Positions 1 through 64,000 of a DNA stretch of 64,000 bases are shown piece after piece. The translations under genes and the position numbers were made by a program. Within the stretch, counting starts at the first letter, position 1, and each line of letters starts with the position of its first letter. Source of the stretch: a bacterium. GTDB taxonomy: Bacteria > Zixibacteria > MSB-5A5 > CAIYYT01. The DNA lies in contig JADJGC010000024.1 in the NCBI GenBank assembly GCA_016708315.1, positions 26,638-90,637 on the forward strand, written 5' to 3'. The notes below the pieces were generated by a model, which saw nothing but the letters and a program-made list of their open reading frames with translations, made no database searches and had not been told where the DNA came from.

Positions 1-411
1 GAGAGTTGTCCGAAGCGAAGCGAATTCAGTGCTGCAATCGGACGTGCACCCATACAGAAGACATCGCGCAGAATTCCACCGACACCGGTCGCGGCGCCCT
101 GATAGGGTTCGACTGCGGACGGGTGGTTGTGCGATTCGATTTTGAACACGACGGCAAGGTCGTTGCCGAGATCGACAGCGCCGGCGTTTTCCTCGCCGGC
201 TTCGGTGAGAAGCGCCTTGCCGGAGCGCGGCAGGGTCTTGAGTAATGCGATAGAATTCTTGTATGAGCAGTGTTCGGACCACATGACCGAGAAGATCCCT
301 AACTCGGTGAATGATGGTTCGCGACCCAGGATTTGCTTGATCTTGTCGTATTCGTCCGGCAACAGGCCGTGGTCAGCGACTAATTGTGGGGTGATTTTCG
401 GTTCCGCCATT
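1..411 (-). CDS. purL: Phosphoribosylformylglycinamidine synthase subunit PurL (FGAM synthase II), 5' portion only; the gene continues beyond the window start
   Basis: Minus-strand translation from ATG at 411-409 reads [53 protein letters not shown]...[27 protein letters not shown]. These are canonical PurL N-terminal motifs. The Shine-Dalgarno motif GGAGGA lies 5 nt upstream on the minus strand. Not in the ORF track because it runs off the window edge. Confidence 0.85.
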
Positions 412-537
412 GATCCTCCGTCACGGAAAGAGCGGAATGATACGACTCTTTGGAGGAAAATCAACGGGAAAAGTAGGGAAAGAACGCTTGAAGTCGGGTG
501 CGAATTCGTTCGGGCACTGAAGTTTGGGAATAAAAAT

Positions 538-706
538 GCCGGGAGACCCAATTAGTTACTAACCGATACACGGTTTAGGTTGATCCTGCTCATCCATTGG
601 GCAAGATCCCGAGAGTAATTACGGTGTGCTCCTCGCTACCACAGTGGGTGCATCTGGAGCCGACCAGGCCGGGGATATCCGGTCTAAATATTTGGGTCTC
701 CCGGTC
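538..706 (-). promoter_or_regulatory. Structured 5' leader of purL: perfect 11-12 bp long-range inverted repeat (GCCGGGAGACCC at 538-549 / GGGTCTCCCGGTC at 694-706) enclosing about 145 nt, followed on the mRNA by a U-rich stretch; candidate riboswitch or attenuator
   Basis: Complementary arms read directly from the sequence. The location is the roughly 370-nt untranslated leader of a purine biosynthesis gene. The internal GC-rich hairpins (CCGG..CCGG at 669-683) were also read directly. Confidence 0.3.
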
Positions 707-780
707 GCAATTATTATACGTATGAGCTAAATCAGTGGGAAGCACTATTTTAGCATCCGAAAAAAATAGTTAGGAAGGGC

Positions 781-808
781 TTGATTTTCTCATCAGAATC
801 CGTATTAT
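781..808 (+). promoter_or_regulatory. Sigma70-like promoter for rpmB (-35 TTGATT, 16-nt spacer, -10 TATTAT)
   Basis: TTGATT at 781-786 and TATTAT at 803-808, about 30 nt upstream of the rpmB start. The purL leader diverges on the opposite strand. Confidence 0.45.
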
Positions 809-838
809 AAAAGTCTAAACTTTTCGGAGGTATGGAAA

Positions 839-1030
839 TTGTCGAGAGCTTGTGATATTTGCGGTAAGGGTCCCCAGTTTGGGCACAGTGTTTCGCACGC
901 CCACAACCTGACCAAACGCCGCTTCAATCCGAATCTTCGCAACGTCCGCGCCCGTCACGAGGGCAAGGTTACGAATATTCGCGTCTGCACCCGCTGCATC
1001 AAAGCCGGTAAAGTCGTCAAAGTCTACTAA
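839..1030 (+). CDS. rpmB: 50S ribosomal protein L28
   Basis: The 63-aa product [43 protein letters not shown] matches the L28 family signature (MSRxC..GK.P..G...SHA.N.TKRRF.PNL). TTG start with GGAGG 8 nt upstream. Confidence 0.85.
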
Positions 1031-1036
1031 TTCGCC

Positions 1037-1068
1037 GCAGTCGAAATCGTAATCGATTTCGACTCTGC
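1037..1068 (+). terminator. Hairpin immediately after the rpmB stop (9-bp core stem TCGAAATCG/CGATTTCGA, 4-nt loop, extended by GCAG/CTGC), followed by a U-containing tract
   Basis: Inverted repeat read directly; it begins 7 nt after the stop codon. Confidence 0.45.
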
Positions 1069-1310
1069 CGGCTAATTCCCTTTCATATTTAATACTGAGT
1101 CGATCAAGTCGGCGTATTTGTGTTTGTGTCCGGGTTTGGGTTTATCTGCCACTTCTGCAGATAGAAGCGCCCTCACCTCCCGATAGAATCGGGATCGTTG
1201 ACCTACCCTTCTCAAATACAGGGAGAGGGAGACCTGGCGCAGCTACTTCCTGACATTGCAAAGTGGTATTGAATTGTTGTCTCGTGCCGGGCGTTGCCGC
1301 CACCCCTCTC

Positions 1311-1516
1311 CCAAAGGGGAGGGGATTCGAGTGCCAGTAGTTGTTTCCCTCTCCCGCTGGGGGATTAGAGGGCGTCTATCATCTCATAAAGTATTCGAAA
1401 AGGTAGAAGGTCTCTATCTGTGCCAGTACTTCGGCATTAGTGAAGAGGGGAAATTCGAGGACTGAGCCAGTAGTTGTTTCCCTCTCCCGCCGGGAGAGGG
1501 ATTAAGGGTGAGGGCG
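1311..1516. repeat. GC-rich palindromic repeat elements in the convergent rpmB/ftsZ intergenic region: CCCTCTCCC occurs three times (1314, 1357, 1489) paired with GGGGAGGGG/GGGAGAGGG. Two longer direct-repeat copies of about 45 bp sit at 1339-1384 and 1464-1516. The second contains a perfect 9-bp hairpin CCCTCTCCC-gcc-GGGAGAGGG.
   Basis: Direct and inverted repeats read from the sequence. REP/MITE-like; the ORF-track entries 1256..1465 and 1508..1774 are probably translation artefacts of this element. Confidence 0.5.
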
Positions 1517-1661
1517 TTTCAGATTGAGCGTGGTGGCGTTTCCACGCCAGAGCGAACTGCAAAAAACATCCCCCGCCTCTTGCGAGACGGGGGCGAAACG
1601 TGCAAAACCCAAGTTGTCGTGGTAGGGTCGGTTAACTTGACATCTTTTTTTCCAACGAACT

Positions 1662-1684
1662 GTCAGGAGCACAAGGCTCCTGAC
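1662..1684. other. Perfect 9-bp hairpin (GTCAGGAGC-acaag-GCTCCTGAC) about 17 nt past the ftsZ stop. A T7 tract lies 10 nt upstream on the plus strand. No U-tract follows directly on either strand, so it is not a canonical terminator.
   Basis: Read directly. Confidence 0.3.
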
Positions 1685-1700
1685 CTACTTAGCTACAAGT

Positions 1701-2870
<1,170 letters not shown>

Positions 2871-2899
2871 ATTTCTACCTCGTCCTTGGGTTTTCCTAC

Positions 2900-4129
2900 C
2901 TAAAAGTTGAACAACGAATTGAACACTTTTTCCAGTCTATTGAATGCGCGGTTGAACATTCCCGCTTCCCGGCTGCCTTTGTCGGGATGGTCGATGCCGT
3001 AGCGGACCAGTCCAAAGGCGGTCGAGTACATTGGATTTGTCACGATGTGCGACATGCCGCCGAATCCGCGCGGTGTGCCGACACGCACCGGCAGATCGAA
3101 AACTTGTTCGGCCAACACGTCGATGCCGCGCAGCATGGAGCCGCCGCCGGTCAGCACGATGCCGCCTGCGACTGACTGATAGAAGTTGGTGCGCTTGAGT
3201 TCGAGCAGTACCATTTTGAAGATTTCTTCGACGCGCGGCTGGATGATGCTGGCCACGACGCCAAGCGACACATCACGGGGCGGACGCTCGCCGATACTGG
3301 GGATGGAAATCATCTCTTCAGTATTCACGAGGCTCATCATCGCAGCGCCGAAGTCAAGCTTGATTTGTTCGGCGGTGTCAATCGGTGTGCGCAGGCCAAT
3401 CGCCAAGTCGTTGGTGATATTGCGGCCACCGAGACCGATGACGGCGGTGTGGCGAATCGACGAATCGGTGAAGAGCGCTATATCGGTTGTTCCGCCGCCG
3501 AGATCGATCAGCACGGTGCCGAGATCCTTTTCGTCTTCGTGCAAAACGCAGAGCGAGGACGCCAGCGGCTGGAGGACCAGGTCGCGGACTTCATAGCCCG
3601 CGCGCTTGATTGATTTGTAGATATTTTGCGCCGAGGTGGTGGCGCCGGTGACGATGTGGACTTCGGCCTCGAGACGCACGCCGGACATTCCGGTCGGGTC
3701 TTTGATGCCGCCCTGATCGTCGACGATATATTCCTGCGGCAGTACGTGGATAACCTCGCGGTCGCCCGGAATGGCAAACGACTTTGCCGCTTCAATCACT
3801 CGGCTCACATCATATTCCGAAATCTCGTTGTCGGAACGGCTGACGGCGATGACGCCGCGCGAGTTGATGCTCTTGATGTGGTCGCCGGCGATACCGGCAT
3901 AGACTGACTTGATTTCGAGACCCGCCATCTCTTCGGCTGAAGCGATAGCGCGCTGGATCGAACCGATAGTTTTTTCCAAGTTGATGACGACGCCTTTTTT
4001 CAGTCCTTCGGACGGCGCCGTACCGACTCCGATGATTTCGTCTTCCGCGTCATTCGACCGCCGGCAGACAAGGGCACAGATCTTGGTCGTGCCGATGTCC
4101 AACCCACAGACAACTCTCTCAGATCCCAT
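2900..4129 (-). CDS. ftsA: Cell division protein FtsA (actin-like ATPase)
   Basis: Contains [13 protein letters not shown] and the actin fold motifs DLGGGTTD. Sits between ftsQ and ftsZ. Confidence 0.9.
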
Positions 4130-4844
4130 TGTTCACCTCTCTATCCATAGAAACTCTAGATTTCAGCACAGCGAGATCAACCATCCGCAGGTCGATATCC
4201 AGACCGGGATTCTTGTTGCTCTCGAGTATTTTTTCAATCCGTTGAATTTTCGAATCAAATTCGCCCAAACCGAGATGGACGACTATTGAGCCCGGCTCGA
4301 TGATCAGTTTGAGTTCGCCGTTTTCGATGACGATCTCGGAAAGCGTGTCATAGGAGCGCGGGTATCGTGTTTTGACTGTTTCAATAAATGTTATCGCGGA
4401 ACGCAAAGCGGCATCGTCAATGATGCTGAAGCAAACCGGCGATTTGATATTGACGCCGCGAATGATCGGCAGCTGCAGTCCCTGATCGTTGAGACTGGCC
4501 GGAAGCAGTTCGCAGCGCTTGGTGATGCCGTAAAGTTGGTTGAGATAGACATATCCGACCGGGCTCTTCTCGGTCACCGTGACAGTAATCTTGCCATAGT
4601 AGTCGGGACGGACTGAAGCCGTCGCTATGAAGTTGTGCTTCATCACGCTATTGAGAATGCCCTTCATCTCGACGTTGAGCAAGTTGTCGCCAACCGTGAC
4701 GGGAATGTCGGCGGCAGTGAGTTTGTCGGAGCCGATGATTTCGACATAGGTGACCTTAACAACGGAATACTTCTTCGCGGCGAATCCGGCGCCAAGCACA
4801 AGCAGCGAAAAGAAGAAGAGATATGTCGCGATCCGCTTGCTCAT
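4119..4844 (-). CDS. ftsQ: Cell division protein FtsQ/DivIB (single TM helix plus POTRA-like region)
   Basis: N-terminal TM helix (YLFFFSLLVLGAGFAA). Positioned between murC and ftsA. Overlaps both neighbours by a few nucleotides. Confidence 0.7.
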   Translation of the reverse strand: MSKRIATYLFFFSLLVLGAGFAAKKYSVVKVTYVEIIGSDKLTAADIPVTVGDNLLNVEMKGILNSVMKHNFIATASVRPDYYGKITVTVTEKSPVGYVYLNQLYGITKRCELLPASLNDQGLQLPIIRGVNIKSPVCFSIIDDAALRSAITFIETVKTRYPRSYDTLSEIVIENGELKLIIEPGSIVVHLGLGEFDSKIQRIEKILESNKNPGLDIDLRMVDLAVLKSRVSMDREVNNGI

Positions 4845-6220
4845 TTGCCGATCGCCTCCAGAATCTTGGGTGCGGTTTTGTAAATATCGCCGGCGCCGAC
4901 GGTGAAAACGACATCACCGGGCTGGGCATATTTTGCGACGATCGACGGGATCTGCGCGACGTCATCGACGTATTGCACGTTCTTGTGACCAAAGCGAGAT
5001 GAGGCATCACTGATAAGACGCGACGTTACGCCTTCAATCGGTTTCTCGCGGGCCGGATAAATCTTGGCGACGATCAGCATATCAGAGGTGAGCAGCGCCT
5101 TTGCGAATTCTTCGTAGAAGTCCTGCGTGCGGCTGAAGAGATGCGGCTGGAACACGACAATGATGCGGTTCTTGAATGCAATGCGTGCTGCCTGCAATGT
5201 GACATCGACCTCGGTCGGATGATGACCATAGTCGTCGTAGACCTTGATGCCATTTTGCTCGCCGATGAGATCGAAACGGCGATTGACGCCTTTGAAGCAC
5301 TCCAGCGCTTTCTTAATCGTGGCAAACGGTATGTCGTTTTCAAGTGCGACGGAAATCGCAGCAAGCGCGTTCTTGACATTGAAAATGCCGGGCTTGGGGA
5401 GGGCAATGTTTCCGAGGAGCTTGCCCTGATGATAGAGATCGAATGTTGTGGTGGTGCCGATCTGGTGAACATTGTCGGCGCGAGTATCGGCCTGGCCTTT
5501 GAGTCCGAAGGTGCGGATCGGGCGAATCAGGTCAGGGATCAAGCTGACGAGATTCGATTCGTCAAGACAAAGGTGAATCGTGCCATAGAACGGGACCTTA
5601 TTGGCGAACTGCGTGAATGCAACTTTGATTTCGTCGAGATCCTTGTAGTAGTCAAGATGGTCGGCTTCGAGTGTCGTTAGGACTGCTATCGAAGGCGTCA
5701 ATGTCAGGAACGAACGATCGTATTCGTCGGCTTCGGCGATGAGCAACTCTCCCTTACCGAGCTTGACGGTAGTTTCGAACGAAATCACGCGACCGCCGAC
5801 CATGACAGTCGGGTCCATGCCGGCTTCGACGAAGATGTGGCCGAGCATCGAGGTCGTGGTGGTTTTGCCGTGGGTGCCGGCGATGCCGATGCCGAATTTC
5901 AGGCGCATCAATTCGCCGAGCATTTCAGCGCGGCGGATGATCGGAATCTTGCGGCGGCGGGCTTCGATGATTTCCGGATTGTCCTCGTGGACAGCGGAGG
6001 AAATCACAACGCAGTCGGCGCTGTTGACATTGGCGGTGGCGTGGCCTTCATAGACTTTGATGCCGATCGCTTCAAGGTGATCGGTGACTTCGGTCTTGCT
6101 CAAATCACTGCCGGTGACAATGTATTCCTGATTATGTAAAACTTCGGCAAGGCCGCACATACCTATGCCGCCGATGCCGACAAAATGCAATTTCTTTATC
6201 TTACCGAACTTCATCTCCAC
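4841..6220 (-). CDS. murC: UDP-N-acetylmuramate--L-alanine ligase
   Basis: Contains GIGGIGMCGLAEVL and the Mur ligase P-loop GTHGKTTTTSML. Confidence 0.9.
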   Translation of the reverse strand: MEMKFGKIKKLHFVGIGGIGMCGLAEVLHNQEYIVTGSDLSKTEVTDHLEAIGIKVYEGHATANVNSADCVVISSAVHEDNPEIIEARRRKIPIIRRAEMLGELMRLKFGIGIAGTHGKTTTTSMLGHIFVEAGMDPTVMVGGRVISFETTVKLGKGELLIAEADEYDRSFLTLTPSIAVLTTLEADHLDYYKDLDEIKVAFTQFANKVPFYGTIHLCLDESNLVSLIPDLIRPIRTFGLKGQADTRADNVHQIGTTTTFDLYHQGKLLGNIALPKPGIFNVKNALAAISVALENDIPFATIKKALECFKGVNRRFDLIGEQNGIKVYDDYGHHPTEVDVTLQAARIAFKNRIIVVFQPHLFSRTQDFYEEFAKALLTSDMLIVAKIYPAREKPIEGVTSRLISDASSRFGHKNVQYVDDVAQIPSIVAKYAQPGDVVFTVGAGDIYKTAPKILEAIGK

Positions 6221-7296
6221 CCCATGTATTCGAACATTCTTTGCACAATCGCTTCGGCGGCACCCTTGCGGCCGAGTGAACCTGACGCCATTCCCATCGC
6301 CAACAATTTTGAGTCATCGTTTATAAGCTGTGCAATGAAACTCGCAAGATTTAAGTCGCTCAATTGTGAATCTTTTATCAAAATCGCAGCGCCGGCTTCG
6401 ACAAGCGTCTCGGCATTCTTAGTTTGATGGTCGTCGGTCGCTTGCGGATATGGAACGACGACGCATGGTTTGCCGGCGGCAGTGACTTCTGCGAGTGTCA
6501 ATGCTCCAGCACGACAGAGAATCAGATCAGCGACGGCGTATGCAGCGGGCATGTCTTGAATGAACGGCGTTGCCAAACCGGCGTTTCCGGAAGATTGGAA
6601 CGCGGAGATTGACTCTGGATGATTGCCGCATTGCCAGAAGATTTGGAGGTTGTTTTGGCGAGCCAGTTCCGGAAGTGATTGGGCAATCTTGGAGTTGATC
6701 GACGCGGCGCCCTGACTTCCGCCCAGTATTAATAGGGTCTTCTTATTGGCTTCGAGTCCGAAACTGGCGAGTGCCTCTTCCCTGTCGACTTCGCCGATGC
6801 GAGTGTTGACGGGATTACCGCTGAGGATGCACTTCTCGCGGAAGCCGATGCGAGCGGCGGCTTGGTCGTAGGCGATGAAAATCAGGTCAGCGAAGCGGGC
6901 AAGCTTGAGAGTCGCGACGCCGGCAAAGGAATTCTGCTCCTGAATAAACGCGGTGCGATTGGTGAGCTTGGCGCCGAGGACTGCCGGGAATGACAGATAT
7001 CCGCCGGTACCGACGACGACGTCGGGATTGAATTTGATAATCTTGGCAATGGCCTGCAAGATGCCGACGGCGAGTATCGGGAAGAACATCAGATTGCCCA
7101 TCATACTGCCGCGCTTGAGACCGCGGACATTGATTTTGCTCATGCCGTAGCCGCGCGAGCCGATTAGTTTCATCTCTAACTCACGTCCCGTAACAAAAAA
7201 GCGGACCTCGCACTCGCTGCCCAAACGGCGCTGGAATTCCTGCGCAATTGCAAAGGCTGGAAACAAGTGCCCGCCGGTACCGCCGCCTGCAAACAT
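6211..7296 (-). CDS. murG: UDP-GlcNAc:undecaprenyl-PP-MurNAc-pentapeptide GlcNAc transferase MurG
   Basis: MFAGGGTGGHLFPAFA motif. The true ATG is at 7296, 8 nt after the ftsW stop. The track ORF is extended upstream to 7569 through alternative starts. Confidence 0.88.
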   Translation of the reverse strand: MFAGGGTGGHLFPAFAIAQEFQRRLGSECEVRFFVTGRELEMKLIGSRGYGMSKINVRGLKRGSMMGNLMFFPILAVGILQAIAKIIKFNPDVVVGTGGYLSFPAVLGAKLTNRTAFIQEQNSFAGVATLKLARFADLIFIAYDQAAARIGFREKCILSGNPVNTRIGEVDREEALASFGLEANKKTLLILGGSQGAASINSKIAQSLPELARQNNLQIFWQCGNHPESISAFQSSGNAGLATPFIQDMPAAYAVADLILCRAGALTLAEVTAAGKPCVVVPYPQATDDHQTKNAETLVEAGAAILIKDSQLSDLNLASFIAQLINDDSKLLAMGMASGSLGRKGAAEAIVQRMFEYMGWR

Positions 7297-7304
7297 GATG
7301 CGTC

Positions 7305-8426
7305 TCACCCGATCCTCGATTTGAACAGTTGCGGAGTTTCCACGGCGTAGCGGCTGATATTCAGTAGAATGCCAATGGCCGCACAGGTGATTAGCATAGA
7401 CGAGCCGCCATAGCTTAAGAATGGCAATGGCAGACCGGTTGCCGGAATCATTGCCGTTGCGACCATGAGGTTGGTCATTGCCTGACAGAACACGACCAGC
7501 GTGATGCCGATTGCGAGATAAAATCCGGGCAGATCGGGCGAATGGATGGCGATCTTGACGCCGCGCCAAACGAGTATGCCGATTAGAATCAATACCAAGG
7601 TTGCGACAATGAAACCGCCCTCTTCAGCGAGTGTCGCAAAGACAAAGTCGGTGTGTGGCGCTGGGAGATAGAATAGCTTGGCACTGCCTTGGCCGAGACC
7701 TTTGCCGAAGAGTCCGCCGGAGCCGATTGCCAATATCGACTGCTTGACCTGATAGCTTGCCAGTAGCGGATCGGAGACGGATTCGAGGTAGGTATCGACA
7801 CGGGCGCGCTTGTAACCAATTACGTAGACCATCAGGAACGACACCGAGGCCATGCCGCCGACAAGTATCGCAAGGAGTCTCTTGCGGACACCGGCGATAA
7901 AGAGCAGGATGAACGTCGAGGACGCGAGCACCAGTACGGTTCCGAGATTCGGTTGAAGCAGAATCAATCCGAAGCCAACCATGATGACCGGCAGGAGCGG
8001 GAAGATGACCGAGCTGATCTGGGTGATCTTCTCGCGCTTGGCGGCGAGCATCGCGGCGAGGAAAATAATGAGCGAGAATTTGAATACTTCCGAAGGTTGG
8101 AAGCCGAAAAATCCAAAACTGATCCAGCGCTTGGCGCCATTGATTTCGCGGGTGAACAACACGACGACGAGAAGTACCATCGAAATGATTAGCAGCGGCC
8201 AGGCGAGTTTGCAGAGGGCGCGGTAGTTGACACGCATGGCGATAAACAAAGCGGCGACGCTCAAACCCAGCCAGATCAACTGACGTTGGAAGAAGAACGT
8301 GTCGCTGCCGTAGCGCGAATCGGCAAACATGGCGGAAGCCGAATAGACAACGACGGTGCCGATCAGGAGCAGAAGGCCGACGACAATTATCAACAACTTG
8401 TCGACATCACGTGGACGATTCATCAT
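7305..8426 (-). CDS. ftsW: SEDS-family lipid II flippase/peptidoglycan polymerase FtsW
   Basis: About 10 TM segments, and the SEDS motif GSGGLFGKGLGQG. Confidence 0.88.
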   Translation of the reverse strand: MMNRPRDVDKLLIIVVGLLLLIGTVVVYSASAMFADSRYGSDTFFFQRQLIWLGLSVAALFIAMRVNYRALCKLAWPLLIISMVLLVVVLFTREINGAKRWISFGFFGFQPSEVFKFSLIIFLAAMLAAKREKITQISSVIFPLLPVIMVGFGLILLQPNLGTVLVLASSTFILLFIAGVRKRLLAILVGGMASVSFLMVYVIGYKRARVDTYLESVSDPLLASYQVKQSILAIGSGGLFGKGLGQGSAKLFYLPAPHTDFVFATLAEEGGFIVATLVLILIGILVWRGVKIAIHSPDLPGFYLAIGITLVVFCQAMTNLMVATAMIPATGLPLPFLSYGGSSMLITCAAIGILLNISRYAVETPQLFKSRIG

Positions 8427-9793
8427 CCCCTGCCTCCTTCGAGTGCACGTACGGCTTCCTTGAATTTTTCGCCGCGATCTTCGAAGTCGCGGAATTGGTC
8501 AAACGAAGCGCATGCCGGAGAGAGCATCACGACATCGCCCTGAACCGCGTGGTTGGATGCCATTTCCACGGCAGTGTAGATGTTTCCGGCGCGTTCCATT
8601 TTGACGACTCCGGAAAGTTGGGCGGCGATTTTTTCGGTCGCTTCGCCGATGAGGATGATTTCTTTCACGCGTCCAGCCATCAACGGAGCAAGTCTTGTGA
8701 AGTCGCCGGCTTTGTCGCGCCCGCCCATGATGACAATGAGTGGGCGGTCGAATGACTGAAGGGCGACGTAGACGGAATCGACGTTGGTGGCTTTGGAGTC
8801 GTTGATGTAACGCACGCCGTTGATTTCGGCGACATATTCGATGCGGTGCTCTATTCCCTTGAAGGATTTGAGACCGCGGGCGATGTCTGAAGGATCGAGA
8901 CCGAGTACCAATGTCATGGCCGCGGCGGCGGCGCAGTTGGCGACATTGTGCGGACCGGGCACGCCCAATTCATTGGTGCGGCAGATCGTCCCTGACCTGC
9001 CTTCCAATGCGTAAACAAGTTCGCCATCCTTGACGAACACGCCTTCAGCGACACTGCGCTTGGTGGAAAAATGAATGATCTTGGGAGTACCCCAGAGCTT
9101 GGCGGCAGCCAGTATCTCGTCATCGGCGTTTAGCACGAGGTAATCGTTCTCATCCTGCGCGTCGGCAATGCGGTATTTGGCCTCGGCATATTTCTCCAGA
9201 AGCTTGTAACGATCAAGATGATCGGGCGTGATGTTGAGAATTGCTGCGACTTTTGGCTTGAAAGTCTCGATGCGCTCGAGTTGGAAGCTGGAGACCTCGA
9301 CAACCGCATAGTCGCGATCAGAGAGGACGACGACATCATGCGCGAATGGAGAGCCGATATTGCCGGTGGCGACGGCTTTCTTGCCGGCGACATTGAGGAT
9401 GTGCGCAGTCAGCGCGGTTGTGGTCGATTTACCGTTGGTGCCGGTAATTGCGGCAATAGTAGCCGGGCAAAGCCAGGAGGTGACCTCAATCTCGGAGAAT
9501 ACCGGCAAGTGACGTCGTTCGATTTCCTGCATAAACGGCGCAGTGGCGGGAATTCCCGGCGAGACGATGAAAAAGTCGACCTCGCGCATGGCGCGTTCGG
9601 TGTGGCCGCCGACTTCGTAGGAAATACCCTGGTCTTCGAGAGTGCGGATTTCGGTTTCGACTCTCTCGGCTGATTTCATTTCAGAAACAAAGGGAATAGC
9701 GCCGTACTTGCGCACGAGTTGGGCAACGGCCGTTCCTGACCGCGCCATACCGAGTATGGAAATTCGTCTGTCCTTCACAAGATCAATTCTCAT
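8423..9793 (-). CDS. murD: UDP-N-acetylmuramoylalanine--D-glutamate ligase
   Basis: MRIDLVKDRRISILGMARSG start. P-loop ITGTNGKSTTTAL. The track ORF is N-terminally extended into mraY. Confidence 0.88.
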   Translation of the reverse strand: MRIDLVKDRRISILGMARSGTAVAQLVRKYGAIPFVSEMKSAERVETEIRTLEDQGISYEVGGHTERAMREVDFFIVSPGIPATAPFMQEIERRHLPVFSEIEVTSWLCPATIAAITGTNGKSTTTALTAHILNVAGKKAVATGNIGSPFAHDVVVLSDRDYAVVEVSSFQLERIETFKPKVAAILNITPDHLDRYKLLEKYAEAKYRIADAQDENDYLVLNADDEILAAAKLWGTPKIIHFSTKRSVAEGVFVKDGELVYALEGRSGTICRTNELGVPGPHNVANCAAAAAMTLVLGLDPSDIARGLKSFKGIEHRIEYVAEINGVRYINDSKATNVDSVYVALQSFDRPLIVIMGGRDKAGDFTRLAPLMAGRVKEIILIGEATEKIAAQLSGVVKMERAGNIYTAVEMASNHAVQGDVVMLSPACASFDQFRDFEDRGEKFKEAVRALEGGRG

Positions 9794-9795
9794 CG

Positions 9796-10884
9796 TCACC
9801 GGATTTTGAAGGTTGACAAGGCCAATAGCGCGCAGAGCACACCGACAATCCAGAATCGGACGACGACTTTGCTCTCGTGCCAACCGCTAAGTTCGAAGTG
9901 ATGATGGAGGGGAGCCATTTTGAATATCCGCTTTCCCCGCAATTTGAAAGAGGATACCTGGAGTATGACCGATAAAGTTTCAGCCACAAAGACTCCCCCA
10001 ACTATCACCAACAGAATTTCTTTTTTCAAGAGAATGGCGAGCGCGCCGAGAATTCCACCCAATGCCAATGCGCCGGTGTCGCCCATGAAGACCTGCGCGG
10101 GATGGGAATTGTACCAAAGGAAGCCAAGCCCTGCTCCAATGGCGGCGGCGCAATAGACTGTCAATTCACCCGAGCCGGGTAAGTATGCTATATCAAGATA
10201 TTCCGAGAAGTCGGTTCGGCCGGTGATGTATGCCATGCCGGCGAAAGCGACGAAGCAGATCGCCGTCAGACCGATTGCAAGGCCATCAAGGCCATCGGTC
10301 AGATTGACGGCATTCGAAAAACCGGTGATTATGACGATTACGAACGGGATGTAGAGCCAGACCGGGAAATCGAGGAAGTAATTCTTAAAGAACGGAATAT
10401 CGGTTTCAAGGTTGAATAACGGCGTCGGCGGATAGAAATAGAGCAACAAGCCAAGCACGGCGCCAAGTGCGATCTGACCGATGAGTTTCTTGCGCCCAAC
10501 AAGACCCTTCTTCTGATGCTTGATGGCTTTGAGATAGTCGTCCATGAAGCCAATCGCGCCGAGCCAGACAGTAACAATCAGCATGTAAATCACGAAGCGA
10601 TTTGAAAGGTCGGCCCAAAGCAAGGTCGGAATGACGATAGCGGCGAGGATGATGAGGCCGCCCATCGTCGGGGTGCCTTCTTTGACCAGATGCGTTTGCG
10701 GGCCGTCAGTGCGAATGCTCTCTTTGACCTGGCGATTCTTCAGCATACGAATCAACGCCGGGCCGAGGATGAGGCTGATGAACAACGCCGTGATCGTCGC
10801 AGCGGCGCTGCGGAAAGTGATATAGCGGAAGAGATTGAAGAAGTTGATGTGATCCACGAGCGGATAGAGCAATAGATACAACAT
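9796..10884 (-). CDS. mraY: Phospho-N-acetylmuramoyl-pentapeptide transferase MraY
   Basis: Polytopic membrane protein with the DDxxK motif MDDYLKAIK and an FSNAVNLTDGLDGL block. Confidence 0.9.
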   Translation of the reverse strand: MLYLLLYPLVDHINFFNLFRYITFRSAAATITALFISLILGPALIRMLKNRQVKESIRTDGPQTHLVKEGTPTMGGLIILAAIVIPTLLWADLSNRFVIYMLIVTVWLGAIGFMDDYLKAIKHQKKGLVGRKKLIGQIALGAVLGLLLYFYPPTPLFNLETDIPFFKNYFLDFPVWLYIPFVIVIITGFSNAVNLTDGLDGLAIGLTAICFVAFAGMAYITGRTDFSEYLDIAYLPGSGELTVYCAAAIGAGLGFLWYNSHPAQVFMGDTGALALGGILGALAILLKKEILLVIVGGVFVAETLSVILQVSSFKLRGKRIFKMAPLHHHFELSGWHESKVVVRFWIVGVLCALLALSTFKIR

Positions 10885-12281
10885 CAGTTTCTTCTCCCCA
10901 TTGTCGCTTTAAGACCCTGTTCGACGAGTTCGAGTTTGATACCGCGAGAGGCTTTGAGGAGAAGGAGGTCGCCTGATTGCAGATAGTTTGCCAGAAGTTC
11001 GACGGCGGCGCTGTGGTCGGAAGCGATGTGTATATTGGCTGAGTCGAGACCGGCTTTGATTGCGGCATCTCGAACTACAGTCGAAAACGATCCAAGCAGA
11101 ACCAAGAAATCAATTTTGGAAGCGGCAATCTTGCGGCCGAGTTCGGCGTGGTACTCTTCTGCCTTATCGCCGAGTTCGAGCATATCTCCGAAGACGACGA
11201 CTTTGCGACCGGGGACTTTCATCGAAGCGACGGTGTCGAGGGCGCCTTTGGCAGAGACCGGATTCGAGTTGTAGGCGTCGTTGATGATCGTGACACCCAA
11301 GTGGTCCTCGGCAGTCATGCGATTGCCGGTTGGAACGAATGTCTCGATACCGGATTTGACCTGCGCATACGGCACGTCCATAAGTTTGGCGACCGAAATT
11401 GCGGCGAGGCAATTGGAGACGTGATGGAGTCCCAGCACCGGCATGGTGATGTCGTCGCCGTGGTAAATCAGATGCGCGCGTCCGGCGCCATTCATGCGAA
11501 CATCGTCGGGATGGACATCGTATTCGGGAGATGTGCCGTACGTTAACTTGTTGATCTTATAGCGATATGAGCGCGAGCGAATTTGCGGATCGTCCATATT
11601 CAGCACGACCCAATCGGTGGTGCGGCAATCCTGCAGCATCTCGAACTTCGCTTCGGCGACGGCATCGATGGTCTTGAGGGTTTCCAGATGTCCCGGGCCG
11701 ATGTTGAGAATTACGCGGATATCGGGGGCGAACAATTCAACGAGGCGCTTGATCTCGCCCGGTGTCGACATCGCGAATTCGAATACGGCGACCACGCAGT
11801 CGCGAGTGAACTCGAAGATCGAAAGCGGCACACCAAATTGATTGTTCAGATTGCCGCGCGTCGCACAGGTGCGGTACTTCGCAGAAAGCAGATTCACGAC
11901 CAGCGACTTGGTAGTGGTCTTGCCATTGGTGCCGGTGATGGCGATCTTGCGCGGAGCAATGAGATTCAGATAGAACTTTGCCAGCAGTTGCATTGCATCG
12001 AGTGTGTCATCGACGGCAACTACGACGGCGCCGCCGAGTTTTGCGAATTCTGCATAACGCGATTTGGCGACGACGATGATCTTGTTGCCATTGGCGACTG
12101 CATCGCGAGCGAAGTCGTGGCCGTCGAATCTCTCGCCTTTGATGCAGAAGAAGATCCCACCCGATGATTTGGCGCGACTGTCGATGGAAACGCCGGTAAA
12201 TGGCGTATCGAGGTTTTCCGGTATGTTGACTTCGAAGTTGCCGAATGATGGCGTGAATTCTCTGAGCATTCCGCTGATCAT
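10884..12281 (-). CDS. murF: UDP-MurNAc-tripeptide--D-Ala-D-Ala ligase MurF
   Basis: P-loop ITGTNGKTTTKSL. Positioned between murE and mraY. Confidence 0.85.
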   Translation of the reverse strand: MISGMLREFTPSFGNFEVNIPENLDTPFTGVSIDSRAKSSGGIFFCIKGERFDGHDFARDAVANGNKIIVVAKSRYAEFAKLGGAVVVAVDDTLDAMQLLAKFYLNLIAPRKIAITGTNGKTTTKSLVVNLLSAKYRTCATRGNLNNQFGVPLSIFEFTRDCVVAVFEFAMSTPGEIKRLVELFAPDIRVILNIGPGHLETLKTIDAVAEAKFEMLQDCRTTDWVVLNMDDPQIRSRSYRYKINKLTYGTSPEYDVHPDDVRMNGAGRAHLIYHGDDITMPVLGLHHVSNCLAAISVAKLMDVPYAQVKSGIETFVPTGNRMTAEDHLGVTIINDAYNSNPVSAKGALDTVASMKVPGRKVVVFGDMLELGDKAEEYHAELGRKIAASKIDFLVLLGSFSTVVRDAAIKAGLDSANIHIASDHSAAVELLANYLQSGDLLLLKASRGIKLELVEQGLKATMGRRN

Positions 12282-13750
12282 GCGTTCAGTCCCTTCAAGG
12301 CTTCTTCAATGACTTCGCGATCATCGAAATGAATCTTGGTCGTGCCGAGTATCTGATAGTTTTCATGTCCCTTGCCGGCTACGACGAGCAAGTCATTCTC
12401 GCGGCAGAGAGCGACGGCAGCGGCGATGGCTTTGCGGCGATCTGGTTCGATGACAGTCAATTTCTGACCGACGAGGCCGGGCTTGATGTCTTCGATGATC
12501 TTAAGCGGATCTTCAGTGCGAGGATTGTCGGAAGTGACAATCACGACATCGGCGGCGCTGGAAGCGGCTTTGCCCATCAGCGGACGTTTGCCGCGGTCGC
12601 GGTCGCCGCCGCAACCGAAGAGCACCATCAGGCGTCCCTTGCAGATTTGGCGAGCGGTTTCGAGAATTTTGGTCAATGCATCGGGCGTGTGCGCGTAGTC
12701 GATCAAAACTGTGAACGGTTGGCCAATGGAGACTTTTTGAGCGCGTCCGTGAACGTGGCTGCGTGAACTCAATCCTTTGGCAATCAGCGATGGTTCGATT
12801 CCACTGGCGACGGCACAGGCAGCCGCGCAAAGAGCGTTTTCGATATTGAAGCGGCCAAGCAACTGCAAATGCACGTGCTCGTTGCCAAGCGGTGTGATCA
12901 GCGTGAAGCTTGATCCGTCAGTTGACATGACCAAATCTTCGAGACGCACATCGGCGCTTGGGTCGCTGACGGAGAAAGTCAGATACGACGAGCGGACGCG
13001 GCGCATCAGGAAGTCGTAGCTCGGATCATCAAGGTTGAGCACCGCCCATTTGTCTTTGCCTTCAACGAGATCGAGGATATGCGCTTTGGCATCGCGGTAG
13101 TTCTCGAGAGTCTTGTGATAGTCGAAATGATCCTGCGTGATGTTACTGATCGCGACGACTTGAAACGCGAGCTCTTCGACGCGATACATGGAAAGGGCGT
13201 GCGAAGACACCTCGGCGGCGACGTAGCGAACACCCTCGTTGACCATGATAGTCAACAGGCGTTCGAGTTCGAGCGGGCCGGGAGTCGTGTTGAGTGCTTC
13301 AAACGAATGTTTGGCGGTGTAATAGCCAAGTGTGCCGATGACGCCAACGGGGCTGGTACGCTGTTCGAAGATTGATTTCAGCAACCAGGTGATTGTGGTT
13401 TTGCCGTTGGTTCCGGTGACGCCGATCAGTTTGAGTTTGCGGCTCGGGTGATCGTAATAGCGCGCGGCAATTTTGGCAATTGCGCGGCGAATATCGCCGA
13501 CACGGGCGTGGCACTTGACCTTGGTCTGCAGATCGCCGGGCGACACAACTGCTGTAGCGCCGCGAGTGACAGCATCGCTGATGTATTTTTCGCCATCGTC
13601 GGCGAATCCGGGAATGGCGACGAAGACGTCGTTGGCTTCCACCAGGCGACTGTCGACTTCAACTTTGTTGATTTCGAAATCGGGGTCGCCATCAAAGACG
13701 ACGCCGTCGATTCCCTGCACCAGTTCCCTGAATTTCACAACAGCTTCCAT
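12278..13750 (-). CDS. murE: UDP-MurNAc-L-Ala-D-Glu--2,6-diaminopimelate (or lysine) ligase MurE
   Basis: P-loop GVTGTNGKTTITWL and Mur ligase C-terminal domain motifs. Confidence 0.88.
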   Translation of the reverse strand: MEAVVKFRELVQGIDGVVFDGDPDFEINKVEVDSRLVEANDVFVAIPGFADDGEKYISDAVTRGATAVVSPGDLQTKVKCHARVGDIRRAIAKIAARYYDHPSRKLKLIGVTGTNGKTTITWLLKSIFEQRTSPVGVIGTLGYYTAKHSFEALNTTPGPLELERLLTIMVNEGVRYVAAEVSSHALSMYRVEELAFQVVAISNITQDHFDYHKTLENYRDAKAHILDLVEGKDKWAVLNLDDPSYDFLMRRVRSSYLTFSVSDPSADVRLEDLVMSTDGSSFTLITPLGNEHVHLQLLGRFNIENALCAAACAVASGIEPSLIAKGLSSRSHVHGRAQKVSIGQPFTVLIDYAHTPDALTKILETARQICKGRLMVLFGCGGDRDRGKRPLMGKAASSAADVVIVTSDNPRTEDPLKIIEDIKPGLVGQKLTVIEPDRRKAIAAAVALCRENDLLVVAGKGHENYQILGTTKIHFDDREVIEEALKGLNA

Positions 13751-13753
13751 TCC

Positions 13754-15832
13754 CTAATCCACATTGCAGATTAACCGCAGGCTGCGGGTTGAAGCCAGAC
13801 TATCGGGCGCAATTTCAATGACCTGCTTGACAAACCCCGAGCCTTCGACATCGAAATTGAATCCCCACTCGCGAACTTGCGCGACGGCGCTGCGTACGGA
13901 CATGCCGATCAGTTCGGCATACTTGCCGACGCTGTCGGGTTCGGCGTTAGTCAATTGGACGATGAGACGTTCGCCCTCCATCAGGATGCTGCCCGCCTTG
14001 GGCACCTGACGGGCGATGATGTCGCCGGAGTTGAGGATGGTGACGTCGAGAGCAATCGTATCGAGAATCTCTTGAACAGTCGAAAGGGTGTGTCCTTCCA
14101 GTTCCGGGACGCGAATTTCACGCGGCGCAGACTTCGCGGCTTGTTCGGCGAAGAGTTCCGGCTCAGTGAGTTTTTCTTTGGTGGAGACGCGTTCGGCGAT
14201 GCGGCGGAAGATGCGTCCCGAAGTCATACCGGCGTAATGAATCGGTTGTGGGTCGTCGAGGACGATCACGCCGACAGCGATGGGTTCATCAGCAGGAAAA
14301 TGACCGGCAAAGGTCGAGATGTAGCTATTCTGGTAGTAGCCGCCGGTTTCGAGATTAACTTTTTGCGCAGTGCCTGTCTTGCCTGCAAACGTAACGACTT
14401 TGGACTTACTGTACTTGGCAGTACCAGTATCGACGACGGCTTTCATGAACTGCTTGAGGGTTTCGCAAGTTTCTGCCGAGAGCAATGTGCGAATCTTGGT
14501 TGGTGTGTGCTGTTGCACGATTTCGCCGGTCGGCGAGGTAATTTTTTGAATGATGTACGGTTGATAGAGCGCACCTTCGGACGAAACGACGCTAAAGGCA
14601 GAGGCCAATTGAAGAGCAGTGACACCAATGCCGTGCCCCATGGCAAACTGCGAAGTGAAGAAGTCGGACCATTTGTTGGGTTCGCGCATCAAGCCGGGCA
14701 TTTCGCCGGGCATGTCGATGCCGGAACGCATTCCGAATCCGAAATACTTGGCGTACTTGTACATCATCTTGTTGCCGAGTTTGCAGGCGACTCGGGCTGT
14801 ACCGATGTTGGACGAGAATGCGAAGATGTTGCGCACTGACATGTCGCCGTGCTTCTTGTCGTCGTGAATCCATTTGCCGGAAAACTGGGCTTTGCCGTTG
14901 CCGCAGTGGAATTCGTCGTTCGGCTTGGAGCTTCCCTCTTCTAGTGCGGCGGCAATGGCAATCAGTTTGAAAACCGAGCCGGGTTCGAATACATCAGCAA
15001 TGGCTTCGTTCTTTTGGGATGCGGCACTCTTGGAGTAGGGATAGTAAGAAGCCATGGCGAGGATGGCGCCGTCGCTGGGTTTGATGAAGACGGCGATTCC
15101 GGATTGAGCGGAGAAAGTGTCGACGCCGTTCTTTAATTCTTGTTCGACGATTGCCTGCCAGTCGAGGTCGATGGTAAGTTGGACATCATTGCCGTTGCGG
15201 GGATCAACTAAGTCTTTGCTGGCAACGCGGTAGATCTTGCCGACGGCGTCGCGTTCGACACGGGTTTTTCCGGGTGTGCCGTTAAGGACGTCATTGAGTG
15301 CATATTCGAGTCCGGAAATTCCCTGATTTTCCGTGTCGACTGTGCCGAGCAAGTCGCGGCCAAGGGTCTCGCGCGGGTAGTTGCGCTTCATTTCGCGTTG
15401 GGAGAACAAGCCGGGCAGTTTGCGGGCTTCAAGAGCTTCGGCTTTCTCGCCGTCAAGACGACGGCAGAGCCAAGTGAAGCTTTCGACGCGGCCTTTGAGT
15501 TTGGTGCGCAGATCGTTACGCGAAACGTTCATATATGGCGCCACGACATTGGCGATTTCCAATGCGGCGGCTTCGTCGGGTGGATAGGCGAAAAATGACT
15601 TAGTTGGGGCGTTGCTTGCGAGAGTGCGACCTTCAGTATCAAGAATTCTGCCGCGCTGTGCCGGGACTTCGATTTCGCCGCGGCTCTGATTGTTGGCGAT
15701 GGTGCTGTATTGGGCGCCGTTGACAATTTGGATATTGATCAAGCGCGCCACGATGGCAAGCCAGACAAACGAAACTGCGATGATCAGGGCGTAAACACGG
15801 CCACGTGAAATGAAGAATCCCTGCGAGTTCAT
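13754..15832 (-). CDS. ftsI: Peptidoglycan D,D-transpeptidase FtsI (class B PBP)
   Basis: SxxK (GSVFKL), SSN and KTG (AGKTGTA) motifs. N-terminal TM anchor. Confidence 0.88.
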   Translation of the reverse strand: MNSQGFFISRGRVYALIIAVSFVWLAIVARLINIQIVNGAQYSTIANNQSRGEIEVPAQRGRILDTEGRTLASNAPTKSFFAYPPDEAAALEIANVVAPYMNVSRNDLRTKLKGRVESFTWLCRRLDGEKAEALEARKLPGLFSQREMKRNYPRETLGRDLLGTVDTENQGISGLEYALNDVLNGTPGKTRVERDAVGKIYRVASKDLVDPRNGNDVQLTIDLDWQAIVEQELKNGVDTFSAQSGIAVFIKPSDGAILAMASYYPYSKSAASQKNEAIADVFEPGSVFKLIAIAAALEEGSSKPNDEFHCGNGKAQFSGKWIHDDKKHGDMSVRNIFAFSSNIGTARVACKLGNKMMYKYAKYFGFGMRSGIDMPGEMPGLMREPNKWSDFFTSQFAMGHGIGVTALQLASAFSVVSSEGALYQPYIIQKITSPTGEIVQQHTPTKIRTLLSAETCETLKQFMKAVVDTGTAKYSKSKVVTFAGKTGTAQKVNLETGGYYQNSYISTFAGHFPADEPIAVGVIVLDDPQPIHYAGMTSGRIFRRIAERVSTKEKLTEPELFAEQAAKSAPREIRVPELEGHTLSTVQEILDTIALDVTILNSGDIIARQVPKAGSILMEGERLIVQLTNAEPDSVGKYAELIGMSVRSAVAQVREWGFNFDVEGSGFVKQVIEIAPDSLASTRSLRLICNVD

Positions 15833-16356
15833 TTGCCGGTTTTGCCCGATCCCTTTTTCTTCGTGGTTGGTTTCTTCGCTGCCGGTTTTGATTTCTTAGA
15901 GCCAGTAGAGGACTTGGCTGCGGACTTGGAGGTGGACTTCTTGGTATTCGATTTAGGCTTGACAGCGGCGGCTTTTTCCTTTTTCACGGGGACAGACGTA
16001 GCCAGCAGTTTTGCCGAGTCGGCAGGGGCAGTCGCAACATGGGGAACTACTACCGATGCAAACTGGGCTTCGCGCAGGGGCAGCATCGCCAGTTGATTAC
16101 GCGCGATCGATTCGATGTTCTCTATCGAAGAAAGAAACTCAACTTCGTTCTGGAGCGACTGAATGCGTTCCTTGAGTAGGCCGACTCGCAGTTTGCGTTG
16201 GGAGTGCTCATCGGCAAGTTGGAGCGTGTAGACTCTTTGCCAGACGAACATGTAAGCAAAGAGAAGCGCGAGCGCCAACAGACCGAAAGACGCCAGCGCC
16301 ACGTGACGGCGTTGTCTTTTCTTCTGCTCTTTTTGTTCAGTCCAGCTTGTTTTTTG
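15829..16356 (-). CDS. ftsL: FtsL-like division protein (single TM, coiled coil) with an unusual lysine-rich C-terminal tail of about 55 aa
   Basis: Sits between rsmH and ftsI. TM helix VALASFGLLALALLFAYMFVW followed by a coiled region. Tail reads KKEKAAAVKPKSNTKKSTSKSAAKSSTGSKKSKPAAKKPTTKKKGSGKTGK. Confidence 0.6.
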   Translation of the reverse strand, partial: QKTSWTEQKEQKKRQRRHVALASFGLLALALLFAYMFVWQRVYTLQLADEHSQRKLRVGLLKERIQSLQNEVEFLSSIENIESIARNQLAMLPLREAQFASVVVPHVATAPADSAKLLATSVPVKKEKAAAVKPKSNTKKSTSKSAAKSSTGSKKSKPAAKKPTTKKKGSGKTGK

Positions 16357-16410
16357 CATAGTAAATATTGTGAGGCGGTCAGCCAGTCCTTGGCCGACCA
16401 CCCCACGTCC

Positions 16411-17373
16411 TCAAGAGGTTCCCAGCTTCGCAGCCGCACGCAACCTTGCGCTCCGAGAGCGCTGATTTCTTGATATTTCCGCTTCGCCCGGCATAATCGC
16501 CTTGCGAGTGATTCTCCGAAGTAGAGGTTTCTTGCCGCAAACGCATACCGGAACGCGTGGCGGACAGATGCAGGGATTTTCCTGCGCGACCATGAACTGT
16601 TTGACAGCACGGTCTTCGAGGGAGTGGAAACTAATTACCGCCAGAACGCCGTCGACACGCAGGTAGTCCACGATTTTCGGCAGAACGGTGTTGAGCTGTT
16701 CGAGCTCGTCGTTGACCCAGATGCGCAAGGCTTGCCAGATTTGCGAAAGCCCTTGTTTCGTTTTCTCGCGCTTGAGATACGGTGTCACCACAGAGACAAG
16801 GTCGGCTACAGTAGCAAGTTGTCCGGCATCGGCCGCGGAAATGATGGCTTCTGCGATGCGATGGGCACGATCTACCTCGCCGTATTCGCGCAAAATCTGC
16901 GTAAGCTCATTCACTGAAACCTGCGAGAGCTTGGTTGACAACGACTGGCCTGAAGATTTGTCAAAGCGCAAATCGAGGGCATCGTTCGATACCTGATGTG
17001 CAAAGCCCCGGTTTGAATGTTCGAGTTGGTCCGACGACAGACCAAGATCCAACAGCGCGAAATCAACTTTCCCCTTGTCGGCCTCGCCCAAGTGCAGATC
17101 AAAATTCGCATAGGAATCATGCACCAGGCGCAGTTGATTGTTATATGCTTTGAGACGTTGATTGGTTCTCGCCAATGCGTCAACATCCCTGTCGAAGCCG
17201 ATCACTTGCGCTGCCTCTCCCAATAGTTTTAGAATTGCTTCTGTATGTCCGCCGCTACCGACGGTAAAATCCACCACTAATCTTGCGCCGTGTGGCACCA
17301 AGGACAGTACTTCGTCCACGAGGACGGGAGCATGCGTCGGGCTATTTGCGTTTTCCGAACAGATTCTCGACAA
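16411..17373 (-). CDS. rsmH: 16S rRNA (cytosine1402-N4)-methyltransferase RsmH/MraW
   Basis: Contains VDFTVGSGGHTEAIL and other SAM-methyltransferase motifs. Conserved dcw position. Confidence 0.9.
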   Translation of the reverse strand: MSRICSENANSPTHAPVLVDEVLSLVPHGARLVVDFTVGSGGHTEAILKLLGEAAQVIGFDRDVDALARTNQRLKAYNNQLRLVHDSYANFDLHLGEADKGKVDFALLDLGLSSDQLEHSNRGFAHQVSNDALDLRFDKSSGQSLSTKLSQVSVNELTQILREYGEVDRAHRIAEAIISAADAGQLATVADLVSVVTPYLKREKTKQGLSQIWQALRIWVNDELEQLNTVLPKIVDYLRVDGVLAVISFHSLEDRAVKQFMVAQENPCICPPRVPVCVCGKKPLLRRITRKAIMPGEAEISRNQRSRSARLRAAAKLGTS

Positions 17374-17794
17374 CCTCTTCCACAGTCATCGGGAATGACT
17401 GATCGTAGGCCTTGTAACGCTGTTCGTTCCAAAGCTCGATTCGTTCGCGCACGCCCAGAATCAGAACTTGTTTATCGATTCCGGCATAATCCAAGAGATG
17501 CTTGGGAATCGTGATGCGTCCTTGTGAGTCCGGTATGCCTTCTGCCGAGTTCGAATAGAGGAAGCGTTTGAGATGGCGTTCCTGCTTGGAATCCATCGCC
17601 GATTCAGGAGCAAGTTTTTCGGTAAATTTGCGAAATTCGGCGTCGGAATAAAGATCCAGACAACCGTCGACATTGAAAGTCACAAAGAACTTGTCAGAAC
17701 CCTGGGCGGCAGCAATCGCTCGATACTTCGCGGGAATGGCGATTCTGCCTTTCCCGTCGACAGCGACGGTCTGTTTTCCAGTGTAATCTAACAA
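17342..17794 (-). CDS. mraZ: Transcriptional regulator MraZ
   Basis: DYTGKQTVAVDGKGRIAIPAKYR with duplicated MraZ/SpoVT domain. Probable TTG start at 17794 preceded by GGAGGG with a 6-nt spacer. The track ORF extends to 17866. Confidence 0.8.
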   Translation of the reverse strand: MLDYTGKQTVAVDGKGRIAIPAKYRAIAAAQGSDKFFVTFNVDGCLDLYSDAEFRKFTEKLAPESAMDSKQERHLKRFLYSNSAEGIPDSQGRITIPKHLLDYAGIDKQVLILGVRERIELWNEQRYKAYDQSFPMTVEEVVENLFGKRK

Positions 17795-17853
17795 AAGCGA
17801 CCCTCCGAAACCGAAACTTCCCCAATATTCCCCTCGACTCACCAAAAGTATTG

Positions 17854-17882
17854 TCAAACACCCCACTTGTCAAGCAAAAAAC
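17854..17882 (-). promoter_or_regulatory. Candidate sigma70 promoter of the dcw operon (-35 TTGACA, 17-nt spacer, -10 TACTTT); a second TTGACA lies inside the spacer
   Basis: Read on the minus strand about 60 nt upstream of the proposed mraZ start. Confidence 0.35.
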
Positions 17883-18104
17883 CCCATCTAACCCGCGAAA
17901 ATTCTCAGTAATTGCAAACCTCCCACAGGTATGGGGCTTACACCACTCTCGGCGACATGAGAAGTGGTTCAGGTTGCGACACTTGTAACGACTTGAAAAT
18001 TCCGAACGGCTAAGGTATTGCTTTACAAGGTGATGCGGGAGGCGACTTGACAGAAGCCAATCGGCACGGACTTTGCCTTAATAAGGGCGGCAGAAGTCAA
18101 GTAA

Positions 18105-20483
18105 ATGGCGGGAGAAATGAAGAAGATCGTAATAATCTCTATAACATTATGCCTTTTAATGCTTTGCAGCATTTATGACGGCGAAGGTGCTTTGCGCGAA
18201 AAAGTCGGTTTTGAGATCAATTCGGTCAGCCTCACGACGGACCAGACAGGCACCACGATCGAACTCAATACTGTTGATAATCAACAAGTTACGACGACAG
18301 GCGGGCTCCCCGTTCTGATTCGTCGTTATCTGGTGAAAAATGGGGAATTTGACTCGGTTAAGGCGGTGACTTCACTCAAAGAGACTATTGCTGAGAATCT
18401 CACACTAAAAGTCGAGCCGGATGTGGCGACATTTGCCGGTGATCTTGGGCGTGATAAAACATTCTACGTTAATGAGTTAGAGCGATTTTCCGAAAAATAT
18501 ACTCCGACATCAAGCGCATTCGTGATCGACAATAGCCGCGACGGCGACAAGCAGATTGTCACGATTGGAATCCGGCCTTTGGATTTTGATGCAATGGCGG
18601 GGACTTTGACAGGATACTCGGACATCGCGCTGGAATTCTTCGGCTCAGCAGATTTGAGCATGGAGCAGATCAGCGAATCCGAATCTCAAAACACTCCCCT
18701 GCTCAATCGCTCGTCGGCGGGATTTGCTTCCACTAGTGGAGTAGTTGATTACTTGATAGTCACGCGCGGTGATTTTGTCGAAGCGTTTTCTGAATTGGTG
18801 CAGTGGAAAACGGCAAAGGGATTGAACGTCGAAGTAGCGCTCATCAGTGATATCATTGCCGGAAATTCCGGACTTGATGATGCCGAGAAATTGCGCAATT
18901 ACTTGATCAGCAGATACTCCAGTGGGTTGAAGTACGTGCTTCTGGGCGGCGACGAGACGGTGGTTCCGATTCGTTATGCGTACCACGCAAATAGTTCAAC
19001 ACAGCCGCCGCTTGATCTGATGAATATCTGTGATTTGTATTACGGAGATGTCAACGGCAATTGGGATGCTGATGGCGACGGCGTGTATGGTGAGCCCTCG
19101 CAGGACCAGCCGGATCTCTATGCCGAACTCTTGGTGGGCAGATTGCCGTTCCGCAATGCGACTCAGGTTGAAAGCTATGTAAACAAGTTAATCGCATACG
19201 AGCAGAATCCGGGAGCGGGAGATTACGATTATCTCAACCGGGCACTGTTCATTTCTGCGGATCAGATGCGCGACTATCAGGGAGTTGGACAGCATAGCCT
19301 GCTTGCAGGATCATACCCGAGTCACGTCACCAGCGATATCAGCGATGTTGTAGAAGCTCCGACCGGTGATGCCGCCAATCCGGCGACGCCGCTGGCGCCG
19401 AGCGCGATTCAGACAATGTCTCAGGGCTGGGGAATGATGACGCTTCTGATTCATGGAGTCAGCGACGGATGGGTACTGCGTTCGCACGAGTACAACGAAT
19501 GGCCAAAGCAATTCTTGTTCACCGCAGCGGGCACTGACGGCGATCACGGATTCCTGCCAAATCTCGCTTCCAATGGCAAGCCGGGTGTTATCTATTCGAT
19601 CGGTTGCGACAACGCGGCTTTCGATATGGATGCGCCACCGTTTGGTGTGACGAATCCTTGCGTAGCTGAATCGTTCCTGGCAAAAGCAAACGGCGGTGCG
19701 GTATGTTTTGTCGGATATTCGCGCTGGGGATGGGTAGCGAGTTCGTGGAAGTTGGAGGAGGCTTTCATCGACTACGTCTACAACACGAATAACAACGGCG
19801 CGGAAGCAGTGCGCTATTCCAAGACGTTGTTCCCCTATTATCGCGATCTGTGCTACGGGCTTAACTATTTCGGCGATCCTGAAATGGATATCTGGACCAA
19901 TATCCCTCAGGAACTGCAGATCACGCGCAACAAGATTAAGCAGACCGGCGAGATCGTAATCGCGGTTGAAGTGAGCGACGGTTCGTCAGCGGTTGCTGAT
20001 GCGATGGTAACGATAACGAAGAACGGCGAGATTATCGGCCAGGAACTTAGCGCAAGTGACGGATATGCGAATATCGCGGTTGATTTCACTCTGGCTGATG
20101 AGTTTGTCGTGATTGTTTACAAGGCCGGTTACGCGGTTGAGGCGGCAGTGCTGGTGCCGGAAATCGTGCTTGATGCCGACGATGAAACCGGAAGTACACT
20201 TCCGGAAGTGTTTGCGTTGTACCAAAATTTCCCGAATCCATTCAACCCGGTGACGACGTTGCGGTTTGATGTGCCGACATCGACGCGCGTAGTGGTGGAA
20301 GTCTACAACGTGCTGGGGCAGTTGATCAATGTAATTGCGGACAATTACGTTGGCCCGGGCACGCATGAAGTCGAATGGAGCGGGGTGGACTTTGCAGGAC
20401 GTGCGGTAAGTTCGGGTGTGTATTTTGCGCGAATGAGTTCGCCGGGATTTTCGCACGCGATCAAGATGTCGCTGCTAAAATGA
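18105..20483 (+). CDS. Secreted peptidase C25 (gingipain/PorU-like cysteine peptidase) with type IX secretion C-terminal sorting domain
   Basis: N-terminal signal peptide. C25-like catalytic His (LLIHGVSDGW, about 19450) and Cys (IYSIGCDNAAF, about 19600). Also LLGGDETVVPIRY and YYGDVNGNWDADGDGVYGE. The C-terminal about 90 aa (20200-20480) match the T9SS tail pattern (NFPNPFNPVTTLRF....VYNVLGQ...G.H.V.W.G.D..G..V.SGVYF). Confidence 0.75.
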   Translation: MAGEMKKIVIISITLCLLMLCSIYDGEGALREKVGFEINSVSLTTDQTGTTIELNTVDNQQVTTTGGLPVLIRRYLVKNGEFDSVKAVTSLKETIAENLTLKVEPDVATFAGDLGRDKTFYVNELERFSEKYTPTSSAFVIDNSRDGDKQIVTIGIRPLDFDAMAGTLTGYSDIALEFFGSADLSMEQISESESQNTPLLNRSSAGFASTSGVVDYLIVTRGDFVEAFSELVQWKTAKGLNVEVALISDIIAGNSGLDDAEKLRNYLISRYSSGLKYVLLGGDETVVPIRYAYHANSSTQPPLDLMNICDLYYGDVNGNWDADGDGVYGEPSQDQPDLYAELLVGRLPFRNATQVESYVNKLIAYEQNPGAGDYDYLNRALFISADQMRDYQGVGQHSLLAGSYPSHVTSDISDVVEAPTGDAANPATPLAPSAIQTMSQGWGMMTLLIHGVSDGWVLRSHEYNEWPKQFLFTAAGTDGDHGFLPNLASNGKPGVIYSIGCDNAAFDMDAPPFGVTNPCVAESFLAKANGGAVCFVGYSRWGWVASSWKLEEAFIDYVYNTNNNGAEAVRYSKTLFPYYRDLCYGLNYFGDPEMDIWTNIPQELQITRNKIKQTGEIVIAVEVSDGSSAVADAMVTITKNGEIIGQELSASDGYANIAVDFTLADEFVVIVYKAGYAVEAAVLVPEIVLDADDETGSTLPEVFALYQNFPNPFNPVTTLRFDVPTSTRVVVEVYNVLGQLINVIADNYVGPGTHEVEWSGVDFAGRAVSSGVYFARMSSPGFSHAIKMSLLK

Positions 20484-21338
20484 TTGGCCGGAGAATTTTC
20501 GATAGGCCGTTCGAATCGTTGCTCCAAGACCGAGAATGATTGCAGCCAAGGGCCGCAGGAGTACTTTGGCTCCCAGCAGTTCGTGCTTCGCAAGGTAACG
20601 GTAGAAGCCGCAATGAGAATCCCAAATCAGCCATGTTCCCTCTTGCCGGGTCGAGCCGCCAACTAAGTGGTGCGCTTTCGCTTCCGGTACAAATCTGATC
20701 TCCAGGCCGTCATCCGCAATTCGCTTACAGTAGTCGACATCCGAAAAGAAGATAAAGAACTTCTCGTCCAGCGGACCGAGCCGAGTGATCACATCACGTT
20801 TGAGCATGAGCGCGGAGGCCATCGGTTGTTGGACAACGCCAGCCGTGTTGTGGTCAAAGTAGCGATTGCGCCAATGGCCAAGTGTGACATTGCGTGGAAA
20901 CAGCATTGACAACAGAGCGGCATCGTAGACGAGTGTCGAAAACGTCGGGAAATTGCGGACACTATGCTGAATGCTGCCGTTGTGGTTGAGCAATTGCGGC
21001 GCTGATGCTGCAACGGTCGTACTGGCATCCAGCGCGGCCAGAAGCTTGGCAGTACAGTCGGCAATTAATCGGACATCCGGATTGAGAAGGAATATTACAT
21101 CGCCGGTCGCAGCAGCAATTGCTTGATTGGTTCCTCGCGTGTATCCGGTGTTTTGTTGATTGAGAATGTATCGGACGTTGCGGTTTCCGACGAGCTCGGC
21201 GCAATTTTCAGCGGGGCTGTTGTCGACGATGATGACTTCCCTTTCGAAGTCGCCCTGTTGTGCGTCGATGGAATCGAGCAGTGCGGCGATTGTCGCTTTC
21301 GAGCGATAGGCGACGATGAGATAGGAGACTTTGGTCAT
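20475..21338 (-). CDS. Family 2 glycosyltransferase
   Basis: N-terminus VSYLIVAYRS followed by a DxD-containing GT-A fold (IIVDNSP...LLNPD). Confidence 0.75.
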   Translation of the reverse strand: MTKVSYLIVAYRSKATIAALLDSIDAQQGDFEREVIIVDNSPAENCAELVGNRNVRYILNQQNTGYTRGTNQAIAAATGDVIFLLNPDVRLIADCTAKLLAALDASTTVAASAPQLLNHNGSIQHSVRNFPTFSTLVYDAALLSMLFPRNVTLGHWRNRYFDHNTAGVVQQPMASALMLKRDVITRLGPLDEKFFIFFSDVDYCKRIADDGLEIRFVPEAKAHHLVGGSTRQEGTWLIWDSHCGFYRYLAKHELLGAKVLLRPLAAIILGLGATIRTAYRKFSGQSF

Positions 21339-22576
21339 TCGTGGATTTCTTTCAGGCGATCGGCGAGTCGCGCAAAGGTGGCTGTCCATTCAAAGTCAGC
21401 ATAGTGGCCATTGTTGCGGAGCCCGCGGAATCGATCCGGAGACTCGAACACTGATTTCAGCGCCTCAGTCAGTTGCGAACCGTCGTCGACAATCCAGACA
21501 CCGGGGAATTGGCGCTCTTCGAGAATTTCGCGGGCGGCGTTTCCCTTTGGCAGGACGGCAATCAAGGGCGGCTCGGCACGCAGCAACTCCCAAAGTTTGG
21601 AAGGGACGACGAATGATGTGTCGTGGTCCTGCGTAAGCGCGACAATGTTCACTGCGGTGCGGCGAATTGCGGCGACGGCATCCGGGTGAGGCAAATAGCC
21701 GGTGCTGTGAAATCTGTCTGTCAGACCTGCGGCAGTAAGTGTGTCATCAAGAGTCGGCAGATCGAGATGACCGATGTGACGCAGACTGAAATTTGTCTGC
21801 GATTCGCTGCGAGCAAAGTCGCCGAGCCATTGCGCTACACGATCAAAGCCAATCAGGTAGTTCAGTGTGCCATAGATGCCGATGATGTTTGATTCGAGTG
21901 GACTGGTTGTGGTGAAATCTGCTTCTGAATAACCGTTGGGGAGGAACATAGATTTTGCTGTTGCATCATACTTGTCAGCATAGAAGCGAGTCGTGTTGGG
22001 CGAAGTCGCAGTCACGAGCGCGGCTTTGCCGATGATATGTTCAATCAGATTTTCGGCACGGTTTTGAGACTCGGCGTTGTCGCTTTGAAATGGCAGCGAC
22101 GACCAGATGTCGCGGAAGTCGGCAATCCAGGTTACATTATCAGACTCGGCACATTCCAACCCGACCAAATGCGAAGAGATCGGCGGCGAGGTTGTAATAA
22201 GCAGTGTCCGGGTGTCGGGCTGAATCAGCTTTGCGACAGCTTTGGTGGCGCCGGGAGCGAAGCCGATTTTGGAATCGGGAAACATCGACGAAGCGATGGC
22301 GCTTTTCGTCTTGCCTCCCAGGAGTTTCTTGAGCGAAAACATCGGCATGAAATGCTGGATGCGCGCCGGATCGGTCGAGCCGACGCGGATGACTTGGACG
22401 CGCGGATCGATTTGCGATTCCATGACCTTATCATGTGCGGGATAAGAGATCGGCTTGACGGAGACGACGAAGACTTCGTCACCGCGCGAGGCAAAGAAAT
22501 TCGCCAATGCGACGGGGCGCGCGGTACCCGCCAATCCCAAGGGCGGGAAATAGTAGCTAACGATGAGGACGCGCAT
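21335..22576 (-). CDS. GT-B fold glycosyltransferase (GT4-like)
   Basis: MRVLIVSYYFPPLGLAGTA N-terminus typical of GT4 enzymes. The stop overlaps the downstream GT2 start. Confidence 0.6.
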   Translation of the reverse strand: MRVLIVSYYFPPLGLAGTARPVALANFFASRGDEVFVVSVKPISYPAHDKVMESQIDPRVQVIRVGSTDPARIQHFMPMFSLKKLLGGKTKSAIASSMFPDSKIGFAPGATKAVAKLIQPDTRTLLITTSPPISSHLVGLECAESDNVTWIADFRDIWSSLPFQSDNAESQNRAENLIEHIIGKAALVTATSPNTTRFYADKYDATAKSMFLPNGYSEADFTTTSPLESNIIGIYGTLNYLIGFDRVAQWLGDFARSESQTNFSLRHIGHLDLPTLDDTLTAAGLTDRFHSTGYLPHPDAVAAIRRTAVNIVALTQDHDTSFVVPSKLWELLRAEPPLIAVLPKGNAAREILEERQFPGVWIVDDGSQLTEALKSVFESPDRFRGLRNNGHYADFEWTATFARLADRLKEIHE

Positions 22577-23636
22577 GTTCTACCGCGTAATCGTCGATCA
22601 AACGCTTGAAGGTGTAATCGGCGAGTTTCATTTGCTGTTCGCGAATGCCTTTGGACTCGAGGGCCGGAGCATAGCGAGCGTGGGCTTCGACGCGTGCATC
22701 AAGCGTTGCACCGAGTTTGATTTTTGATGCCAACACGACGGCATCGCTGATGGGAAAGAAGTGGCGGTCATCGTTGAGCCATTCGCGATTGCCGGGAATG
22801 TCGGTGACTATCGGATAGAGTTTCTGCGACATGGCTTCGAGCAGCGAGACCGATGCTGAATCGGATTTCGCGGTCGAGATGTAGATGTCGTGTGAGCGAT
22901 AGAGATTGAAAAGTTGTTCGTCGTTGCAGTAACCGGTGAAGGTGACGATATCGTCGAGCCCCAGTTCGCGCGACAAACTGCGCAGTTGCTGTTCGAGTGA
23001 TCCGCCGCCGGAGATCGTCAATACGAAGTTCAGTCCTTCAGTTTTCAGAATCTGTGCGGCGCGAAGCAACGTTGGAATGTCATACAAAGGTTCGTGCCGA
23101 CGAGTACTAAGGATTCGCAACGGTTTGGAATCAGTCAATTCGCGGGCGAGTCCGCTTTCGTGCCACGATTTTCGCACACCGAAACTGACGACGAGATGTC
23201 GCGGTACGCGATGGATATTGAAGGTTTCAGCGACCATCATCTGCGAATCCATCACGACGAGGTCGGCGCGCTTGAGGACATATTCACTGCGTTTGCGGCG
23301 GAGATATCCGCTTGTGCCGGTCAGCAACAGGTCAGAACCCCAGAGCGTGATCACCAAGGGATGGGCATTGACAGCGGCGGCGGCAAGACCGTAGGTCGGC
23401 AGAAAGTGGGCGTTGATGATGTTGGGCTTGAATTCGGCGATCAGTTTTTCGATTTGATCGGCCAAAGTCAGATAGCGCAGCGGTCCCCGTCTCCAGCGCG
23501 GCACAAGGCGAGTGCCGGTGAAACTATCGGTGAAGTCGCAGGAAGCAGTCATGACTTCCCAGCCCATCTTCTCAAACGAGTTGTGCCACCGCATTAAATG
23601 CGGAGCGATTGCCTCCCCGAGGAAGAGTATTTTCAA
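22557..23636 (-). CDS. GT-B fold glycosyltransferase (GT4/GT1 family)
   Basis: MKILFLGEA N-terminus. C-terminal domain with E..G-type motifs. Its start overlaps the end of the upstream FemAB-like gene and its end overlaps the downstream GT4 start. Confidence 0.65.
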   Translation of the reverse strand: MKILFLGEAIAPHLMRWHNSFEKMGWEVMTASCDFTDSFTGTRLVPRWRRGPLRYLTLADQIEKLIAEFKPNIINAHFLPTYGLAAAAVNAHPLVITLWGSDLLLTGTSGYLRRKRSEYVLKRADLVVMDSQMMVAETFNIHRVPRHLVVSFGVRKSWHESGLARELTDSKPLRILSTRRHEPLYDIPTLLRAAQILKTEGLNFVLTISGGGSLEQQLRSLSRELGLDDIVTFTGYCNDEQLFNLYRSHDIYISTAKSDSASVSLLEAMSQKLYPIVTDIPGNREWLNDDRHFFPISDAVVLASKIKLGATLDARVEAHARYAPALESKGIREQQMKLADYTFKRLIDDYAVEHARPHR

Positions 23637-24562
23637 CGGATCCTCGTCATGAAGTCGATGAATCTCTTGAGCTGTGTGCGGCGGACGTACTCGGTGTAAG
23701 GATGCTCAATGGCGCCCCAGGCCTCTTTGAATCGTCGTAGTCCCTTATCGAGCGGCGGTGTTGCACCGAGATTGAGACGCTGCAAGCCGGCGTCGCGGAA
23801 CTGATTGATCATTGAATCAAGGAGAAGAAAGTTTGCTCCGGCGTCAAGGCCATCTTGCGACGAAAAACCATCAAAGTAAAAAGCATCGGTGGTCGTCGCG
23901 AAATAGATGTGAACGCAATGCAATGCCGAGCCATTTTTCGCGGCGATTGCTTTGATTCCGCTGTCGCGATTGTCCGACTTCGCCAGCAGATACTCGTAAC
24001 AAGTTTGCGGAAAACGTCGGACTTCGCCGGTACGCTTCTGGTGAAGCTGCAATAGCGCTAGGTAGGCGGCGCTGTCTGAAGAGGTCAGTTGCACGACCTG
24101 TAGATTCTGATCTTGAGCCTTTTTGATGTTGCGGCGGGTGTTTTCCGAATATTCGGAAGAAGTCGTGGCCAAGTCTATGATATGCGTTGCCAAGCGGTTG
24201 CGATAGTAGTTGTCGGGATATTCAATCGAAGGGGTGATTTGGAATTGAACGATGTTTTCCTGCAAGTAGCGGCGGCCGCACAGCCATGTTGTGAGTGCAG
24301 AGACGTCATCGGCTGTGCCTTCGCCGAGAATACCGCCATAACCGCCATACGGCATCGAGAAGAATATCTTGCCGGCGGCGGTGGCTTTTTCCAAACCAAT
24401 TAGTGACGTGTTTCCTGAGGTGACACAAATCCCGTTCCAGCCGAGCGATTTCTGCCACATGTCGAGCAATGCGGGCAGCAGGAATACCGATGTTGGTCCA
24501 ATCGGTGTTGGTAGCTCAAGCTCGTGATGAGAATTGATCAGTTGACGAACAACAACTGACAT
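23633..24562 (-). CDS. FemAB/GNAT-like (Acetyltransf_6 / BioF2-like) transferase, putative aminoacyl- or acyl-transferase of a glycan pathway
   Basis: About 310 aa with an N-terminal half of weak, GNAT-fold-like similarity. It is embedded in the glycosyltransferase operon. The assignment is by overall resemblance only. Confidence 0.35.
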   Translation of the reverse strand: MSVVVRQLINSHHELELPTPIGPTSVFLLPALLDMWQKSLGWNGICVTSGNTSLIGLEKATAAGKIFFSMPYGGYGGILGEGTADDVSALTTWLCGRRYLQENIVQFQITPSIEYPDNYYRNRLATHIIDLATTSSEYSENTRRNIKKAQDQNLQVVQLTSSDSAAYLALLQLHQKRTGEVRRFPQTCYEYLLAKSDNRDSGIKAIAAKNGSALHCVHIYFATTTDAFYFDGFSSQDGLDAGANFLLLDSMINQFRDAGLQRLNLGATPPLDKGLRRFKEAWGAIEHPYTEYVRRTQLKRFIDFMTRIR

Positions 24563-24567
24563 TGGAT

Positions 24568-26767
24568 TTATCGCCTGATTACGAGAATTTTGCCGGTATG
24601 ATGAGTGCCGTCTTCGGCGCTGAGTTCCCAGATGTAAACGCCGGAGGCAACGAATTCGCCGGCATGATTGCGGCCATCCCAGCCGGCGCTGACAGTAGTT
24701 TCCCGGACAAGATCTGCCGCAACCGTGTAGATGCGGACATCACCGCGTTGATCAATCTGGAACTGAAGTTGATCGGTGAAAGCCGTGCCGATGCGGAAGG
24801 GATTGGGGTAGGCGAATACTCCGATGTCCCCGCCCTGATTGCCGGGAGTGTAGTCGAGGATGCTCAGTCCGCCATTGGTGAAGATCAGGAGTTTGTTGGA
24901 AGCTTCGTCATAAACCAGCTTTTCGATGTCGTTGGAAACCAAATCGGAATTGACAGTCGTGAAAGCGACCGGATCGGCCCCGTTGGCGGCCAAGCAGAGC
25001 TAATCCTTCGGAAGTGCCAACCCAGATATTGTTGCGCGAATCGGCGACTATTGATGTGATATTGGAGCCGATGCCGGGAGCGATTTCAGTCGGGAAAAAG
25101 AAATCGATACCCTCGTCGAACTTCGCGAGACCTTGATTTGTGCCAACCCACAGCACGTTGTCGCGGTCGTATGCCATTGCGGTTACAATATCGGACGGCA
25201 GGCGACGACTGCGGCTGAAATAGGCGAGTTGATCGTCGGCGTGGTTTTCAGGAGAGATTCCGTAACGCAGGAACGCAACGCCCTGGTCATCGACACCGAC
25301 TGCGGCGGTGCCGTTGCCGGCGGCTACGACCTGATTGTTGCCGCTGACGAATCCATCGGCGGCATCAAAGTGCTCCCATGTCGAATCGCTGGGGTCGAAC
25401 ATCACGAGCGGTCGAACGGGATTTGCCTGAAAAAGCGAGAACCAGATTCGCCCGGACGGGTCCTGATAGACCGAATTGACAACCACAAAAGCGGCATCTT
25501 GCGCAACACCGATTAAGTGAGAGTTACTGTTGTTGAACTGCTGGATAGCGCCATTTGACTTCACACGAAAGACGCCGCGGCCGAAGGTTGGAATCCATAA
25601 GTCACCGTTTGAAGCAACGAGCGCTGAGAGTTTCTCCGACGTGGTCACTGTCGTGTATTCCCAATCGCCATCGACGAATACTGACAGGTCGTCCGTGCGC
25701 GAAACGACAAGCAGACGGCCATCGGAATCGTAGCCGCCTCCGACCAAGGTATTACTGCTTGGGCCGGGAGCAGGCATTTTGACTGCAGAATTCAATGTGA
25801 GAATTTTGTGAACACCATCAGCTACGGTGCCGAAGTACCAGTCGCCGGAGTAAGCAAACGAGTTTAGCCCGGCGTTGAGTTCGGCGGGTAGTTGATAAAT
25901 TATCCACTCAAACGGTGAGATGCGAAATACCTGCCGCCCGCCTTCGGTGACAACAAGTGCATAGAGCGAAGTCGCTGGTTCGTCACCAAGTGAAAGATCG
26001 AGAATTTGCATCGCGGCAAAATTTTCTACGGGAGTGAGTGACGTCTCTCCATCCCAGACGTAGAGACCGCTGTTGGTGCCGACATAGAGCAAACCATTGA
26101 ATGCACCGAAGCAGGTGACCTTGATATCCTCGAAGATCGGAACACCCAGTTCAATCGTCGTCCACTCGGCCGGATCGAGCAGGAATTCGTTGTCGATGTC
26201 GCCAATCGCGACGCCTTCGTTAGTACCCGCGAAAATCTTGCCATCAAAGACGTGGACCGTATTGACAGCAGATTCGGTGAGGAAATTGCCGAGCGTGCGG
26301 TAAGTTTCTTTGACCTCGCCGCCATTGCGGACGCGGTCGTACTTGATGATTCCGACGCTGGATGCAATCCAGAGGAAGTCACCGCTGGTGTCGGCAGAGT
26401 TGAGCGACAGGAGTCCGCCGTCGCGCGAGCGCAATTGCGTTGAATTAAATGACTGCGATGACAGATTCAAGCGACTGAGGATGCCGTCGGCAGAACCGAA
26501 GTATGCCTCGTTGTCGCCGGCAAAAGCAGCAAAGTTAATCTTGATGCTGCCAAGGCCATCACTATTGAGATAGGTCGTTACCTCCCCGTTTGAGGGAGCG
26601 ATGCGAACTACACCGCCGGTTGTTGTTGCCCAGACAAAGCCGCCAAAGGAACTGAGCGAAGTGACTTCGTCCTTGTTGGTGTGATTCTCCCATTGGTAAA
26701 CCTGCGCAAAAACGCACGGGACAGAAAACAGAATCAGTATGAGTGTGGCAATAACAGGTCTAAACAT
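24568..26767 (-). pseudogene. Secreted beta-propeller (two-component-regulator-propeller / Y_Y_Y-like repeats) T9SS cargo protein, split by an apparent +1 frameshift near 24980-25000 into a 626-aa body and a 141-aa T9SS C-terminal-domain ORF
   Basis: Signal peptide MFRPVIATLILILFSVPCVFA. Repeated W/G propeller blades. Downstream ORF 24568..24993 carries the T9SS tail (FAYPNPFRIGTAF...VRIYTVAADLV...GVYIWE). Deleting one base in GGCCGCC (24985-24991, plus strand ggcggcc) restores a continuous ...GLALLGANGADPVAFTTVNSDL... reading. Confidence 0.6.
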
Positions 26768-28271
26768 AGCGCTTTCTTGTAACAGCAAGAATTATACCCC
26801 CGAGAATGGTCATCGCAAGGCAAATCTTTGCAAGGACAGCGCCGTGGCGACGGAATAACGTATCGCCCATCGGCGGGCCGATTTTGCCGGTGAGATAAGT
26901 GCGACCGCCGAGTTGGGTTTTGGCAACGACGCGGCCATAGGGATCGAAGATGCCGCAGATTCCGGTATTCGCGGCGCGGACGATCCAGACGCGATTTTCG
27001 ACGGCGCGAAACACGGGAATATAGAAATGCTGGTAGGGTCCGGCCGTCTCGCCAAACCAATCGTCGTTGGTAATGACGGTGAGAAACTCGGCGCCCTTGT
27101 TGACCATTTCGCGGACAAACTCCGGGTAGACGACCTCGAAGCAGATTAATGTTCCGAACTTGCGGCCATGCGACTCAAAAGTGACGATACTGTCGCCCGG
27201 GTGAAAGTCGGAGATATCGAGCGCGAGGCGCTCTTTGACGAACTCGCGGAACTTGGCGATAGCGGTGATCTTCTCGGCATAAGGCATGTGCTCGCCAAAA
27301 GGGACAAGCTGAAGCTTGTTGTGCGGTGTCGGGAGCATGCCCTTGTCTGGTGAGAAGAAGAACGCTGAGTTATAGTACTTGCGCACACCCTCCGGTGAGC
27401 GCGTCATATAGAGCGCGCCGGTCATGATATCGACGTTTTCGCGACGGGCGATTGATTCGATCCAGGAGATGTAGGGACGCTCAAGATTCAAATACATCGG
27501 CGCTGCGCTTTCGGGCCAAATCAACAATTGCGCGGAATCGGCAGCTTGGGCGCTTAGTTCATCATAAGCGACGAAGTTGTGATCAGCCTTGCCGTTTTGC
27601 CATTTCTCATTGACTGGAATGTTGCCTTGTAATGCCGCCACAGAGAAGTCAGGCTCGAGCGGGTGTATGCGAGTCACGCCCCAGATGTAGGCTCCGCTGT
27701 AAAGCACGATTGCGGTGATAAAGAGAACGCTCGAGAGAATCATCCGTCGAAGGTTGGCATACGCGAAGTAGAGGATCAATCCAATGATGCAGACGAAGAA
27801 AGTCACGACGGCATCGCCATTCAGTTCAGCAAGTTGGATGATCGCAATGTTTGATGCCTGAGTGTAGGAGATGTTCTGCCACGGGAACGAAACCTGCGTC
27901 AGCGAGCGCGAGTATTCCATCGCGACCCACAGTATTGGCAGTGACCAAAGACCGGCACGGCCGTAGCGCTTTGTGGCTTCACCTGCAAGACCGCCAATAA
28001 CGGCGTAATACAGCGAATGGAGCAGGACCATCAGGATGACACCGACGACATTGACATAGACGACCCAATAGAGCGTCAGTACTGCCGTGATGACACCAAA
28101 AACGTAGCCGCTGCGGAAGCCTTCTTTGAATCCGAGTCCGCGAATCGAAGCGGCAAAAATCGGCACAAAAAAGTAAGAGAGAATCCAGAACGGCAATGGC
28201 TCAAATGCTAAACTGAAGAAGAGGGCAGAGATTATAAGAACAACGGTTCTTTGAGGGAGCTTAAATCGCAT
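26760..28271 (-). CDS. lnt: Apolipoprotein N-acyltransferase
   Basis: N-terminal polytopic membrane domain plus a C-terminal CN-hydrolase domain (LLIWPESAAP, C in GTLICFE). Confidence 0.85.
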   Translation of the reverse strand: MRFKLPQRTVVLIISALFFSLAFEPLPFWILSYFFVPIFAASIRGLGFKEGFRSGYVFGVITAVLTLYWVVYVNVVGVILMVLLHSLYYAVIGGLAGEATKRYGRAGLWSLPILWVAMEYSRSLTQVSFPWQNISYTQASNIAIIQLAELNGDAVVTFFVCIIGLILYFAYANLRRMILSSVLFITAIVLYSGAYIWGVTRIHPLEPDFSVAALQGNIPVNEKWQNGKADHNFVAYDELSAQAADSAQLLIWPESAAPMYLNLERPYISWIESIARRENVDIMTGALYMTRSPEGVRKYYNSAFFFSPDKGMLPTPHNKLQLVPFGEHMPYAEKITAIAKFREFVKERLALDISDFHPGDSIVTFESHGRKFGTLICFEVVYPEFVREMVNKGAEFLTVITNDDWFGETAGPYQHFYIPVFRAVENRVWIVRAANTGICGIFDPYGRVVAKTQLGGRTYLTGKIGPPMGDTLFRRHGAVLAKICLAMTILGGIILAVTRKRYV

Positions 28272-28317
28272 TCAGACTTCTATACGGCACCAAGCGGCGA
28301 TTTGGAAGAGCCGCTTT

Positions 28318-29355
28318 TCATTTCAATTCGACGCCGCGTTTGCCTTTGACGATTTCGCCCAATACGAAGGCTTTGGATCGTTGAGCCAGCAGGATGCGAA
28401 TTGCAGCTTCGGCGTCCTTCTTGCCGACAACGATCATCAGACCGATGCCCATGTTGAAGGCGTCAAACATGTCGTCCTCGTCGATGCCACCGCTGCGTTG
28501 CATGTAAGCAAACAATGGCGGAATCTGCCAGCACGAGAGATCGATGCGGGCGCGACAATTGTTGGGGAGGACGCGCACGAGATTTCCGGGAATACCGCCG
28601 CCGGTGATGTGCGCCATGCCGTGGACAGCAACTTCGGAGCGGAGTTTTGTTACCGGTTTCAGGTAGCTGCGATGGACGGCCATTAGCGCTTCAGCAACGG
28701 TGCACTTCAACTCCGGAATTGTGTCGCCCGGTTTCATGTTGAGTGTCTCGAAGAACAATTTGCGAGCGAGTGAGTAGCCGTTGGTGTGGAGGCCGCTTGA
28801 TTCAAGTCCGATGATCAAATCGCCCGGTTTGATTTTGGTGCCGTCGACGATGTGTTTGCGATCGACGACGCCGACAATGAATCCGGCGAGATCGTACTCG
28901 TTTTCCTGATAGAAGCCCGGCATTTCGGCAGTCTCGCCGCCGATCAAGGAACAGCCGTTTTGCTTGCAGGCAGTCGCCATACCGGAAACGACTTCGGCGA
29001 CGACGCCGGGACTGAGTTTGCCGGTGGCAAAATAGTCGAGGAAGTAAAGCGGACGCGCACCCATGACAAGGATGTCGTTGGTGCAGTGGTTGACGAGGTC
29101 CTGCCCTACTGTGTCGTGTTTGCCGGTCATGAAGGCAAGTTTGAGTTTGGTGCCGACGCCATCGGCGGAAGAAACCAGCACCGGGCTTTTCATGCCCGCG
29201 AATTTGCCGTCGTAAAGCCCGCCAAAACCGCCGATCCCGTTGAGCACGGACTTGGTGTAGGTCTTGCGGACGAGTTTCTTGATGCGGGCGGTAGCTTCGT
29301 CGCCGGAGGCGATATCGACGCCGGCTTCTTTGTATGATAATCCTTTAGAACTCAC
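28318..29355 (-). CDS. purM: Phosphoribosylformylglycinamidine cyclo-ligase (AIR synthetase)
   Basis: SYKEAGVDIASGDEA start and PurM N- and C-domain motifs. Confidence 0.9.
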   Translation of the reverse strand: MSSKGLSYKEAGVDIASGDEATARIKKLVRKTYTKSVLNGIGGFGGLYDGKFAGMKSPVLVSSADGVGTKLKLAFMTGKHDTVGQDLVNHCTNDILVMGARPLYFLDYFATGKLSPGVVAEVVSGMATACKQNGCSLIGGETAEMPGFYQENEYDLAGFIVGVVDRKHIVDGTKIKPGDLIIGLESSGLHTNGYSLARKLFFETLNMKPGDTIPELKCTVAEALMAVHRSYLKPVTKLRSEVAVHGMAHITGGGIPGNLVRVLPNNCRARIDLSCWQIPPLFAYMQRSGGIDEDDMFDAFNMGIGLMIVVGKKDAEAAIRILLAQRSKAFVLGEIVKGKRGVELK

Positions 29356-30053
29356 TGTAATTTGTATCCGTTAATATCCAATTCAAATTTCATTTTCAGT
29401 TGATTTGCCGCGTTGCGACACATGACCATACGAGTCAGGAAGATTTCGAAATAGTCCATCACCGAGGCGACAGTGTCGTCAATCGTGATTTCAAGGGTAA
29501 TCGTTTGGCGGTCGACATCGACACGCAAGAATGACGACTTGGCGGCATAGTTGACGCGGTCGTGAATGTCGGTTCCGATCTGGTCAAGGTTACGGACACG
29601 CGAGGAATGCACGTCAGACTTGTCGGCCAAAATCACGGCGGCGGCAATGTCGGAAATCGGCATGGTCTCCATGTCGTCGTGGTTGCCGATGGCGGCGGCG
29701 ACATCGAGCGCTTCCTCGGCAGGCATGCCGAGATTGTGAAGCAGCGTGTAGGCGGCAATAGCACCAGATTGGGCGTGGAACTGCCGATTAATAGCGTTGC
29801 CAATATCGTGTAGATAAGCGGCAATCGCACCCAGATGACAGACGCGGTCGGGTCGGCCAAGACGTTCGAGCACATTGTAGGCGATTTTGGAAACGAGCTT
29901 ACAGTGGCGCAAACCGTGCTCAGTGTAGCCCTGCTTGCCGAGGTAGTAGTCCGCCTTGATGATCCAGGCAGTGACTTCCTCGGAGTGCATTACTTTGTCG
30001 ATTGTGACCAATCGGTCTCCGGTCGAGACTTTGTCCATGTTAGCATCCTTCAT
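29352..30053 (-). CDS. HD-domain metal-dependent phosphohydrolase (function unknown)
   Basis: H..(20-30)..HD motif (HGLRHCKLV ... YLHDIGN). 4-nt overlap with purM. Confidence 0.6.
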   Translation of the reverse strand: MKDANMDKVSTGDRLVTIDKVMHSEEVTAWIIKADYYLGKQGYTEHGLRHCKLVSKIAYNVLERLGRPDRVCHLGAIAAYLHDIGNAINRQFHAQSGAIAAYTLLHNLGMPAEEALDVAAAIGNHDDMETMPISDIAAAVILADKSDVHSSRVRNLDQIGTDIHDRVNYAAKSSFLRVDVDRQTITLEITIDDTVASVMDYFEIFLTRMVMCRNAANQLKMKFELDINGYKLQ

Positions 30054-30106
30054 CTGTAGGTGTTGGAAGTTACTGACAACAAGCGAGTTGTCAAGTCCGA
30101 TTCTTA

Positions 30107-32524
30107 TTACATCATATCGACCGGATCGACATCGACGATTACGTGGACGTTTCGATTGTTCTGCAACTCCTTGGCGTTCACTATCTCATCAAGAATCGGC
30201 GTGACACGGCGGACACTGCGCGTTTTGAGAAGCAGATGGAATCGGAAGAACTCGCGGAGTTTCATAATGGGAGCCGGGATCGGACCCTGAATCGAACAAA
30301 GTTTGTTGAGCGACTTGGCGAGTTGTTCTCCAAGTGACTCGGCGACGGTTTGGGCCATGCTGGCGTCTTTTGATTCGATGGCAATCAGCACCAAATGAGT
30401 AAACGGCGGGAAGCGGAGTTCTTCGCGTTCGGTGATTTCGGACTCGTAGAAGCTCTTGAAATCGTGACCGGCGGCGAGCGCGATTGTGGCATCGGTGGGG
30501 TGAAGTGTCTGCAGGATCACCTTGCCCGGGAAATTGTGGCGCCCTGCCCTGCCGGATACCTGAGTCAATAGTTGGAAGGCGCGTTCGCGGGCACGAAAGT
30601 CGGGGAGTTCCAAAGTCGTGTCGGCTGTTATGATGCCGACCAAGGCAACATCGGGAAAATCGAAGCCCTTGGAGATCATCTGGGTACCCAAGAGCATCTT
30701 CGCAGCGCCGGAACGGAACTTCATGTAAATTTCGCGGAAGCTGCCCTGTTTTCGCGTTGAATCGAGGTCCATTCGAAGGACGGGAATTTCAGGCAGTCGG
30801 CGGCGAAGTTCTTCTTCCATCTTCTCGGTCCCGATGCCGCGATACAAGAAGAGATTACTTTGACAAGACGGGCATTTGTCGGGATACGGTTCGTGGTGCC
30901 CGCAGAGGTGACACATCAGTCGATTACGACCCTTGTGAAAGACCAGTGCGACCGCACAATTTTTGCATTCGATTTTCTTGCCGCAACTGTAGCAATGCAC
31001 TGATGGCGCAAAACCGCGTCGGTTGAGCAGAAGCATAATCTGGCCGTTTTGCTCGATAGCGCCGTTGATTTCTGCAATCAAAGTATCACTGAGATAACCG
31101 GAGCCCTTCTTCTCGAAGCTTTGCTTAAGATCAACGATTTCGACGGCCGGGAGATCGCGGCCATCGACGCGTTCAGGCAGTTCCAGAAGCGCGTACTTTC
31201 CGCTCTTGGCGTTGTAGTAGCTTTCAATCGATGGCGTTGCTGAGCCGAGCACGACAACAGCGCCAAGCTTTTGCGCGCGATATACTGCCAGATCGCGGGC
31301 ATTGTAGCGCGGCGCGGGAGAAGCCTGTTTGTAGGCGGCGTCGTGTTCTTCGTCGACAACGATCAACCCAAGATGCGGAAAAGGCGTGAAAATTGCGGAG
31401 CGCGGACCAAGGACTATCTGCAGCTTGCCGGAGCGTGCTTTGTTCCAGATCTCATAGCGGGATCGAGCGGTTAGGCGCGAGTGGATCAATCCGAGAGAGC
31501 TGCCGAAGACGTTTTCGAGACGCAGATAAATCGCCTGTGCAAGGCCGATTTCCGGGACGAGCACGATGGCCTGTTTGCCGGCTTTGACCGCGTGTTGGAT
31601 GGCGGCGACATAGACCTCGGTCTTGCCAGAACCCGTAACGCCGTGGAGCAAGAATGGCTCGAATTTGTCTGAGGAGATAGCAGAGTTCAGAGCAGTGATG
31701 GCATCTTCCTGAGCGGTAGTCGGCACAAACTCGCGCGGAGTCACCGGTTTCAAGGGCTCGACAAAAGGCGGTTTTTCGGCGATCCGAACAGCACCGGCTG
31801 CTGCCAACTCCTGTATCTGTTTGCGAGTCAAGCGATGGGTTTTGCGCCACTCGACGAGGTCGGCTATACCCCACTCACTAAGGTAATCGACAGCATCGCG
31901 TTCGCGGGATGTGAGTTCCATTTCCGGATCGGTGTGCTCTGAGCGCTCGACCTGATAGTCCTCTTCCTTGAGGCGAGTCGTTTGGACATTCCAATCGACC
32001 TCAATGACCCCGGCTTCGATGAGCTTTTCAATTGCAGCACGCGAGTACGACTGCAAATGATGCGATGCAATCATCGAACGTCCGCGCGATTTGGCCTGAA
32101 CGAATTGGGCAAGCGCGTTGCCTTCGATGGCGAGTTGATCGAGTTTCTCACGGGAGATGATTTGCACGCGCTGAGAGAGCTGCGAAGTTAGCGGCTGGGG
32201 CAACAGCGCTCTGATCGTGTCGCCGAGTGATGCGAGATAGTATTCTGATACGAAACGGCAAAGAGCCAAGTCTGCTGTCGAAATCACCGGCTGGAGATCG
32301 GGCAAGGAGTCGATGGGCCGAGTTTGGCCATCAAAATTCACATCGACAGTAGTGATCACTCCCAGCTGCTTGCGTTTGCCAAGAGGTACGATCACACGGC
32401 GACCGATCAAATCGGGCGACTGCAATTCATCAGGAATGTGATAAGTCAGCGGCTTTTTGATCGAACCAAAAAGACAAACTTCTGCCAGCTTCCGTGCCTT
32501 TTGCATACGAAGCAATATAGGCAA
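30107..32524 (-). CDS. priA: Primosomal protein N' (replication restart helicase PriA)
   Basis: Walker A GVTGSGKTEVY, DEEH box VVDEEHD, and Cys4 zinc-binding region (CYSCGKKIECKNC...CHLCGH...CPSC). Confidence 0.92.
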   Translation of the reverse strand: MPILLRMQKARKLAEVCLFGSIKKPLTYHIPDELQSPDLIGRRVIVPLGKRKQLGVITTVDVNFDGQTRPIDSLPDLQPVISTADLALCRFVSEYYLASLGDTIRALLPQPLTSQLSQRVQIISREKLDQLAIEGNALAQFVQAKSRGRSMIASHHLQSYSRAAIEKLIEAGVIEVDWNVQTTRLKEEDYQVERSEHTDPEMELTSRERDAVDYLSEWGIADLVEWRKTHRLTRKQIQELAAAGAVRIAEKPPFVEPLKPVTPREFVPTTAQEDAITALNSAISSDKFEPFLLHGVTGSGKTEVYVAAIQHAVKAGKQAIVLVPEIGLAQAIYLRLENVFGSSLGLIHSRLTARSRYEIWNKARSGKLQIVLGPRSAIFTPFPHLGLIVVDEEHDAAYKQASPAPRYNARDLAVYRAQKLGAVVVLGSATPSIESYYNAKSGKYALLELPERVDGRDLPAVEIVDLKQSFEKKGSGYLSDTLIAEINGAIEQNGQIMLLLNRRGFAPSVHCYSCGKKIECKNCAVALVFHKGRNRLMCHLCGHHEPYPDKCPSCQSNLFLYRGIGTEKMEEELRRRLPEIPVLRMDLDSTRKQGSFREIYMKFRSGAAKMLLGTQMISKGFDFPDVALVGIITADTTLELPDFRARERAFQLLTQVSGRAGRHNFPGKVILQTLHPTDATIALAAGHDFKSFYESEITEREELRFPPFTHLVLIAIESKDASMAQTVAESLGEQLAKSLNKLCSIQGPIPAPIMKLREFFRFHLLLKTRSVRRVTPILDEIVNAKELQNNRNVHVIVDVDPVDMM

Positions 32525-32586
32525 TTGGGCGGGATGATTCCATCACATCTGTCGTGGGCACAGAATTAAGGGAGAGCAAATAGAAA

Positions 32587-32610
32587 CGGGAGCGCTAAGA
32601 CGCGCTCCCG
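32587..32610 (-). terminator. Perfect 9-bp hairpin (CGGGAGCGC-taagac-GCGCTCCCG) followed on the minus-strand RNA by UUUCUAUUUGCUCU; likely terminator of the TPR gene
   Basis: Read directly. Lies between the TPR gene stop and the priA start. Confidence 0.45.
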
Positions 32611-32633
32611 TAGAAGTTCAAAAGCAGAGAACT

Positions 32634-33962
32634 CTATTTATCCTTGCATTTGCTGGAGGCATCTTCGGCTTCCGGCTTCATTCCCTTGCGGGCATAAACA
32701 AGGCTAAGCTGGCACCAGCAATCGCTGAAGTTGGGGTCGGTTTCGGTGCACTTTTTGTAGGCTTCGAGCGATTCATCCTGTTTTTCGAGGAAGAATGCGG
32801 TATTGCCATACCAGTACCAATAGAGCGGCTCCTTGGCATTGGTCTCGGCGGCCTGCTTGAAATCGGCGAGCGCCTTTGTGTTGTAGTCCTGCCGCGATTT
32901 GATCATTTGGTCCCTAGCGGCGATAAGCGCTGCATCTTTGGGACTGACAGTAAGCAGGCTGTCGATCTTCTGAGCTGAATCGCGCATTTCCGGCGACGAA
33001 GCATTGCGGACATACATTACACCGCGCTGATAGCGAATTTCCGCATTGGCCGGGTTCACTTCAAGAATCTTGTCGAGTGTCTTCTCAAGAGAAGCATTGT
33101 CTCCAAGTGCCTGATACGACATTGCCTGATTGATGAATGCGGCCTCAGCGTTGGCCTTATCGAGCGCGCCGAATTCGCCGTAGTATCGTGCCGAATTGGC
33201 ATAATCTTTCTGATCGAAATAGACGTTGGCCAAGTCATAGACCATAAGCGCATCATTGGGATTCAACTTGTAGCTGCGCTGGTAATACTCCAGGGCCTTG
33301 TCAATGTTGCCGAGTTTCTTTTCGATGAGGGCGAGGTTGGTCCAGATGCCGGGAATTGTATCGTCGATGACAATACATTCGTTGAAGAGACCCTGGCCCT
33401 TATTGAGAAGCTGTTTGACAATGTCAGCCCGCGTCGCTTTGGTTGAATCACCGGGAACAGTCACAGTATCACCAGCGGCTGCGGATGAGTCGGCAGCGGT
33501 CGCCATAACCGACGACACAGAGTCGGCGAGCCTGATTTGTGTTACGCCATCCTTGAAAGCACGGCTCAGTTCGGCTTCCTTGGTCTCGCGAATCTGCTTG
33601 GGCATGTCATCTTTTTGACAAGCTTTAGCGCGCTTTTTGTCGGCGTCCATGTTTTCCTTGGAGCAGATAGCTTCGAATTTGCGAAAGTGATCCATCATTA
33701 CGGAGTATTCCGCGCGTTCAGCGGCGATCAGGCCAAGATAGAAGTGGGCCTCCAGCGGATCCGGATAGTTTGCGACCGCGATATCGAGCAACTCGACGAC
33801 ATGGTCGTAGTCCTTGTCTTTTTGACCCAGATAGATCTTGGCAGACCGAATCAGTGCGTCATAGGGCAGAACTTCCTTCTTCTGCTGAGCAAACGCGGTG
33901 ACCGTCAAGGCTAACAACAACACTCCAATGAGTATCTTTTTCATTCTTATCTCCTCCTGCAA
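32634..33962 (-). CDS. Tetratricopeptide-repeat protein with signal peptide (likely periplasmic or outer-membrane lipoprotein)
   Basis: Signal sequence MKKILIGVLLLALTVTAFA and multiple TPR-like A..Y..A helices. Confidence 0.6.
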   Translation of the reverse strand: MQEEIRMKKILIGVLLLALTVTAFAQQKKEVLPYDALIRSAKIYLGQKDKDYDHVVELLDIAVANYPDPLEAHFYLGLIAAERAEYSVMMDHFRKFEAICSKENMDADKKRAKACQKDDMPKQIRETKEAELSRAFKDGVTQIRLADSVSSVMATAADSSAAAGDTVTVPGDSTKATRADIVKQLLNKGQGLFNECIVIDDTIPGIWTNLALIEKKLGNIDKALEYYQRSYKLNPNDALMVYDLANVYFDQKDYANSARYYGEFGALDKANAEAAFINQAMSYQALGDNASLEKTLDKILEVNPANAEIRYQRGVMYVRNASSPEMRDSAQKIDSLLTVSPKDAALIAARDQMIKSRQDYNTKALADFKQAAETNAKEPLYWYWYGNTAFFLEKQDESLEAYKKCTETDPNFSDCWCQLSLVYARKGMKPEAEDASSKCKDK

Positions 33963-34026
33963 GTGAACTTCGTCACAATCTTAGCTCGGAACCTAATCAT
34001 TCCCGCAAATCAAGTCAAAGAGTTTG

Positions 34027-35373
34027 TTAGCTTCCGTAGCGGATCCGATACTTGAGAACGGCCTCTTGATCAGATTTCGCCGGCACGGTAAACTCAAGTT
34101 GTTGAGCCGTTTTCTTGACATATTCAAAATTCGACTCAACGACCTGCCAGTCGCCGTAGAGGCGGTAGCGAACATTGATCGTTACATTTTCTTCCTTACG
34201 ATTGCGAAGTTTGACCTCAACTGTCTCTTCTCGAACCCGATCGGAAATGCGTCGCGAATCAATGACGGCCGTCTCTGCGGCAATGTCAAATGCGTTGCCG
34301 CCACGCAGTTCAACTTCTTCGTTGCGCGGCGTGTGATCGATCATATCCTCGCCGATAAATTCCTCCGAGCCGTCGCTGTCGAGTTTGGTCACGCGAATCT
34401 TGCCTGCCGGAAGCGGCATACCCAATCCGCCGGACTCGGAATTGACAAATGTCACTACGACGTTGACATCGGTGACGCCGGGGGAAGCCTCGTAGCGATA
34501 GAGCTTCTTAATCTGGGTCGAAGCGGGGTCAAAAAGACTTACCTGCTTGGTTTCGTTGTTGGCCACGGTTGTTGCACGGCCAAGGGTGTAGAGATGGTAT
34601 TCAAAGAAGGATTTCTCTTCGAACCCTCGCCCAGCCGCGTCCATTGCCATTGATTCGTACATAACGCCTTTGGCCATTGCAGGAGGCATGGCACGATGAA
34701 TATCGCCAGCGACAAGTTTCAATTTGGCGTCGCGGTAGGTCTTGCCGGAACGGTTATCGAGCGAAACCCAGCCGGAGAGGCGAAGATTTTTGTCGTCCTT
34801 GTCCAACTGCGCAATGTATTCGGCGTGCCAACTGATGTCGCTGGTCAAATAGGAGATTTCGGCGTCGCGCTTGCCCGAGACGTCGCTGGCAATCAGCCAC
34901 TCAAGGGTTGGGGTGACGATTAAGCCTTCCGGCAGTTTCGGAGCGGAAACGGTCAGCATCTCCAGCGAATTAACGAGGCGAACTGCGCCATCGGCGAGAT
35001 GCAGGACCATGTAGCCGGATGAGAGTGAGAGGAACTTGCCGCTAACGACATCGCCGTTCTTCATGGTGATTTCGACGGTATTGCCAAGATACTTCTGTAG
35101 AATTTTATCCGACGATACCAGGTCGTACTGATAATTCTGTTCGAGTAACTCAACCTTGTCGGAGCCCCGCAGTTTGAAGTGCACCGAGGTCGGGTCGATC
35201 GAAGCCGCGATATCGGTAAGGCTCATGCGATTGGTGCCCTTCTGGAATTCGAGGGTGCGGCCTTCCCTGACCAGCGCGAGGTTCTGATTATACACGGTAA
35301 TGGCAACATCATCGGCCATAGCGATTGAGGCGATGAGTGCGAATGAAAGGACAGAAAGGATTAGTTTCAACAT
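34027..35373 (-). CDS. Secreted DUF4140/DUF4139-family protein (MuiA-like, TIGR02231-type)
   Basis: Signal peptide. N-terminal VYNQNLALVREGRTLEFQKGTNRMSLTDIAASIDPTSV block characteristic of the DUF4140 N-domain. ATG at 35373 preceded by GGAGGAG. Confidence 0.5.
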   Translation of the reverse strand: MLKLILSVLSFALIASIAMADDVAITVYNQNLALVREGRTLEFQKGTNRMSLTDIAASIDPTSVHFKLRGSDKVELLEQNYQYDLVSSDKILQKYLGNTVEITMKNGDVVSGKFLSLSSGYMVLHLADGAVRLVNSLEMLTVSAPKLPEGLIVTPTLEWLIASDVSGKRDAEISYLTSDISWHAEYIAQLDKDDKNLRLSGWVSLDNRSGKTYRDAKLKLVAGDIHRAMPPAMAKGVMYESMAMDAAGRGFEEKSFFEYHLYTLGRATTVANNETKQVSLFDPASTQIKKLYRYEASPGVTDVNVVVTFVNSESGGLGMPLPAGKIRVTKLDSDGSEEFIGEDMIDHTPRNEEVELRGGNAFDIAAETAVIDSRRISDRVREETVEVKLRNRKEENVTINVRYRLYGDWQVVESNFEYVKKTAQQLEFTVPAKSDQEAVLKYRIRYGS

Positions 35374-35588
35374 ATACTCCTCCACTTGTACTATTAACGA
35401 GCCCCGTCGTATCCAGACACTTTTCTCGAGTTCATCTGCGACGCGGCGAACCGGCGCAGCATTGTCCCAGTGCCGATTCATAGCAATTACAAACGTATAC
35501 GGCAATATATTCCGTTGATTTGTTTACTGCAATGGCATCAATGAGTTAGGAATTCGAAAAATTGAGCGGGACGGTCTGTGATTGCCGA

Positions 35589-38500
35589 TTAGAGCTGGCG
35601 AACTTTGGTCCGCAAATCGAGGGCTTCGCGTATCTTGACCAGGAATGTACGCATCTGGAAAGGTTTGGCGATGTATCCGAGGATACCATCCTGGAGAAAT
35701 TCCTGAATATCCTGATCGCTGAAGCCGGACATGATGAGAACTTTGACGTCAGGATTGAATTTCTTGAGAGCTGCAAAGGTATCGCGACCGTTCATTTTCG
35801 GCATCATCATGTCGAGCAGAACAAGATCGATGGCGTTCATACCGGTACGATAGAGTTGAACGGCTTCTTCGCCATCTTTGCAGGAAACGACCTTGTAGCC
35901 CGCCTTGGTGAGCATTCTCTCGGCGAGATTGCGAACGATGTCTTCATCATCGACGAGCAAAATGCGCTCGCGACCATCGACTTTGATTTCGGTAATTTCA
36001 GCCGCGCTCGGAAGCGCTGTACCTTCCAACACCGGGAAATACAAAGTGAAGGCTGAGCCTTTACCGACGCTGCTGGCAACCTCGACACATCCGGCGTGGC
36101 TCTTGACGCAACCGTAAACTCCCGCCAAACCAAGACCGGTACCCTTGCCCTGTTCTTTGGTCGTGAAGAATGGATCAAAGATGTGCGAGAGAATCTTGTC
36201 CTCAATTCCGACACCGGTATCGGATACAGTAATGGAAATGTATTCGCCGGGTCCACGCTCCAGCGAATGACGGTTACAATAGTCAGCGTCGAGATTGACA
36301 TTGCGGGTAGTGATGATTAGTCGGCCACCATCGGGCATGGCATCGCGGGCATTGACGCCGAGGTTGAGAATAGCACTCTGGATCTGCGACGGGTCGCCCT
36401 TGACAAAACTTTGCGACGCAGAAAGCTCTGTTTGAATTTCAATCCGACGGTCGATGGTGTGTGAAAGGATAATCTTGACTTCATTGATTGCATCATGAAT
36501 ATCCATCGGAACAGCGAGGAAGTTGCCCTTGCGCGCGAAAGCGAGCAACTGACTGGTGAGATCGGCGGCGCGCGAAGCGGCACGGATGATTTCGCCGGAG
36601 TAGTCTTTCAGCTTTGAATCGTCGGCTGCTTCGAGACTGATCAATTCGCCAAATCCGCGTATACCGGCGAGAAGATTGTTAAAATCGTGGGCAATTCCGC
36701 TCGCAAGCCGCCCGACAGCCTCGAGTTTCTGCGCTTGGCGAAGTCGTTCTTCGAGTTCGGCCTCTTTGGTGACATCGCGTTTGACAGCGACGAAATTGAT
36801 GACTTTGCCGGCTGCATCTTTAATTGGCGAGATTGCGCATTCTTCTTCATAGAGAGTACCGTTCTTGCGCTTATTGGTGAATCTTCCCACCCAGGGTTCG
36901 CCGGCGCGCAAGGTGGTCCACATATCCCGGTAGTACTCGGCGGATTGCACACCGCTCTTAAGAATTCGCGCGTTCTGACCAATGACTTCTTCGCGGCTGT
37001 ATCCGGAGACATTCACAAAAGCAGAATTGACGTAAATGATCTTGCCGTCGATGTCGCTGATGACGATCGACTCGGTTGCTTGTTCGACCGCTTTCGCAAG
37101 CTGCGAGCGTTCGGTTTCGATTTCGCGTCGATCGGTGATATCACGCGAGTTGAAGACTATAGCGCCGACATGCGGATCATCAAGCAGTTGCGGCCAATCG
37201 TGTCGAGAATGCGCCAACTGCCGTCTTTGTGGCGAATGCGCAATTCTGCAGAAACATCGCCGCCCTTGATGAGAGCGCGCCGCATAATCTCTCGCACGCG
37301 TCGGCAATCGTCGCGATGCAGGCGCCTGAAGATGCTGGTGCCTTTGAGCTCGTCGGCACTGTAGCCGAGCACGCGTTCCACGGACGGGCTCAGGTAGATG
37401 AACTGTCCGTTGATATCAAAGAGTGTGATTACGTCAGACGAGTTATCGATGAGAGCACGGAAATGCTCTTCGCGTGACTGCAGCGCTTCCTCGGCGTGTT
37501 TCTGCTCGCTGATATCGGCAATGAACCCTTCGAGGGCAACAACCCTGTTCTCTTCGTCTACAACTGCGCTGCCCTGTTCCCAAACGAACTTGATCTCGCC
37601 GTTGCGTGTGATGAGACGATAGGTGAGCCGGTACGATTCACGTCGTTCGATGCCTCGTTGCACTTCGTTCCAGACCATTGTGCGATCATCAGGATGGATT
37701 AGATCATTGTATTGGACCGACCCGCCAATCTGCATCTCAGATGGGGTGTAGCCGGTCAATTGACGACAACCTTCACTGACGAATTCCATCGGCCAATCGG
37801 GGGTGTTCTGGCATCGATACGCCATTCCTGGAAGATTCCCGAGGAGAGCGGACACAGATCTCTGCTGATCGCGCAATTTTGCCTCTGCAAGTTTGCGCGC
37901 GGTGATGTCTTCGAATACGGTAACGAAGTATCCTTCTCTGGGACTATAGGCAGAAATCCAGAACCAGCGACCAAGCTCGGGTGTTTCGCTTTCAAACTTG
38001 ACTGTCTCGCCATTGAGCGCGACGCGGCCATACTTGCCGATCCAATTTTCCTTGGCGGATTCGATGCCGGGGATGACTTCGGTAACGCATCTGCCTATTA
38101 AGTTTTCGCGTTTGAGTCCAGTCATTTCCTCAAAGACAGAGTTGACCTCAAGAAATATGTAGTCGATGGGATTGCCGCTCGGATCGAGGACTATCTTGTG
38201 GAGTGCAAAGCCATCGATCAAGTTTTCGAACAAAGAACGATACTTCTCTTCGCTTTCGCGCAACGCATCGTGAGATATCTTCTCGCTGGTAATCGACTCG
38301 GTAAAGACGATGATGCCGCCGATTGAATCCTGACTGGTTCGCCACGGACTAACAATGAATCGTATCCAACCTACTGTACCGTCAGCGCGGATGATCCTTT
38401 CTTCAGTGCTTTCAACGGTCTCTCCCGCCATGGCATGACGGTAGATATCACGCCAGCGTTCACTGGTCTCCGGGAAGAATTCGAATTGAGAATGTCCAAT

Positions 38501-40036
38501 AACGCCCTGATCGCGCAGCCGATATTCCTCGAGCCACGCAGTCGTGGCAAAGAGGTAGCGCATCTGCTTATCGAAGATTGCTATCGCTGTCGGCGTGTGC
38601 TTAAACACCAGCCGGAATCGTTCATCGCTTTCACGCAAAGCGGCCTCGGTGCGCAGCTTGTCGGTGATATCAAAAATCGTCGAGTACAAGTAGTCGCGCC
38701 CGTCGAGACTGAGCGGACTCGAGTGAACCTCTACCTGTCGGACTTCACCGGACGAGAGTCGGTGGTCGAATATGAATCGGTTTCGCTGCTCGCCGCTGGC
38801 GGTGCGCATTAGATCGCGCACTTCTATTTCAGGCAGTGTGTTGATGTCCCAGACTTTTAGGGAGCGCAGTTGCTCGACCGAGTAGCCATAGAAGCTTGCC
38901 GCTGCGGGGTTCGCATCGATGATCGTACCGTTTGCAGGATCAATCACGAGTTTGACAGCTTCGTTCTTTTCGAAGAGTTGGCGGAATCGCCGTTCACCCG
39001 CTGCGTGGCTTTCTGTGAGCCTTGTGCGCTGCAGGTATTGGGCAATCTGTATTCCAATTCCGCTGACTGTCTGGAGCAGGTCGGTGTCGATACTATACGA
39101 CTCTATACTGTAAAGCGTAAAAATGCCGCCATCGACAGTGCCGTCAGAAATCGGGAATGACAGGCTGGTCTTTAGCCCGAGTTTTGCTGTAGCTTTACGA
39201 CGCTCTATGGGGTCAGAATCGACGACAGTTGCTGTCCAAAGCGGTAAACCGCCGGTCCAAACCTTTCCTTGTGTCATCTGGGCTCGATCCAACTGCAGCG
39301 TGCGGGTTATGGCGACAAATTCGTCTGTCGATTTGAGATTTTCAGCGCACCAGATTTGCGAAATGCGCAGTTGGGGACTGCCTTCTACCGGAATCCAGTG
39401 CTCACAGATTTGCCAGCCCAACTCCTTGCCAATGGCTTCAAGCGTTGACAAGATTGCCGAATCCGATGCTTTTGCAGAAGATAAGATGTTTGCGACAGTG
39501 TGTTGGGCTTTGAGATGTTGATGTCGCGTGTAGACTTCGGTGACACATTCGGATCGAATAGTCGTGAGGATCAGTTCCTCGCCTTCGGAGGTTTTGACTA
39601 TGCGGCTATCTTCCTCAACTCGAACTTGCACACCATCAACGCGATAAATTACATACTCGGTTCTAAACGGAGTACGGTGGTGGATTACAGAGTCAAAATA
39701 TTCGACAACCTGATCACGATGCAATTGATGGATGCAATCGAAACGGAGTTGGGGACATTTCTGCAGTTCTTCAGCGGAGAAGCCAAAAACGGCGGTTGTC
39801 GCTTTGTTGGCGTAACGGACTTGCGCGCCATCAAGGCTGAACAGAATGTGAACATCCCGCAGGTTGTCGAGAATAGCCTTGATGATAGCTCCGTTCCTAA
39901 ATCTTTTAGCCCTTTGGTCGGAGTCGGAGGTGAGTGCGAAACTTCGCTTTTCAGATGCTGGGTCGGTTCCGACAGGCAACCAACATTGTGTGTTTTCCTC
40001 TTGAATTATCGGAAACGCATCAATAGACGTTAGCAA
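35589..40036 (-). pseudogene. Giant multi-PAS/GAF hybrid sensor histidine kinase (HisKA + HATPase + C-terminal receiver), interrupted by a single-base frameshift inside a PAS domain near 37183-37197. Read as two ORFs (959 aa and 572 aa) overlapping at 37157-37307.
   Basis: About 8 PAS/PAC modules and one GAF in the upstream ORF. Downstream ORF has H-box AHDFNNLLAGIRGF, HATPase motifs DTGVGI/GTGLGL and a receiver domain (LLVDDE...LLDMMMP). Frame A ends ...RHKDGSWRILDTIGRN-CLMIRMSAL* while frame B continues ...LLDDPHVGAIVFNSRDITDRREIE, which is the continuation of the same PAS/PAC fold. Inserting one C after AAC in GGCCGCAAC|TGCTTGATGATCC fuses them. Confidence 0.7.
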
Positions 40037-40207
40037 AAGAAGAGAAGTATAAGAGCTATTTAATTGGTATTTTTCGGGGGCGTTGCGTTGAGAATCAATA
40101 GCTTACGCGTGTTCCATTGAGAAACGCCAGGCGACAAAGTGGATACTTATTCCTATGAAGAGTTTCGACTTGAAATCCCGAAATGGTTACGATAGACGGA
40201 AAAGGAG

Positions 40208-40993
40208 TTAAAGAAGCTTGGCGCGCTGCCATTCTTCTTCCATTTGAGCCAACGTTGCCTGCTTAAGCGTCAGTCCACGCGCTTGTAGTGCCTTCTCCAT
40301 TTTGTCAAAGCGATCGGAAAATTTGCGAATCGTACCGTTGAGACAAGTCTCCGGTTCAGCCTGAATGTGACGAGCAAAATTCACGAGTGAGAAAAGCAGG
40401 TCGCCGAATTCGTCTTGAATGGCGGCTTTGTCATTTAGGGAAAGCGCTTCTTTGAACTCTGAAAGTTCTTCGTCGATTTTAGCAAAGATGTCTTCCGCGC
40501 GCTCCCAGTCGAATCCGAATTGAGCGGCTTTCTCCTGCACGCGATAGGCTTTGAGCAACGACGGCATCGTTTTCGGAACTCCGGAAAGCACTGTCAAATG
40601 CCGCTCTTCCTTCTTGCGAGTCTTCAGCTTGACAGCCTCCCAATTTTGCCGCACCTGATCCGGAGTCAAGTCCTTGCGGTCGCCGAAGACATGCGGGTGG
40701 CGTTCGATCATCTTCTGAGTGACGACTTCGACTACATCGCGCATGTCGAACTTGCCGAGTTCTTCGGCGATTTCAGCCTGAAAGATGATGTGAAGCAGGA
40801 TGTCGCCGAGCTCTTCTTTGAGCTTGTCGTAGTCGGAAGCTTCACCGGCTTCGACTGCTTCGTACGTCTCCTCGATCATGTACGGCAGCAGCGACTGAGT
40901 GGTCTGTGCGCGATCCCAATTACATCCTCCCGGCGCACGCAATTTGCGAAGGATTTCGACCAATTCCTGAAATGATGTTCCTGACTCTCTCAC
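40208..40993 (-). CDS. mazG: Nucleoside triphosphate pyrophosphohydrolase MazG
   Basis: Tandem MazG domains with E..E..E..D motifs (EETYEAVEA...EELGDIL). Confidence 0.85.
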   Translation of the reverse strand: MRESGTSFQELVEILRKLRAPGGCNWDRAQTTQSLLPYMIEETYEAVEAGEASDYDKLKEELGDILLHIIFQAEIAEELGKFDMRDVVEVVTQKMIERHPHVFGDRKDLTPDQVRQNWEAVKLKTRKKEERHLTVLSGVPKTMPSLLKAYRVQEKAAQFGFDWERAEDIFAKIDEELSEFKEALSLNDKAAIQDEFGDLLFSLVNFARHIQAEPETCLNGTIRKFSDRFDKMEKALQARGLTLKQATLAQMEEEWQRAKLL

Positions 40994-41074
40994 TGAATAT
41001 TCGCGCCTTTCTTCCGATTAGAGGAGGACAATATAGAGGCGAACACGGCGGCGACCAAGGCGTTTTAATATCGT

Positions 41075-41102
41075 CTTGACATCATTGGACTAACGGCTAT
41101 AC
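41075..41102 (+). promoter_or_regulatory. Sigma70 promoter for valS (-35 TTGACA, 16-nt spacer, -10 TATACT)
   Basis: Near-consensus hexamers about 30 nt upstream of the valS ATG at 41131. Confidence 0.5.
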
Positions 41103-41130
41103 TCATAGCTTACTTTTGGAAGAGAGATTT

Positions 41131-43803
41131 ATGAGCGGACAGGAAATTCCCAAGCAATATAACCCTTCCGGCGTGGAAGACCGCCTGTATGCGGACTGGC
41201 TCGCCAAGGGATACTTCCACGGCAAGGTTGATTCGCCGAAGAAGACATATAGCATTGTCATACCACCACCGAATGCGACAGATGTGCTGCATCTGGGCCA
41301 TGCGCTGAACAACACCCTCCAAGATATCATGATTCGCTGGAAGCGCCTTCAGGGCTTCGAAGTGTGTTGGCTTCCGGGCAGCGACCATGCCGGTATTGCG
41401 ACACAGGTTGTCGTTGAGAAGCTGTTGGTCAAGGAAGGCACTTCTCGCCGCGAAGTTGGCCGCGAAGAGTTTGTCCGTCGAGTTTGGGAGTATGTCGGCG
41501 CCAAGAAGGCACGCATCATGGAGCAGTTGCAGAAAGTCGGCTGTGCCTGTGATTGGTCGCGCGAGCGATTTACGCTTGATGAGCAACTTTCGGAAGCGGT
41601 GAAGGAAGTTTTCATCCGCTTGCACGAAAAGAATCTGGTCTACAAAGGCAAATACATCGTCAACTGGTGTCCGCGATGTCAGACTTCCCTGTCGGACGAC
41701 GAGGTCGAGCACCAGAGCCGAGTCTCGAAGCTGTATCATATCAAGTACAAGCTCAAGGGGCAGGATGTCTACATGATTGCCGCAACTACACGTCCGGAGA
41801 CGATGCTTGGCGACACGGCATTGGCAGTCAATCCCAAGGATGAGCGTTACCAGAAGTACATTGGCAAGACGGCGATTCTGCCGATCCTCGACCGTGAGTT
41901 GGCGATCGTCGCTGATGACTATGTTGATATCGAATTCGGTACGGGTGTCGTCAAAATCACACCGGCGCACGATCCGAATGACTTTGAAGTTTCTCAGCGT
42001 CATGATCTGGAGAAGATCAATATCCTGAATCCGGACGGTACGTTGAACGAAAACGCTGGCAAGTTCAAGGGTCAGGATATCAAGACGGCGCGCAAGTTGG
42101 TTCTGGAAGAACTCGAGAAGAAGAGCTTACTCGCCAAAGTTGAAGACTACGAACATTCGGTCGGTACTTGCTATCGCTGTTCGACCGTTGTCGAACCTTA
42201 CCTTTCGGAGCAGTGGTTTGTCCGCATGAAACCGCTGGCGAAACCGGCGATTGAAGCTTTGAAGAACGGGCAATTGCGTTTCCATCCCGATCACTGGTCG
42301 AAGACATATCTCTATTGGATGGAAAATATTCGCGACTGGTGCATTTCGCGCCAGTTGTGGTGGGGACATCGCATACCGGTGTACTACTGCCGCGAATGCA
42401 ACGAAGAGATGATTCTCAAACAGGCGCCGACTCAGTGCCGCAAGTGCAACAGCACGGATGTCTATCAGGAAGAAGATGTTCTCGATACGTGGTTTTCCTC
42501 GTGGCTGTGGCCGTTCTCGACATTTGGCTGGCCGCAGGATACTCCGGATTTACGCAAGTTCTATCCCACCGATTCACTGTTTACGGCGAGCGAGATTATT
42601 TTCCTGTGGGTCGCACGCATGGTGATGGCTGGATATGAATTCACGGACAAGCTCGTTTTCAACGATGTCTATATTCACGGTACGGTTCGCGATGCTCACG
42701 GGCAAAAGATGTCCAAGTCGAAAGGCAACGGCATCGATCCGATCGAAGTCATTAATCAGTATGGCGCGGACAGTATGCGTTTATCGTTGATTCTCTCGAC
42801 ACCGGAAGGCCAGGATCCGAACATTGCGATGAATACCTTCGAGCTGGGACGCAATTTCGGCAACAAGCTGTGGAATGCTTCACGATTCATCCTGATGAAT
42901 ATCGGCGACGACCTTGGCGAGGGCGACCTTGACACGATGCCGATTTCCGACAAGATGCCGCTGATGGATCGCTGGATTCTTTCGCGACTCAATGAGACGA
43001 TTAAGATCACCGGTGATTCGCTGACGGAGTTCAAATTCAACGCCGCCGGCAAACAGCTCTATGATTTCGTCTGGCACGACTATTGTGACTGGTACATCGA
43101 ACTGGTCAAGACGCGACTATACAACGATGACGATCCGGCGGATAAACTGCTCGCCAAACGGGTTACCGGCTATTGTCTGAACAACATTCTGATTCTGCTT
43201 CATCCATTCGCGCCGTTTATCACGGAAGAGATTTGGCATTTGCTGCACAAACTTCCGGAAGGCCAAGAGTCAATTCTCAACGCGAAGTATCCTGTCGCCG
43301 ACGAGAAGTTGATCGACCTGCAGTTGGAAGAGATGATGAACAAGCTCCAGCGCGTCGTCAATGCGATCCGCAATATTCGCGCGGAAATGAATGTTCCGCC
43401 GTCGAAGCGCGCCGAAGTGCATCTCAAGATCACCGATACTGCTCTGCGTCAGACGCTGGAAGCCAATCAGAACTATATCGTCAATCTCGGCAAGATCGAG
43501 CGGCTCGTCATCGGCGAAGATGTCAAGAAACCGCCGTTGTCAGCTTCGGCAGTGATTCCTTCGGTTGAGATCTTCATTCCGCTGGCTGGATTGATCGATA
43601 TCGATATGGAGCGCGCGCGTCTTCAAAAAGAGCTTGAGAACATAACGGGTCTTCTGGAGAAAACTCGCAAGAAGCTTGCTAATCGCGAATTCGTTGATCA
43701 GGCGCCCAAGGCGGTTGTCGAGCAACAACAGGCGAAGAAAAAAGAGTACGAAGATATCGTTGAGAAGATCAATGCCAACCTTGAGCAGTTGCTGGGATGG
43801 TAG
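41131..43803 (+). CDS. valS: Valine--tRNA ligase
   Basis: HIGH motif (PPPNATDVLHLGHAL), KMSKS motif (KMSKSKGN), editing domain and C-terminal coiled coil. ATG at 41131 with GGAAGAGAG upstream. The track ORF starts 15 nt earlier. Confidence 0.95.
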   Translation: MSGQEIPKQYNPSGVEDRLYADWLAKGYFHGKVDSPKKTYSIVIPPPNATDVLHLGHALNNTLQDIMIRWKRLQGFEVCWLPGSDHAGIATQVVVEKLLVKEGTSRREVGREEFVRRVWEYVGAKKARIMEQLQKVGCACDWSRERFTLDEQLSEAVKEVFIRLHEKNLVYKGKYIVNWCPRCQTSLSDDEVEHQSRVSKLYHIKYKLKGQDVYMIAATTRPETMLGDTALAVNPKDERYQKYIGKTAILPILDRELAIVADDYVDIEFGTGVVKITPAHDPNDFEVSQRHDLEKINILNPDGTLNENAGKFKGQDIKTARKLVLEELEKKSLLAKVEDYEHSVGTCYRCSTVVEPYLSEQWFVRMKPLAKPAIEALKNGQLRFHPDHWSKTYLYWMENIRDWCISRQLWWGHRIPVYYCRECNEEMILKQAPTQCRKCNSTDVYQEEDVLDTWFSSWLWPFSTFGWPQDTPDLRKFYPTDSLFTASEIIFLWVARMVMAGYEFTDKLVFNDVYIHGTVRDAHGQKMSKSKGNGIDPIEVINQYGADSMRLSLILSTPEGQDPNIAMNTFELGRNFGNKLWNASRFILMNIGDDLGEGDLDTMPISDKMPLMDRWILSRLNETIKITGDSLTEFKFNAAGKQLYDFVWHDYCDWYIELVKTRLYNDDDPADKLLAKRVTGYCLNNILILLHPFAPFITEEIWHLLHKLPEGQESILNAKYPVADEKLIDLQLEEMMNKLQRVVNAIRNIRAEMNVPPSKRAEVHLKITDTALRQTLEANQNYIVNLGKIERLVIGEDVKKPPLSASAVIPSVEIFIPLAGLIDIDMERARLQKELENITGLLEKTRKKLANREFVDQAPKAVVEQQQAKKKEYEDIVEKINANLEQLLGW

Positions 43804-43837
43804 CGACGCGGCGACTTCGACGCTTTAGTAACCTGAC

Positions 43838-44632
43838 CTACCGACCGATGTAACGACGGATTCCGACCCCGATTCCGGCCTCGAACGAACCGGTGTCTTC
43901 GCGAACAGTCGACCAGCGAAGATTGACATCAAGCGACGACGACTTGTCCAGCCGTATCCTGAACTGGTGAGTCAAACCACCTCTATGGTATCCACCGAAT
44001 GTAAAGGCGTGGTACATATTGAACTTCCGTCCTACCGGAAATGCCAATCCAAAATTATAGGCGCCGCCACCTGAATTCAGAGGCAGGTTCTCGTTTAGAC
44101 TAATGCCTAAGTGCATTTTGTCTGCTTTCCCGACTCGAATGTGACCGGTAATGTGCGGCATGAAATCAATCTCATCATTGAAATCACGCGGATAGCGACC
44201 AATCAATACACCTACGCCGATACCCTCATCTTCGCCTTCGTAACTAATACTGGGCGTTACCACCGCAAATGTCTGTCGTCCGACATGTTGGTCAAGATAC
44301 TTCCCCTGTTCAACATCATAGTTGCTGGAGGATGCGAGTGTAATGTCGCTGTACCATAACGCGCCGGTTACCCCTACGACAAAGGGCGATCGGGTTCTTT
44401 GCGGCACTCGCATGTACAGAGCTGCTGCGCCTTCAACGAACGTGTTGTCGACAGTACGGGGGGGACCATCGCAGCCTTCGATAACGGAAGTATATTTCCC
44501 CGTGCCACCATACAGCCCATAAACTATATCGGTCTGATTCTCGTCGCCGGAGTCAATTCCAATCGGCAGAGCGAGGACGGCGCAGACTTGAAAGAGGCGT
44601 TTACACTTCGAAGCGAATGATGATAACAACAT
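43838..44632 (-). CDS. Hypothetical secreted/outer-membrane protein (Gly/Tyr-rich; possible beta-barrel)
   Basis: N-terminal hydrophobic signal. Alternating-residue composition. No recognisable catalytic motif. Confidence 0.35.
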   Translation of the reverse strand: MLLSSFASKCKRLFQVCAVLALPIGIDSGDENQTDIVYGLYGGTGKYTSVIEGCDGPPRTVDNTFVEGAAALYMRVPQRTRSPFVVGVTGALWYSDITLASSSNYDVEQGKYLDQHVGRQTFAVVTPSISYEGEDEGIGVGVLIGRYPRDFNDEIDFMPHITGHIRVGKADKMHLGISLNENLPLNSGGGAYNFGLAFPVGRKFNMYHAFTFGGYHRGGLTHQFRIRLDKSSSLDVNLRWSTVREDTGSFEAGIGVGIRRYIGR

Positions 44633-44656
44633 TGGTCCCCCAATGTTTAGAGTGGT

Positions 44657-45028
44657 TTAGATTTCAATATAGACGATTCCATCGACGACATCAACAGGAT
44701 AAGTCTTGAGCTTGGCCCAGGCTTCGGTAAGGCACTCTCCCGTCGTGATGTCATAACGCCAGCCGTGCGCTGGGCAAGTGATGATGGTGCCGTCGATTTT
44801 GCCGTTGGCGATTGAGGCTCGCATATGTTTGCAGTCAGCTTCGAGTCCGTGCAATTTGCCATTCAGACAGAAGACTGCGACATTACGGGCAAGAATCTTG
44901 AGGGACTTGACTCCCCCTTCTTTGATTTGGTCCTTATGGCAAACTTTGAGTCTCATACTTCGATCAAGAATATGATACCGTTTATGGCCGATCGCCACCT
45001 GTAATTCTTCGAGAGCGAAAATAGCCAA
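44657..45028 (-). CDS. Small Rieske [2Fe-2S] ferredoxin-like protein (NirD-like)
   Basis: CxH (CKHMRA) and CxxH (CPAHGW) Rieske ligands 17 residues apart. Confidence 0.7.
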   Translation of the reverse strand: MAIFALEELQVAIGHKRYHILDRSMRLKVCHKDQIKEGGVKSLKILARNVAVFCLNGKLHGLEADCKHMRASIANGKIDGTIITCPAHGWRYDITTGECLTEAWAKLKTYPVDVVDGIVYIEI

Positions 45029-45224
45029 AAAGTGCGACGATTTTCATGCAACGCACTCCACAACAACAGCTTACATCGACCGAATCTTAAATAGAGGTCA
45101 ATTACGTAGTTAAAGGAGGCAGAATTGAGTCTCGATATGGGATATCGCCGACACGTCCGAGCTGTATCTCTATGTCTGCGTTTCAATTGAATCAGTCGAG
45201 AAACTGTTCAAGGAGCCAGAAATA

Positions 45225-45262
45225 CCTTGACAAATTTGAGCGAATTACCTTATTTATACCTA
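45225..45262 (+). promoter_or_regulatory. Candidate sigma70 promoter (-35 TTGACA, 17-nt spacer, -10 TTATTT/TATTTA) about 370 nt upstream of the giant gene, followed by the direct repeat AGTACTTCgcAGTACTTC
   Basis: Hexamers and the repeat (45271-45288) read directly. Implies a long 5' leader. Confidence 0.3.
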
Positions 45263-45627
45263 ATTAAGTAGTACTTCGCAGTACTTCAACAACTCTAAGA
45301 CATTTAATAGAATTTACGGTGTTCGGTGGTATGCAAACAGGCACCAGAGAATCCATGTTGCGCAAGCAAACTCTCAGTTGTGGGTTCGTGTCGTTTGTTC
45401 AACCTCGCCGGTAACTTTTTGAGATTGGAGAATATCGGGAATCTTAGGTAAAGCGCTGCAAGTTCATTTTCATACGCACGTTGCGTCCTCTCATATCCTT
45501 TGCACGTTTTCCCCCGCCGTAACGGCATTCCGCGATAGTTGATCCAATCAGAATTAGAATCGAAATGTGTCACATTGTGAAAGAATATAAGTCCTCTGCA
45601 GAACCTTTAGAAAACATTGGAGTCAAA

Positions 45628-48600
45628 ATGTCTAAACAGCTGACCAAGCTTATGATGCTTGTCATCATCGGAATGTGTTGTTTGACAATCACGCCATCGG
45701 TGTTTGCCGCCGGTGGAAACCCTGATCTTCCTGACTCGGTAATGGCGCTGATGAACAAAACTGCGCTGACCGGGGAACCATCGTTGCAGTACATATTCGA
45801 CAGCCTCGGATATGACATCAACGTTGCCACCGACGAAACCGGTATGGAGACCTTCTGTACAACGCCGGGACAAAATCTGGCGACAATTGTTATTGAAGTC
45901 GCCGGCTCCGCGGCAACTGCTCGCTCTGGTTGGTATGTTGCCAATGACACAACTCCGCTTTATCAGCTGTTTTCCGGCGGTGATGATCCGGGCGACTCGG
46001 TAACCTTCTCTGTTTCCGGAGGTGACTCCATCGGATTCTGGATGAAGCCGAGAATCGCACCAGACACCAACCGCACTTGGTACACGCAGAATTATCTCAA
46101 CTATGACGGATTTAACCACGCCAAGGTATTTCGTACCGGCGTTCCGCATGAATTCATCGTGGCTTTTGAGGACTTGCCGAACGGTGGAGACACGGACTGG
46201 AACGACTTGGTGTTCAAGGTCCGCTTCTCAAATCAGGCGCCGGTGATTACTCTCCCGGCCGATATCAATGTACTCCAATGTTCGTTGGCACAGATTTGTT
46301 TTGCAGTTAACGCTTCCGACCCCGATTGCCAGGGCGACACGATTACCGTCACCAAGCAATCAGGTCCGGGTACTTTCACACAGATCAAGCAGAAGGGTCC
46401 GGTCAGCACCAACTTCTGCTGGACTCCGGCGGCTGCAGGGACTTATCAGTTTGTTTTCAAGGTTAAAGACGAACTGAACGCTACCGATTTTGACACTATC
46501 AATGTAACGGTTACTTTGAATACGGCACCGGTTGCCAACGCAGGACGCGACTCCACCCTGTTCCAGTGCACACCGGCTCCGATTTGCATAACCGCTTCAT
46601 GCACCGATGCAAACAGCAATTTGTCGACCTGTCAATTGGTCTCAGGTCCTGGCACCTACAATGGTTCGACGATCTGTTTCACTCCCGCCTCTTCGGGAAC
46701 TTACACCCTTGTATTGAAAGCTACGGACGCGTGCGGATTGATCGACTATGATACTTCAGTCGTCAATGTCACACTCAATCAGGCTCCGATTGCGAATGCG
46801 GGTAATGACTCGACTCTCTCCCAGTGCACACCGGCACCGATTTGCGTGACTGCATCCTGCAGTGACCCGAACGGTAACCTGTCGACCTGCCAGTTGGTTT
46901 CAGGTCCGGGCACGTACAATGGCTCAGCAATTTGCTTCACACCGGCGGCGTCAGGTTCATACACCTTCGTGTTGAAGGCGACGGATGCTTGCGGATTGAC
47001 AGACTTTGATACTTCCGTTGTCAATGTGACTTTGAATCAGGCGCCAATTGCAAATGCGGGTAATGACTCGACACTCGCGCAGTGTACTCCCGCACCGATT
47101 TGCGTGACTGCATCTTGCAGCGACCCGAGCGGTAACCTCTCGACCTGCCAGTTGGTTTCCGGTCCGGGTACGTACAACGGCTCAGCGATCTGCTTCACTC
47201 CGGCAGCATCAGGTTCATACACCTTCGTGTTGAAGGCGACGGATGCTTGTGGTCTTACGGACTTCGATACTTCAGTAGTCAATGTGACACTCAATCAAGC
47301 ACCAATTGCGAATGCGGGCAACGATTCGACGTTGTTCCAGTGTACAGCGGCGCCGATTTGCGTGACTGCTTCCTGCAGTGACCCGAATGGTAACCTGTCG
47401 ACCTGTCAGCTTGTCTCTGGTCCGGGCACTTACAACGGCTCAGCGATCTGCTTCACACCGGCGGCATCAGGTTCATACACCTTCGTGTTGAAGGCGACGG
47501 ATGCTTGCGGATTGACGGACTTCGATACTTCAGTAGTGAATGTCACTCTTAATCAGGCACCGATTGCTAATGCCGGCATCGATTCGACGTTGTTCCAGTG
47601 TACTGCTGCTCCGATTTGCGTGACTGCATCCTGCAGTGATCCGAACGGTAACCTGTCGACCTGCCAGTTGGTCTCCGGTCCGGGCACCTACAACGGCTCA
47701 GCGATCTGCTTCACACCGGCGGCATCAGGTTCTTACACCTTCGTGTTGAAGGCGACGGACGCTTGCGGATTGACGGATTTCGATACGTCTGTAGTCAATG
47801 TGACTTTGAACCAAGCACCGGTTGCGAATGCGGGTAACGATTCGACACTCGCACAGTGCACTCCGGCACCGATTTGCGTGACTGCTTCCTGCAGTGATCC
47901 GAACGGTAACTTGTCGACCTGTCAGTTGGTCTCTGGTCCGGGCACTTACAACGGCTCAGCGATATGCTTCACACCGGCGGCATCAGGTTCATACACCTTC
48001 GTGTTGAAGGCGACGGATGCTTGCGGATTGACCGACTTCGATACTTCAGTAGTGAATGTCACACTCAATCAGGCGCCCGTTGCAAACGCTGGAAGTGATT
48101 CGACACTGTTCCAGTGCACGGCGGCTCCGATTTGCGTGACTGCGTCCTGCAGTGATCCGAACGGTAACCTGTCGACTTGTCAGCTTGTCTCTGGTCCGGG
48201 TACTTATAATGGCTCAGCGATCTGTTTCACGCCTGCGGCATCAGGTTCATACACCTTCGTGTTGAAGGCGACGGATGCTTGCGGGTTGACGGACTTTGAT
48301 ACTTCAGTAGTCAACGTGACTCTCAACCAGGCACCGGTTGCGAACGCCGGCAACGATTCGACGTTGTTCCAGTGTACACCCGCACCGATTTGCGTGACTG
48401 CATCCTGCAGTGATCCGAACGGTAATCTTTCGACCTGTCAGCTTGTCTCCGGTCCGGGCACCTACAACGGCTCAGCGATTTGCTTCACACCTGCGGCATC
48501 AGGAAGCTACACCTTCGTGTTGAAGGCGACGGATGCTTGCGGTCTTACGGACTTTGACACATCGGTAGTCAATGTCACACTCAATCAAGCACCGGTTGCG

Positions 48601-51600
48601 AATGCCGGCAACGATTCGACATTATTCCAGTGTACACCGGCTCCGATCTGTGTGACTGCATCCTGCAGTGACCCGAACGGCAACCTTTCGACCTGTCAGT
48701 TAGTCTCTGGTCCGGGTACCTACAACGGCTCAGCGATCTGCTTCACTCCGGCAGGTGCTGGTGTCTTCACCTTCGTTCTGAAAGCGACCGACGCTTGCGG
48801 AGCAACAGATTTTGACACTTCAGTAGTGACGGTATCACTTAACCAGCCGCCGGTAGCGAGCATGGGCAATGACTCAACGCTCTTCCAGTGCGGTGCAGCT
48901 CCGATTTGTATTCCGGCTTCGTGCTCCGATCCGAACGGTAACTTGTCGACCTGTCAGCTTGTCTCAGGTCCCGGTTCCTACAACGGCTCTGATGTCTGCT
49001 TCACTCCGGCTGGCGCTGGTGTCTTCACCTTCGTTCTGAAAGCGACCGACGCTTGCGGAGCGACGGACTTTGATACGGCAGTCGTGACGGTAGCACTCAA
49101 TCTTCCGCCGGTAGCCAATGCAGGACGCGATTCGACGCTGTTCCAGTGTGCTCCGGCGCAGATCTGCATCACGGCAGGCTGCAGTGATCCCGATGCCAAT
49201 CTTACCAATTGCGAATTGACTTCCGGTCCGGGAACGCTTAACGGCGGCGGCATCTGCTTCACGCCGGCAGCTTCCGGAATCTATACCTTTATAGTGAAAG
49301 CGACTGATGCTTGCGGTTTGACCGACTTCGATACCTCGGTAGTCAACGTCACGCTGAATCAAGCTCCGGTTGCGACGGTCGGAAACGACTCGACCTTGTT
49401 CCAGTGCACACCGGCTCCGATCTGTATCGCTGCCGCTTGCAGCGATCCGAACGGCAACTTGTCAACTTGTCAGTTAGTCTCAGGTCCGGGCACCTACAAT
49501 GGCTCGACGATCTGCTTCACGCCGGCATCTTCGGGAAGCTATACCTTGGTTCTCAAAGCCACGGATGCTTGCGGATTGACGGACTTCGATACGTCAGTCG
49601 TCAATGTCACACTTAACGTGGCACCGATTGCCAATGCTGGACGCGACTCGACGTTGTTCCAGTGTACACCGGCACCGATTTGCATTGCGGCTTCGTGCAG
49701 TGATGCCAATGCAAACTTGTCGACCTGCAACTTGATCTCCGGACCGGGCACCTACAACGGTTCGCAGATTTGCTTCACACCGGCGGGTGCAGGCACTTTC
49801 ACTTTCGTACTGCAAGCAACCGATGCTTGTGGAGCGACTGATCTTGATACTTCGGTGGTGACGGTGACAACAAACGTTGCGCCGATTGCAAACTGCCACG
49901 GCGATACAACAATTTTTGCGTGCAGCCTTGCGCAGATCTGCATTCCGGGATTCAGCGTAAGTGACGCCAATAACAACATCACAACGACGGTTGTCACGGG
50001 CGGCACACTCAATGCCGGATCAGTCTGCTTGACTCCAGTTGTTGGAGCGAACAATATCAGACTAATCGTTACGGACGCCTGCGGACTGGCGGATACTTGC
50101 CAGACAATCGTGACCGTAGTTCTCAATGCCGCGCCGGTAGCAAATGCCGGAGCTGATCAAAATCTGCTGTGCCAGACACCTGGGCAGTCGATCTGCTGGG
50201 CGGCAAGCTGTACCGATCCGAATAGCAACCTGACAGATTGCTCGCTGGTCTCGGGTCCGGGTACTTACAACGGCACACAGATTTGCTTCACACCAGCGTC
50301 GAGCGGCACCTTCTCATTCGTGCTTAAAGCAACCGATGCCTGCGGAGCTACTGATTTTGATACCGCGGTAGTCACCGTCAGATTGAACAACGCCCCGACG
50401 GCTTCGGTAGATCAGGGTGACACCACGATCTTCTGCAGCGAAACTGGCCCGATGCAGATTTGCGTGCCTTTCAGCTATGCTGACATGAACGGTAATGTGC
50501 AGAGTGTCAGTGTCAATCCGGCGCCGACGACGTTGAACTTCGCCAACGGCTCCGGGCTGTTCTGCTTCACACCCGCGAACGCATTTGATGATATCTATAG
50601 CTACACGGTTACAGTGACCGACAGTTGCGGATTGATTGCTCAATCGACGCACACCCGCTGGGTACGCTTCATCGATTGTGATACGGCGACGTGCTTTATT
50701 GTCAAGACCGAGAAGACGCACAATACCCTTCAGGGTCACTATGAATTCGTTTCAGTCACCATCGAAGGCGCCGGTCAGGAATTTGGCGGCTTTGATTTCT
50801 TGATGAGTTACGACAACTCTGCATTGAACTTCGTCGAAGCGAAGCCCGGTGACATGCTGACAACTTGCGGTTGGGAGTATTTCACCTATCGCTACGGCGC
50901 ACAGGGTAATTGCAACGGTTCGTGCCCGTCAGGATTGGTCAGAATCGTTTCGGTTGCCGACGCCAATAACGGCGCCAACCATCCGAGCTGCTTTGGTCCG
51001 GCGTTGCCGTCACCGCAAGAGTTGTTTGTATTGAAGTTCCTCGTCACCAATGACAGAACGTTCGAATGTCAGTACGTACCGGTCAGCTTCTTCTGGCTCG
51101 ATTGCGGCGACAACGCGATTTCGACTGTCACCGGCGACACGCTGTATCTCGAAAAGCGCATCTTCTCATTCGAAGGCAACGCAGTTTGGGATGAGTTTGA
51201 TGACGCGCTCTTCCCCGAGCACTCACGTCCGTTTGGTGTCGGAGCGTTGGACTTCTGTATGCTTGGCGACAAGTATGAGCCGATTCGCTGTATCGAATTC
51301 TGGATAGGCGGTATTGACATCGTCTGCGCCGATTCAATTGACGCGCCCGGCGACTTGAACCTTAACGGTATCGGATACGAAATCGCCGACGCCGTTATGT
51401 ACACGAACTACTTCCTGTACGGTCTCGCGGCTCTTGATCCGGATCCGATGCGTCGCGAAGCACAGATTGCGGCATCGGATGTCAACCGCGACGGCAGCAG
51501 CCTTTCGGTCGGCGATCTGGTTTACCTGATCCGAGTAGTTGTCGGCGACGCCCTTCCATTCAATAAACTGACGCCGTTTGCCAATAGCGTCATCGTGAAG

Positions 51601-52170
51601 CAGGAAGGCAGTGTCGTTTCGAGTGATGCCAATGTCGAAATCGGCGCCGCGCTGTTGGTATTCAATGTCGGCGAGAGCTATTCAATTAGCAGCCTCACCG
51701 ATATGACAGTGTCCACGAACGAAATGAACGGACAGGTTCGGGTGCTGATCTACGACATCTCGTCCAATTCAATCGCAGCCGGTTCTACGGCGCTGCTCGA
51801 AGTGACCGGAGATGCCGAACTGGTAAGCGCTGATGTTGCCGATTACAATGGCAGCATGATGACAGCACGCCTTGAGAAGAACGTTCTGCCGACAAGCTTC
51901 GCTCTTGGCCAGAACTATCCGAATCCGTTCAATCCTGAGACGGTGATTGAATTCGCCCTGCCGAAATCGGCGAATGTGATGATTACCGTTTACAACACTA
52001 CCGGCCAAAAAGTCGCGACGGTGTTGAACAATGTCATGAGCGCAGGCCGCCATCAAGTGAGATGGGACGGCAAGGACAGCGGCGGCAACACGGTGTCCTC
52101 AGGCGTTTATCTTTACAAGTTCGAGTCCGAGGGATTCAGCGAGACCAGAAAGATGTTGCTGGTCAAGTAG
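45628..52170 (+). CDS. Giant (about 2180-aa) secreted repeat protein, a T9SS cargo. Contains a signal peptide, a DUF4114-like domain, about 17 tandem 80-aa cysteine-containing Ig/HYR-like repeats, a cohesin-like domain, a dockerin-like double Ca-binding segment and a T9SS C-terminal sorting domain.
   Basis: Start MSKQLTKLMMLVIIGMCCLTITPSVFA with GGAG 9 nt upstream. DUF4114-like block (...DTDWNDLVFKV) about 45930-46220. Repeats (consensus APVANAGNDSTLFQCTPAPICVTASCSDPNGNLSTCQLVSGPGTYNGSAICFTPAASGSYTFVLKATDACGLTDFDTSVVNVTLNQ) 46240-50640. Cohesin-like (HYEFVSVTIEGAGQEFGGFDFLMSYDNSALNFVEAKPGDML...) about 50690-51170. Dockerin-like (DLNLNGIGYEIADAVMY... DVNRDGSSLSVGDLVYLIRVVVGD) about 51340-51550. 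T9SS tail (LGQNYPNPFNPETVIEFALP...VYNTTGQKVATV...GVYLYKF) 51900-52167. Confidence 0.8.
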   Translation: MSKQLTKLMMLVIIGMCCLTITPSVFAAGGNPDLPDSVMALMNKTALTGEPSLQYIFDSLGYDINVATDETGMETFCTTPGQNLATIVIEVAGSAATARSGWYVANDTTPLYQLFSGGDDPGDSVTFSVSGGDSIGFWMKPRIAPDTNRTWYTQNYLNYDGFNHAKVFRTGVPHEFIVAFEDLPNGGDTDWNDLVFKVRFSNQAPVITLPADINVLQCSLAQICFAVNASDPDCQGDTITVTKQSGPGTFTQIKQKGPVSTNFCWTPAAAGTYQFVFKVKDELNATDFDTINVTVTLNTAPVANAGRDSTLFQCTPAPICITASCTDANSNLSTCQLVSGPGTYNGSTICFTPASSGTYTLVLKATDACGLIDYDTSVVNVTLNQAPIANAGNDSTLSQCTPAPICVTASCSDPNGNLSTCQLVSGPGTYNGSAICFTPAASGSYTFVLKATDACGLTDFDTSVVNVTLNQAPIANAGNDSTLAQCTPAPICVTASCSDPSGNLSTCQLVSGPGTYNGSAICFTPAASGSYTFVLKATDACGLTDFDTSVVNVTLNQAPIANAGNDSTLFQCTAAPICVTASCSDPNGNLSTCQLVSGPGTYNGSAICFTPAASGSYTFVLKATDACGLTDFDTSVVNVTLNQAPIANAGIDSTLFQCTAAPICVTASCSDPNGNLSTCQLVSGPGTYNGSAICFTPAASGSYTFVLKATDACGLTDFDTSVVNVTLNQAPVANAGNDSTLAQCTPAPICVTASCSDPNGNLSTCQLVSGPGTYNGSAICFTPAASGSYTFVLKATDACGLTDFDTSVVNVTLNQAPVANAGSDSTLFQCTAAPICVTASCSDPNGNLSTCQLVSGPGTYNGSAICFTPAASGSYTFVLKATDACGLTDFDTSVVNVTLNQAPVANAGNDSTLFQCTPAPICVTASCSDPNGNLSTCQLVSGPGTYNGSAICFTPAASGSYTFVLKATDACGLTDFDTSVVNVTLNQAPVANAGNDSTLFQCTPAPICVTASCSDPNGNLSTCQLVSGPGTYNGSAICFTPAGAGVFTFVLKATDACGATDFDTSVVTVSLNQPPVASMGNDSTLFQCGAAPICIPASCSDPNGNLSTCQLVSGPGSYNGSDVCFTPAGAGVFTFVLKATDACGATDFDTAVVTVALNLPPVANAGRDSTLFQCAPAQICITAGCSDPDANLTNCELTSGPGTLNGGGICFTPAASGIYTFIVKATDACGLTDFDTSVVNVTLNQAPVATVGNDSTLFQCTPAPICIAAACSDPNGNLSTCQLVSGPGTYNGSTICFTPASSGSYTLVLKATDACGLTDFDTSVVNVTLNVAPIANAGRDSTLFQCTPAPICIAASCSDANANLSTCNLISGPGTYNGSQICFTPAGAGTFTFVLQATDACGATDLDTSVVTVTTNVAPIANCHGDTTIFACSLAQICIPGFSVSDANNNITTTVVTGGTLNAGSVCLTPVVGANNIRLIVTDACGLADTCQTIVTVVLNAAPVANAGADQNLLCQTPGQSICWAASCTDPNSNLTDCSLVSGPGTYNGTQICFTPASSGTFSFVLKATDACGATDFDTAVVTVRLNNAPTASVDQGDTTIFCSETGPMQICVPFSYADMNGNVQSVSVNPAPTTLNFANGSGLFCFTPANAFDDIYSYTVTVTDSCGLIAQSTHTRWVRFIDCDTATCFIVKTEKTHNTLQGHYEFVSVTIEGAGQEFGGFDFLMSYDNSALNFVEAKPGDMLTTCGWEYFTYRYGAQGNCNGSCPSGLVRIVSVADANNGANHPSCFGPALPSPQELFVLKFLVTNDRTFECQYVPVSFFWLDCGDNAISTVTGDTLYLEKRIFSFEGNAVWDEFDDALFPEHSRPFGVGALDFCMLGDKYEPIRCIEFWIGGIDIVCADSIDAPGDLNLNGIGYEIADAVMYTNYFLYGLAALDPDPMRREAQIAASDVNRDGSSLSVGDLVYLIRVVVGDALPFNKLTPFANSVIVKQEGSVVSSDANVEIGAALLVFNVGESYSISSLTDMTVSTNEMNGQVRVLIYDISSNSIAAGSTALLEVTGDAELVSADVADYNGSMMTARLEKNVLPTSFALGQNYPNPFNPETVIEFALPKSANVMITVYNTTGQKVATVLNNVMSAGRHQVRWDGKDSGGNTVSSGVYLYKFESEGFSETRKMLLVK
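46240..50640 (+). repeat. Coding tandem-repeat array, 240-bp period, about 17 units. Units 3-10 (about 46750-48700) are nearly identical at the nucleotide level.
   Basis: The phase-locked 240-nt recurrence of gtcaatgtgac(a/t)ctcaatcaggc(a/g)cc(g/a)attgc(g/a)aatgc... was read directly. Antisense ORFs of 81-141 aa within it are artefacts of the repeat. Confidence 0.85.
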
Positions 52171-52228
52171 TATTCCGGTTGCTGGGTCTGTGCGCGAATG
52201 ACCAAGCGCGCAGATCAGGAATGAAAAA

Positions 52229-52257
52229 GCCCCGATTGTGAGATCGGGGCTTTTTTT
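52229..52257. terminator. Rho-independent terminator hairpin GCCCCGAT-tgtgag-ATCGGGGC flanked by A5 upstream and T7 downstream. Bidirectional; serves the giant gene (+) and the convergent ilvE (-).
   Basis: Read directly. Confidence 0.7.
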
Positions 52258-52326
52258 GTTGGCCGTTGTCCTAGCTATCGTTAGATCCTAGGCATTGAAT
52301 CGTTCGCTTTATTACTCGTATGACGG

Positions 52327-53223
52327 TTACTTCACCGGCACGAGCCAGTCAGCATACTTCTTGATTTTCTGATGAGTCACTTCGTCGAACACGCGGGCGA
52401 CTTCAAGCGCGATCTGATCCTTGCGGGCAAGGTTGAATTTGCGCTTCTCCAACTGCTTGACGAAGTTCACGCCGGAACCGGTGCCGGTGAAGAAGATTTC
52501 ATCCGCCTTGAGAAGTTGCTCGCGCTTGAACTTGCCTTCAGTGACCTTGAGACCAAGCTGTTCCTTCGCTAATTGCATGACCGACAAGCGCGTGATGCCG
52601 CCGAGCGGACCGCAGTCGATTGACGGCGTGAACAAATTGCCGTCTTTGGCAAAGAAGAGATTCATGATTGAGGCTTCGGAAACGTGGCCCTCGGTTGATG
52701 ACAAGATGCCGACATCATAGCCTTTCTTCTTGGCTTCGATAGCACTGAAAAATGACAACAAGTAGTTGCCGGTAAGCTTGCCGGCGAAGGTGCCGTCGGT
52801 CGGACGTTTCTGCGAGACGAAACAGCAACGATACTGGTTCGCCGAACTAAAGGGAATCGACTGAATGAAAATCGACAGACCGTAGTCGGACGGGCGCATC
52901 AAGCCGACGCCTTTTTCACTGCGGTAGACTACCGGACGGATGTAGGTATCCATCTTGACATTGTTCTTCTTGATCAATGCGGCAACGATACCGATGAATT
53001 CTTTCTCCGAGACCTTGAAATCGATGTCGAGCATCTTGGTCGAGCGGACGAGGCGCTGATAGTATTTTTCGGGACGATAGAGATACCAGTTCTTCTTGTC
53101 TTCGAGATAGTATGCCTTCATTCCCTCAAACGCTGCGGTTCCATAGTTGACAGATTGCATCATCGAGGACATGTTGTTCTGTTCGGGCGAATGGAATTTC
53201 CCATTCGTGTACATGAATTTCAT
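52327..53223 (-). CDS. ilvE: Fold-type IV aminotransferase (branched-chain amino acid aminotransferase family), last gene of the aromatic operon. May supply the terminal transamination for Phe/Tyr.
   Basis: Class IV PLP aminotransferase architecture (298 aa, ...EASETWPSVDDKMPT motif region). 4-nt spacing to aroQ. Confidence 0.65.
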   Translation of the reverse strand: MKFMYTNGKFHSPEQNNMSSMMQSVNYGTAAFEGMKAYYLEDKKNWYLYRPEKYYQRLVRSTKMLDIDFKVSEKEFIGIVAALIKKNNVKMDTYIRPVVYRSEKGVGLMRPSDYGLSIFIQSIPFSSANQYRCCFVSQKRPTDGTFAGKLTGNYLLSFFSAIEAKKKGYDVGILSSTEGHVSEASIMNLFFAKDGNLFTPSIDCGPLGGITRLSVMQLAKEQLGLKVTEGKFKREQLLKADEIFFTGTGSGVNFVKQLEKRKFNLARKDQIALEVARVFDEVTHQKIKKYADWLVPVK

Positions 53224-53226
53224 AGT

Positions 53227-53664
53227 CTATCCTTTAGCTGTATTGGCAATGTATTGAATGGCTAATTCGTATCCAGTTATGCCGAGTCCGCTGATCAAGC
53301 CCGCGCAACCGGCGGCGGTAATCGACTTGCGGCGAAACTCTTCGCGTTTGTAGATGTTGGAGATGTGGACCTCGACGACCGGGACTTCGACAGCAAGAAG
53401 CGCATCAAGAATGACAATTGAGGTGTGGCTGTAGCCGGCGGGATTCATGACGATGCCGGCGACACCTTTGCGGTATTTCTGTACGCAGTCGACGATGTCG
53501 CCTTCGGAGTTGAATTGGAAACAGTCGATTTGATAACCGAGTGACTTGCCACATTTCTTCAGCCGACGCTCCAACTCGGGTAGAGTGGTTTTGCCGTAGA
53601 CCTCGGGCTGGCGTTCGCCAAGTAGGTTAAGGTTTGGACCGTTGATAACGATAATCTTCTTCAT
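53227..53664 (-). CDS. aroQ: 3-Dehydroquinate dehydratase, type II
   Basis: MKKIIVINGPNLNLLGERQPEVYG start and HISNIYKRE motif. Confidence 0.9.
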   Translation of the reverse strand: MKKIIVINGPNLNLLGERQPEVYGKTTLPELERRLKKCGKSLGYQIDCFQFNSEGDIVDCVQKYRKGVAGIVMNPAGYSHTSIVILDALLAVEVPVVEVHISNIYKREEFRRKSITAAGCAGLISGLGITGYELAIQYIANTAKG

Positions 53665-54740
53665 GCTTCCAACATCTCTCGCGTCTGCTCATAGGCGCGC
53701 GCGAATTGGGAATAGTCTACGCTTTTCACTGTGTGCTCGCCACATCTTTTTAGCAGTACAAAATTGACGGTCGAGCCGGACTTCTTCTTATCGTGCAGAA
53801 CCCGCTCCCACAGCACCTGCGGCGTGATTTCGCTGAGAGCAAAGCGGCGATAGACTGATAGTATTGGCGATGCCACATTGTCGCAGTCCAAGCCGCTCAG
53901 ACCTGACAGCTTGCGCGACAGGGCCAACGCAACTATGATCCCGAATGCCACTGATTTGCCGTGCGAATGGCCGGTGACGGCCTCGTAGGCGTGCCCCGTC
54001 GTGTGACCAAAGTTCAGGACGCGGCGCAGGTCTTTCTCGAAGGGGTCGCGATTTACAACGTCAACTTTCAAGCGCACCGCTGCGGCAACTAAGTCGGAAA
54101 GATCGCCGCCATTAAGATAGTCATCGAGATTCGCAGTGTGCTTGTGGAATGCCTTGCTGTCACGGGCAGCGAAGATTTTGAACGCCTCTACCAAGCCATC
54201 GCGAAGTTGATTCTTCCGCAATGTTGCCAAGAATCTCTCGTCGCAAAATACGCGTTTCGGCGGATAGAATGTTCCGGCGATATTCTTGGAGCCGCCGAGA
54301 TTGATTGCCGTCTTGCCGCCAATTGCGGCATCGACCTGCCCAACCAGCGTTGTCGGGAGCGAGACATAGTCGATTCCACGCATGTAAGTTGACGCTGCGA
54401 ATCCAGCCAGATCGGTGACGACACCGCCGCCGATTGCGATCAGAAGCGATCTGCGGTCGGCGCCCTGGTCGTGAAGCCAATGCAATAGTTTTCCTGCGCT
54501 GTTGATGCTTTTCTGTTTTTCGCCGGAAGGCAGTGCGTAGAACGTTCTCTTTGACAAGGTAGATTTCAGTAAATCGCCGCCATGGAGCCGAACTACATTA
54601 GCATCGACAACAAAATGAGTTGAGCTGTGCGCTTGCGATTTAGCATAACGGGCGATCTCTTCAACGAGCCCGGTTCCGATTTCGATGCTGGTTTTGACTT
54701 GGGGTAATTGATGATTGTCTTGAGTCTCTTCACGATGCAA
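53661..54740 (-). CDS. aroB: 3-Dehydroquinate synthase
   Basis: NAD-binding GGGVVTDLAGFAASTYMRGIDYVSLPTTLV. Metal ligands H...H in FGHTTGHAYE. The track ORF is extended to 54932. A TTG at 54740 overlapping the aroK stop is the likely start, but this is uncertain. Confidence 0.82.
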   Translation of the reverse strand: MHREETQDNHQLPQVKTSIEIGTGLVEEIARYAKSQAHSSTHFVVDANVVRLHGGDLLKSTLSKRTFYALPSGEKQKSINSAGKLLHWLHDQGADRRSLLIAIGGGVVTDLAGFAASTYMRGIDYVSLPTTLVGQVDAAIGGKTAINLGGSKNIAGTFYPPKRVFCDERFLATLRKNQLRDGLVEAFKIFAARDSKAFHKHTANLDDYLNGGDLSDLVAAAVRLKVDVVNRDPFEKDLRRVLNFGHTTGHAYEAVTGHSHGKSVAFGIIVALALSRKLSGLSGLDCDNVASPILSVYRRFALSEITPQVLWERVLHDKKKSGSTVNFVLLKRCGEHTVKSVDYSQFARAYEQTREMLEA

Positions 54741-55262
54741 TCCATTCGCGATACGAGTGCAACACCAATTCGGAAACTTCCAGCGGCGACAGTCCGCTTG
54801 TATCGATTTTGTTTGTGATGGTCGCCCATACTTCGCGCCGCCGTGATTCGATTTCCGCGAGTTTGGCGACGGCATCGGTTCCTTCAAGCAAGGGGCGATC
54901 ATTGCGATACAGCAGCCGATGTGCCAATTCACCGGAAGGCGCAGTCAGAAGCACCACCAGTCCGTTTTTTTGGCAAGTGTCAAGTTCTCTGGTACCGCCA
55001 ACATCCCTCCACCAGTCGCGATGACCTGTCGATCCTGTTCGCAAAGCTCCGTCAACAAATCGTACTCGCGATCGCGAAAATACTGCTCGCCGTGACGGGC
55101 GAAAATTTCGTTGACGGTCATGTTTTCGCGGCGTTCGATTAGTGTATCGGTATCGGCAAAGACAAACCGCAGCGCGTTGGCAACTAAGCGTCCGGTGCTG
55201 GTCTTGCCGGTGCCCATCATTCCCGCGAGGAACATATTGGACTTGTCAGCGCTTCTTGACAT
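54730..55262 (-). pseudogene. aroK: Shikimate kinase, interrupted by a frameshift located in an A7 homopolymer (plus-strand T7 at 54965-54971). An A8 would give an intact 176-aa protein.
   Basis: N-terminal ORF has P-loop GMMGTGKTSTGRLVA. C-terminal ORF has VVLLTAPSGELAHRLLYRNDRPLL. With one extra A the junction reads ...PENLTLAKKNGLVVLLTAPSGE..., a normal shikimate kinase. Confidence 0.75.
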
Positions 55263-56379
55263 GCTTTAGAAAAGCCTGAAAGTTCTCGCGCGCTTCACGT
55301 ATCGAGTCGCCGCCGAATTTCTCGGACATCATATCGGCGATTGCCAGCGCAACGACTGCTTCGCAAACGACGCCTCCGGCAGGAACAATACAGATATCGG
55401 AACGAACGTATGGCGCATCGACAGTCTTCTTCGAGGTAAGATTAGTCGTCTTGAGCGGTTTGCCAAGAGTCGAGATCGGTTTGAAGAATGCGCGGATGAC
55501 GATTTCTTCACCGGTCGAAATGCCCCCGGCAATACCGCCGGAGTTGTTTGATGCTTGATAGTAGCCGCGCTTGGCGCTGTACTTGATAGGATCGTGCACT
55601 TGCGAACCGGGCAGTTCGGCGGATTTGATTCCGTCGCCGATTTCGACGCCCTTGACTGACTGCACACCCATGATTGCTGCGGCCAGACGCGTGTCGCAGC
55701 GACGATCCCACTGGGCATAGCTGCCAAGTCCGACTGGCGCGCCAGTGACGATGATCTCCGACACGCCGCCGAGCGTGTCAGATTGCTCAACGGCTGAGTC
55801 GATGGCGCGGATCATTTTGCGTTCGATGCCTTTGTCGGCGCAGCGGACAGGAGACTTTTCGATTTCCTTGAATTTCGCGGAACTGAATTTGACCGGCGTT
55901 TCATTCAGCACGCTTCCGATGCGGCGAGTGTGCGAATAGACATTGATCCCAAATGCCGCCAGGAACTGCTTGGCAACACTGCCGGCCGCAGTGCGAGCAG
56001 CAGTCTCGCGTGCAGATGAGCGTTCTATTGCTTTTTGGATGTCGTCGAAGTCGTACTTGAGTACCGCCGGCAAGTCGGCATGACCGGGACGCGGGACGAC
56101 TTTCTTTTCGCGAGTCTGGTCCTTCCAGTTTTTCCAATCGCGATTCTGAATGAAGATGCTGATTGGGCTGCCGATTGTCTCGCCATCCCAGAGTCCTGCA
56201 GTGACGAGCGCAGTATCCTGTTCTATGCGCATTCGGGCGCCGCGTCCATAGCCCATCTGGCGGCGGCGTAAATCGATAGTGATGGCATTGACATCGAGAA
56301 CAAGTCCGGCAGGGATGCCCTCGATGATTGTCGTAAGTCCCGGGCCGTGTGATTCGCCAGCAGTCAAGTATCTGATCAT
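55246..56379 (-). CDS. aroC: Chorismate synthase
   Basis: MIRYLTAGESHGPGLTTIIEGIPAG start and GGISTGE motif. Confidence 0.92.
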   Translation of the reverse strand: MIRYLTAGESHGPGLTTIIEGIPAGLVLDVNAITIDLRRRQMGYGRGARMRIEQDTALVTAGLWDGETIGSPISIFIQNRDWKNWKDQTREKKVVPRPGHADLPAVLKYDFDDIQKAIERSSARETAARTAAGSVAKQFLAAFGINVYSHTRRIGSVLNETPVKFSSAKFKEIEKSPVRCADKGIERKMIRAIDSAVEQSDTLGGVSEIIVTGAPVGLGSYAQWDRRCDTRLAAAIMGVQSVKGVEIGDGIKSAELPGSQVHDPIKYSAKRGYYQASNNSGGIAGGISTGEEIVIRAFFKPISTLGKPLKTTNLTSKKTVDAPYVRSDICIVPAGGVVCEAVVALAIADMMSEKFGGDSIREARENFQAFLKHVKKR

Positions 56380-57185
56380 CGCGACGCTCTCCTGATTACT
56401 CGCACAATGTCCTCCGGTTCTACTTCGATTCCAGTCATGATACGAAAGTTGTTTGCCGCTTGAACCGCAAGCATGTATTTGCCATCGACGTGAGTTCTTC
56501 TCTTGAAATTAGTATCTGCGTACCGCAATTCAAATATTCGCGTCAACTGCGATATAGCCGTTGAGCCAATCAGCTTCGACAGCGCAATTGGAGTACAGTT
56601 GATGCAAAGATCGCATCCAGTGTTTATCGAGGAAGCGTTATCAAGCATCTGTGACTCGTAGTGAGTAAGTCGACGTGCTCCTTGCGCCCACGCCGAGAAC
56701 GCCTTCTCACGTTCGCCCGAGCGATGATAAACCGTGACGCTGGCGGCACGTTTCGAAGCCAGATAATAGAAAACTGTTCGCGCGGAACCGCCGGAGCCGA
56801 GGATGGCAACTTCGGCGCCGTGGATGTCGCATTTGAGTTTGCCCTCTATCGTAGCGGCAATTCCGGCATAGTCGCTGTTGTAAGCGTGAAGGACGCCGCG
56901 CTTGTTGATGACGAGATTTGCCGATCCGGTGGCTTTGACGATGTTATCGCGCCGATTGATGACAGAACTGACGCTTTCCTTGAACGGTATGGTGACGTTA
57001 AACCCTGCAATCGGCAGAGTGCGGGCGCTGGTCAAGAAATCATTGAGACTTGATGGGTTGATGTCAAAACAGTTGTAAATAGCGTCGACCTTGTGGCGGT
57101 GAAACAATGCGCGATAAATCGTCGGCGACAATGAGTAGCTGATATTGCTGCCGAGAATTCCGTACACTGCAGTGTTGGGGATCAT
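56376..57185 (-). CDS. aroE: Shikimate dehydrogenase
   Basis: N-terminus VYGILGSNISYSLSPTIYRA, NADP-binding GSGGSARTV. Confidence 0.85.
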   Translation of the reverse strand: MIPNTAVYGILGSNISYSLSPTIYRALFHRHKVDAIYNCFDINPSSLNDFLTSARTLPIAGFNVTIPFKESVSSVINRRDNIVKATGSANLVINKRGVLHAYNSDYAGIAATIEGKLKCDIHGAEVAILGSGGSARTVFYYLASKRAASVTVYHRSGEREKAFSAWAQGARRLTHYESQMLDNASSINTGCDLCINCTPIALSKLIGSTAISQLTRIFELRYADTNFKRRTHVDGKYMLAVQAANNFRIMTGIEVEPEDIVRVIRRASR

Positions 57186-58451
57186 TCACGATTCCAGCGT
57201 TTTCATGAGTTCGTAAAACTCCGGCGCCGAAACGGAAATCGTATCGCCGTATTCCCCGCTCACATTTCCGGTATTGATGAGATTGATGATCTCGATCATC
57301 ATCGCAATTCTGTGATCGCCGAGGTGAGCTGCATTGCCCTTATGCGCGCCGAGACCTCCCTGAATGTGAAGCGTATCGCCGGTTAGCTCTGCGCTTCCGC
57401 CGAATGCCTTGACGACATCGACTATGGCCGTTGCGCGATCCGATTCTTTGACCCGCAATTCGCCGATGTTATGGAATGACGATTTACCTTCGGCGAACAT
57501 TGCGGCGACTGCCAAAGCCGGAACTTCGTCAATGTATCGCGCAGTGGTGATGTTTGCCGCGTCGAAACCGCGAAGCGAAGTCGATTTGACAACAAGGTCG
57601 CCAACCGGCTCGCCGTGTTGCGAACGGAGATTCTCTTGTTCAATACTCGCACCCATTCCACGCAGTATTTCGAGTGCGCCGGTGCGGGTTTCATTGAGCA
57701 GCACGTCGCGTATGATCAATTCACTGCCGGGCATCGCCAATGCGGCCACGATGAAGAACACCGCAGTCGAAATGTCGCCGGGAACGGTGTACGCAAAGCC
57801 ATCGATTCGCTTGACCGGGCTGAGAATGGAGGTTCGTCCTTCAACATCAATGTTGCAGCCAAGGTGTTTGAGCATGATCTCCGTATGATTGCGCGATTGT
57901 TCCGGTTCGGTCACCGAGGTAACGCCCTCGGCATGAAGTCCCGCGAAGAGAATCGCTGATTTTGCCTGTGCGGAAGCCACCGACGTGCTGATGTTTATAC
58001 CGTGAAGTCTACGGCCTCGTACCGTGACAGGCGGACGGTCATCGGCAGCGGCTGTTGCCAGGTCGCCGCCCATTTGCCGCAGCGGCTCTATCACGCGACG
58101 TACCGGTCGTCGGTTGAGCGAGTCATCTCCTGCCAGTCGGCAGTCGACCTTGAGACCCGCAAGTATTCCCAAACTCAATCGCAATGTTGTTCCGGAATTG
58201 CCGCAATATAAAATGGCTTCGTCTGTTCGAAGTGCTTCAAATCCGGCACTGACACACTCGACAGAGCCGTTGTCTGTTGCGGCAATCATTCCAAGCTTCT
58301 GATACAGCGCGAGCGTTGCATTGACATCGTCGCCGCGCGACAAATTGTTGAGAAGCGATTTGCCCTTTGCTAATGCGGCAAGCATGATAGCGCGGTGCGA
58401 AATCGATTTGTCGCCCCCTACTCGAATATCGCCGCGTAAGTTCTTGGTCAT
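57186..58451 (-). CDS. aroA: 3-Phosphoshikimate 1-carboxyvinyltransferase (EPSP synthase)
   Basis: GDKSISHRAIMLAALA and two-domain EPSP synthase architecture. Confidence 0.92.
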   Translation of the reverse strand: MTKNLRGDIRVGGDKSISHRAIMLAALAKGKSLLNNLSRGDDVNATLALYQKLGMIAATDNGSVECVSAGFEALRTDEAILYCGNSGTTLRLSLGILAGLKVDCRLAGDDSLNRRPVRRVIEPLRQMGGDLATAAADDRPPVTVRGRRLHGINISTSVASAQAKSAILFAGLHAEGVTSVTEPEQSRNHTEIMLKHLGCNIDVEGRTSILSPVKRIDGFAYTVPGDISTAVFFIVAALAMPGSELIIRDVLLNETRTGALEILRGMGASIEQENLRSQHGEPVGDLVVKSTSLRGFDAANITTARYIDEVPALAVAAMFAEGKSSFHNIGELRVKESDRATAIVDVVKAFGGSAELTGDTLHIQGGLGAHKGNAAHLGDHRIAMMIEIINLINTGNVSGEYGDTISVSAPEFYELMKTLES

Positions 58452-59299
58452 ATTGATTTCTGTTCTTCCTCTCCGAAGATTCGACGAAATTCCTTTTCCG
58501 CCCCGGTGTCAAGCGCTTTCTGTGCACGGTCAAGCCCGGCACGCAGTTCGGCAAGACTGGCTTGAAGATTCGCACGATTGCCCCACAACATTTGGAACAC
58601 CATTTCGGCATCCGATTTCGCAACCCGGGTAGCGCTGCGATAACTTGGACAGGCAAACGCTTCACCGTGTGCGCTGACAATTGTCTCATTTTCGAATTGC
58701 GACTTCAATAAGTATGCGAACAAATGCGGAAGATTGCTTGAAACGGCGAAAATGCGGTCGTGCTCTTCCGGGTTGATCGACAGAGATTTAGCGCCGAGGA
58801 TATCGACAAGCTCCGTCGCAAGTTCGAGAGCCTGCATTTTGGTCGTACCTGATTTGGTCGTGAAGTAGTTTGCGTTGCGAAACAAGTCGGCGTTCCACGA
58901 TTGCGCACCCCTTAGCTCCGTGCCTGCCAACGGGTGTCCGCCGACGAAGTTCGTCATCTCGCACTCGTTGGCCGCGATCACGATTTCACTCTTGAGCGAT
59001 CCGGTATCGGTTACGAGGAGTTTGTCTGACAGCGCCGTCCGATGCTTTTTCATGACACCGGCGATTTGCAGCACCGGCAAGGCGATGATCACGATCTCGG
59101 AGTTGTCGGCAACATCTTCCGTGTCGACGGCTATGACATTGACCAGACCTTGTTCGCGCGCCTGGCGACAGAGCGCATCGCTCAGATCACAGGCAGTTAT
59201 GACCAAATCCGGATTGGCTCGTTTGAGCGCAGCGGCAATCGAGCCGCCGATCTGGCCGAGTCCGACGATACCAATTTTGCAATCGCTGAGAGGCATCAC
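58448..59299 (-). CDS. tyrA: Prephenate (or arogenate) dehydrogenase
   Basis: Rossmann motif KIGIVGLGQIGGSIAAAL. TyrA family length. Confidence 0.8.
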   Translation of the reverse strand: MMPLSDCKIGIVGLGQIGGSIAAALKRANPDLVITACDLSDALCRQAREQGLVNVIAVDTEDVADNSEIVIIALPVLQIAGVMKKHRTALSDKLLVTDTGSLKSEIVIAANECEMTNFVGGHPLAGTELRGAQSWNADLFRNANYFTTKSGTTKMQALELATELVDILGAKSLSINPEEHDRIFAVSSNLPHLFAYLLKSQFENETIVSAHGEAFACPSYRSATRVAKSDAEMVFQMLWGNRANLQASLAELRAGLDRAQKALDTGAEKEFRRIFGEEEQKSI

Positions 59300-60312
59300 A
59301 CCGTCTTGCCGACCGCGGCGGCAATGTTTTTGACTTGCTTCATCAATGCTGCGAATTGGTCAAGATTAAGCGACTGATATCCGTCACACATGGCTTTGTC
59401 AGGATTGGGATGGATTTCGATAATCAACCCGTCGGCTCCTGCCGCAACCGCTGCAAGCGCGACCGGAAGGATCAAGTGCCTCTCCCCGGTCGCATGTGAA
59501 GGATCGAGAATAACCGGAAGATGCGAGAGCGATTTGAGCCCCGGCACCGCCGCGATATCGCAGGTATTGCGCGTAAACTTTTCGAATGTGCGTATGCCGC
59601 GCTCACAGAGAATGACATTGTAGTTGCCGTTGGCGAGAATATACTCAGCGGACATGAGAAGTTCTTCGATAGTCGACATCATGCCGCGCTTCAGTAACAC
59701 TGGACGCGATTGCTTGCCGACCTTTTCGAGCATGGCGAAGTTCTGCATGTTGCGGGCGCCGATTTGAATAATGTCGGCATAGTCGGAAATCAAGTCGACA
59801 TCATCCTGCGACAAGCACTCGGTCACAATCGGAATTCCGACCTCATCGCGGACGCGGGCGAGAATCTCAAGACCCTTGCGGCCCATGCCTTGAAACGAGT
59901 ATGGCGAGGTGCGCGGCTTAAAGGCACCACCGCGCAATATGCGAGCGCCGGCTTCCTTGGCGGCGATTGCCGATTCCAGAACTTGCTCGTAACTTTCGAC
60001 AGCGCACGGCCCGGCCATGACAGTCATGGTACCGTTACCGATTTTGGTTCCATTGAGGCTCACCACTGTCGGCTCAGGTTTGAATTCCAATGAGGCAAGC
60101 TTGTACGGCTTGAGGATCGGGATGACAGCCTCGACACCCTGCAGTTGCAGAAGCAGTTCCTTCTCGATACTTCGTTCGTCACCGACGGCGCCGATAATTG
60201 TCTTTTCCTCGCCTTGCGAGATATGCGGTTTGAGTCCCAGCTCTTCGATGTGTCGAATGACACCGGCAGTTTCCTTTACGGTGGCTTGTTTTTTCATTAC
60301 AACGATCATCAT
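59296..60312 (-). CDS. aroG: 3-Deoxy-7-phosphoheptulonate (DAHP) synthase, class I-beta, with an N-terminal ferredoxin-like/ACT-type regulatory domain
   Basis: Catalytic core ([34 protein letters not shown]) preceded by an about 70-aa [32 protein letters not shown]... domain. The ATG overlaps the aroH stop (TAATG). The track ORF is N-terminally extended. Confidence 0.85.
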
Positions 60313-60677
60313 TACAGTTCTCCCGCGAGATCCGGACGGAGCCGCGACGCATCGCCGATGTAGAGGTGCTTGATCTGGTCCTGTGGCTTGTCGGTATTGA
60401 CCATGATGAGAATGCGAATAACGCGCTGCAATGCGCCGGGAACGTCGATTTCGGTGGCGCACATCAACGGCACGGTCTTGAGTCCCATCTCGCGTACGGC
60501 ATAGGCCGGATAATCAGCGGTGAGATCTTTTGTTGCCGTGATGAACACGGCGCCGATGTCGTCGATTTCGATGTCGTTCTTGGCGAACATGTGCACCAAT
60601 AACTTGCGTGTGGCTTCGAAGATTGCCTCGCGCGAGTTTGCCGATGCGCAGATTGCGCCGCGCACACCGCGCATCAT
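60312..60677 (-). CDS. aroH: Monofunctional chorismate mutase, AroH class
   Basis: MMRGVRGAI...ATKDLTADYPAYAVRE...VNTDKPQDQIKHLY matches the B. subtilis AroH-type fold signature. Confidence 0.8.
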   Translation of the reverse strand: MMRGVRGAICASANSREAIFEATRKLLVHMFAKNDIEIDDIGAVFITATKDLTADYPAYAVREMGLKTVPLMCATEIDVPGALQRVIRILIMVNTDKPQDQIKHLYIGDASRLRPDLAGEL

Positions 60678-61474
60678 CGTTGTGACTCCAGATTCATGCG
60701 TGCCTCCGTCAAGAATTTAGAAACTGATGAGTAATTTCGTTTTGAACCGCTGCTGTCGATCAGTTGCAGGATCGCACTGCCGATAATGACGCCGTCGCTG
60801 AATGCGCCGATTTTGCCCGCCATTTCCGGCGTCGAAACACCGAATCCAACCGCAACCGGCGCCTTTGAATGCCTGCGCAGATTCGTTACTTGTTGTTTCA
60901 AGTCGCTGTGCATAGTCGCGCGTGCGCCGGTGGTGCCGGTGACGCTGACAAAATAGACAAAGCCCGAAGCGTCGCTTGCGATCGATAGTGCGCGCTCGGG
61001 TGGTGACGTTAAAGTTACTAACGGTATGAAGTCGATACCATGTTTGCGGCACGCGATTCGCAACTCGCTGCTTTCTTCGGGAATCATGTCGGGCACTATC
61101 AGGCCACTGACATTATTTGATGCACAGCGATTGACGAAAGAGTTGATTCCCGCTCTCAAGATGATGTTGGCATAGCACATCACAACGATTGACTGTGATA
61201 CACTGCGACGCAGCGATGCAATTGCCGCGAATCCTTTGGCGACTGTGAAACCACGCTCCAGCGCAAGGTGCGACGCGCGCTGAATCACCGGACCATCTGC
61301 CAAAGGGTCGGAATGCGGAAAGCCAACTTCGATGATGTCCGCGCCGCTCGTGCTCAAACATTTCATAATCGACGGAAACTCGCGCATCGACGGATAGCCG
61401 CAAGTGATAAACGGCATCAGCGCAGCCCGGTTGTCGTCGCGGCATTTCGCAAAAGTCTCAGCGATGGTTGTCAT
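60674..61474 (-). CDS. trpA: Tryptophan synthase alpha subunit
   Basis: [28 protein letters not shown]...GFGVSTPE. True start at 61474 overlapping the trpB end. The track ORF extends to 61672. Confidence 0.88.
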
Positions 61475-62648
61475 CGTACTCCTTGACACTGCCCATATCT
61501 TTGTCGCCGCGACCGGATAGATTGACGATGATGGTCTTCTTGTCGCCGATCTTGCGGGCGAGTTTGCGTGCATAGGCAAGAGCGAAACTTGATTCGAGTG
61601 CGGGAATGATGCCCTCGTGTCGGCAAAGCTCTTTGAATGCAGAAACAGCTTCGCGGTCGAGTGCAGTGACATACTTCACGCGGCCGGAATCTTTGAGGAA
61701 CGCGTGTTCCGGCCCGACGCCGGGATAGTCGAGTCCGGCGCTGATTGTTTCGGTGAGTTCAATCTGCCCGTCGCCATCCTGAAGCAGATAGCTCAACGCG
61801 CCGTGCAGTACACCCGGTGTTCCCTTGGCAAGCGGCGCGGCATGTTGACCCGGTTTCAGCGCTTGGCCGGCAGACTCGACACCGATCAGCGAAACATTCT
61901 TGTCGTTGAGAAATGCACTGAATATTCCCATCGCGTTTGAACCGCCGCCAATGCAGGCGACAACGTAGTCGGGCAGTTTGCCGGTTGACTTAAGCGACTG
62001 CGCGCGGGTTTCCTTGCCGATGACTGACTGAAACTCGCGGACGATTTTCGGATACGGATGCGGTCCGACGGTGGAACCGATGATGTAGTGCGTGGTGCCG
62101 ACATTGGTGACCCAGTCGCGGATAGCTTCGGAGGTGGCTTCTTTCAGTGTTGCAAGACCGGCTGAGACTTCGCGGACTTCCGCGCCGAGCAGTTTCATGC
62201 GTTGAACGTTGGGGCTCTGACGTTTGGCATCGTGACTGCCCATGTAGACGACACATTCGAGCCCAAGCATTGCACATGCCGCAGCGGTTGCCGTGCCGTG
62301 TTGCCCGGCACCGGTTTCGGCGACAATACGTTTCTTGCCGATCCGTTTCGCGAGCAGTGCCTGGCCGAGGCAGTTATTGATTTTGTGCGCGCCGGTGTGG
62401 TTGAGGTCTTCCCGCTTGAGGAATATGCGCGCGCCTTTCCAGAGACGCGTAAGATTTTCTGCCGGATAGAGCGGTGTCGGGCGACCGCCGAAATCGCGCA
62501 GTAGTTGATCCAGTTGTGACTTGAAGCTGCGATCGCGCTGCGCCTGCGCAAATGCGCGCTCGACTTCATCGAGCGCCGCAACGAGCGTCTCCGGCACGAA
62601 GCGGCCGCCGTAGCGGCCATAGTAGCCTTTGCGTGACTTAGCGGGCAT
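61458..62648 (-). CDS. trpB: Tryptophan synthase beta subunit
   Basis: [12 protein letters not shown], and PLP-lysine region HTGAHKINN. Confidence 0.95.
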
Positions 62649-63231
62649 TCTTCACACTCTCGATAAATCGTCGTACGAGTTGGTGATCCTTCTTGCCGGG
62701 CGCGGCTTCGGTGCCGCGCGCGACGTCGACTCCCCAAGGCGCGAGTTCACTTACAATGGCGCCGACATTGTCGGGCGTCAATCGTCCCGCCAGAATGACC
62801 GCGTTGCCTACGGCATCTCTGTGGGGGGCGAGCTGTTCGCGCATTATTGACAAGTCGCTGTTCTTGAAATCGAGCAATGTCGGCATCGGGATTCGCGTCA
62901 GTTTGCCGTTGACAATGCCGTTCATCCAGATCGCGCGAATCCAACCAACGGCGGGCTGACGAACTTCGAGTTCGGTTGCGTCGAAATAGACTTGATAGTA
63001 GTCGAGAACAACGTCACAGTTCTGCGAGAAGTCGAGTAGGTCTTCCGCATTTGCAAATACGCCGACACATTGAATAGACGCGCCGATAGCTTCCCGCAGG
63101 CGCTCCAGTTGAACGTAGTTGACGCGTCGCGGTGAATCCGACAGAATGAATCCGACGAAGTCAGCTCCGGCATCGATGCAAACCTCCGCGTCTTCGACGG
63201 ACGTCACGCCGCAAATTTTCGTCTTGGTCAT
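62638..63231 (-). CDS. trpF: N-(5'-phosphoribosyl)anthranilate isomerase
   Basis: [15 protein letters not shown] start and TIM-barrel PRAI motifs. Confidence 0.88.
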
Positions 63232-63986
63232 TGTCCGCGCAGCTCCTTGATTTTTGTCTCGATGTCGTTCGCAGTCATAAGCGACGTTCCAATCAAGCAG
63301 GCGTGGGCTCCGGCGGATTGCATGCGCAGAATGTCGGCACGAGTGCGGATACCGCTCTCGGCGACTTTGATGACCTCCCCGGGGATGCGCTTGAGGATTC
63401 TTTCGCCCGTTGTAAGATCGATAGTCATTGTCTTGAGATTGCGATTATTCACGCCGATAATCCGGGCATTGGCAGCCAACGCGCGTGACAATTCGAATTC
63501 ATCGTGCACTTCGACAAGAGCTTCGAGATGAAGCTCGTCCGACAACCGCAAAAGCTGGCGCAATTCCTGATGATCGAGAATCGCCACGATAAGAAGAACT
63601 GCCGAAGCGCCAAGCGCGGCAGCCTCGTGAATTTGCAGTGGGTCGACAATAAAGTCTTTGCGCAAGATTGGTATCGAGACACTCCCGGCTACTTGCTGCA
63701 AGTCCGAAAGCGAACCGCCAAAATGTTCTTGTTCGGTCAGCACTGATATTGCTGCGGCGCCGTTTTGCTCGTATGCCTGCGCTATCGAAGCGACATCAAC
63801 ATTGGCCGAAAGTGTACCGGCGCTCGGAGATTTGCGTTTGATCTCGAGAATGAGTTGCCCACCGGGGCGGGAGATCATCTCGCCAAATCGCGCCTGACGT
63901 GCCACAGTCTTGGCGGCGCGAGCAGCGATTTCGTTTTCCCAATCAGTGCGTGAGCGATTCTCGATATTGGCTCTGACCTTGGTCAC
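63228..63986 (-). CDS. trpC: Indole-3-glycerol phosphate synthase
   Basis: LILEIKRKSPSAG, ILRKDFIVDPLQI, and an IGVNNRNL motif. Confidence 0.9.
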   Translation of the reverse strand: MTKVRANIENRSRTDWENEIAARAAKTVARQARFGEMISRPGGQLILEIKRKSPSAGTLSANVDVASIAQAYEQNGAAAISVLTEQEHFGGSLSDLQQVAGSVSIPILRKDFIVDPLQIHEAAALGASAVLLIVAILDHQELRQLLRLSDELHLEALVEVHDEFELSRALAANARIIGVNNRNLKTMTIDLTTGERILKRIPGEVIKVAESGIRTRADILRMQSAGAHACLIGTSLMTANDIETKIKELRGQ

Positions 63987-64000
63987 AATCGCGTCGAGCA

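What the first reader, a model, noticed from the sequence alone, without database searches (positions are those of the whole stretch)
18105..24562. PorU-like C25 peptidase next to a glycosyltransferase/FemAB-like operon; candidate T9SS cargo-processing and glycan-anchoring module
In Porphyromonas, the T9SS sortase PorU is itself a C25-family peptidase. It removes cargo C-terminal domains and transfers cargo onto a dedicated anionic glycan (A-LPS), whose synthesis needs specific glycosyltransferases and an amino-group-bearing linking sugar. This window has the same kinds of parts side by side. There is a C25 peptidase with His/Cys dyad motifs and a T9SS tail, followed convergently by GT2, two GT4-like enzymes and a FemAB/GNAT-like transferase. 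The next gene is a T9SS cargo protein. The arrangement suggests a locus that builds the acceptor glycan and attaches cargo to it. No equivalent has been characterised outside Bacteroidetes.
Basis: inference. Interest (0 to 1): 0.6.

Follow-up and report, generated by a model that had tools for sequence, protein, structure and literature searches.

The report
PorZ-glycan operon beside C25 peptidase
In a Zixibacteria-type genome, a secreted gingipain-like protease lies next to a conserved operon that pairs a homologue of PorZ (the type IX secretion protein that presents a glycolipid anchor) with an amino-acid-adding enzyme and three sugar transferases; this looks like a kit for making the surface anchor of secreted proteins, but the protease is not shown to be the attaching enzyme.

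Summary
They are a 792-aa C25 peptidase with a T9SS C-terminal domain (18105-20483, +), then convergently GT2, a GT-B-like protein, GT4 and a Fem/GNAT-like transferase.

Two corrections change the picture.
- The "next cargo gene" is a full-length homologue of PorZ, the T9SS attachment-complex protein that delivers the glycolipid acceptor. In this window it is split by a +1 frameshift near 24,990.
- The peptidase has gingipain RgpB architecture (prodomain, catalytic domain, Ig-like domain, CTD). It scores 86 bits against the NCBIfam PorU model, whose cutoff is 420. It matches RgpB better than PorU in both sequence profile and predicted fold.

Across 56 non-redundant related loci, Lnt-PorZ-like-Fem-like-GT4-GT-B-like(-GT2) is the conserved core. 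The Fem-like gene directly follows PorZ-like in 51 of them. The C25 gene is adjacent in 30 of 38 informative loci and absent in 8. It also stays next to mraZ in two loci that lack the operon.

The Fem-like enzyme belongs to the aminoacyl-tRNA-dependent Fem family and matches TIGR03019, the model that VimA is reported to match.

Verdict: the glycan-anchor idea gains real support through PorZ and the Fem-like enzyme. The "PorU-like sortase" label for the peptidase is not supported. This is a new variant of a known system, of moderate interest.

The parts
18105..20483 (+). C25 cysteine peptidase, 792 aa. Layout: signal peptide, gingipain-like prodomain (about 30-190), catalytic domain (about 215-595, His450/Cys501), Ig-like domain (about 605-685), T9SS type A CTD (about 705-792). 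It is divergent from mraZ and convergent with the operon, overlapping it by 9 nt.
   Evidence: Pfam and NCBIfam scans. Alignment A1 invariants. PDB profile hits to RgpB, PorU, Kgp and the Kgp prodomain. AF2 model with pLDDT 80, and Foldseek match to RgpB at TM 0.74 and to the RgpB prodomain at TM 0.5.
20475..21389 (-). GT2 family glycosyltransferase, last gene of the operon. The likely true start is near 21344, judged from the 289-aa orthologue. The gene is missing in some related loci.
   Evidence: Pfam Glycos_transf_2 2.8e-16. Orthologue length. Presence and absence across loci.
21335..22576 (-). GT-B-like protein of 413 aa, a probable GT4-like glycosyltransferase.
   Evidence: No Pfam or NCBIfam hit for the window protein. 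The N-terminus has the typical GT-B pattern MRVLIVSYYFPP (my reading of the sequence). Orthologues hit Glyco_trans_4_4 and Glyco_transf_4 weakly. Conserved in the operon.
22557..23636 (-). GT4 family glycosyltransferase, 359 aa.
   Evidence: Pfam Glycos_transf_1 5e-23 and Glyco_trans_4_2 1e-18. Conserved directly downstream of the Fem-like gene.
23633..24562 (-). Fem-type (FemXAB/GNAT, Acetyltransf_6) putative aminoacyl-tRNA-dependent aminoacyltransferase, 309 aa. It is VimA-like at the family level.
   Evidence: Pfam Acetyltransf_6 23.7 bits (cutoff 22) and weak FemAB. 27 of 40 orthologues hit TIGR03019, and 9 of 40 hit the FemX model NF047883. The family profile hits FmhB, FemX, FemA and an aa-tRNA-dependent peptide synthase in the PDB.
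24568..26788 (-). PorZ-like protein: signal peptide, propeller (Reg_prop) repeats matching PorZ and the double-propeller BT4663-type sensors, and a T9SS CTD. It is disrupted here by a +1 frameshift at about 24,990. The probable start is the ATG at 26767. Orthologues are intact at 717-741 aa.
   Evidence: Translations and DNA. NCBIfam PorZ match of 116 bits for the truncated window ORF and 179 bits end to end for orthologues. Profile A4 against PorZ 5M11 gives E 3.7e-36 as one collinear stretch, and against the BT4663-type sensor 4A2L 5e-46 as repeats.
26760..28271 (-). Apolipoprotein N-acyltransferase Lnt. It overlaps the PorZ-like start and is the first conserved gene of the block.
   Evidence: TIGR00546 287.5 bits (cutoff 132.9). 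Found immediately upstream of PorZ-like in 47 of 56 loci; most of the rest are truncated contigs.
17342..17866 (-). mraZ, the first gene of the dcw cluster. It is the divergent neighbour of the C25 gene and a marker of that gene's conserved position.
   Evidence: TIGR00242 101 bits. C25-mraZ adjacency is seen in all loci that carry the C25 gene and are long enough, including L026 and L027, which lack the operon.

Best explanation
The minus-strand operon lnt / PorZ-like / Fem-type aminoacyltransferase / GT4 / GT-B-like / GT2 is most likely the Zixibacteria counterpart of the acceptor side of the T9SS attachment system.

Proposed mechanism (all steps inferred):
1. The three glycosyltransferases assemble a short lipid-linked oligosaccharide.
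2. The Fem-type enzyme adds an amino acid to an amino sugar of that glycan. This gives a free amine, as VimA does for the P. gingivalis linking sugar.
3. The PorZ-like protein is exported through the T9SS by its own C-terminal domain. On the cell surface it binds the glycolipid and presents it for transpeptidation of cargo.

What is shown: the domain identities, the tight operon packing, and the conservation of the PorZ-like/Fem-like/GT core across many divergent loci. The chemistry, the acceptor role and the binding by the PorZ-like protein are inferred.

The neighbouring C25 peptidase is a T9SS-exported, gingipain RgpB-architecture zymogen with an intact His/Cys dyad. Its position is tied to the dcw cluster. 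It is a candidate for the CTD-cleaving or attaching enzyme, but it is more probably an ordinary secreted protease.
For: PorZ identity:
- NF052228 matches end to end (1-731 against 1-757) at 179 bits in intact orthologues.
- Profile A4 matches PorZ 5M11 over 170-714 against 146-741, E 3.7e-36, including the CTD.
- The protein has the PorZ layout described in PMC5121618 (propeller domains followed by a CTD), with no kinase or Y_Y_Y part detected in the Pfam scan.

Fem-type enzyme:
- TIGR03019 is hit by 27 of 40 orthologues, best E 1e-19.
- The significant PDB profile hits (E up to 1e-4) are all Fem-family aminoacyl transferases or an aa-tRNA-dependent peptide synthase.
- Veith 2020 reports that VimA matches TIGR03019 and transfers Ser or Gly onto the linking sugar (PMC7468200).

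Operon:
- Genes overlap or abut: 4-nt, 20-nt and roughly 8-nt overlaps.
- Of 56 non-redundant PorZ-like loci, 51 have Fem-like directly downstream. GT4 and GT-B-like follow wherever the contig continues, even at 25-30% PorZ identity and in loci away from dcw (L035, L045, L047).
- Variant loci add a Wzx-type flippase (L044) or an ArnT/PMT_2-like GT-C (L032, L064). Both fit a lipid-linked glycan that is exported to the periplasmic face.

Known parallel: P. gingivalis needs three GTs after the initiator, plus VimA/VimE, to build its linker (PMC13086638), and PorZ delivers A-LPS to PorU (PMC8545088, abstract).

T9SS use in this genome: three CTD proteins lie in the window.
Against: - No direct comparison with VimA itself could be made. 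The window Fem-like protein has no NCBIfam hit of its own.
- PorZ-like scores lie below the NCBIfam equivalog cutoff (114-180 bits against 260). HTCS sensor propellers score higher in total bits.
- No Wbp-pathway gene, VimE-type deacetylase, initiating transferase, flippase or ligase was found among the window ORFs scanned.
- Everything around the operon (HD, AIRS, lnt, dcw) is also syntenic in this lineage, so part of the conservation is plain inherited gene order.
- The operon lies beside the cell-wall cluster in most loci, which would also suit a peptidoglycan-related Fem enzyme.
- The PorZ-like gene is frameshifted in this window.
- T9SS core genes of this organism were not seen.
Confidence: 0.5

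Rival explanations
1. One reading: the C25 peptidase is the lineage's PorU equivalent. It would be a compact sortase that removes cargo CTDs and joins cargo to the glycan made by the adjacent operon and presented by the PorZ-like protein.
For: - It has a C25 catalytic dyad and a T9SS CTD.
- It shows low-level similarity to the PorU model, including the CTD.
- It occupies the same position, one copy per locus, down to 34-36% identity, which is more typical of a core gene than of an accessory protease.
- It is adjacent to the operon in 30 of 38 informative loci.
- No protein named PorU appeared among the top 120 Zixibacteria-dominated homologues.
- A PorZ homologue implies that a partner transpeptidase exists somewhere.
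Against: - NF033707 gives 86 bits against a cutoff of 420, and 65-117 bits in orthologues.
- At 792 aa it lacks the extra PorU domains; the PorU model has 1095 positions and the 6ZA2 chain has 1156 residues.
- The profile scores RgpB 70 bits against PorU 39 bits.
- Foldseek gives RgpB TM 0.74 and PorU TM about 0.2, and the N-terminal domain matches the RgpB prodomain.
- Eight loci have the operon without the peptidase, three of them with mraZ directly after the operon. L026 and L027 keep C25-mraZ without the operon.
- The gene is convergent with the operon, not co-transcribed.
- NCBI names the family members 'C25 family cysteine peptidase', not PorU.
Confidence: 0.2
2. An ordinary envelope-glycan or cell-wall locus with no role in cargo attachment. 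The GTs and the Fem-like enzyme would modify LPS core, an exopolysaccharide or peptidoglycan precursors. The PorZ-like protein would be just a secreted double-propeller glycan-binding cargo. The C25 peptidase would be an unrelated secreted protease. The adjacency would reflect inherited gene order next to the dcw cluster.
For: - The whole block from HD/AIRS to dcw is syntenic in this lineage.
- The Fem-like family also matches FemX, a UDP-MurNAc-pentapeptide alanyltransferase, in 9 of 40 members, and FmhB.
- The operon borders the mur/fts genes.
- Reg_prop double propellers are common sugar-sensing modules (PMC5121618).
- A similar Fem-GT4-Wzx-GT2 module exists in Bacteroidales with no T9SS gene beside it (L108).
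Against: - The PorZ-like protein matches the PorZ model end to end, including the CTD, and lacks sensor-kinase parts.
- The PorZ-like/Fem-like/GT4/GT-B-like core stays together at 25-30% identity, including loci not next to dcw (L035, L045, L047), whereas flanking genes change.
- TIGR03019 is the stronger and more frequent family match than FemX.
Confidence: 0.25

Closest known systems
P. gingivalis T9SS attachment system: PorU/PorV/PorZ/PorQ plus the Wbp/Vim linking-sugar and A-LS pathway (PMC7468200, PMC13086638, PMC8545088, PMC10202324)
   Same: - A PorZ homologue with PorZ-type propeller repeats and a CTD.
- A Fem/GNAT-type enzyme of the family that VimA is reported to match.
- Three glycosyltransferases, as in GtfC/GtfF/VimF acting after the initiator.
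- CTD-bearing cargo in the same genome, and a C25 peptidase nearby.
   Different: - Here PorZ-like, Fem-like and the GTs form one operon. In the P. gingivalis literature read here, vimF is described as part of a vim operon (PMC13086638) and porZ is not described as linked to it.
- No VimE deacetylase, Wbp genes, WbaP initiator, PorV or PorQ were seen among the window ORFs scanned.
- The nearby C25 enzyme is not PorU-type.
- The organism is a Zixibacteria-type FCB member, not Bacteroidota.
- lnt is co-operonic.
Gingipain RgpB (peptidase family C25; PDB 1CVR, 4IEF)
   Same: - The same domain order and sizes: signal peptide, roughly 200-aa prodomain, catalytic domain, Ig-like domain, T9SS CTD.
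- The catalytic Cys aligns with Cys244.
- It is the best sequence-profile and fold match.
   Different: - Only 17-18% identity.
- Substrate specificity is unknown.
- The gene sits in a conserved position beside mraZ in an environmental lineage.
- Whether it is surface-attached or released is unknown.
PorU (C25 sortase / C-terminal signal peptidase; PDB 6ZA2, NCBIfam NF033707)
   Same: - C25 catalytic core.
- A type A CTD that aligns with the PorU CTD.
   Different: - About 360 residues shorter.
- Scores about a fifth of the family cutoff.
- The whole-chain fold alignment is poor (TM about 0.2).
- No porV neighbour.
PEP-CTERM/exosortase-associated FemAB protein (TIGR03019) and FemX/FmhB aminoacyl-tRNA transferases
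   Same: Best family-level matches of the Fem-like enzyme. Veith 2020 proposed that such enzymes make an aminoacylated sugar acceptor for sortase-like systems.
   Different: - Scores are far below the TIGR03019 cutoff (best example 43 bits against 260).
- No exosortase or PEP-CTERM genes here.
- The partner is a T9SS PorZ homologue instead.

Membership tests
PorU (T9SS sortase) | Passes the curated family model NF033707 (cutoff 420 bits) | tested here: not met
   86 bits for the window protein, covering only the catalytic core and CTD. Orthologues score 65, 73, 92 and 117 bits.
PorU (T9SS sortase) | Multidomain architecture of about 1100-1300 aa, with extra N-terminal and post-catalytic domains | tested here: not met
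   The protein is 792 aa. Its domains map one-to-one on RgpB prodomain, catalytic domain, Ig-like domain and CTD. The PorU chain 6ZA2 has 1156 residues.
PorU (T9SS sortase) | C25 His/Cys catalytic dyad | tested here: met
   H450 and C501 are invariant in 32 orthologues. C501 aligns with RgpB Cys244.
PorU (T9SS sortase) | CTD-directed cleavage and transpeptidation to a glycolipid amine; CTD retained; bound to PorV | not testable with these tools
   This needs biochemistry or proteomics. No porV-like gene was found among the window ORFs scanned against Pfam.
Gingipain-type C25 peptidase (RgpB-like zymogen) | Peptidase_C25 catalytic domain followed by a C25 Ig-like domain | tested here: met
   PF01364 at 8.7e-57. 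PF03785 is weak (18.6 bits). Foldseek against the RgpB catalytic plus Ig domains gives TM 0.74, E 6e-23.
Gingipain-type C25 peptidase (RgpB-like zymogen) | N-terminal inhibitory prodomain | tested here: inconclusive
   Fold match to RgpB prodomain chains, TM 0.5, E 9e-6. Profile hit to the Kgp prodomain 5MUN, E 0.007. Pfam Propeptide_C25 is detected in the homologue in L027 and in many hits, but not in the window protein. An inhibitory role was not tested. PorU-like proteins can carry the same domain.
PorZ (T9SS A-LPS delivery protein) | Passes the curated model NF052228 (cutoff 260 bits) | tested here: not met
   116 bits for the frameshifted window ORF. Intact orthologues score 179, 179, 139 and 114 bits, two of them aligned end to end.
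PorZ (T9SS A-LPS delivery protein) | Two tandem seven-bladed beta-propellers followed by a T9SS CTD, with no kinase or transmembrane part | tested here: met
   Collinear profile match to the PorZ structure 5M11 over 170-714 against 146-741, E 3.7e-36. Reg_prop and PorZ_N_b_propeller hits. TIGR04183 tail in orthologues. Architecture as described in PMC5121618. No structure model could be made for it.
PorZ (T9SS A-LPS delivery protein) | Binds the acceptor glycolipid and presents it to the sortase; anchored through PorQ | not testable with these tools
   Function is known only from P. gingivalis experiments (PMC8545088).
VimA / Fem-type aminoacyltransferase | FemAB-like GNAT fold (Pfam Acetyltransf_6) with similarity to TIGR03019, as reported for VimA | tested here: met
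   Acetyltransf_6 at 23.7 bits (cutoff 22) in the window protein. TIGR03019 is hit by 27 of 40 orthologues. PDB profile hits to FmhB, FemX, FemA and an aa-tRNA-dependent peptide synthase. The VimA family assignment comes from PMC7468200.
VimA / Fem-type aminoacyltransferase | Orthology to P. gingivalis/T. forsythia VimA; vimE (CE4 deacetylase) and vimF neighbours | tested here: inconclusive
   No VimA sequence was obtainable. The nearest Bacteroidota relatives found (L024, P0121-P0240, Paludibacter-type) sit beside GT4 +/- Wzx and GT2, not beside a deacetylase. There is no CE4 gene in the operon.
T9SS type A cargo | C-terminal sorting domain TIGR04183 / PF18962 | tested here: met
   C25 protein: TIGR04183 28.3 bits against cutoff 23. 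The 2201-aa protein at 45565-52170: PF18962 28.3 bits against cutoff 27. PorZ-like orthologues: 20-25 bits.

The most novel reading that the evidence does not exclude
Zixibacteria and their relatives run a minimal T9SS attachment system. A compact, RgpB-architecture C25 peptidase encoded beside mraZ would serve as the CTD peptidase and sortase in place of the large PorU. It would join cargo to an aminoacylated glycolipid that is built by the adjacent Fem/GT operon and presented by the co-operonic PorZ homologue. That would make this the first single-locus 'sortase + acceptor synthesis + presenter' module, and it would lie outside Bacteroidota.
Probability: 0.18. Interest if true: 0.7.

Novelty: new variant of a known kind. 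Interest (0 to 1): 0.5.

Why it matters
Cargo attachment by the T9SS has been worked out experimentally only in Bacteroidota, mainly in P. gingivalis, T. forsythia and P. intermedia. In the papers read here, the genes for the presenter (PorZ), the linking-sugar enzymes (Vim/Wbp) and the linker glycosyltransferases were linked by mutant phenotypes and mass spectrometry.

Here a PorZ homologue is fused into one tightly packed operon with a Fem-type aminoacyltransferase and glycosyltransferases. That operon is conserved across many divergent environmental genomes. This gives independent genomic evidence that PorZ function is coupled to an aminoacylated glycan. It also suggests that the attachment mechanism predates or extends beyond Bacteroidota.

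The operon offers a small, defined gene set for heterologous tests, for example complementing P. gingivalis vimA or porZ mutants. It also warns against labelling every CTD-bearing C25 peptidase as PorU.

Tried and rejected
1. Direct test against VimA. No VimA sequence could be reached.
   - The genome scan with the Fem-like alignment found only the same lineage plus one Bacteroidetes MAG (an earlier attempt failed for lack of conserved columns).
   - A database search seeded with that Bacteroidetes protein returned a Paludibacter-type Fem family.
   - Its contexts (Fem-GT4-Wzx-GT2, or solitary) are not the vimA context described in the literature.
   - VimA orthology is therefore left open.
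2. Looking for a canonical PorU in this lineage.
   - A 2120-aa C25 protein in L077 passes the PorU cutoff and sits next to a PorZ-like gene.
   - Its relatives are labelled Poribacteria, Anaerolineae, Planctomycetes and Eisenbacteria.
   - It therefore says nothing about Zixibacteria. It shows instead that the C25 + Propeptide_C25 family is broad.
3. Weak 'C25' hits upstream of the operon in L032, L045 and L047 turned out to be CTD-only matches, i.e. other cargo proteins.
4. The promoter and terminator scan gave no more sites than shuffled sequence. One -35/-10-like site lies just upstream of the PorZ-like start.
6. The PorZ-like protein could not be modelled.
7. The exact C25 protein is not on record, so the source contig was not identified.
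8. No Wbp-type or other sugar-modifying genes turned up in the rest of the window that was scanned. It holds the dcw cluster, priA, sensor kinases, valS and aromatic amino-acid genes.
9. Literature searches found no paper that links Zixibacteria with T9SS terms.

Full report
**1. What is in the sequence**

- On the plus strand, 18105-20483 encodes a 792-aa protein. It has a signal peptide, a strong Peptidase_C25 domain (E 8.7e-57), a weak C25 Ig-like domain and a T9SS type A tail (TIGR04183 28.3 bits, cutoff 23).
- Convergent with it, with the stop codons overlapping by 9 nt, a tightly packed minus-strand series runs in the order below:
  - lnt, 26760-28271 (TIGR00546, 287 bits)
  - a PorZ-like gene, 24568-26788
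  - a Fem/GNAT-like gene, 23633-24562
  - GT4, 22557-23636
  - a 413-aa GT-B-like gene, 21335-22576
  - GT2, 20475-21389
- Successive genes overlap or abut by a few bases.
- Upstream of the peptidase, and divergent from it, lies mraZ and the whole dcw cell-division cluster.

**2. Origin**

- Homologues of the peptidase are almost all about 770-830 aa. Where they are named, they come from candidate division Zixibacteria (Zixiibacteriota) or 'FCB group' MAGs.
- Some closely related MAGs carry the submitter label 'uncultured Ignavibacteria bacterium'.
- The exact protein is not on record.
- In the held literature, no paper links Zixibacteria with T9SS terms.

**3. The 'next cargo gene' is a PorZ homologue**

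- The 626-aa ORF hits NCBIfam PorZ (NF052228, 116 bits) and Pfam PorZ_N_b_propeller and Reg_prop.
- It ends in an odd basic tail. The true C-terminus, including a T9SS-type C-terminal domain, continues in another frame (24568-24993). One extra G in CTTGGCCGCC at about 24,990 explains the break exactly.
- All orthologues are intact at 717-741 aa. Two of them align with the PorZ model end to end (1-731 against 1-757) at 179 bits. That is below the equivalog cutoff of 260.
- A profile of six orthologues matches the P. gingivalis PorZ crystal structure 5M11 as one collinear stretch (170-714 against 146-741, E 3.7e-36).
- BT4663-type sensor propellers score higher, but through repeated stretches. 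This is the relationship described for PorZ itself (PMC5121618).
- I therefore treat it as a distant PorZ homologue with the same architecture, not a proven functional equivalent.

**4. The Fem-like enzyme**

- The window protein passes Pfam Acetyltransf_6 and hits FemAB weakly.
- Of 40 diverse orthologues, 27 hit TIGR03019 (PEP-CTERM-associated FemAB, best E 1e-19) and 9 hit the FemX model.
- The significant PDB matches of the family profile (E up to 1e-4) are all Fem-family aminoacyl transferases or an aminoacyl-tRNA-dependent peptide synthase: FmhB, W. viridescens FemX, FemA and the synthase.
- Veith et al. 2020 showed that VimA determines whether Ser or Gly is put on the T9SS linking sugar, and reported that VimA matches TIGR03019 (PMC7468200).
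- The resemblance to VimA is therefore at the family level. Direct orthology could not be tested.

**5. The peptidase is gingipain-type, not PorU-type**

- His450 and Cys501 are invariant in 32 orthologues. Cys501 aligns with RgpB Cys244.
- Against the PorU model NF033707 the protein scores 86 bits (cutoff 420), and orthologues score 65-117 bits.
- A 32-sequence profile scores RgpB at 70 bits (E 2e-18), PorU 6ZA2 at 39 bits (its best stretch is the CTD) and Kgp at 33 bits. It also touches the Kgp prodomain (E 0.007).
- An AlphaFold model (pLDDT 80) matches the RgpB catalytic plus Ig domains at TM 0.74 and Kgp at 0.67. It matches RgpB prodomain chains at TM 0.5, and PorU only at TM about 0.2 over the whole chain.
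- The domain order (signal peptide, prodomain, catalytic domain, Ig-like domain, CTD) and the sizes are those of RgpB.
- One caveat: the prodomain-like module is not exclusive to gingipains, because PorU-scoring proteins also carry Propeptide_C25.

**6. What is conserved with what**

I collected related loci by three routes:
- exact-protein look-ups;
- a genome scan with the Fem-like alignment;
- a metagenome scan with the PorZ-like alignment.

I then annotated them with HMMs built from the window families. The results for 56 non-redundant PorZ-like loci are as follows.
- Fem-like lies directly downstream in 51. Three of the other five are truncated contigs. L041 lacks it. L044 has a variant copy on the other strand, together with GT2, a Wzx-type flippase and a GT1.
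- GT4 and GT-B-like follow wherever the contig continues. lnt precedes in 47.
- This holds at 25-30% PorZ identity and in loci that are not beside the dcw cluster (L035, L045, L047).
- GT2 is variable. L032 and L064 insert an ArnT/PMT_2-like GT-C gene.
- The C25 gene is adjacent in 30 of 38 informative loci, always between the operon and mraZ.
- It is absent in 8. In three of these (L032, L052, L064) mraZ directly follows the operon.
- Conversely, L026 and L027 keep the C25-mraZ pair without the operon.

There are therefore two separate conserved adjacencies:
- C25 with dcw;
- lnt / PorZ-like / Fem-like / GT.

These two usually, but not necessarily, abut.

**7. Interpretation**

The best-supported reading is that the operon is an acceptor-side T9SS attachment module. 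Glycosyltransferases build a lipid-linked oligosaccharide. The Fem-type enzyme gives it a free amino group by aminoacylation. The secreted PorZ homologue presents it at the surface.

This parallels the current P. gingivalis model:
- a linker assembled by an initiator plus GtfC, GtfF and VimF;
- the SAGA linking sugar made by Wbp/Vim enzymes;
- PorZ delivering the glycolipid to PorU (PMC13086638; PMC8545088; PMC10202324).

Only the domain identities and the gene linkage are shown. The chemistry and the acceptor role are inferred. I put this reading at about 0.5.

The peptidase is most simply a T9SS-exported gingipain-like zymogen. Its stable single-copy position beside mraZ across deep divergence is unusual for an accessory protease. 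That keeps alive, at about 0.2, the possibility that it is this lineage's compact CTD peptidase or sortase.

The main rival (about 0.25) is an ordinary envelope-glycan or peptidoglycan-modifying locus, whose PorZ-like member is just a secreted sugar-binding protein.

**8. Limits**

- No T9SS core, PorV, PorQ, Wbp, deacetylase or initiating transferase genes were seen among the window ORFs scanned.
- The rest of these genomes could not be searched.
- VimA itself could not be compared.
- The PorZ-like protein could not be modelled.
- The frameshift may be an assembly error or a real inactivation in this genome.

**9. Verdict**

- Observation: confirmed.
- Interpretation: partly supported. The PorU label is not supported.
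- Novelty: a new variant of a known kind of system, in a phylum where the T9SS has not been studied.
- Interest: about 0.5.

Noticed in passing
window 24568-26788 (-), break at about 24,990: The PorZ-like gene is split by a +1 frameshift: one extra G in CTTGGCCGCC. All 50-plus orthologous loci have an intact gene of 717-741 aa. This is either an assembly error or a recent pseudogene.
   Followed up: partly
window 17342-20483; L026 8253-11451; L027 9077-12430: The C25 peptidase gene is divergent from mraZ, the head of the dcw cell-division cluster. This pairing persists in a Calditrichaeota-labelled MAG and in a JGI contig that both lack the GT/PorZ operon. Why a secreted cysteine peptidase keeps this position is unexplained.
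   Followed up: partly
window 45565-52170 (+): A 2201-aa protein made of Big_9, PKD and cadherin-like repeats with a T9SS C-terminal sorting domain. It is a large probable surface adhesin cargo.
   Followed up: no
L077 627-6986 and 7122-11366: A 2120-aa C25 protein passes the NCBIfam PorU cutoff (440 against 420 bits). It lies directly upstream of a 1415-aa PorZ-like protein. Its closest relatives are labelled Poribacteria, Anaerolineae, Planctomycetes and Eisenbacteria, so the PorU model or the C25 + Propeptide_C25 family reaches well beyond Bacteroidota.
   Followed up: partly
L032 15424-16740; L064 11695-12990; L044 9039-13621: Operon variants exist. An ArnT/PMT_2-like GT-C gene is inserted between GT-B-like and GT2 in loci that lack the C25 gene. 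Another variant places GT2, a Wzx-type flippase, a GT1 and a Fem-like gene on the opposite strand next to PorZ-like.
   Followed up: partly
L108 6001-10290; L024 578-2636: Bacteroidales (Paludibacter-type) genomes carry a related Fem-like gene followed by GT4, and in L108 also by a Wzx flippase and GT2, beside a bactofilin gene. This suggests a reusable Fem + GT module for aminoacylated glycans.
   Followed up: partly
window 26760-28271 (-): lnt (apolipoprotein N-acyltransferase) overlaps the start of the PorZ-like gene. It precedes PorZ-like in 47 of 56 related loci. Whether this is functional coupling or inherited order is unknown.
   Followed up: no
window 35589-40036 (-): Two ORFs overlap by about 150 nt: 959 aa of PAS repeats, then 572 aa with PAS, HisKA, HATPase and receiver domains. 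They may be one hybrid sensor kinase split by a frameshift.
   Followed up: no

Follow-up and report, generated by a model that had tools for sequence, protein, structure and literature searches.

The gene at the center of this study encodes a predicted surface protein and contains a long tandem array of coding repeats, and the question that it raises is whether such an array is a hotspot of copy-number change and assembly collapse or a structure whose units can be counted reliably. The array is considered here within the window, by which we mean the whole 64-kb stretch of DNA analyzed, and in comparison with a second strain, other species and a paralogous gene.

Results

Organization of the gene and its repeat array

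The gene for the 2180-aa protein was called from the ORF list together with Pfam and NCBIfam domain matches and lies on the plus strand at 45628..52170 (100% match, identical to NCBI MBK7093279.1); its mechanical ORF begins farther upstream, with an ATG at 45565. The tandem coding array of the original prediction was borne out, in frame and within a single ORF, by TRF, by unit spacing and by an HMM built from the units. TRF placed the tandem array at 46524-49786 (score 3264) and found no other repeat over 44-53 kb, 13 in-register copies were spaced at exactly 258 nt (86 codons) over 46516-49869, and the unit HMM delineated 17 Ig-like domains from 46228 to about 50664, in agreement with the 17 units that had been claimed over 46.2-50.7 kb. 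The period, given as 240 bp, was measured at 258 bp.

The features of the gene are collected in Table 1. The translated N-terminus is hydrophobic and ends ...VFA/AGG when the translation is read by eye. D1 contains the best Big_9 stretch at aa 223-315 and is 90% identical to D1 of a sister species (L007). In the C-terminal module, the cohesin-like match (50749-50862) scored 20.2 bits, under the Pfam cut-off of 24.1, and the dockerin-like match (51382-51498; Dockerin_1, E = 0.14) scored 12.8 bits against a cut-off of 22.9; judged by these scores, the module is a resemblance only and not a cohesin-dockerin module. The sorting domain at the C-terminus scored 38.2 bits with TIGR04183 (cut-off 23) and 31.5 and 41.9 bits with Por_Secre_tail (PF18962) and FlgD_ig, respectively (cut-off 27 each). 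Minus-strand ORFs inside the array (48964-50739) were set aside as spurious products of the repetitive sequence, and a promoter and terminator scan returned nothing above chance.

Table 1. Features of the gene for the 2180-aa protein, in window coordinates.
Feature	Position	Strand	Basis or remark
Putative signal peptide, MSKQLTKLMMLVIIGMCCLTITPSVFAAGG	45628..45711	+	Inferred by eye from the translation
DUF4114 domain, closing the ~200-aa N-terminal "head"	46063..46227	+	Pfam PF13448, 37.5 bits (cut-off 27)
D1, divergent first Ig-like domain, 96 aa	46228..46515	+	Unit HMM match
D2, first 258-bp unit	46516..46773	+	
D3-D9, seven "central" units	46774..48579	+	Block flagged by the original prediction
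D10, hybrid unit	48580..48837	+	5' two-thirds central-type, 3' third peripheral-type
D11-D14, peripheral 258-bp units	48838..49869	+	Individually matched 1:1 by orthologues in other species
D15-D17, three divergent Ig-like domains	49870..50664 (starts 49870, 50122, 50383)	+	Unit HMM
C-terminal module	50665..51915	+	Weak cohesin-like and dockerin-like matches, below Pfam cut-offs
T9SS type A C-terminal sorting domain, FlgD_ig-like fold	51916..52155	+	TIGR04183, Por_Secre_tail, FlgD_ig
Mosaic zone versus second strain (L069): patchwork of tracts common to other units of the gene and to paralogue B	46644..47720	+	Mismatch map, painting
Tract 95-99% DNA-identical to paralogue B (L070)	48322..49869	+	Sharp end at D14/D15 junction

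Fold and probable route of export

Profile matches to the array were obtained for Big_9 (227 bits, cut-off 23.6), PKD_4 (161 bits, cut-off 27) and K319L-like_PKD (105 bits, cut-off 27), and the unit was predicted to form a beta-sandwich (pLDDT 93.9). Because solved structures searched by sequence yielded only a weak match, to KIAA0319L (E = 0.045), a fold search was used; the best solved matches were the PKD-like domains of the collagenases ColH/ColG, Epp and the PKD domains of AAVR (adeno-associated virus receptor), at TM 0.65-0.71, and the unit model superposed on 4jgu, 4u6t, 6aem and 6ihb_R at TM 0.68-0.71. Rib domains were also among the matches. The units thus resemble the PKD-like, Big_9 and K319L-like PKD families (PF17963, PF18911 and PF22352) in their beta-sandwich and in scores far over the cut-offs, and their PVANAG linker motif aligns with KIAA0319L, but they share only 18-24% sequence identity with solved PKD-like domains and carry six cysteines each, which is unusual for these families.

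The same window encodes a PorU-like Peptidase_C25 protein (18105-20483), and a second product (24908-26788) matches the PorZ N-terminal propeller. We infer that the 2180-aa protein is exported to the surface by the type IX secretion system (T9SS) and, from its domain content, that the Ig-like array would form a stalk between its head and its sorting tail.

Divergence of the units in DNA and in protein

Units 3-10 (D3-D10, 46774-48837) had been described as near-identical, with a handful of substitutions in each. As protein, this description fits D3-D9, which are 94-99% identical pairwise (1-5 differences per 86 aa), but not D10, which shares 88-92% of its protein and 78-83% of its DNA sequence with D3-D9; as DNA it fails for D3-D9 as well, since pairwise identity was 83-91% (9-17% different), corresponding to 24-45 differences over 258 positions, nearly all of them synonymous. 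Among these seven units 71 of 258 columns were variable, 58 of them third codon positions, and Nei-Gojobori estimates gave a mean dS of 0.69 (range 0.31-0.97), a dN of 0.031 and an omega of 0.045, compared with 0.06 in the C-terminal region. Between orthologues in this and the nearest species (L004), dS was about 1.5. Because omega is similar in the array and in the remaining protein and within-array dS lies below between-species dS, protein identity combined with DNA divergence calls for no special process, and a paradox of protein homogenized without its DNA was ruled out.

Exact repeats reach 68 nt at most, both in the gene and anywhere in the window, and no k-mer of at least 71 nt was repeated. 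Exact repeats of this length do not provide the presumed substrate for slippage or for de Bruijn collapse, so that neither the expansion and contraction by slipped-strand mispairing nor the misassembly proposed for this array finds support; collapse is unlikely for the same reason, and the units differ enough for 150-nt reads to be unique. Phase variation, a further suggestion, is not indicated: there is no short simple repeat, and since the unit is a multiple of 3, gain or loss of a unit alters length and not reading frame.

Tests for exchange among D3-D9 inside the window gave a borderline PHI result (p = 0.067), with 58% of informative site pairs failing the four-gamete test. Synonymous differences among units were clustered and not evenly spaced, codons 63-70 forming an invariant run (p = 0.003). 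Codons 22-26 and 63-72 are invariant in DNA, but constraint at the nucleotide level was rejected as the cause, as synonymous sites there vary freely across species. With PHI borderline, the evidence for exchange is that of the strain and paralogue comparisons described below.

Comparison with a second strain

A second strain of the species (L069), assembled independently, provided the sole full-length within-species comparison and is collinear with the window over 24.5 kb at 96.6% identity. Its gene is 6544 nt long compared with 6543 nt in the window, and both encode 17 domains with no 258-bp indel between them; the length polymorphism across strains expected in the original prediction was therefore not seen. 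The L069 assembly has flaws of its own, including a 1-nt frameshift in the array gene, many 1-nt indels and split neighboring genes. Neither long identical stretches nor, in this one comparison, a unit number varying within the species, as would mark an unstable array of identical DNA, was found.

Within the gene, divergence between the two strains is 7.6-12% in D2-D9 and 0.5-2.5% in the remainder. At 12-15% per 500 nt, the array's 5' half is the most divergent kilobase in the 24.5 kb, and the 43.6-45.1 kb stretch is equally divergent, which suggests that the divergent 5' half could be a piece of a more distant allele acquired by ordinary between-strain recombination. Within D2, no mismatches in 128 nt were followed by 31 in 130 nt (p = 1e-10), and in both L069 and a JGI metagenome contig (L071) D6-like sequence stands in place of the 3' half (46644-46773). 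That contig, from short reads, matched the L069 version of the D2 junction and upstream sequence with 1 mismatch over 1,100 nt, compared with 19 of 84 for the window, and ends 212 nt into D2; it was the one short contig that a metagenome scan gave. At 182 of the 191 positions at which the window and L069 differ, the base is found at the same position in other units (121 expected), L069 D3 is closer to window D7 (94%) than to its positional partner D3 (88%), and perfect 48/48 tracts in the painting of the two strains derive from other units of both paralogues. Judged by these alignments, the array units have been shuffled by recombination over an uncertain span of time, and a third dataset bears out one of the breakpoints. 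The recombinational change that had been predicted thus holds to the extent that the array is clearly a substrate for homologous exchange, but not as a change in unit number between these two strains.

Paralogue B

The DNA of paralogue B was taken from the copy in the sister strain (L070), where it lies about 190 kb away. D10-D14 are 97-99% identical in DNA to paralogue B, with a dS of 0.07-0.10, and dS rises to 2.5 just downstream of D14 across a boundary narrower than 60 nt. At the syntenic locus of L004, a B-type head is joined to an A-type tail. In the window's own genome, paralogue B lies on the same 295,928-bp contig and is split into two ORFs (MBK7093432/MBK7093433).

Relatives and domain number

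Nine other full-length genes encoded 17 (six genes), 16 (two) or 18 (one) domains, and the range of 16-18 is maintained in species that share 81-97% identity with the window in valyl-tRNA synthetase (ValRS). The peripheral units are 1:1 orthologous, D11-D14 matching single L004 units at 86-95% amino-acid identity, and the central units are more alike within a genome than between genomes. In the sister species represented by L007, the central units, nine of them in L007, are 92-98% identical and contain 170-nt exact repeats. L002 and L007, which are assemblies of one strain, have 10 and 17 domains, exactly 7 units apart, so that large changes, real or artefactual, do occur where units are more uniform. 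L002 appears to be a short-read assembly. Ns were present inside the array in three SPAdes scaffolds.

Discussion

The observations are probably best explained by an in-frame 258-bp array that encodes the 17-domain PKD-like/Ig-like stalk of a T9SS surface protein in a Zixibacteria-related host, is changed by occasional homologous exchange and not by slippage, and is correctly counted at 17. The seven central units would have arisen, or last been homogenized, after the split from the nearest sampled sister species, and strong purifying selection (omega about 0.045) would afterwards have kept the protein while synonymous sites drifted far apart. The array would be altered now and then by homologous exchange, in the form of short-tract gene conversion or unequal crossing-over, both from one of its units to another and with units of the paralogue (~190 kb off in the sister strain). 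Such exchange would reshuffle silent variants and could swap whole heads between paralogues while domain number is held at 16-18, presumably by selection acting on that number. With its distinct units, the copy number of 17 in the window is very probably correct. The protein itself is of an ordinary kind, with a well-resolved evolutionary history.

An unstable array of near-identical DNA, altered by slippage or recombination, possibly phase-variable and with an unreliable count, is an unlikely description of this locus. The sister species, with its 92-98% identical units, 170-nt exact repeats and same-strain assemblies 7 units apart, fits that description, and the Ns in three scaffolds, the end of the JGI contig inside D2 and the spread of 16-18 domains among species are compatible with it; the window's units, however, are 9-17% apart in DNA with at most 68 exact nt in common, the second strain also has 17 domains and no 258-bp indel, a unit that is a multiple of 3 makes frame switching impossible, and a within-array dS of 0.3-1.0 implies units that have long been un-homogenized. 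It is very unlikely, on the other hand, that the units are old duplicates evolving independently under purifying selection without later exchange. Such a history would accord with an omega that is the same for the central units (0.045) as for the remaining protein (0.06), with a within-array dS below that between species and with the non-significant PHI test, but it does not accommodate the sharp mosaic breakpoints between strains, the presence of donor bases in other units for 95% of the differences, the closeness of L069 D3 to window D7, the failure of so many site pairs in the four-gamete test or the sharp-edged, 97-99% identical tract common to the paralogues.

Whether the synonymous differences were themselves selected, as suppressors of RecA-mediated deletion that stabilize a 17-domain stalk length, is distinctly doubtful. 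Protein identity with DNA divergence, the constancy of 16-18 domains across species, the scarcity of long identical runs and the 7-unit loss in the uniform-unit lineage L007/L002 would all be expected, yet the pattern is also what neutral drift would produce at an omega of about 0.05, the invariant run at codons 63-70 is the opposite of what run-minimizing selection would leave, and L007 tolerates units that are 92-98% identical. Least probable of all is that the window and L069 differ in mosaic fashion because one assembler took chimeric paths through the repeats. Each of the two genomes is a metagenome bin, 1-nt indels are numerous in L069, a PAS sensor kinase in the window (~37.2 kb) is apparently split and paralogue B is in two ORFs; against this, the independent JGI metagenome contig carries the L069-type D2 junction with its upstream sequence, and the units are different enough for unique 150-nt reads.

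The stalk protein as we interpret it resembles long T9SS type A cargo with Ig-like repeats, such as Flavobacterium johnsoniae SprB and the large CHU_C-tailed proteins of Cytophaga, in its long Ig-like run and C-terminal T9SS sorting domain; the putative signal peptide and the nearby PorU-like and PorZ-like genes would fit this class. It differs in having no sequence match to the SprB-specific repeats, in its DUF4114 head and weak cohesin-/dockerin-like membrane-proximal module, and in a host that is Zixibacteria-like, not Bacteroidota. A literature search found no paper naming both Zixibacteria and type IX secretion. Giant adhesins with tandem Ig-like "extender" domains and repeat-variable surface proteins, including Marinomonas MpIBP, Salmonella SiiE and streptococcal Rib/alpha-C, are known for arrays of near-identical DNA whose copy number differs between strains. 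As in these proteins, a long run of near-identical Ig-like domains here connects the distal head to an anchor close to the cell and recombination can change repeat number, whereas the DNA is 9-17% diverged, the count is equal in two strains, and export would be by T9SS and not by T1SS or sortase. The within-genome closeness of the central units, the mosaic tracts and the sharp-edged paralogue block are those of concerted evolution by gene conversion, except that homogenization is incomplete here and silent variants are reshuffled, not erased; a wide literature search covering gene conversion and tandem repeats of adhesins gave no specific result.

In annotation and in quality control of assemblies, the array need not count as suspect, since ordinary reads separate its units and a second strain agrees. 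The repeat that does carry risk is the tract of 1.3-1.5 kb that the two paralogous genes share at 97-99% identity; relatives with more uniform units are also at risk, as illustrated by the one that loses seven units in an apparent short-read assembly. The general lesson is that repeat identity in protein predicts DNA instability poorly.

The locus offers a well-resolved case of an array whose protein sequence and length persist as its DNA is reshuffled, and it also illustrates the swapping of heads between paralogues via shared repeats in a poorly studied phylum. A more speculative idea, and one that we hold to be rather improbable, is that the repeat stalk serves as a shared recombination "hinge" in a small family of paralogous surface proteins: through exchange within units that are almost the same as protein, DUF4114 or VWA heads would be swapped onto different tails harmlessly, while silent divergence and selection on length would hold the stalk at ~17 domains, limiting deletions. 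If this were true, the locus would represent a natural form of codon scrambling that allows cassette swapping while limiting deletions.

Repeat array and divergence of its units

The whole array lies inside a single ORF, 45565..52170 (+), of the T9SS surface-protein gene (gene A), whose annotated start at 45628 gives a protein of 2180 aa. An HMM made from the units detected 17 Ig-like domains, numbered D1-D17, so that the 17 repeats over 46.2-50.7 kb of the original prediction were right in count and span. The period had been put at 240 bp, which was wrong: Tandem Repeats Finder returned one array at 46524-49786 with a period of 258, 12.6 copies and 80% matches, a repeat finder gave 13 copies at a spacing of exactly 258 nt, and an LNxAP motif marks unit boundaries once per 86 codons. 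Pairwise unit comparisons were made on the 13 in-register units, D2-D14. Each 86-aa unit throughout 46516-49869 carries six cysteines at fixed codons (18, 24, 29, 39, 54 and 73), which amounts to roughly 100 cysteines along the stalk and suggests disulfide-stabilised domains.

Ig-like domains of the repeat array of gene A
Feature	Position	Strand	Description
D1	46228-46515	+	Ig-like domain
D2	46516-46773	+	258-bp unit
D3-D9	46774-48579	+	Central units
D10	48580-48837	+	
D11-D14	48838-49869	+	
D15, D16, D17	starts 49870, 50122, 50383	+	

Units 3-10, which correspond to D3-D10, had been said to be separated by just a handful of substitutions; for the central units D3-D9 this held in the protein (94-99% amino-acid identity) but not in the DNA (83-91% nucleotide identity, 24-45 pairwise differences per 258 nt). 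Third codon positions account for 58 of the 71 variable columns among these units, 67% of third positions vary across the seven, and mean dS was 0.69 (range 0.31-0.97) with dN of 0.031 and omega of 0.045. The apparent paradox of similar protein with divergent DNA was dismissed on comparison with L004, the closest other species at the syntenic locus. Its valyl-tRNA synthetase (ValRS) has 97% protein identity to that of the window, synonymous sites between the two are saturated (dS ~1.5 for ValRS, aminotransferase IV and aroQ), and the C-terminal region of gene A has a dS of 1.3. The central units and the C-terminal region outside the repeats (0.06) have similar omega, so the pattern needs no more than ordinary purifying selection. 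The within-array dS is well under the L004 values, which dates the origin or latest homogenisation of the central block to after the L004 split. Central units of L004 are themselves 91-97% identical in protein and 80-86% in DNA, and those of L003 and L001 show a similar gap. Protein identity among central units is 94-99% inside each genome versus 83-93% across genomes, and D1 and D10-D17 each have one clear orthologue in the other genomes, the usual signature of lineage-specific expansion or concerted evolution of the central block. A DNA-invariant run at codons 63-70 is clustered beyond chance (p = 0.003). Nucleotide-level constraint was rejected since synonymous sites there are not conserved in other species, and the run is accordingly a local homogenised tract or chance.

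Copy number and assembly

The assembled copy number of the window is very probably correct. Exact repeats reach no more than 68 nt, in the gene as in the entire window; no repeated k-mer of at least 71 nt occurs in the whole window, and at k = 55 just 28 positions are non-unique. The best test comes from a second strain of the species (L069, GCA_964267595.1), which runs collinear with 37614-62162 of the window (96.6% identity) and whose gene is 6544 nt long versus 6543 nt in the window. No 258-bp indel separates the two genes, so that the sister strain also has 17 domains and the length polymorphism suggested for strains was not seen between these two; neither was any evidence found for phase variation of the array. 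An extra G after window 47412 (L069 9793), inside D5, splits the L069 gene into ORFs of 670 and 1516 aa. Many further 1-nt indels in this assembly split adjacent genes, which makes a sequencing error the probable source of the G; L069 has the look of a long-read assembly with frequent errors, produced independently of the window's.

Domain number is also similar among relatives: six other full-length genes (L007, L003, L005, L014, L017 and L069) have 17 domains, two (L004 and L001) have 16 and one (L006) has 18. Gene length is identical (7350 nt) in L005, L014 and L017, though their DNA identity is just 77-91%. The warning of assembly collapse is unlikely to apply to the window array, with its 68-nt longest repeat, but does apply to relatives. 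In a sister species represented by two assemblies of the same strain, the Flye-style contig L007 (9263-11584) has nine central units with 82-98% identity that share exact repeats of 170 nt; L002 (10889-11404) is 100% identical to it on both flanks of the block but shorter by exactly 1806 bp, or 7 units, leaving 10 domains versus 17. Each of the two central units left in L002 combines two L007 units (2/8 and 9/10), with the joint inside a stretch where the parent units are identical. Short-read collapse is the probable cause, and a real deletion, the less probable reading, could likewise leave such a shortfall. Ns interrupt the array in the SPAdes scaffolds of three relatives (L022, L009 and L012), and the sole JGI metagenome contig of the window's species (L071) stops 212 nt into D2. 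The observation as a whole is partly confirmed, and its interpretation partly supported.

Exchange among units and between paralogues

The array is NEVERTHELESS a recombination site, and the recombinational events originally proposed find support, as exchange between units, in the comparison with the sister strain. Divergence between the two strains is 1.2% in the head, 2.4% in D1, 12% in D2, 7.6% in D3-D9, 1.8% in D10-D14, 2.5% in D15-D17 and 0.5% in the C-terminal region, and across 24.5 kb it peaks in two 500-nt bins at 46.6-47.6 kb. Positional unit identities from D2 to D14 are 88, 88, 87, 90, 93, 96, 98, 96, 97, 99, 98, 99 and 98%. Mosaic tracts have sharp edges: the first 128 nt of L069 D2 are identical to window D2, the next 130 nt hold 31 differences (Fisher p = 1e-10), and this 3' part agrees with window D6. 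L069 D3 is closer to window D7 (94%) than to window D3 (88%), its 5' end matching D7 (48/48) and its 3' end D4 (48/48); units of paralogue B, a second gene of this type, also give perfect 48-nt tract matches. Among D2-D14 differences, 182/191 are a base present at the same position of another unit (expected 121), and together they cause just 17 amino-acid changes. For the window alone, incompatibility affects 58% of informative site pairs, but the PHI test is borderline (p = 0.067).

That the mosaic D2 junction is an artefact of one assembly was ruled out by L071, which is independent and reproduces the L069-type allele exactly, with 0 mismatches to L069 over the head, D1 and D2 nt 129-212 versus 19/84 to the window in D2 nt 129-212. 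The timing of these exchanges carries a caveat, since the divergent 5' half of the array could have arrived in one strain inside a more distant allele. Upstream, 43.6-45.1 kb (43614-45113) is likewise 8-10% divergent between strains, where 1-5% is typical; it comprises the Rieske gene and a hypothetical 263-aa gene that has no Pfam or NCBIfam match and is absent from L004.

Paralogue B, with a VWA head, lies ~154 genes from gene A on the same 295,928-bp contig, outside the window, where it is annotated as two ORFs of 984 and 1204 aa (MBK7093432.1 and MBK7093433.1). The sister strain has an intact copy (P0124, 2184 aa, L070 10001-16555), on the same strand as gene A and ~190 kb apart. The alignment of L070 to window 47564-49868 is gapless at 94.8%, and D10-D14 (48580-49869) reach 97-99% DNA identity to it with a dS of 0.07-0.10, equal to the between-strain dS. 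Directly downstream of D14 the paralogues differ by dS 2.5 and dN 0.35, identity falling from ~100% to ~60% in 60 nt at 49869/49870. This near-identity with its abrupt edge indicates recent gene conversion between paralogues. In the syntenic gene of L004 (7877-15013) the VWA head is B-type (90% identity over 560 aa) and the tail is A-type (87-88%). Heads have thus been exchanged between paralogues via the shared array; L003 is B-type over its entire length.

Protein architecture and genomic setting

By Pfam, the N-terminal head matches DUF4114, the repeats match Big_9, PKD_4 and K319L-like PKD very strongly, and the C-terminus matches FlgD_ig and Por_Secre_tail; the T9SS type A sorting domain exceeds the NCBIfam cut-off. 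Cohesin-like and dockerin-like matches between stalk and sorting domain are both under cut-offs. The predicted fold of one central unit is a beta-sandwich (pLDDT 93.9), with PKD-like domains of ColH/ColG collagenase, Vibrio Epp PKD1 and AAVR PKD domains as nearest solved folds (TM 0.65-0.71). These features point to a surface protein whose head is distal and whose T9SS anchor lies next to the cell, with the 17 domains forming a stalk between them. It is identical to NCBI MBK7093279.1, encoded on the 295,928-bp contig of a 'bacterium' MAG; relatives are labelled Zixibacteria or binned under 'Ignavibacteria'.

Gene A is surrounded by chromosomal housekeeping genes (ValRS, MazG, Rieske protein, aminotransferase IV and aroQ/aroB/aroC). 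Candidate T9SS machinery lies at 18105-20483 (+; Peptidase_C25, PorU-like sortase) and 24908-26788 (-; PorZ N-terminal beta-propeller and Reg_prop matches). At 1701-15832 (-), a series of genes on one strand, two Mur ligases and a PASTA-domain PBP transpeptidase among them, resembles a division and cell-wall (dcw) cluster. Two ORFs (35589-37307 and 37157-40036, -; 572 and 959 aa, 150-nt overlap) make up a PAS-rich sensor kinase; in L069 and L002 it is one product of ~1450 aa, and the window's copy is likely frameshifted, either through an indel error or as a pseudogene.

The feature is of an ordinary kind, the repetitive Ig-like stalk of a T9SS surface protein. Its history is well documented: silent sites have diverged, units have exchanged sequence with one another and with a paralogue, and the number of domains has been conserved.

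Follow-up and report, generated by a model that had tools for sequence, protein, structure and literature searches.

Cohesin-dockerin pairs are the plug-and-socket modules of cellulosomes; they are standard high-affinity extracellular connectors and are much used in protein engineering. A sequence-only reading of the 64-kb stretch of Zixibacteria DNA analyzed here (the window) placed a cohesin-like and a dockerin-like segment near the end of a giant protein with a type IX secretion system (T9SS) tail and singled them out as the part of that protein most likely to mediate specific assembly. This raises the question of whether the two segments are a genuine cohesin and a genuine dockerin and, if so, what they would join together.

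A giant T9SS cargo protein with a C-terminal cassette

The three peptides quoted in that reading are all encoded where it had put them, in frame 1 of the + strand, within the ORF at 45565-52170. The features of the locus are as follows.

45565..52170, + strand, giant T9SS cargo gene (2201-codon ORF)
45628, + strand, probable start of the giant cargo gene, giving a 2180-aa product
50692..51321, + strand, divergent cohesin module (ORF residues 1710-1919; Pfam, AF2, Foldseek)
50737-50859, + strand, quoted cohesin core, covering cohesin strands 1-3
51322..51348, + strand, cohesin-to-dockerin linker VCADSIDAP (9 residues, conserved)
51349..51549, + strand, dockerin module (Pfam family-level matches, AF2, Foldseek)
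51352-51390, + strand, Ca loop 1 (13 residues)
51352-51417, + strand, first quoted Ca-loop/helix peptide
51382-51432, + strand, dockerin helix 1
51445-51474, + strand, dockerin linker helix
51478-51516, + strand, Ca loop 2 (13 residues)
51478-51549, + strand, second quoted Ca-loop/helix peptide
51508-51543, + strand, dockerin helix 3
51586..51876, + strand, Ig-like beta-sandwich (“X” domain), after the dockerin and before the secretion tail
51916..52167, + strand, T9SS type A C-terminal sorting domain (TIGR04183, PF18962)

The protein is identical to NCBI MBK7093279.1, a “T9SS type A sorting domain-containing protein,” and consists of a signal peptide (a signal-peptide-like sequence is visible at the N terminus), DUF4114, ~16 Big_9/PKD-like repeats (86 aa each), and finally the C-terminal cassette, in which cohesin, short linker, dockerin, Ig-like sandwich, and T9SS tail follow in that order. 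Because the flanking genes are housekeeping genes (ValRS, an aminotransferase, and the shikimate pathway), the surroundings give no operon clue; the same window also contains genes for T9SS components, one PorZ-like and one for a C25 peptidase that has a sorting domain.

The spacing within the cassette differs from what had been described. Instead of segments about 60 residues apart, we found 164 residues between the end of the quoted cohesin core and the dockerin, a complete cohesin domain that abuts the dockerin via the 9-residue linker, and two Ca loops whose starts are 42 residues apart. Nor is the dockerin immediately upstream of the T9SS tail, since the ~100-residue X domain lies in between; its strands (model residues 313-409) are predicted with pLDDT >90. 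The domain has no Pfam match and is conserved throughout the family, our HMM detecting it in every one of 93 complete cassettes. The T9SS tail itself is real, scoring 38-39 bits with TIGR04183 (cut-off 23) and 28-31 bits with PF18962 (cut-off 27), so that a C-terminal sorting domain over the curated cut-offs marks the protein as T9SS type A cargo; FlgD_ig also matches this region at 41-59 bits. The sorting domain of such cargo is exchanged after export for an outer-membrane lipid anchor.

The cohesin module

Insertions make the cohesin module ~70 residues longer than the 139 positions of the Pfam Cohesin model (PF00963), and the window protein matches only model positions 18-56, at 19.8-20.2 bits (E, 7e-4 to 1e-3; cut-off 24.1). 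The HMM searches that had been proposed as a check gave a divided answer: the window protein falls below the Pfam cut-offs for both modules, whereas support is found at the level of the family and in Pfam-positive neighboring genes. Among 87 relatives, 40 match Pfam Cohesin at E<0.1 (best 2.6e-5), some of them above the cut-off (e.g., P0146 at 24.7 bits), and neighboring genes in related genomes encode Pfam Cohesin domains of 28-45 bits followed by the same dockerin type as in the window. When PDB sequences were searched with the 407-aa segment as a single sequence (phmmer), nothing significant was found (best match intermedilysin, E 0.6); a family profile retrieved cohesins and dockerins at the right positions with weak E-values (~0.1).

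The proposed structural searches bore out both assignments, the AlphaFold models of one module matching solved cohesins and those of the helical part solved dockerins. For the cohesin, the AF2 model (mean pLDDT 91) has the nine-stranded beta-sandwich of the cohesin fold, and its top Foldseek matches in the PDB are the cohesins 3ul4_A and 1g1k_A (target-normalised TM up to 0.81, E ~1e-7, probability 1.0); cohesins predominate in the top 50, where non-cohesin matches have a target-normalised TM of at most 0.28. The most conserved residues lie in the insertions and strand 4, not in the classical binding sheet. They include the insertion loops WEYFTYR, GNCxxxCPSG, NNGPNHP, and DCGDN, and the polar residues E76, R81, D154, and N155 are invariant. 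From cysteine co-occurrence we predict the disulfides C15-C214, C73-C114, C88-C92, and C140-C226 (segment numbering), with C152-C203 assigned by elimination.

The dockerin module

Pfam Dockerin_1 (PF00404) matches the window protein at 12.5 bits (E 0.17), below its cut-off of 22.9, and matches 20 of the 87 relatives at E<0.1 (best E 6.3e-5); a neighboring protein found by the family dockerin HMM reaches 36.6 bits. The dockerin-only AF2 model (pLDDT 84) has the three-helix dockerin fold, with helices at residues 25-41, 46-55, and 67-78, and all eight of its Foldseek PDB matches at E<=0.5 are dockerins (TM 0.60-0.77, rmsd 2.1-3.3 A), the weakness of the E-values (0.1-0.5) being due to the shortness of the domain.

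The F-hand of PF00404 is defined by Asp/Asn ligands at positions 1, 3, and 5 and an acidic residue at position 12. In both repeats of the window dockerin, D1, N3, N/D5, and G6 are conserved, the loop has 13 residues (the canonical length plus one), and the final Asp is at position 13; aligned with the dockerin 3ul4_B, each loop shows a one-residue gap. We assume that these loops coordinate calcium with the last acidic ligand moved by one position. A six-frame scan of the window (~128,000 codons) found the motif D.N.[DN]G.{6}D only twice, in the dockerin in each case and 42 residues apart, and this pair is not due to chance. (An extra 12-residue motif at 32344 was rejected as a chance match; it sits in a PriA helicase.) Exposed residues of the dockerin helices are as conserved as those of the core. 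The domain is also very conserved across paralogues, which gives little sign of cellulosome-like specificity classes.

The cassette family, its passengers, and its shuffled relatives

The cohesin-dockerin unit is found in 1,286 clusters (50% identity, E<=1e-10), most of them from Zixibacteria, and in 1,638 clusters at the looser threshold of E<=1e-3. At least 404 loci were confirmed; one MAG has no fewer than 7 cassette genes with a dockerin, and tandem arrays comprise up to 4. In the sources that we searched, the family has no specific name, its members being called “hypothetical” or “T9SS sorting domain” proteins, and our literature search for Zixibacteria together with dockerin, cohesin, or type IX secretion found no papers.

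We scanned 42 representative cassette proteins and 10 locus proteins for passenger domains and found peptidases (Peptidase_S8, M14, C25, C39_2, and C70) together with VWA, HYR, Big_9, Ig-like, and lectin-like domains and adhesin-like repeats. No glycoside hydrolase or other carbohydrate-active enzyme domain was present among the matches listed (the first 25 of 43 families) or in the locus proteins. The ~870-aa relatives were considered as possible carriers of enzymes; the first ten scanned have only Ig-like domains, and the wider sample did show proteases.

Cohesin and dockerin occur 1:1 in 216 of 261 sampled relatives. Some relatives are scaffoldin-like proteins in which the modules are shuffled: P0122 has four cohesins followed by doc-X, coh-doc-X, doc-X, and the C-terminal domain (CTD), P0134 has four cohesins and then doc-X, and P0124 has three coh-doc-X units and then the CTD. 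Among the relatives, 25 cohesins lack a dockerin in cis and 6 dockerins lack a cohesin in cis. Such unequal numbers require partners on other molecules. The sequence-only reading had suggested looking in the genome for matching partner modules; within the 64-kb window, tblastn, family HMMs, and a motif scan found no second cohesin or dockerin gene, and there is no multi-cohesin scaffoldin.

Linker and inter-domain coupling

We predict that the linker Cys forms a disulfide with the cohesin body. Of 371 cohesin-dockerin units, 314 have this Cys together with cohesin C140, 55 have neither, and only 2 have one without the other; the pair is mostly missing where a cohesin has no dockerin after it. 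Mean-field DCA over the same 371 units clearly recovered cysteine pairs and gave this one as its top coupling. The best coupling between the two domains ranked 24th of 39,903 (z 8.5) and joins the dockerin linker helix to the start of strand 1, away from the usual binding face; dockerin helices 1 and 3 take part in weaker couplings. This inter-domain signal is weak and does not separate binding within a molecule from binding between molecules. The AF2 model of the four-domain cassette has a pTM of 0.62.

What the cassette may do

The evidence supports the conclusion that 50692-51549 encodes a genuine, if divergent, cohesin and a genuine dockerin. The other view of the two modules, that they are generic EF-hand loops or chance matches in an ordinary beta-rich adhesin, could appeal to Pfam scores below the gathering cut-offs and to the single-sequence PDB search. 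It is contradicted by the family-level Pfam matches and the Pfam-positive neighbors, by structural matches specific to cohesins and dockerins, and by a motif pair that is unique in the window and conserved in >1,000 clusters. An EF-hand identity in particular, which had been named as what would refute the dockerin, was rejected: no EF-hand family matches the window protein at E<=1, loop 1 is preceded in the models by coil and has no entering helix, the loops have 13 and not 12 residues, and the structural matches are dockerins. We regard this view as very improbable.

As to function, we lean toward the reading that the cassette is a non-cellulosomal cohesin-dockerin assembly system anchored through the T9SS, which probably links Zixibacteria surface proteins into cell-surface complexes. 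The scaffoldin-like relatives with their unequal module numbers point to such a role in protein-protein assembly; the loops would bind calcium, and the dockerin would bind a cohesin between rather than within molecules. Once the sorting domain had been swapped after export for the outer-membrane lipid anchor, the cohesin-dockerin pair, joined by its short disulfide-stapled linker and followed by the Ig-like sandwich, would end up beside the cell surface, with the 16-repeat stalk pointing outwards. In the presence of calcium, the dockerin would then engage a cohesin carried by a second cassette protein or by a multi-cohesin relative, and the cohesin of the same molecule would accept another dockerin. 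Each cargo would thus be a monovalent adaptor, and cassette-bearing adhesins and proteases would be linked into a surface network.

Several observations speak against assembly. The stapled linker, the pTM, and the weak covariation between cohesin and dockerin fit a rigid within-molecule pair, in which the binding faces may be free or blocked; the Pfam scores below cut-off, the 13-residue Ca loops, the high conservation of the dockerin across paralogues, and the lack of a second cohesin or dockerin gene in the window are further points. Taken to its end, this would mean a dockerin sitting permanently on its own cohesin, with no partner, as a rigid pedestal above the anchor and a spacer or folding unit for T9SS cargo. 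The short, conserved, apparently stapled linker, the prevailing 1:1 ratio, a pTM above what we would estimate for four freely jointed domains, and the existence of inter-domain couplings, including those at dockerin helices 1 and 3, all favor it. We nevertheless think it rather unlikely, since relatives with four cohesins per dockerin, or with a dockerin that has no preceding cohesin, could not be satisfied within one molecule and since the strongest coupling lies away from the usual binding face.

A still less probable alternative is that the folds have been repurposed, the cohesin-fold domain binding a glycan, LPS, or a substrate through its conserved insertion loops and the dockerin acting as a Ca-stabilised spacer. 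The highest conservation does fall outside the classical binding sheet, the four invariant polar residues suggest a defined site, and the Ca loops are non-canonical. However, cohesin and dockerin remain associated while undergoing the duplication and shuffling known from scaffoldins, neighboring paralogues have canonical Pfam cohesins at this same position, and the exposed dockerin helix residues are conserved to the degree expected of a binding surface.

Within the assembly reading there is a bolder version. Because almost every cargo has one socket and one plug beside a membrane anchor, the didomain may be a self-complementary polymerisation unit, forming an open-ended, Ca-dependent lattice or daisy chain that would hold T9SS-anchored adhesins and proteases together on the outer membrane and in which multi-cohesin relatives would be branching nodes. 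We put this forward as a speculation that we do not expect to hold; if true, it would be a new kind of surface coat, unlike the scaffoldin-centered logic of the cellulosome. More generally, if the modules of different molecules bind each other, one connected surface structure would take in most of the large surface proteins of Zixibacteria and several of their secreted proteases, and this would change how adhesion and extracellular proteolysis in these bacteria are interpreted. The cohesin-dockerin module is small enough to be tested on its own.

Comparison with known cohesin-dockerin systems

The cassette resembles the monovalent adaptor scaffoldins of cellulosomes (e.g., Ruminococcus flavefaciens ScaC/ScaH; role described in PMC12484212), which likewise have one cohesin and one dockerin per polypeptide and can both dock and accept a docker; the R. 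flavefaciens cohesins 5lxv and 8ajy are among the Foldseek matches of the window cohesin. In contrast to these adaptors, the cassette is found in a diderm bacterium, at the C terminus of large cargo proteins that are adhesin-like or proteases, its 9-residue linker is stapled where theirs is flexible, it continues with an Ig-like domain and a T9SS tail, and no carbohydrate-active enzyme domain was listed among its scanned passengers. Surface-anchoring scaffoldins (Clostridium thermocellum OlpA/OlpC/SdbA and R. flavefaciens ScaE) also hold a cohesin at the surface by a dedicated module, and the OlpA and OlpC cohesins (3ul4_A and 4dh2) are among the best structural matches of the window cohesin. 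Their anchor, however, is an SLH module (OlpA/OlpC/SdbA) or a sortase signal (ScaE) rather than a T9SS sorting domain, and the anchoring protein of the cassette also has its own dockerin.

A precedent for the assembly reading is the cellulosome-like system proposed for the Cloacimonadota (“Candidatus Stygibacter”), which belong to the same FCB superphylum; there, dockerins are carried by peptidases (S8 and C25) and other enzymes, and the cohesin scaffoldin is anchored by a conserved CTD (PMC8542988). Peptidase passengers and CTD anchoring are common to both systems, but the Cloacimonadota dockerins and cohesins reside on different proteins and InterPro recognises them, whereas nearly every member of the cassette family has both in a fixed cassette. 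The cassette family would bring the cohesin-dockerin system into a diderm phylum that has been little studied and would tie it to anchoring by the T9SS.

Non-cellulosomal cohesin/dockerin proteins were reportedly surveyed by Peer et al. in 2009. They include the Archaeoglobus fulgidus pair and Clostridium perfringens NagJ/NagH, where the modules occur outside cellulose degradation and sometimes together in a single protein. The weak matches by sequence and by structure include the NagJ cohesin, and PMC12484212 mentions that the A. fulgidus pair has been put to use. The cassette family differs from them in its size (>1,000 clusters), its fixed coh-doc-Ig-CTD order, and its T9SS coupling, as well as in the 13-residue Ca loops and the four or five predicted cohesin disulfides, and it would offer a compact, disulfide-stabilised didomain with unusual calcium loops.

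Identity of the cohesin and dockerin modules

The ORF at 45565-52170 (+ strand, 2201 codons) encodes a protein identical to NCBI MBK7093279.1 (2180 aa, start at 45628), whose sole name at NCBI is "T9SS type A sorting domain-containing protein." Sorting domains of this type guide export through T9SS and are then exchanged for a lipid that anchors the protein to the outer membrane. The passenger, N-terminal to the cassette, comprises DUF4114 and about 16 (15-16) Big_9/PKD-like repeats; in this region (45565-50650, + strand) the repeats lie behind the DUF4114 domain, measure 86 aa, are nearly identical, and have conserved cysteines. The C-terminal cassette follows (segment numbering starts at window 50650; adding 1695 gives ORF numbering).

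Modules of the cassette
50692-51321, +, cohesin (segment 15-224)
51322-51348, +, linker VCADSIDAP (segment 225-233)
51349-51549, +, dockerin (segment 234-300)
51586-51876, +, Ig-like sandwich (segment 313-409)
51916-52167, +, T9SS sorting domain (segment 423-506)

The peptides quoted in the sequence-only reading all occur exactly (cohesin core, 50737-50859; loop/helix 1, 51352-51417; loop/helix 2, 51478-51549). It put the modules about 60 residues apart, but 164 residues separate the end of the quoted cohesin core from the dockerin; it also placed the dockerin directly upstream of the T9SS tail, but a β-sandwich of ~100 residues intervenes in our AlphaFold2 model. These two spacing errors aside, the observation is real.

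The AlphaFold2 model covered the last 506 residues (alignment of 92 homologues; mean pLDDT, 91.4). Nearly all of its specific Foldseek matches in the PDB were cohesins, the best being 3ul4_A and 1g1k_A (target-normalized TM, 0.81; E about 1e-7; probability, 1.0), and noncohesin matches had target-normalized TM values of ≤0.28. The helical part modeled alone (pLDDT, 84) formed three helices, and its eight PDB matches at E ≤ 0.5 were dockerins only (TM, 0.60 to 0.77; rmsd, 2.1 to 3.3 Å); the weakness of their E-values (0.1 to 0.5) reflects the shortness of the domain. By itself, the window protein stays under the Pfam cut-offs (Cohesin, 19.8 to 20.2 bits, E about 1e-3, cut-off 24.1; Dockerin_1, 12.5 bits, E 0.17, cut-off 22.9), and a single-sequence search of PDB sequences with its segment gave no meaningful match. 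HMM support for the proposed modules is found instead at the family level, where 40 of 87 relatives match Cohesin (best E, 2.6e-5) and 20 of 87 match Dockerin_1 (best E, 6.3e-5); the family profile also matched PDB sequences module by module, its cohesin part to cohesins and its dockerin part to dockerins, with weak E-values. In related genomes, genes adjoining cassette genes encode canonical cohesins (Pfam Cohesin at 28 to 45 bits, above the cut-off) followed by the window family's dockerin type, sandwich, and tail; one neighboring protein has Dockerin_1 at 36.6 bits, and the insert-rich cohesin profile of the window type aligns in register with the canonical cohesins. The two folds, the family HMMs, and this bridge to canonical modules settle the assignment of both modules.

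The structure matches, the family Pfam matches, and the canonical-type neighbors contradict the idea that these are EF-hand or chance motifs unrelated to cohesin and dockerin, which we consider extremely improbable. An EF-hand-only reading of the Ca-loops also fails on its own terms, as no EF-hand family matched at E ≤ 1 and loop 1 lacks the entering helix. A six-frame scan of the window (~128,000 codons) for D.N.[DN]G.{6}D gave two matches, both inside this dockerin.

The canonical-cohesin genes (L029:7966-10431, L007:7615-10371, L065:8012-10471, L006:8841-10523, and L049:7954-8829, in loci of related genomes) form a second cassette type adjoining the insert-rich one, with DLIRLIQ rather than DLVYLIR in dockerin helix 2 and, in L065, two cohesins. 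It may be a second specificity class.

Insertions and cysteine pairs

The cohesin is ~70 residues longer than the Pfam model (139 positions), with strongly conserved loops (WEYFTYR, GNCxxxCPSG, NNGPNHP, and DCGDN) and a variable insertion ahead of its last strand. The residues best conserved in the entire cassette sit in its insertions (window 50875-51120) and on strand 4 (E76, R81, D154, and N155 are invariant), which hints at an extra metal or ligand site absent from canonical cohesins. Both dockerin loops span 13 residues from first to last Asp, one more than in 3ul4_B; compared with that structure, the linker between the repeats also has 8 extra residues. Across 371 nonidentical cohesin-dockerin units, cysteines were gained or lost pairwise.

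Cysteine co-occurrence in 371 units (segment numbering)
C140-C226: both Cys 314, neither 55, mixed 2
C73-C114: both Cys 306, neither 47, mixed 18
C88-C92: both Cys 341, neither 18, mixed 12
C15-C214: both Cys 76, neither 261, mixed 34
C152-C203: near-invariant; pairing assigned by elimination

Since C226 sits in the linker, the dockerin seems to be stapled at its beginning to the body of the cohesin.

Distribution of the cassette

A search of 90%-identity clusters with the 407-aa C-terminal segment gave at least 670 relatives; where these are named, they are mostly Candidatus Zixiibacteriota, and none had cohesin or dockerin among its precomputed annotations. Used by itself, the 291-aa cohesin-dockerin unit matched 1,638, 1,286, and 780 50%-identity clusters at E ≤ 1e-3, 1e-10, and 1e-30, respectively. 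With one genome scanned per species, at least 404 loci were confirmed, of which 80, from 54 assemblies, were retained. In these, 93 ORFs run from cohesin through dockerin and sandwich to tail, an architecture fixed beside the T9SS anchor signal. Genomes hold several paralogues; up to four cassette genes lie in tandem, and one MAG has at least seven that bear a dockerin. Arrays of three or four cassette genes occur at L019, L023, L013, and L016, from several Zixibacteria MAGs; many such assemblies are labeled "uncultured Ignavibacteria," which may be a taxonomic mislabel.

Passengers vary, with HYR, VWA, or lectin-like domains in some proteins and enzymes (Peptidase_S8, M14, C25, C39_2, C70, and a metallophosphoesterase) in others; the passenger families listed include no glycoside hydrolase. 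The window protein has two cluster mates at 90% identity, of 1516 aa (5′-truncated in appearance) and 2360 aa (same cassette at 87% identity, different N-terminus), a pattern suggestive of cassette exchange or of repeats collapsed in the assemblies.

Possible assembly of cassette proteins

Known cohesins and dockerins bind each other with calcium. A protein-assembly function of the cassette is plausible, and we lean slightly toward intermolecular assembly, in which the dockerin of one cassette protein would bind the cohesin of another or of a multicohesin relative. Each cargo would then behave like a monovalent adaptor scaffoldin, and adhesins and proteases would be linked together at the cell surface. 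The main argument is that the modules also occur apart and in unequal numbers among sampled relatives, some scaffoldin-like, which requires partners on other molecules.

Sampled relatives with unequal or repeated modules (coh, cohesin; doc, dockerin; X, Ig-like sandwich)
P0122: four cohesins, doc-X, coh-doc-X, doc-X, sorting domain
P0134: four cohesins, doc-X
P0124: three coh-doc-X units, sorting domain

P0123, from a 2.6-Mb Zixibacteria contig, also has several units. Twenty-five cohesins lead into a further cohesin instead of a dockerin, and the majority of these are without the C140/C226 pair; six dockerins lack both a preceding cohesin and the CADSID linker.

A permanent clasp of the dockerin on its own cohesin within one molecule is unlikely in our judgment, set against these unequal numbers, but it draws on the short, apparently stapled linker, the 1:1 ratio of cohesin to dockerin in 216 of the 261 proteins sampled, the four-domain model's pTM of 0.62, and some interdomain covariation (best pair, rank 24 of 39,903, joining the dockerin linker helix to where strand 1 begins; weaker pairs at dockerin helices 1 and 3). 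We give still less credence to the view that the cohesin fold has been repurposed to bind a different ligand via its conserved insertions. A didomain that is self-complementary and polymerizes surface proteins would make the cassette of greater interest.

The known systems that come nearest are the monovalent adaptor scaffoldins and the anchoring scaffoldins attached through SLH domains or sortase (PMC12484212), as well as the proposed cellulosome-like system of Cloacimonadota, in the same FCB superphylum, where S8 and C25 peptidases carry dockerins and the cohesin scaffoldin is anchored by a conserved C-terminal domain (PMC8542988). What sets the Zixibacteria family apart from known systems is that nearly every member unites cohesin and dockerin in a single fixed cassette, that anchoring is through T9SS, that the dockerin loops have 13 residues, that the cohesin bears insertions and is predicted to be disulfide-rich, and that the sample contained no carbohydrate-active enzymes. 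Noncellulosomal cohesin/dockerin proteins, reportedly described by Peer et al. in 2009, are also close. No paper on cohesin, dockerin, or type IX secretion in Zixibacteria turned up in a literature search.

T9SS-related genes in the window

A PorZ-like T9SS component (24571-26788, - strand) is split across two overlapping ORFs, 24908-26788 (NCBIfam T9SS_PorZ positions 3 to 556) and 24571-24999 (positions 623 to 757, ending in a sorting domain), probably through a frameshift, a sequencing error, or pseudogene formation. Glycosyltransferase genes (20475-23636, - strand) separate it from a gene at 18105-20483 (+ strand) for a Peptidase_C25 protein with a T9SS sorting domain; this protein matched the PorU sortase model weakly (86 bits; cut-off, 420) and could be a PorU-like sortase or gingipain-like cargo.
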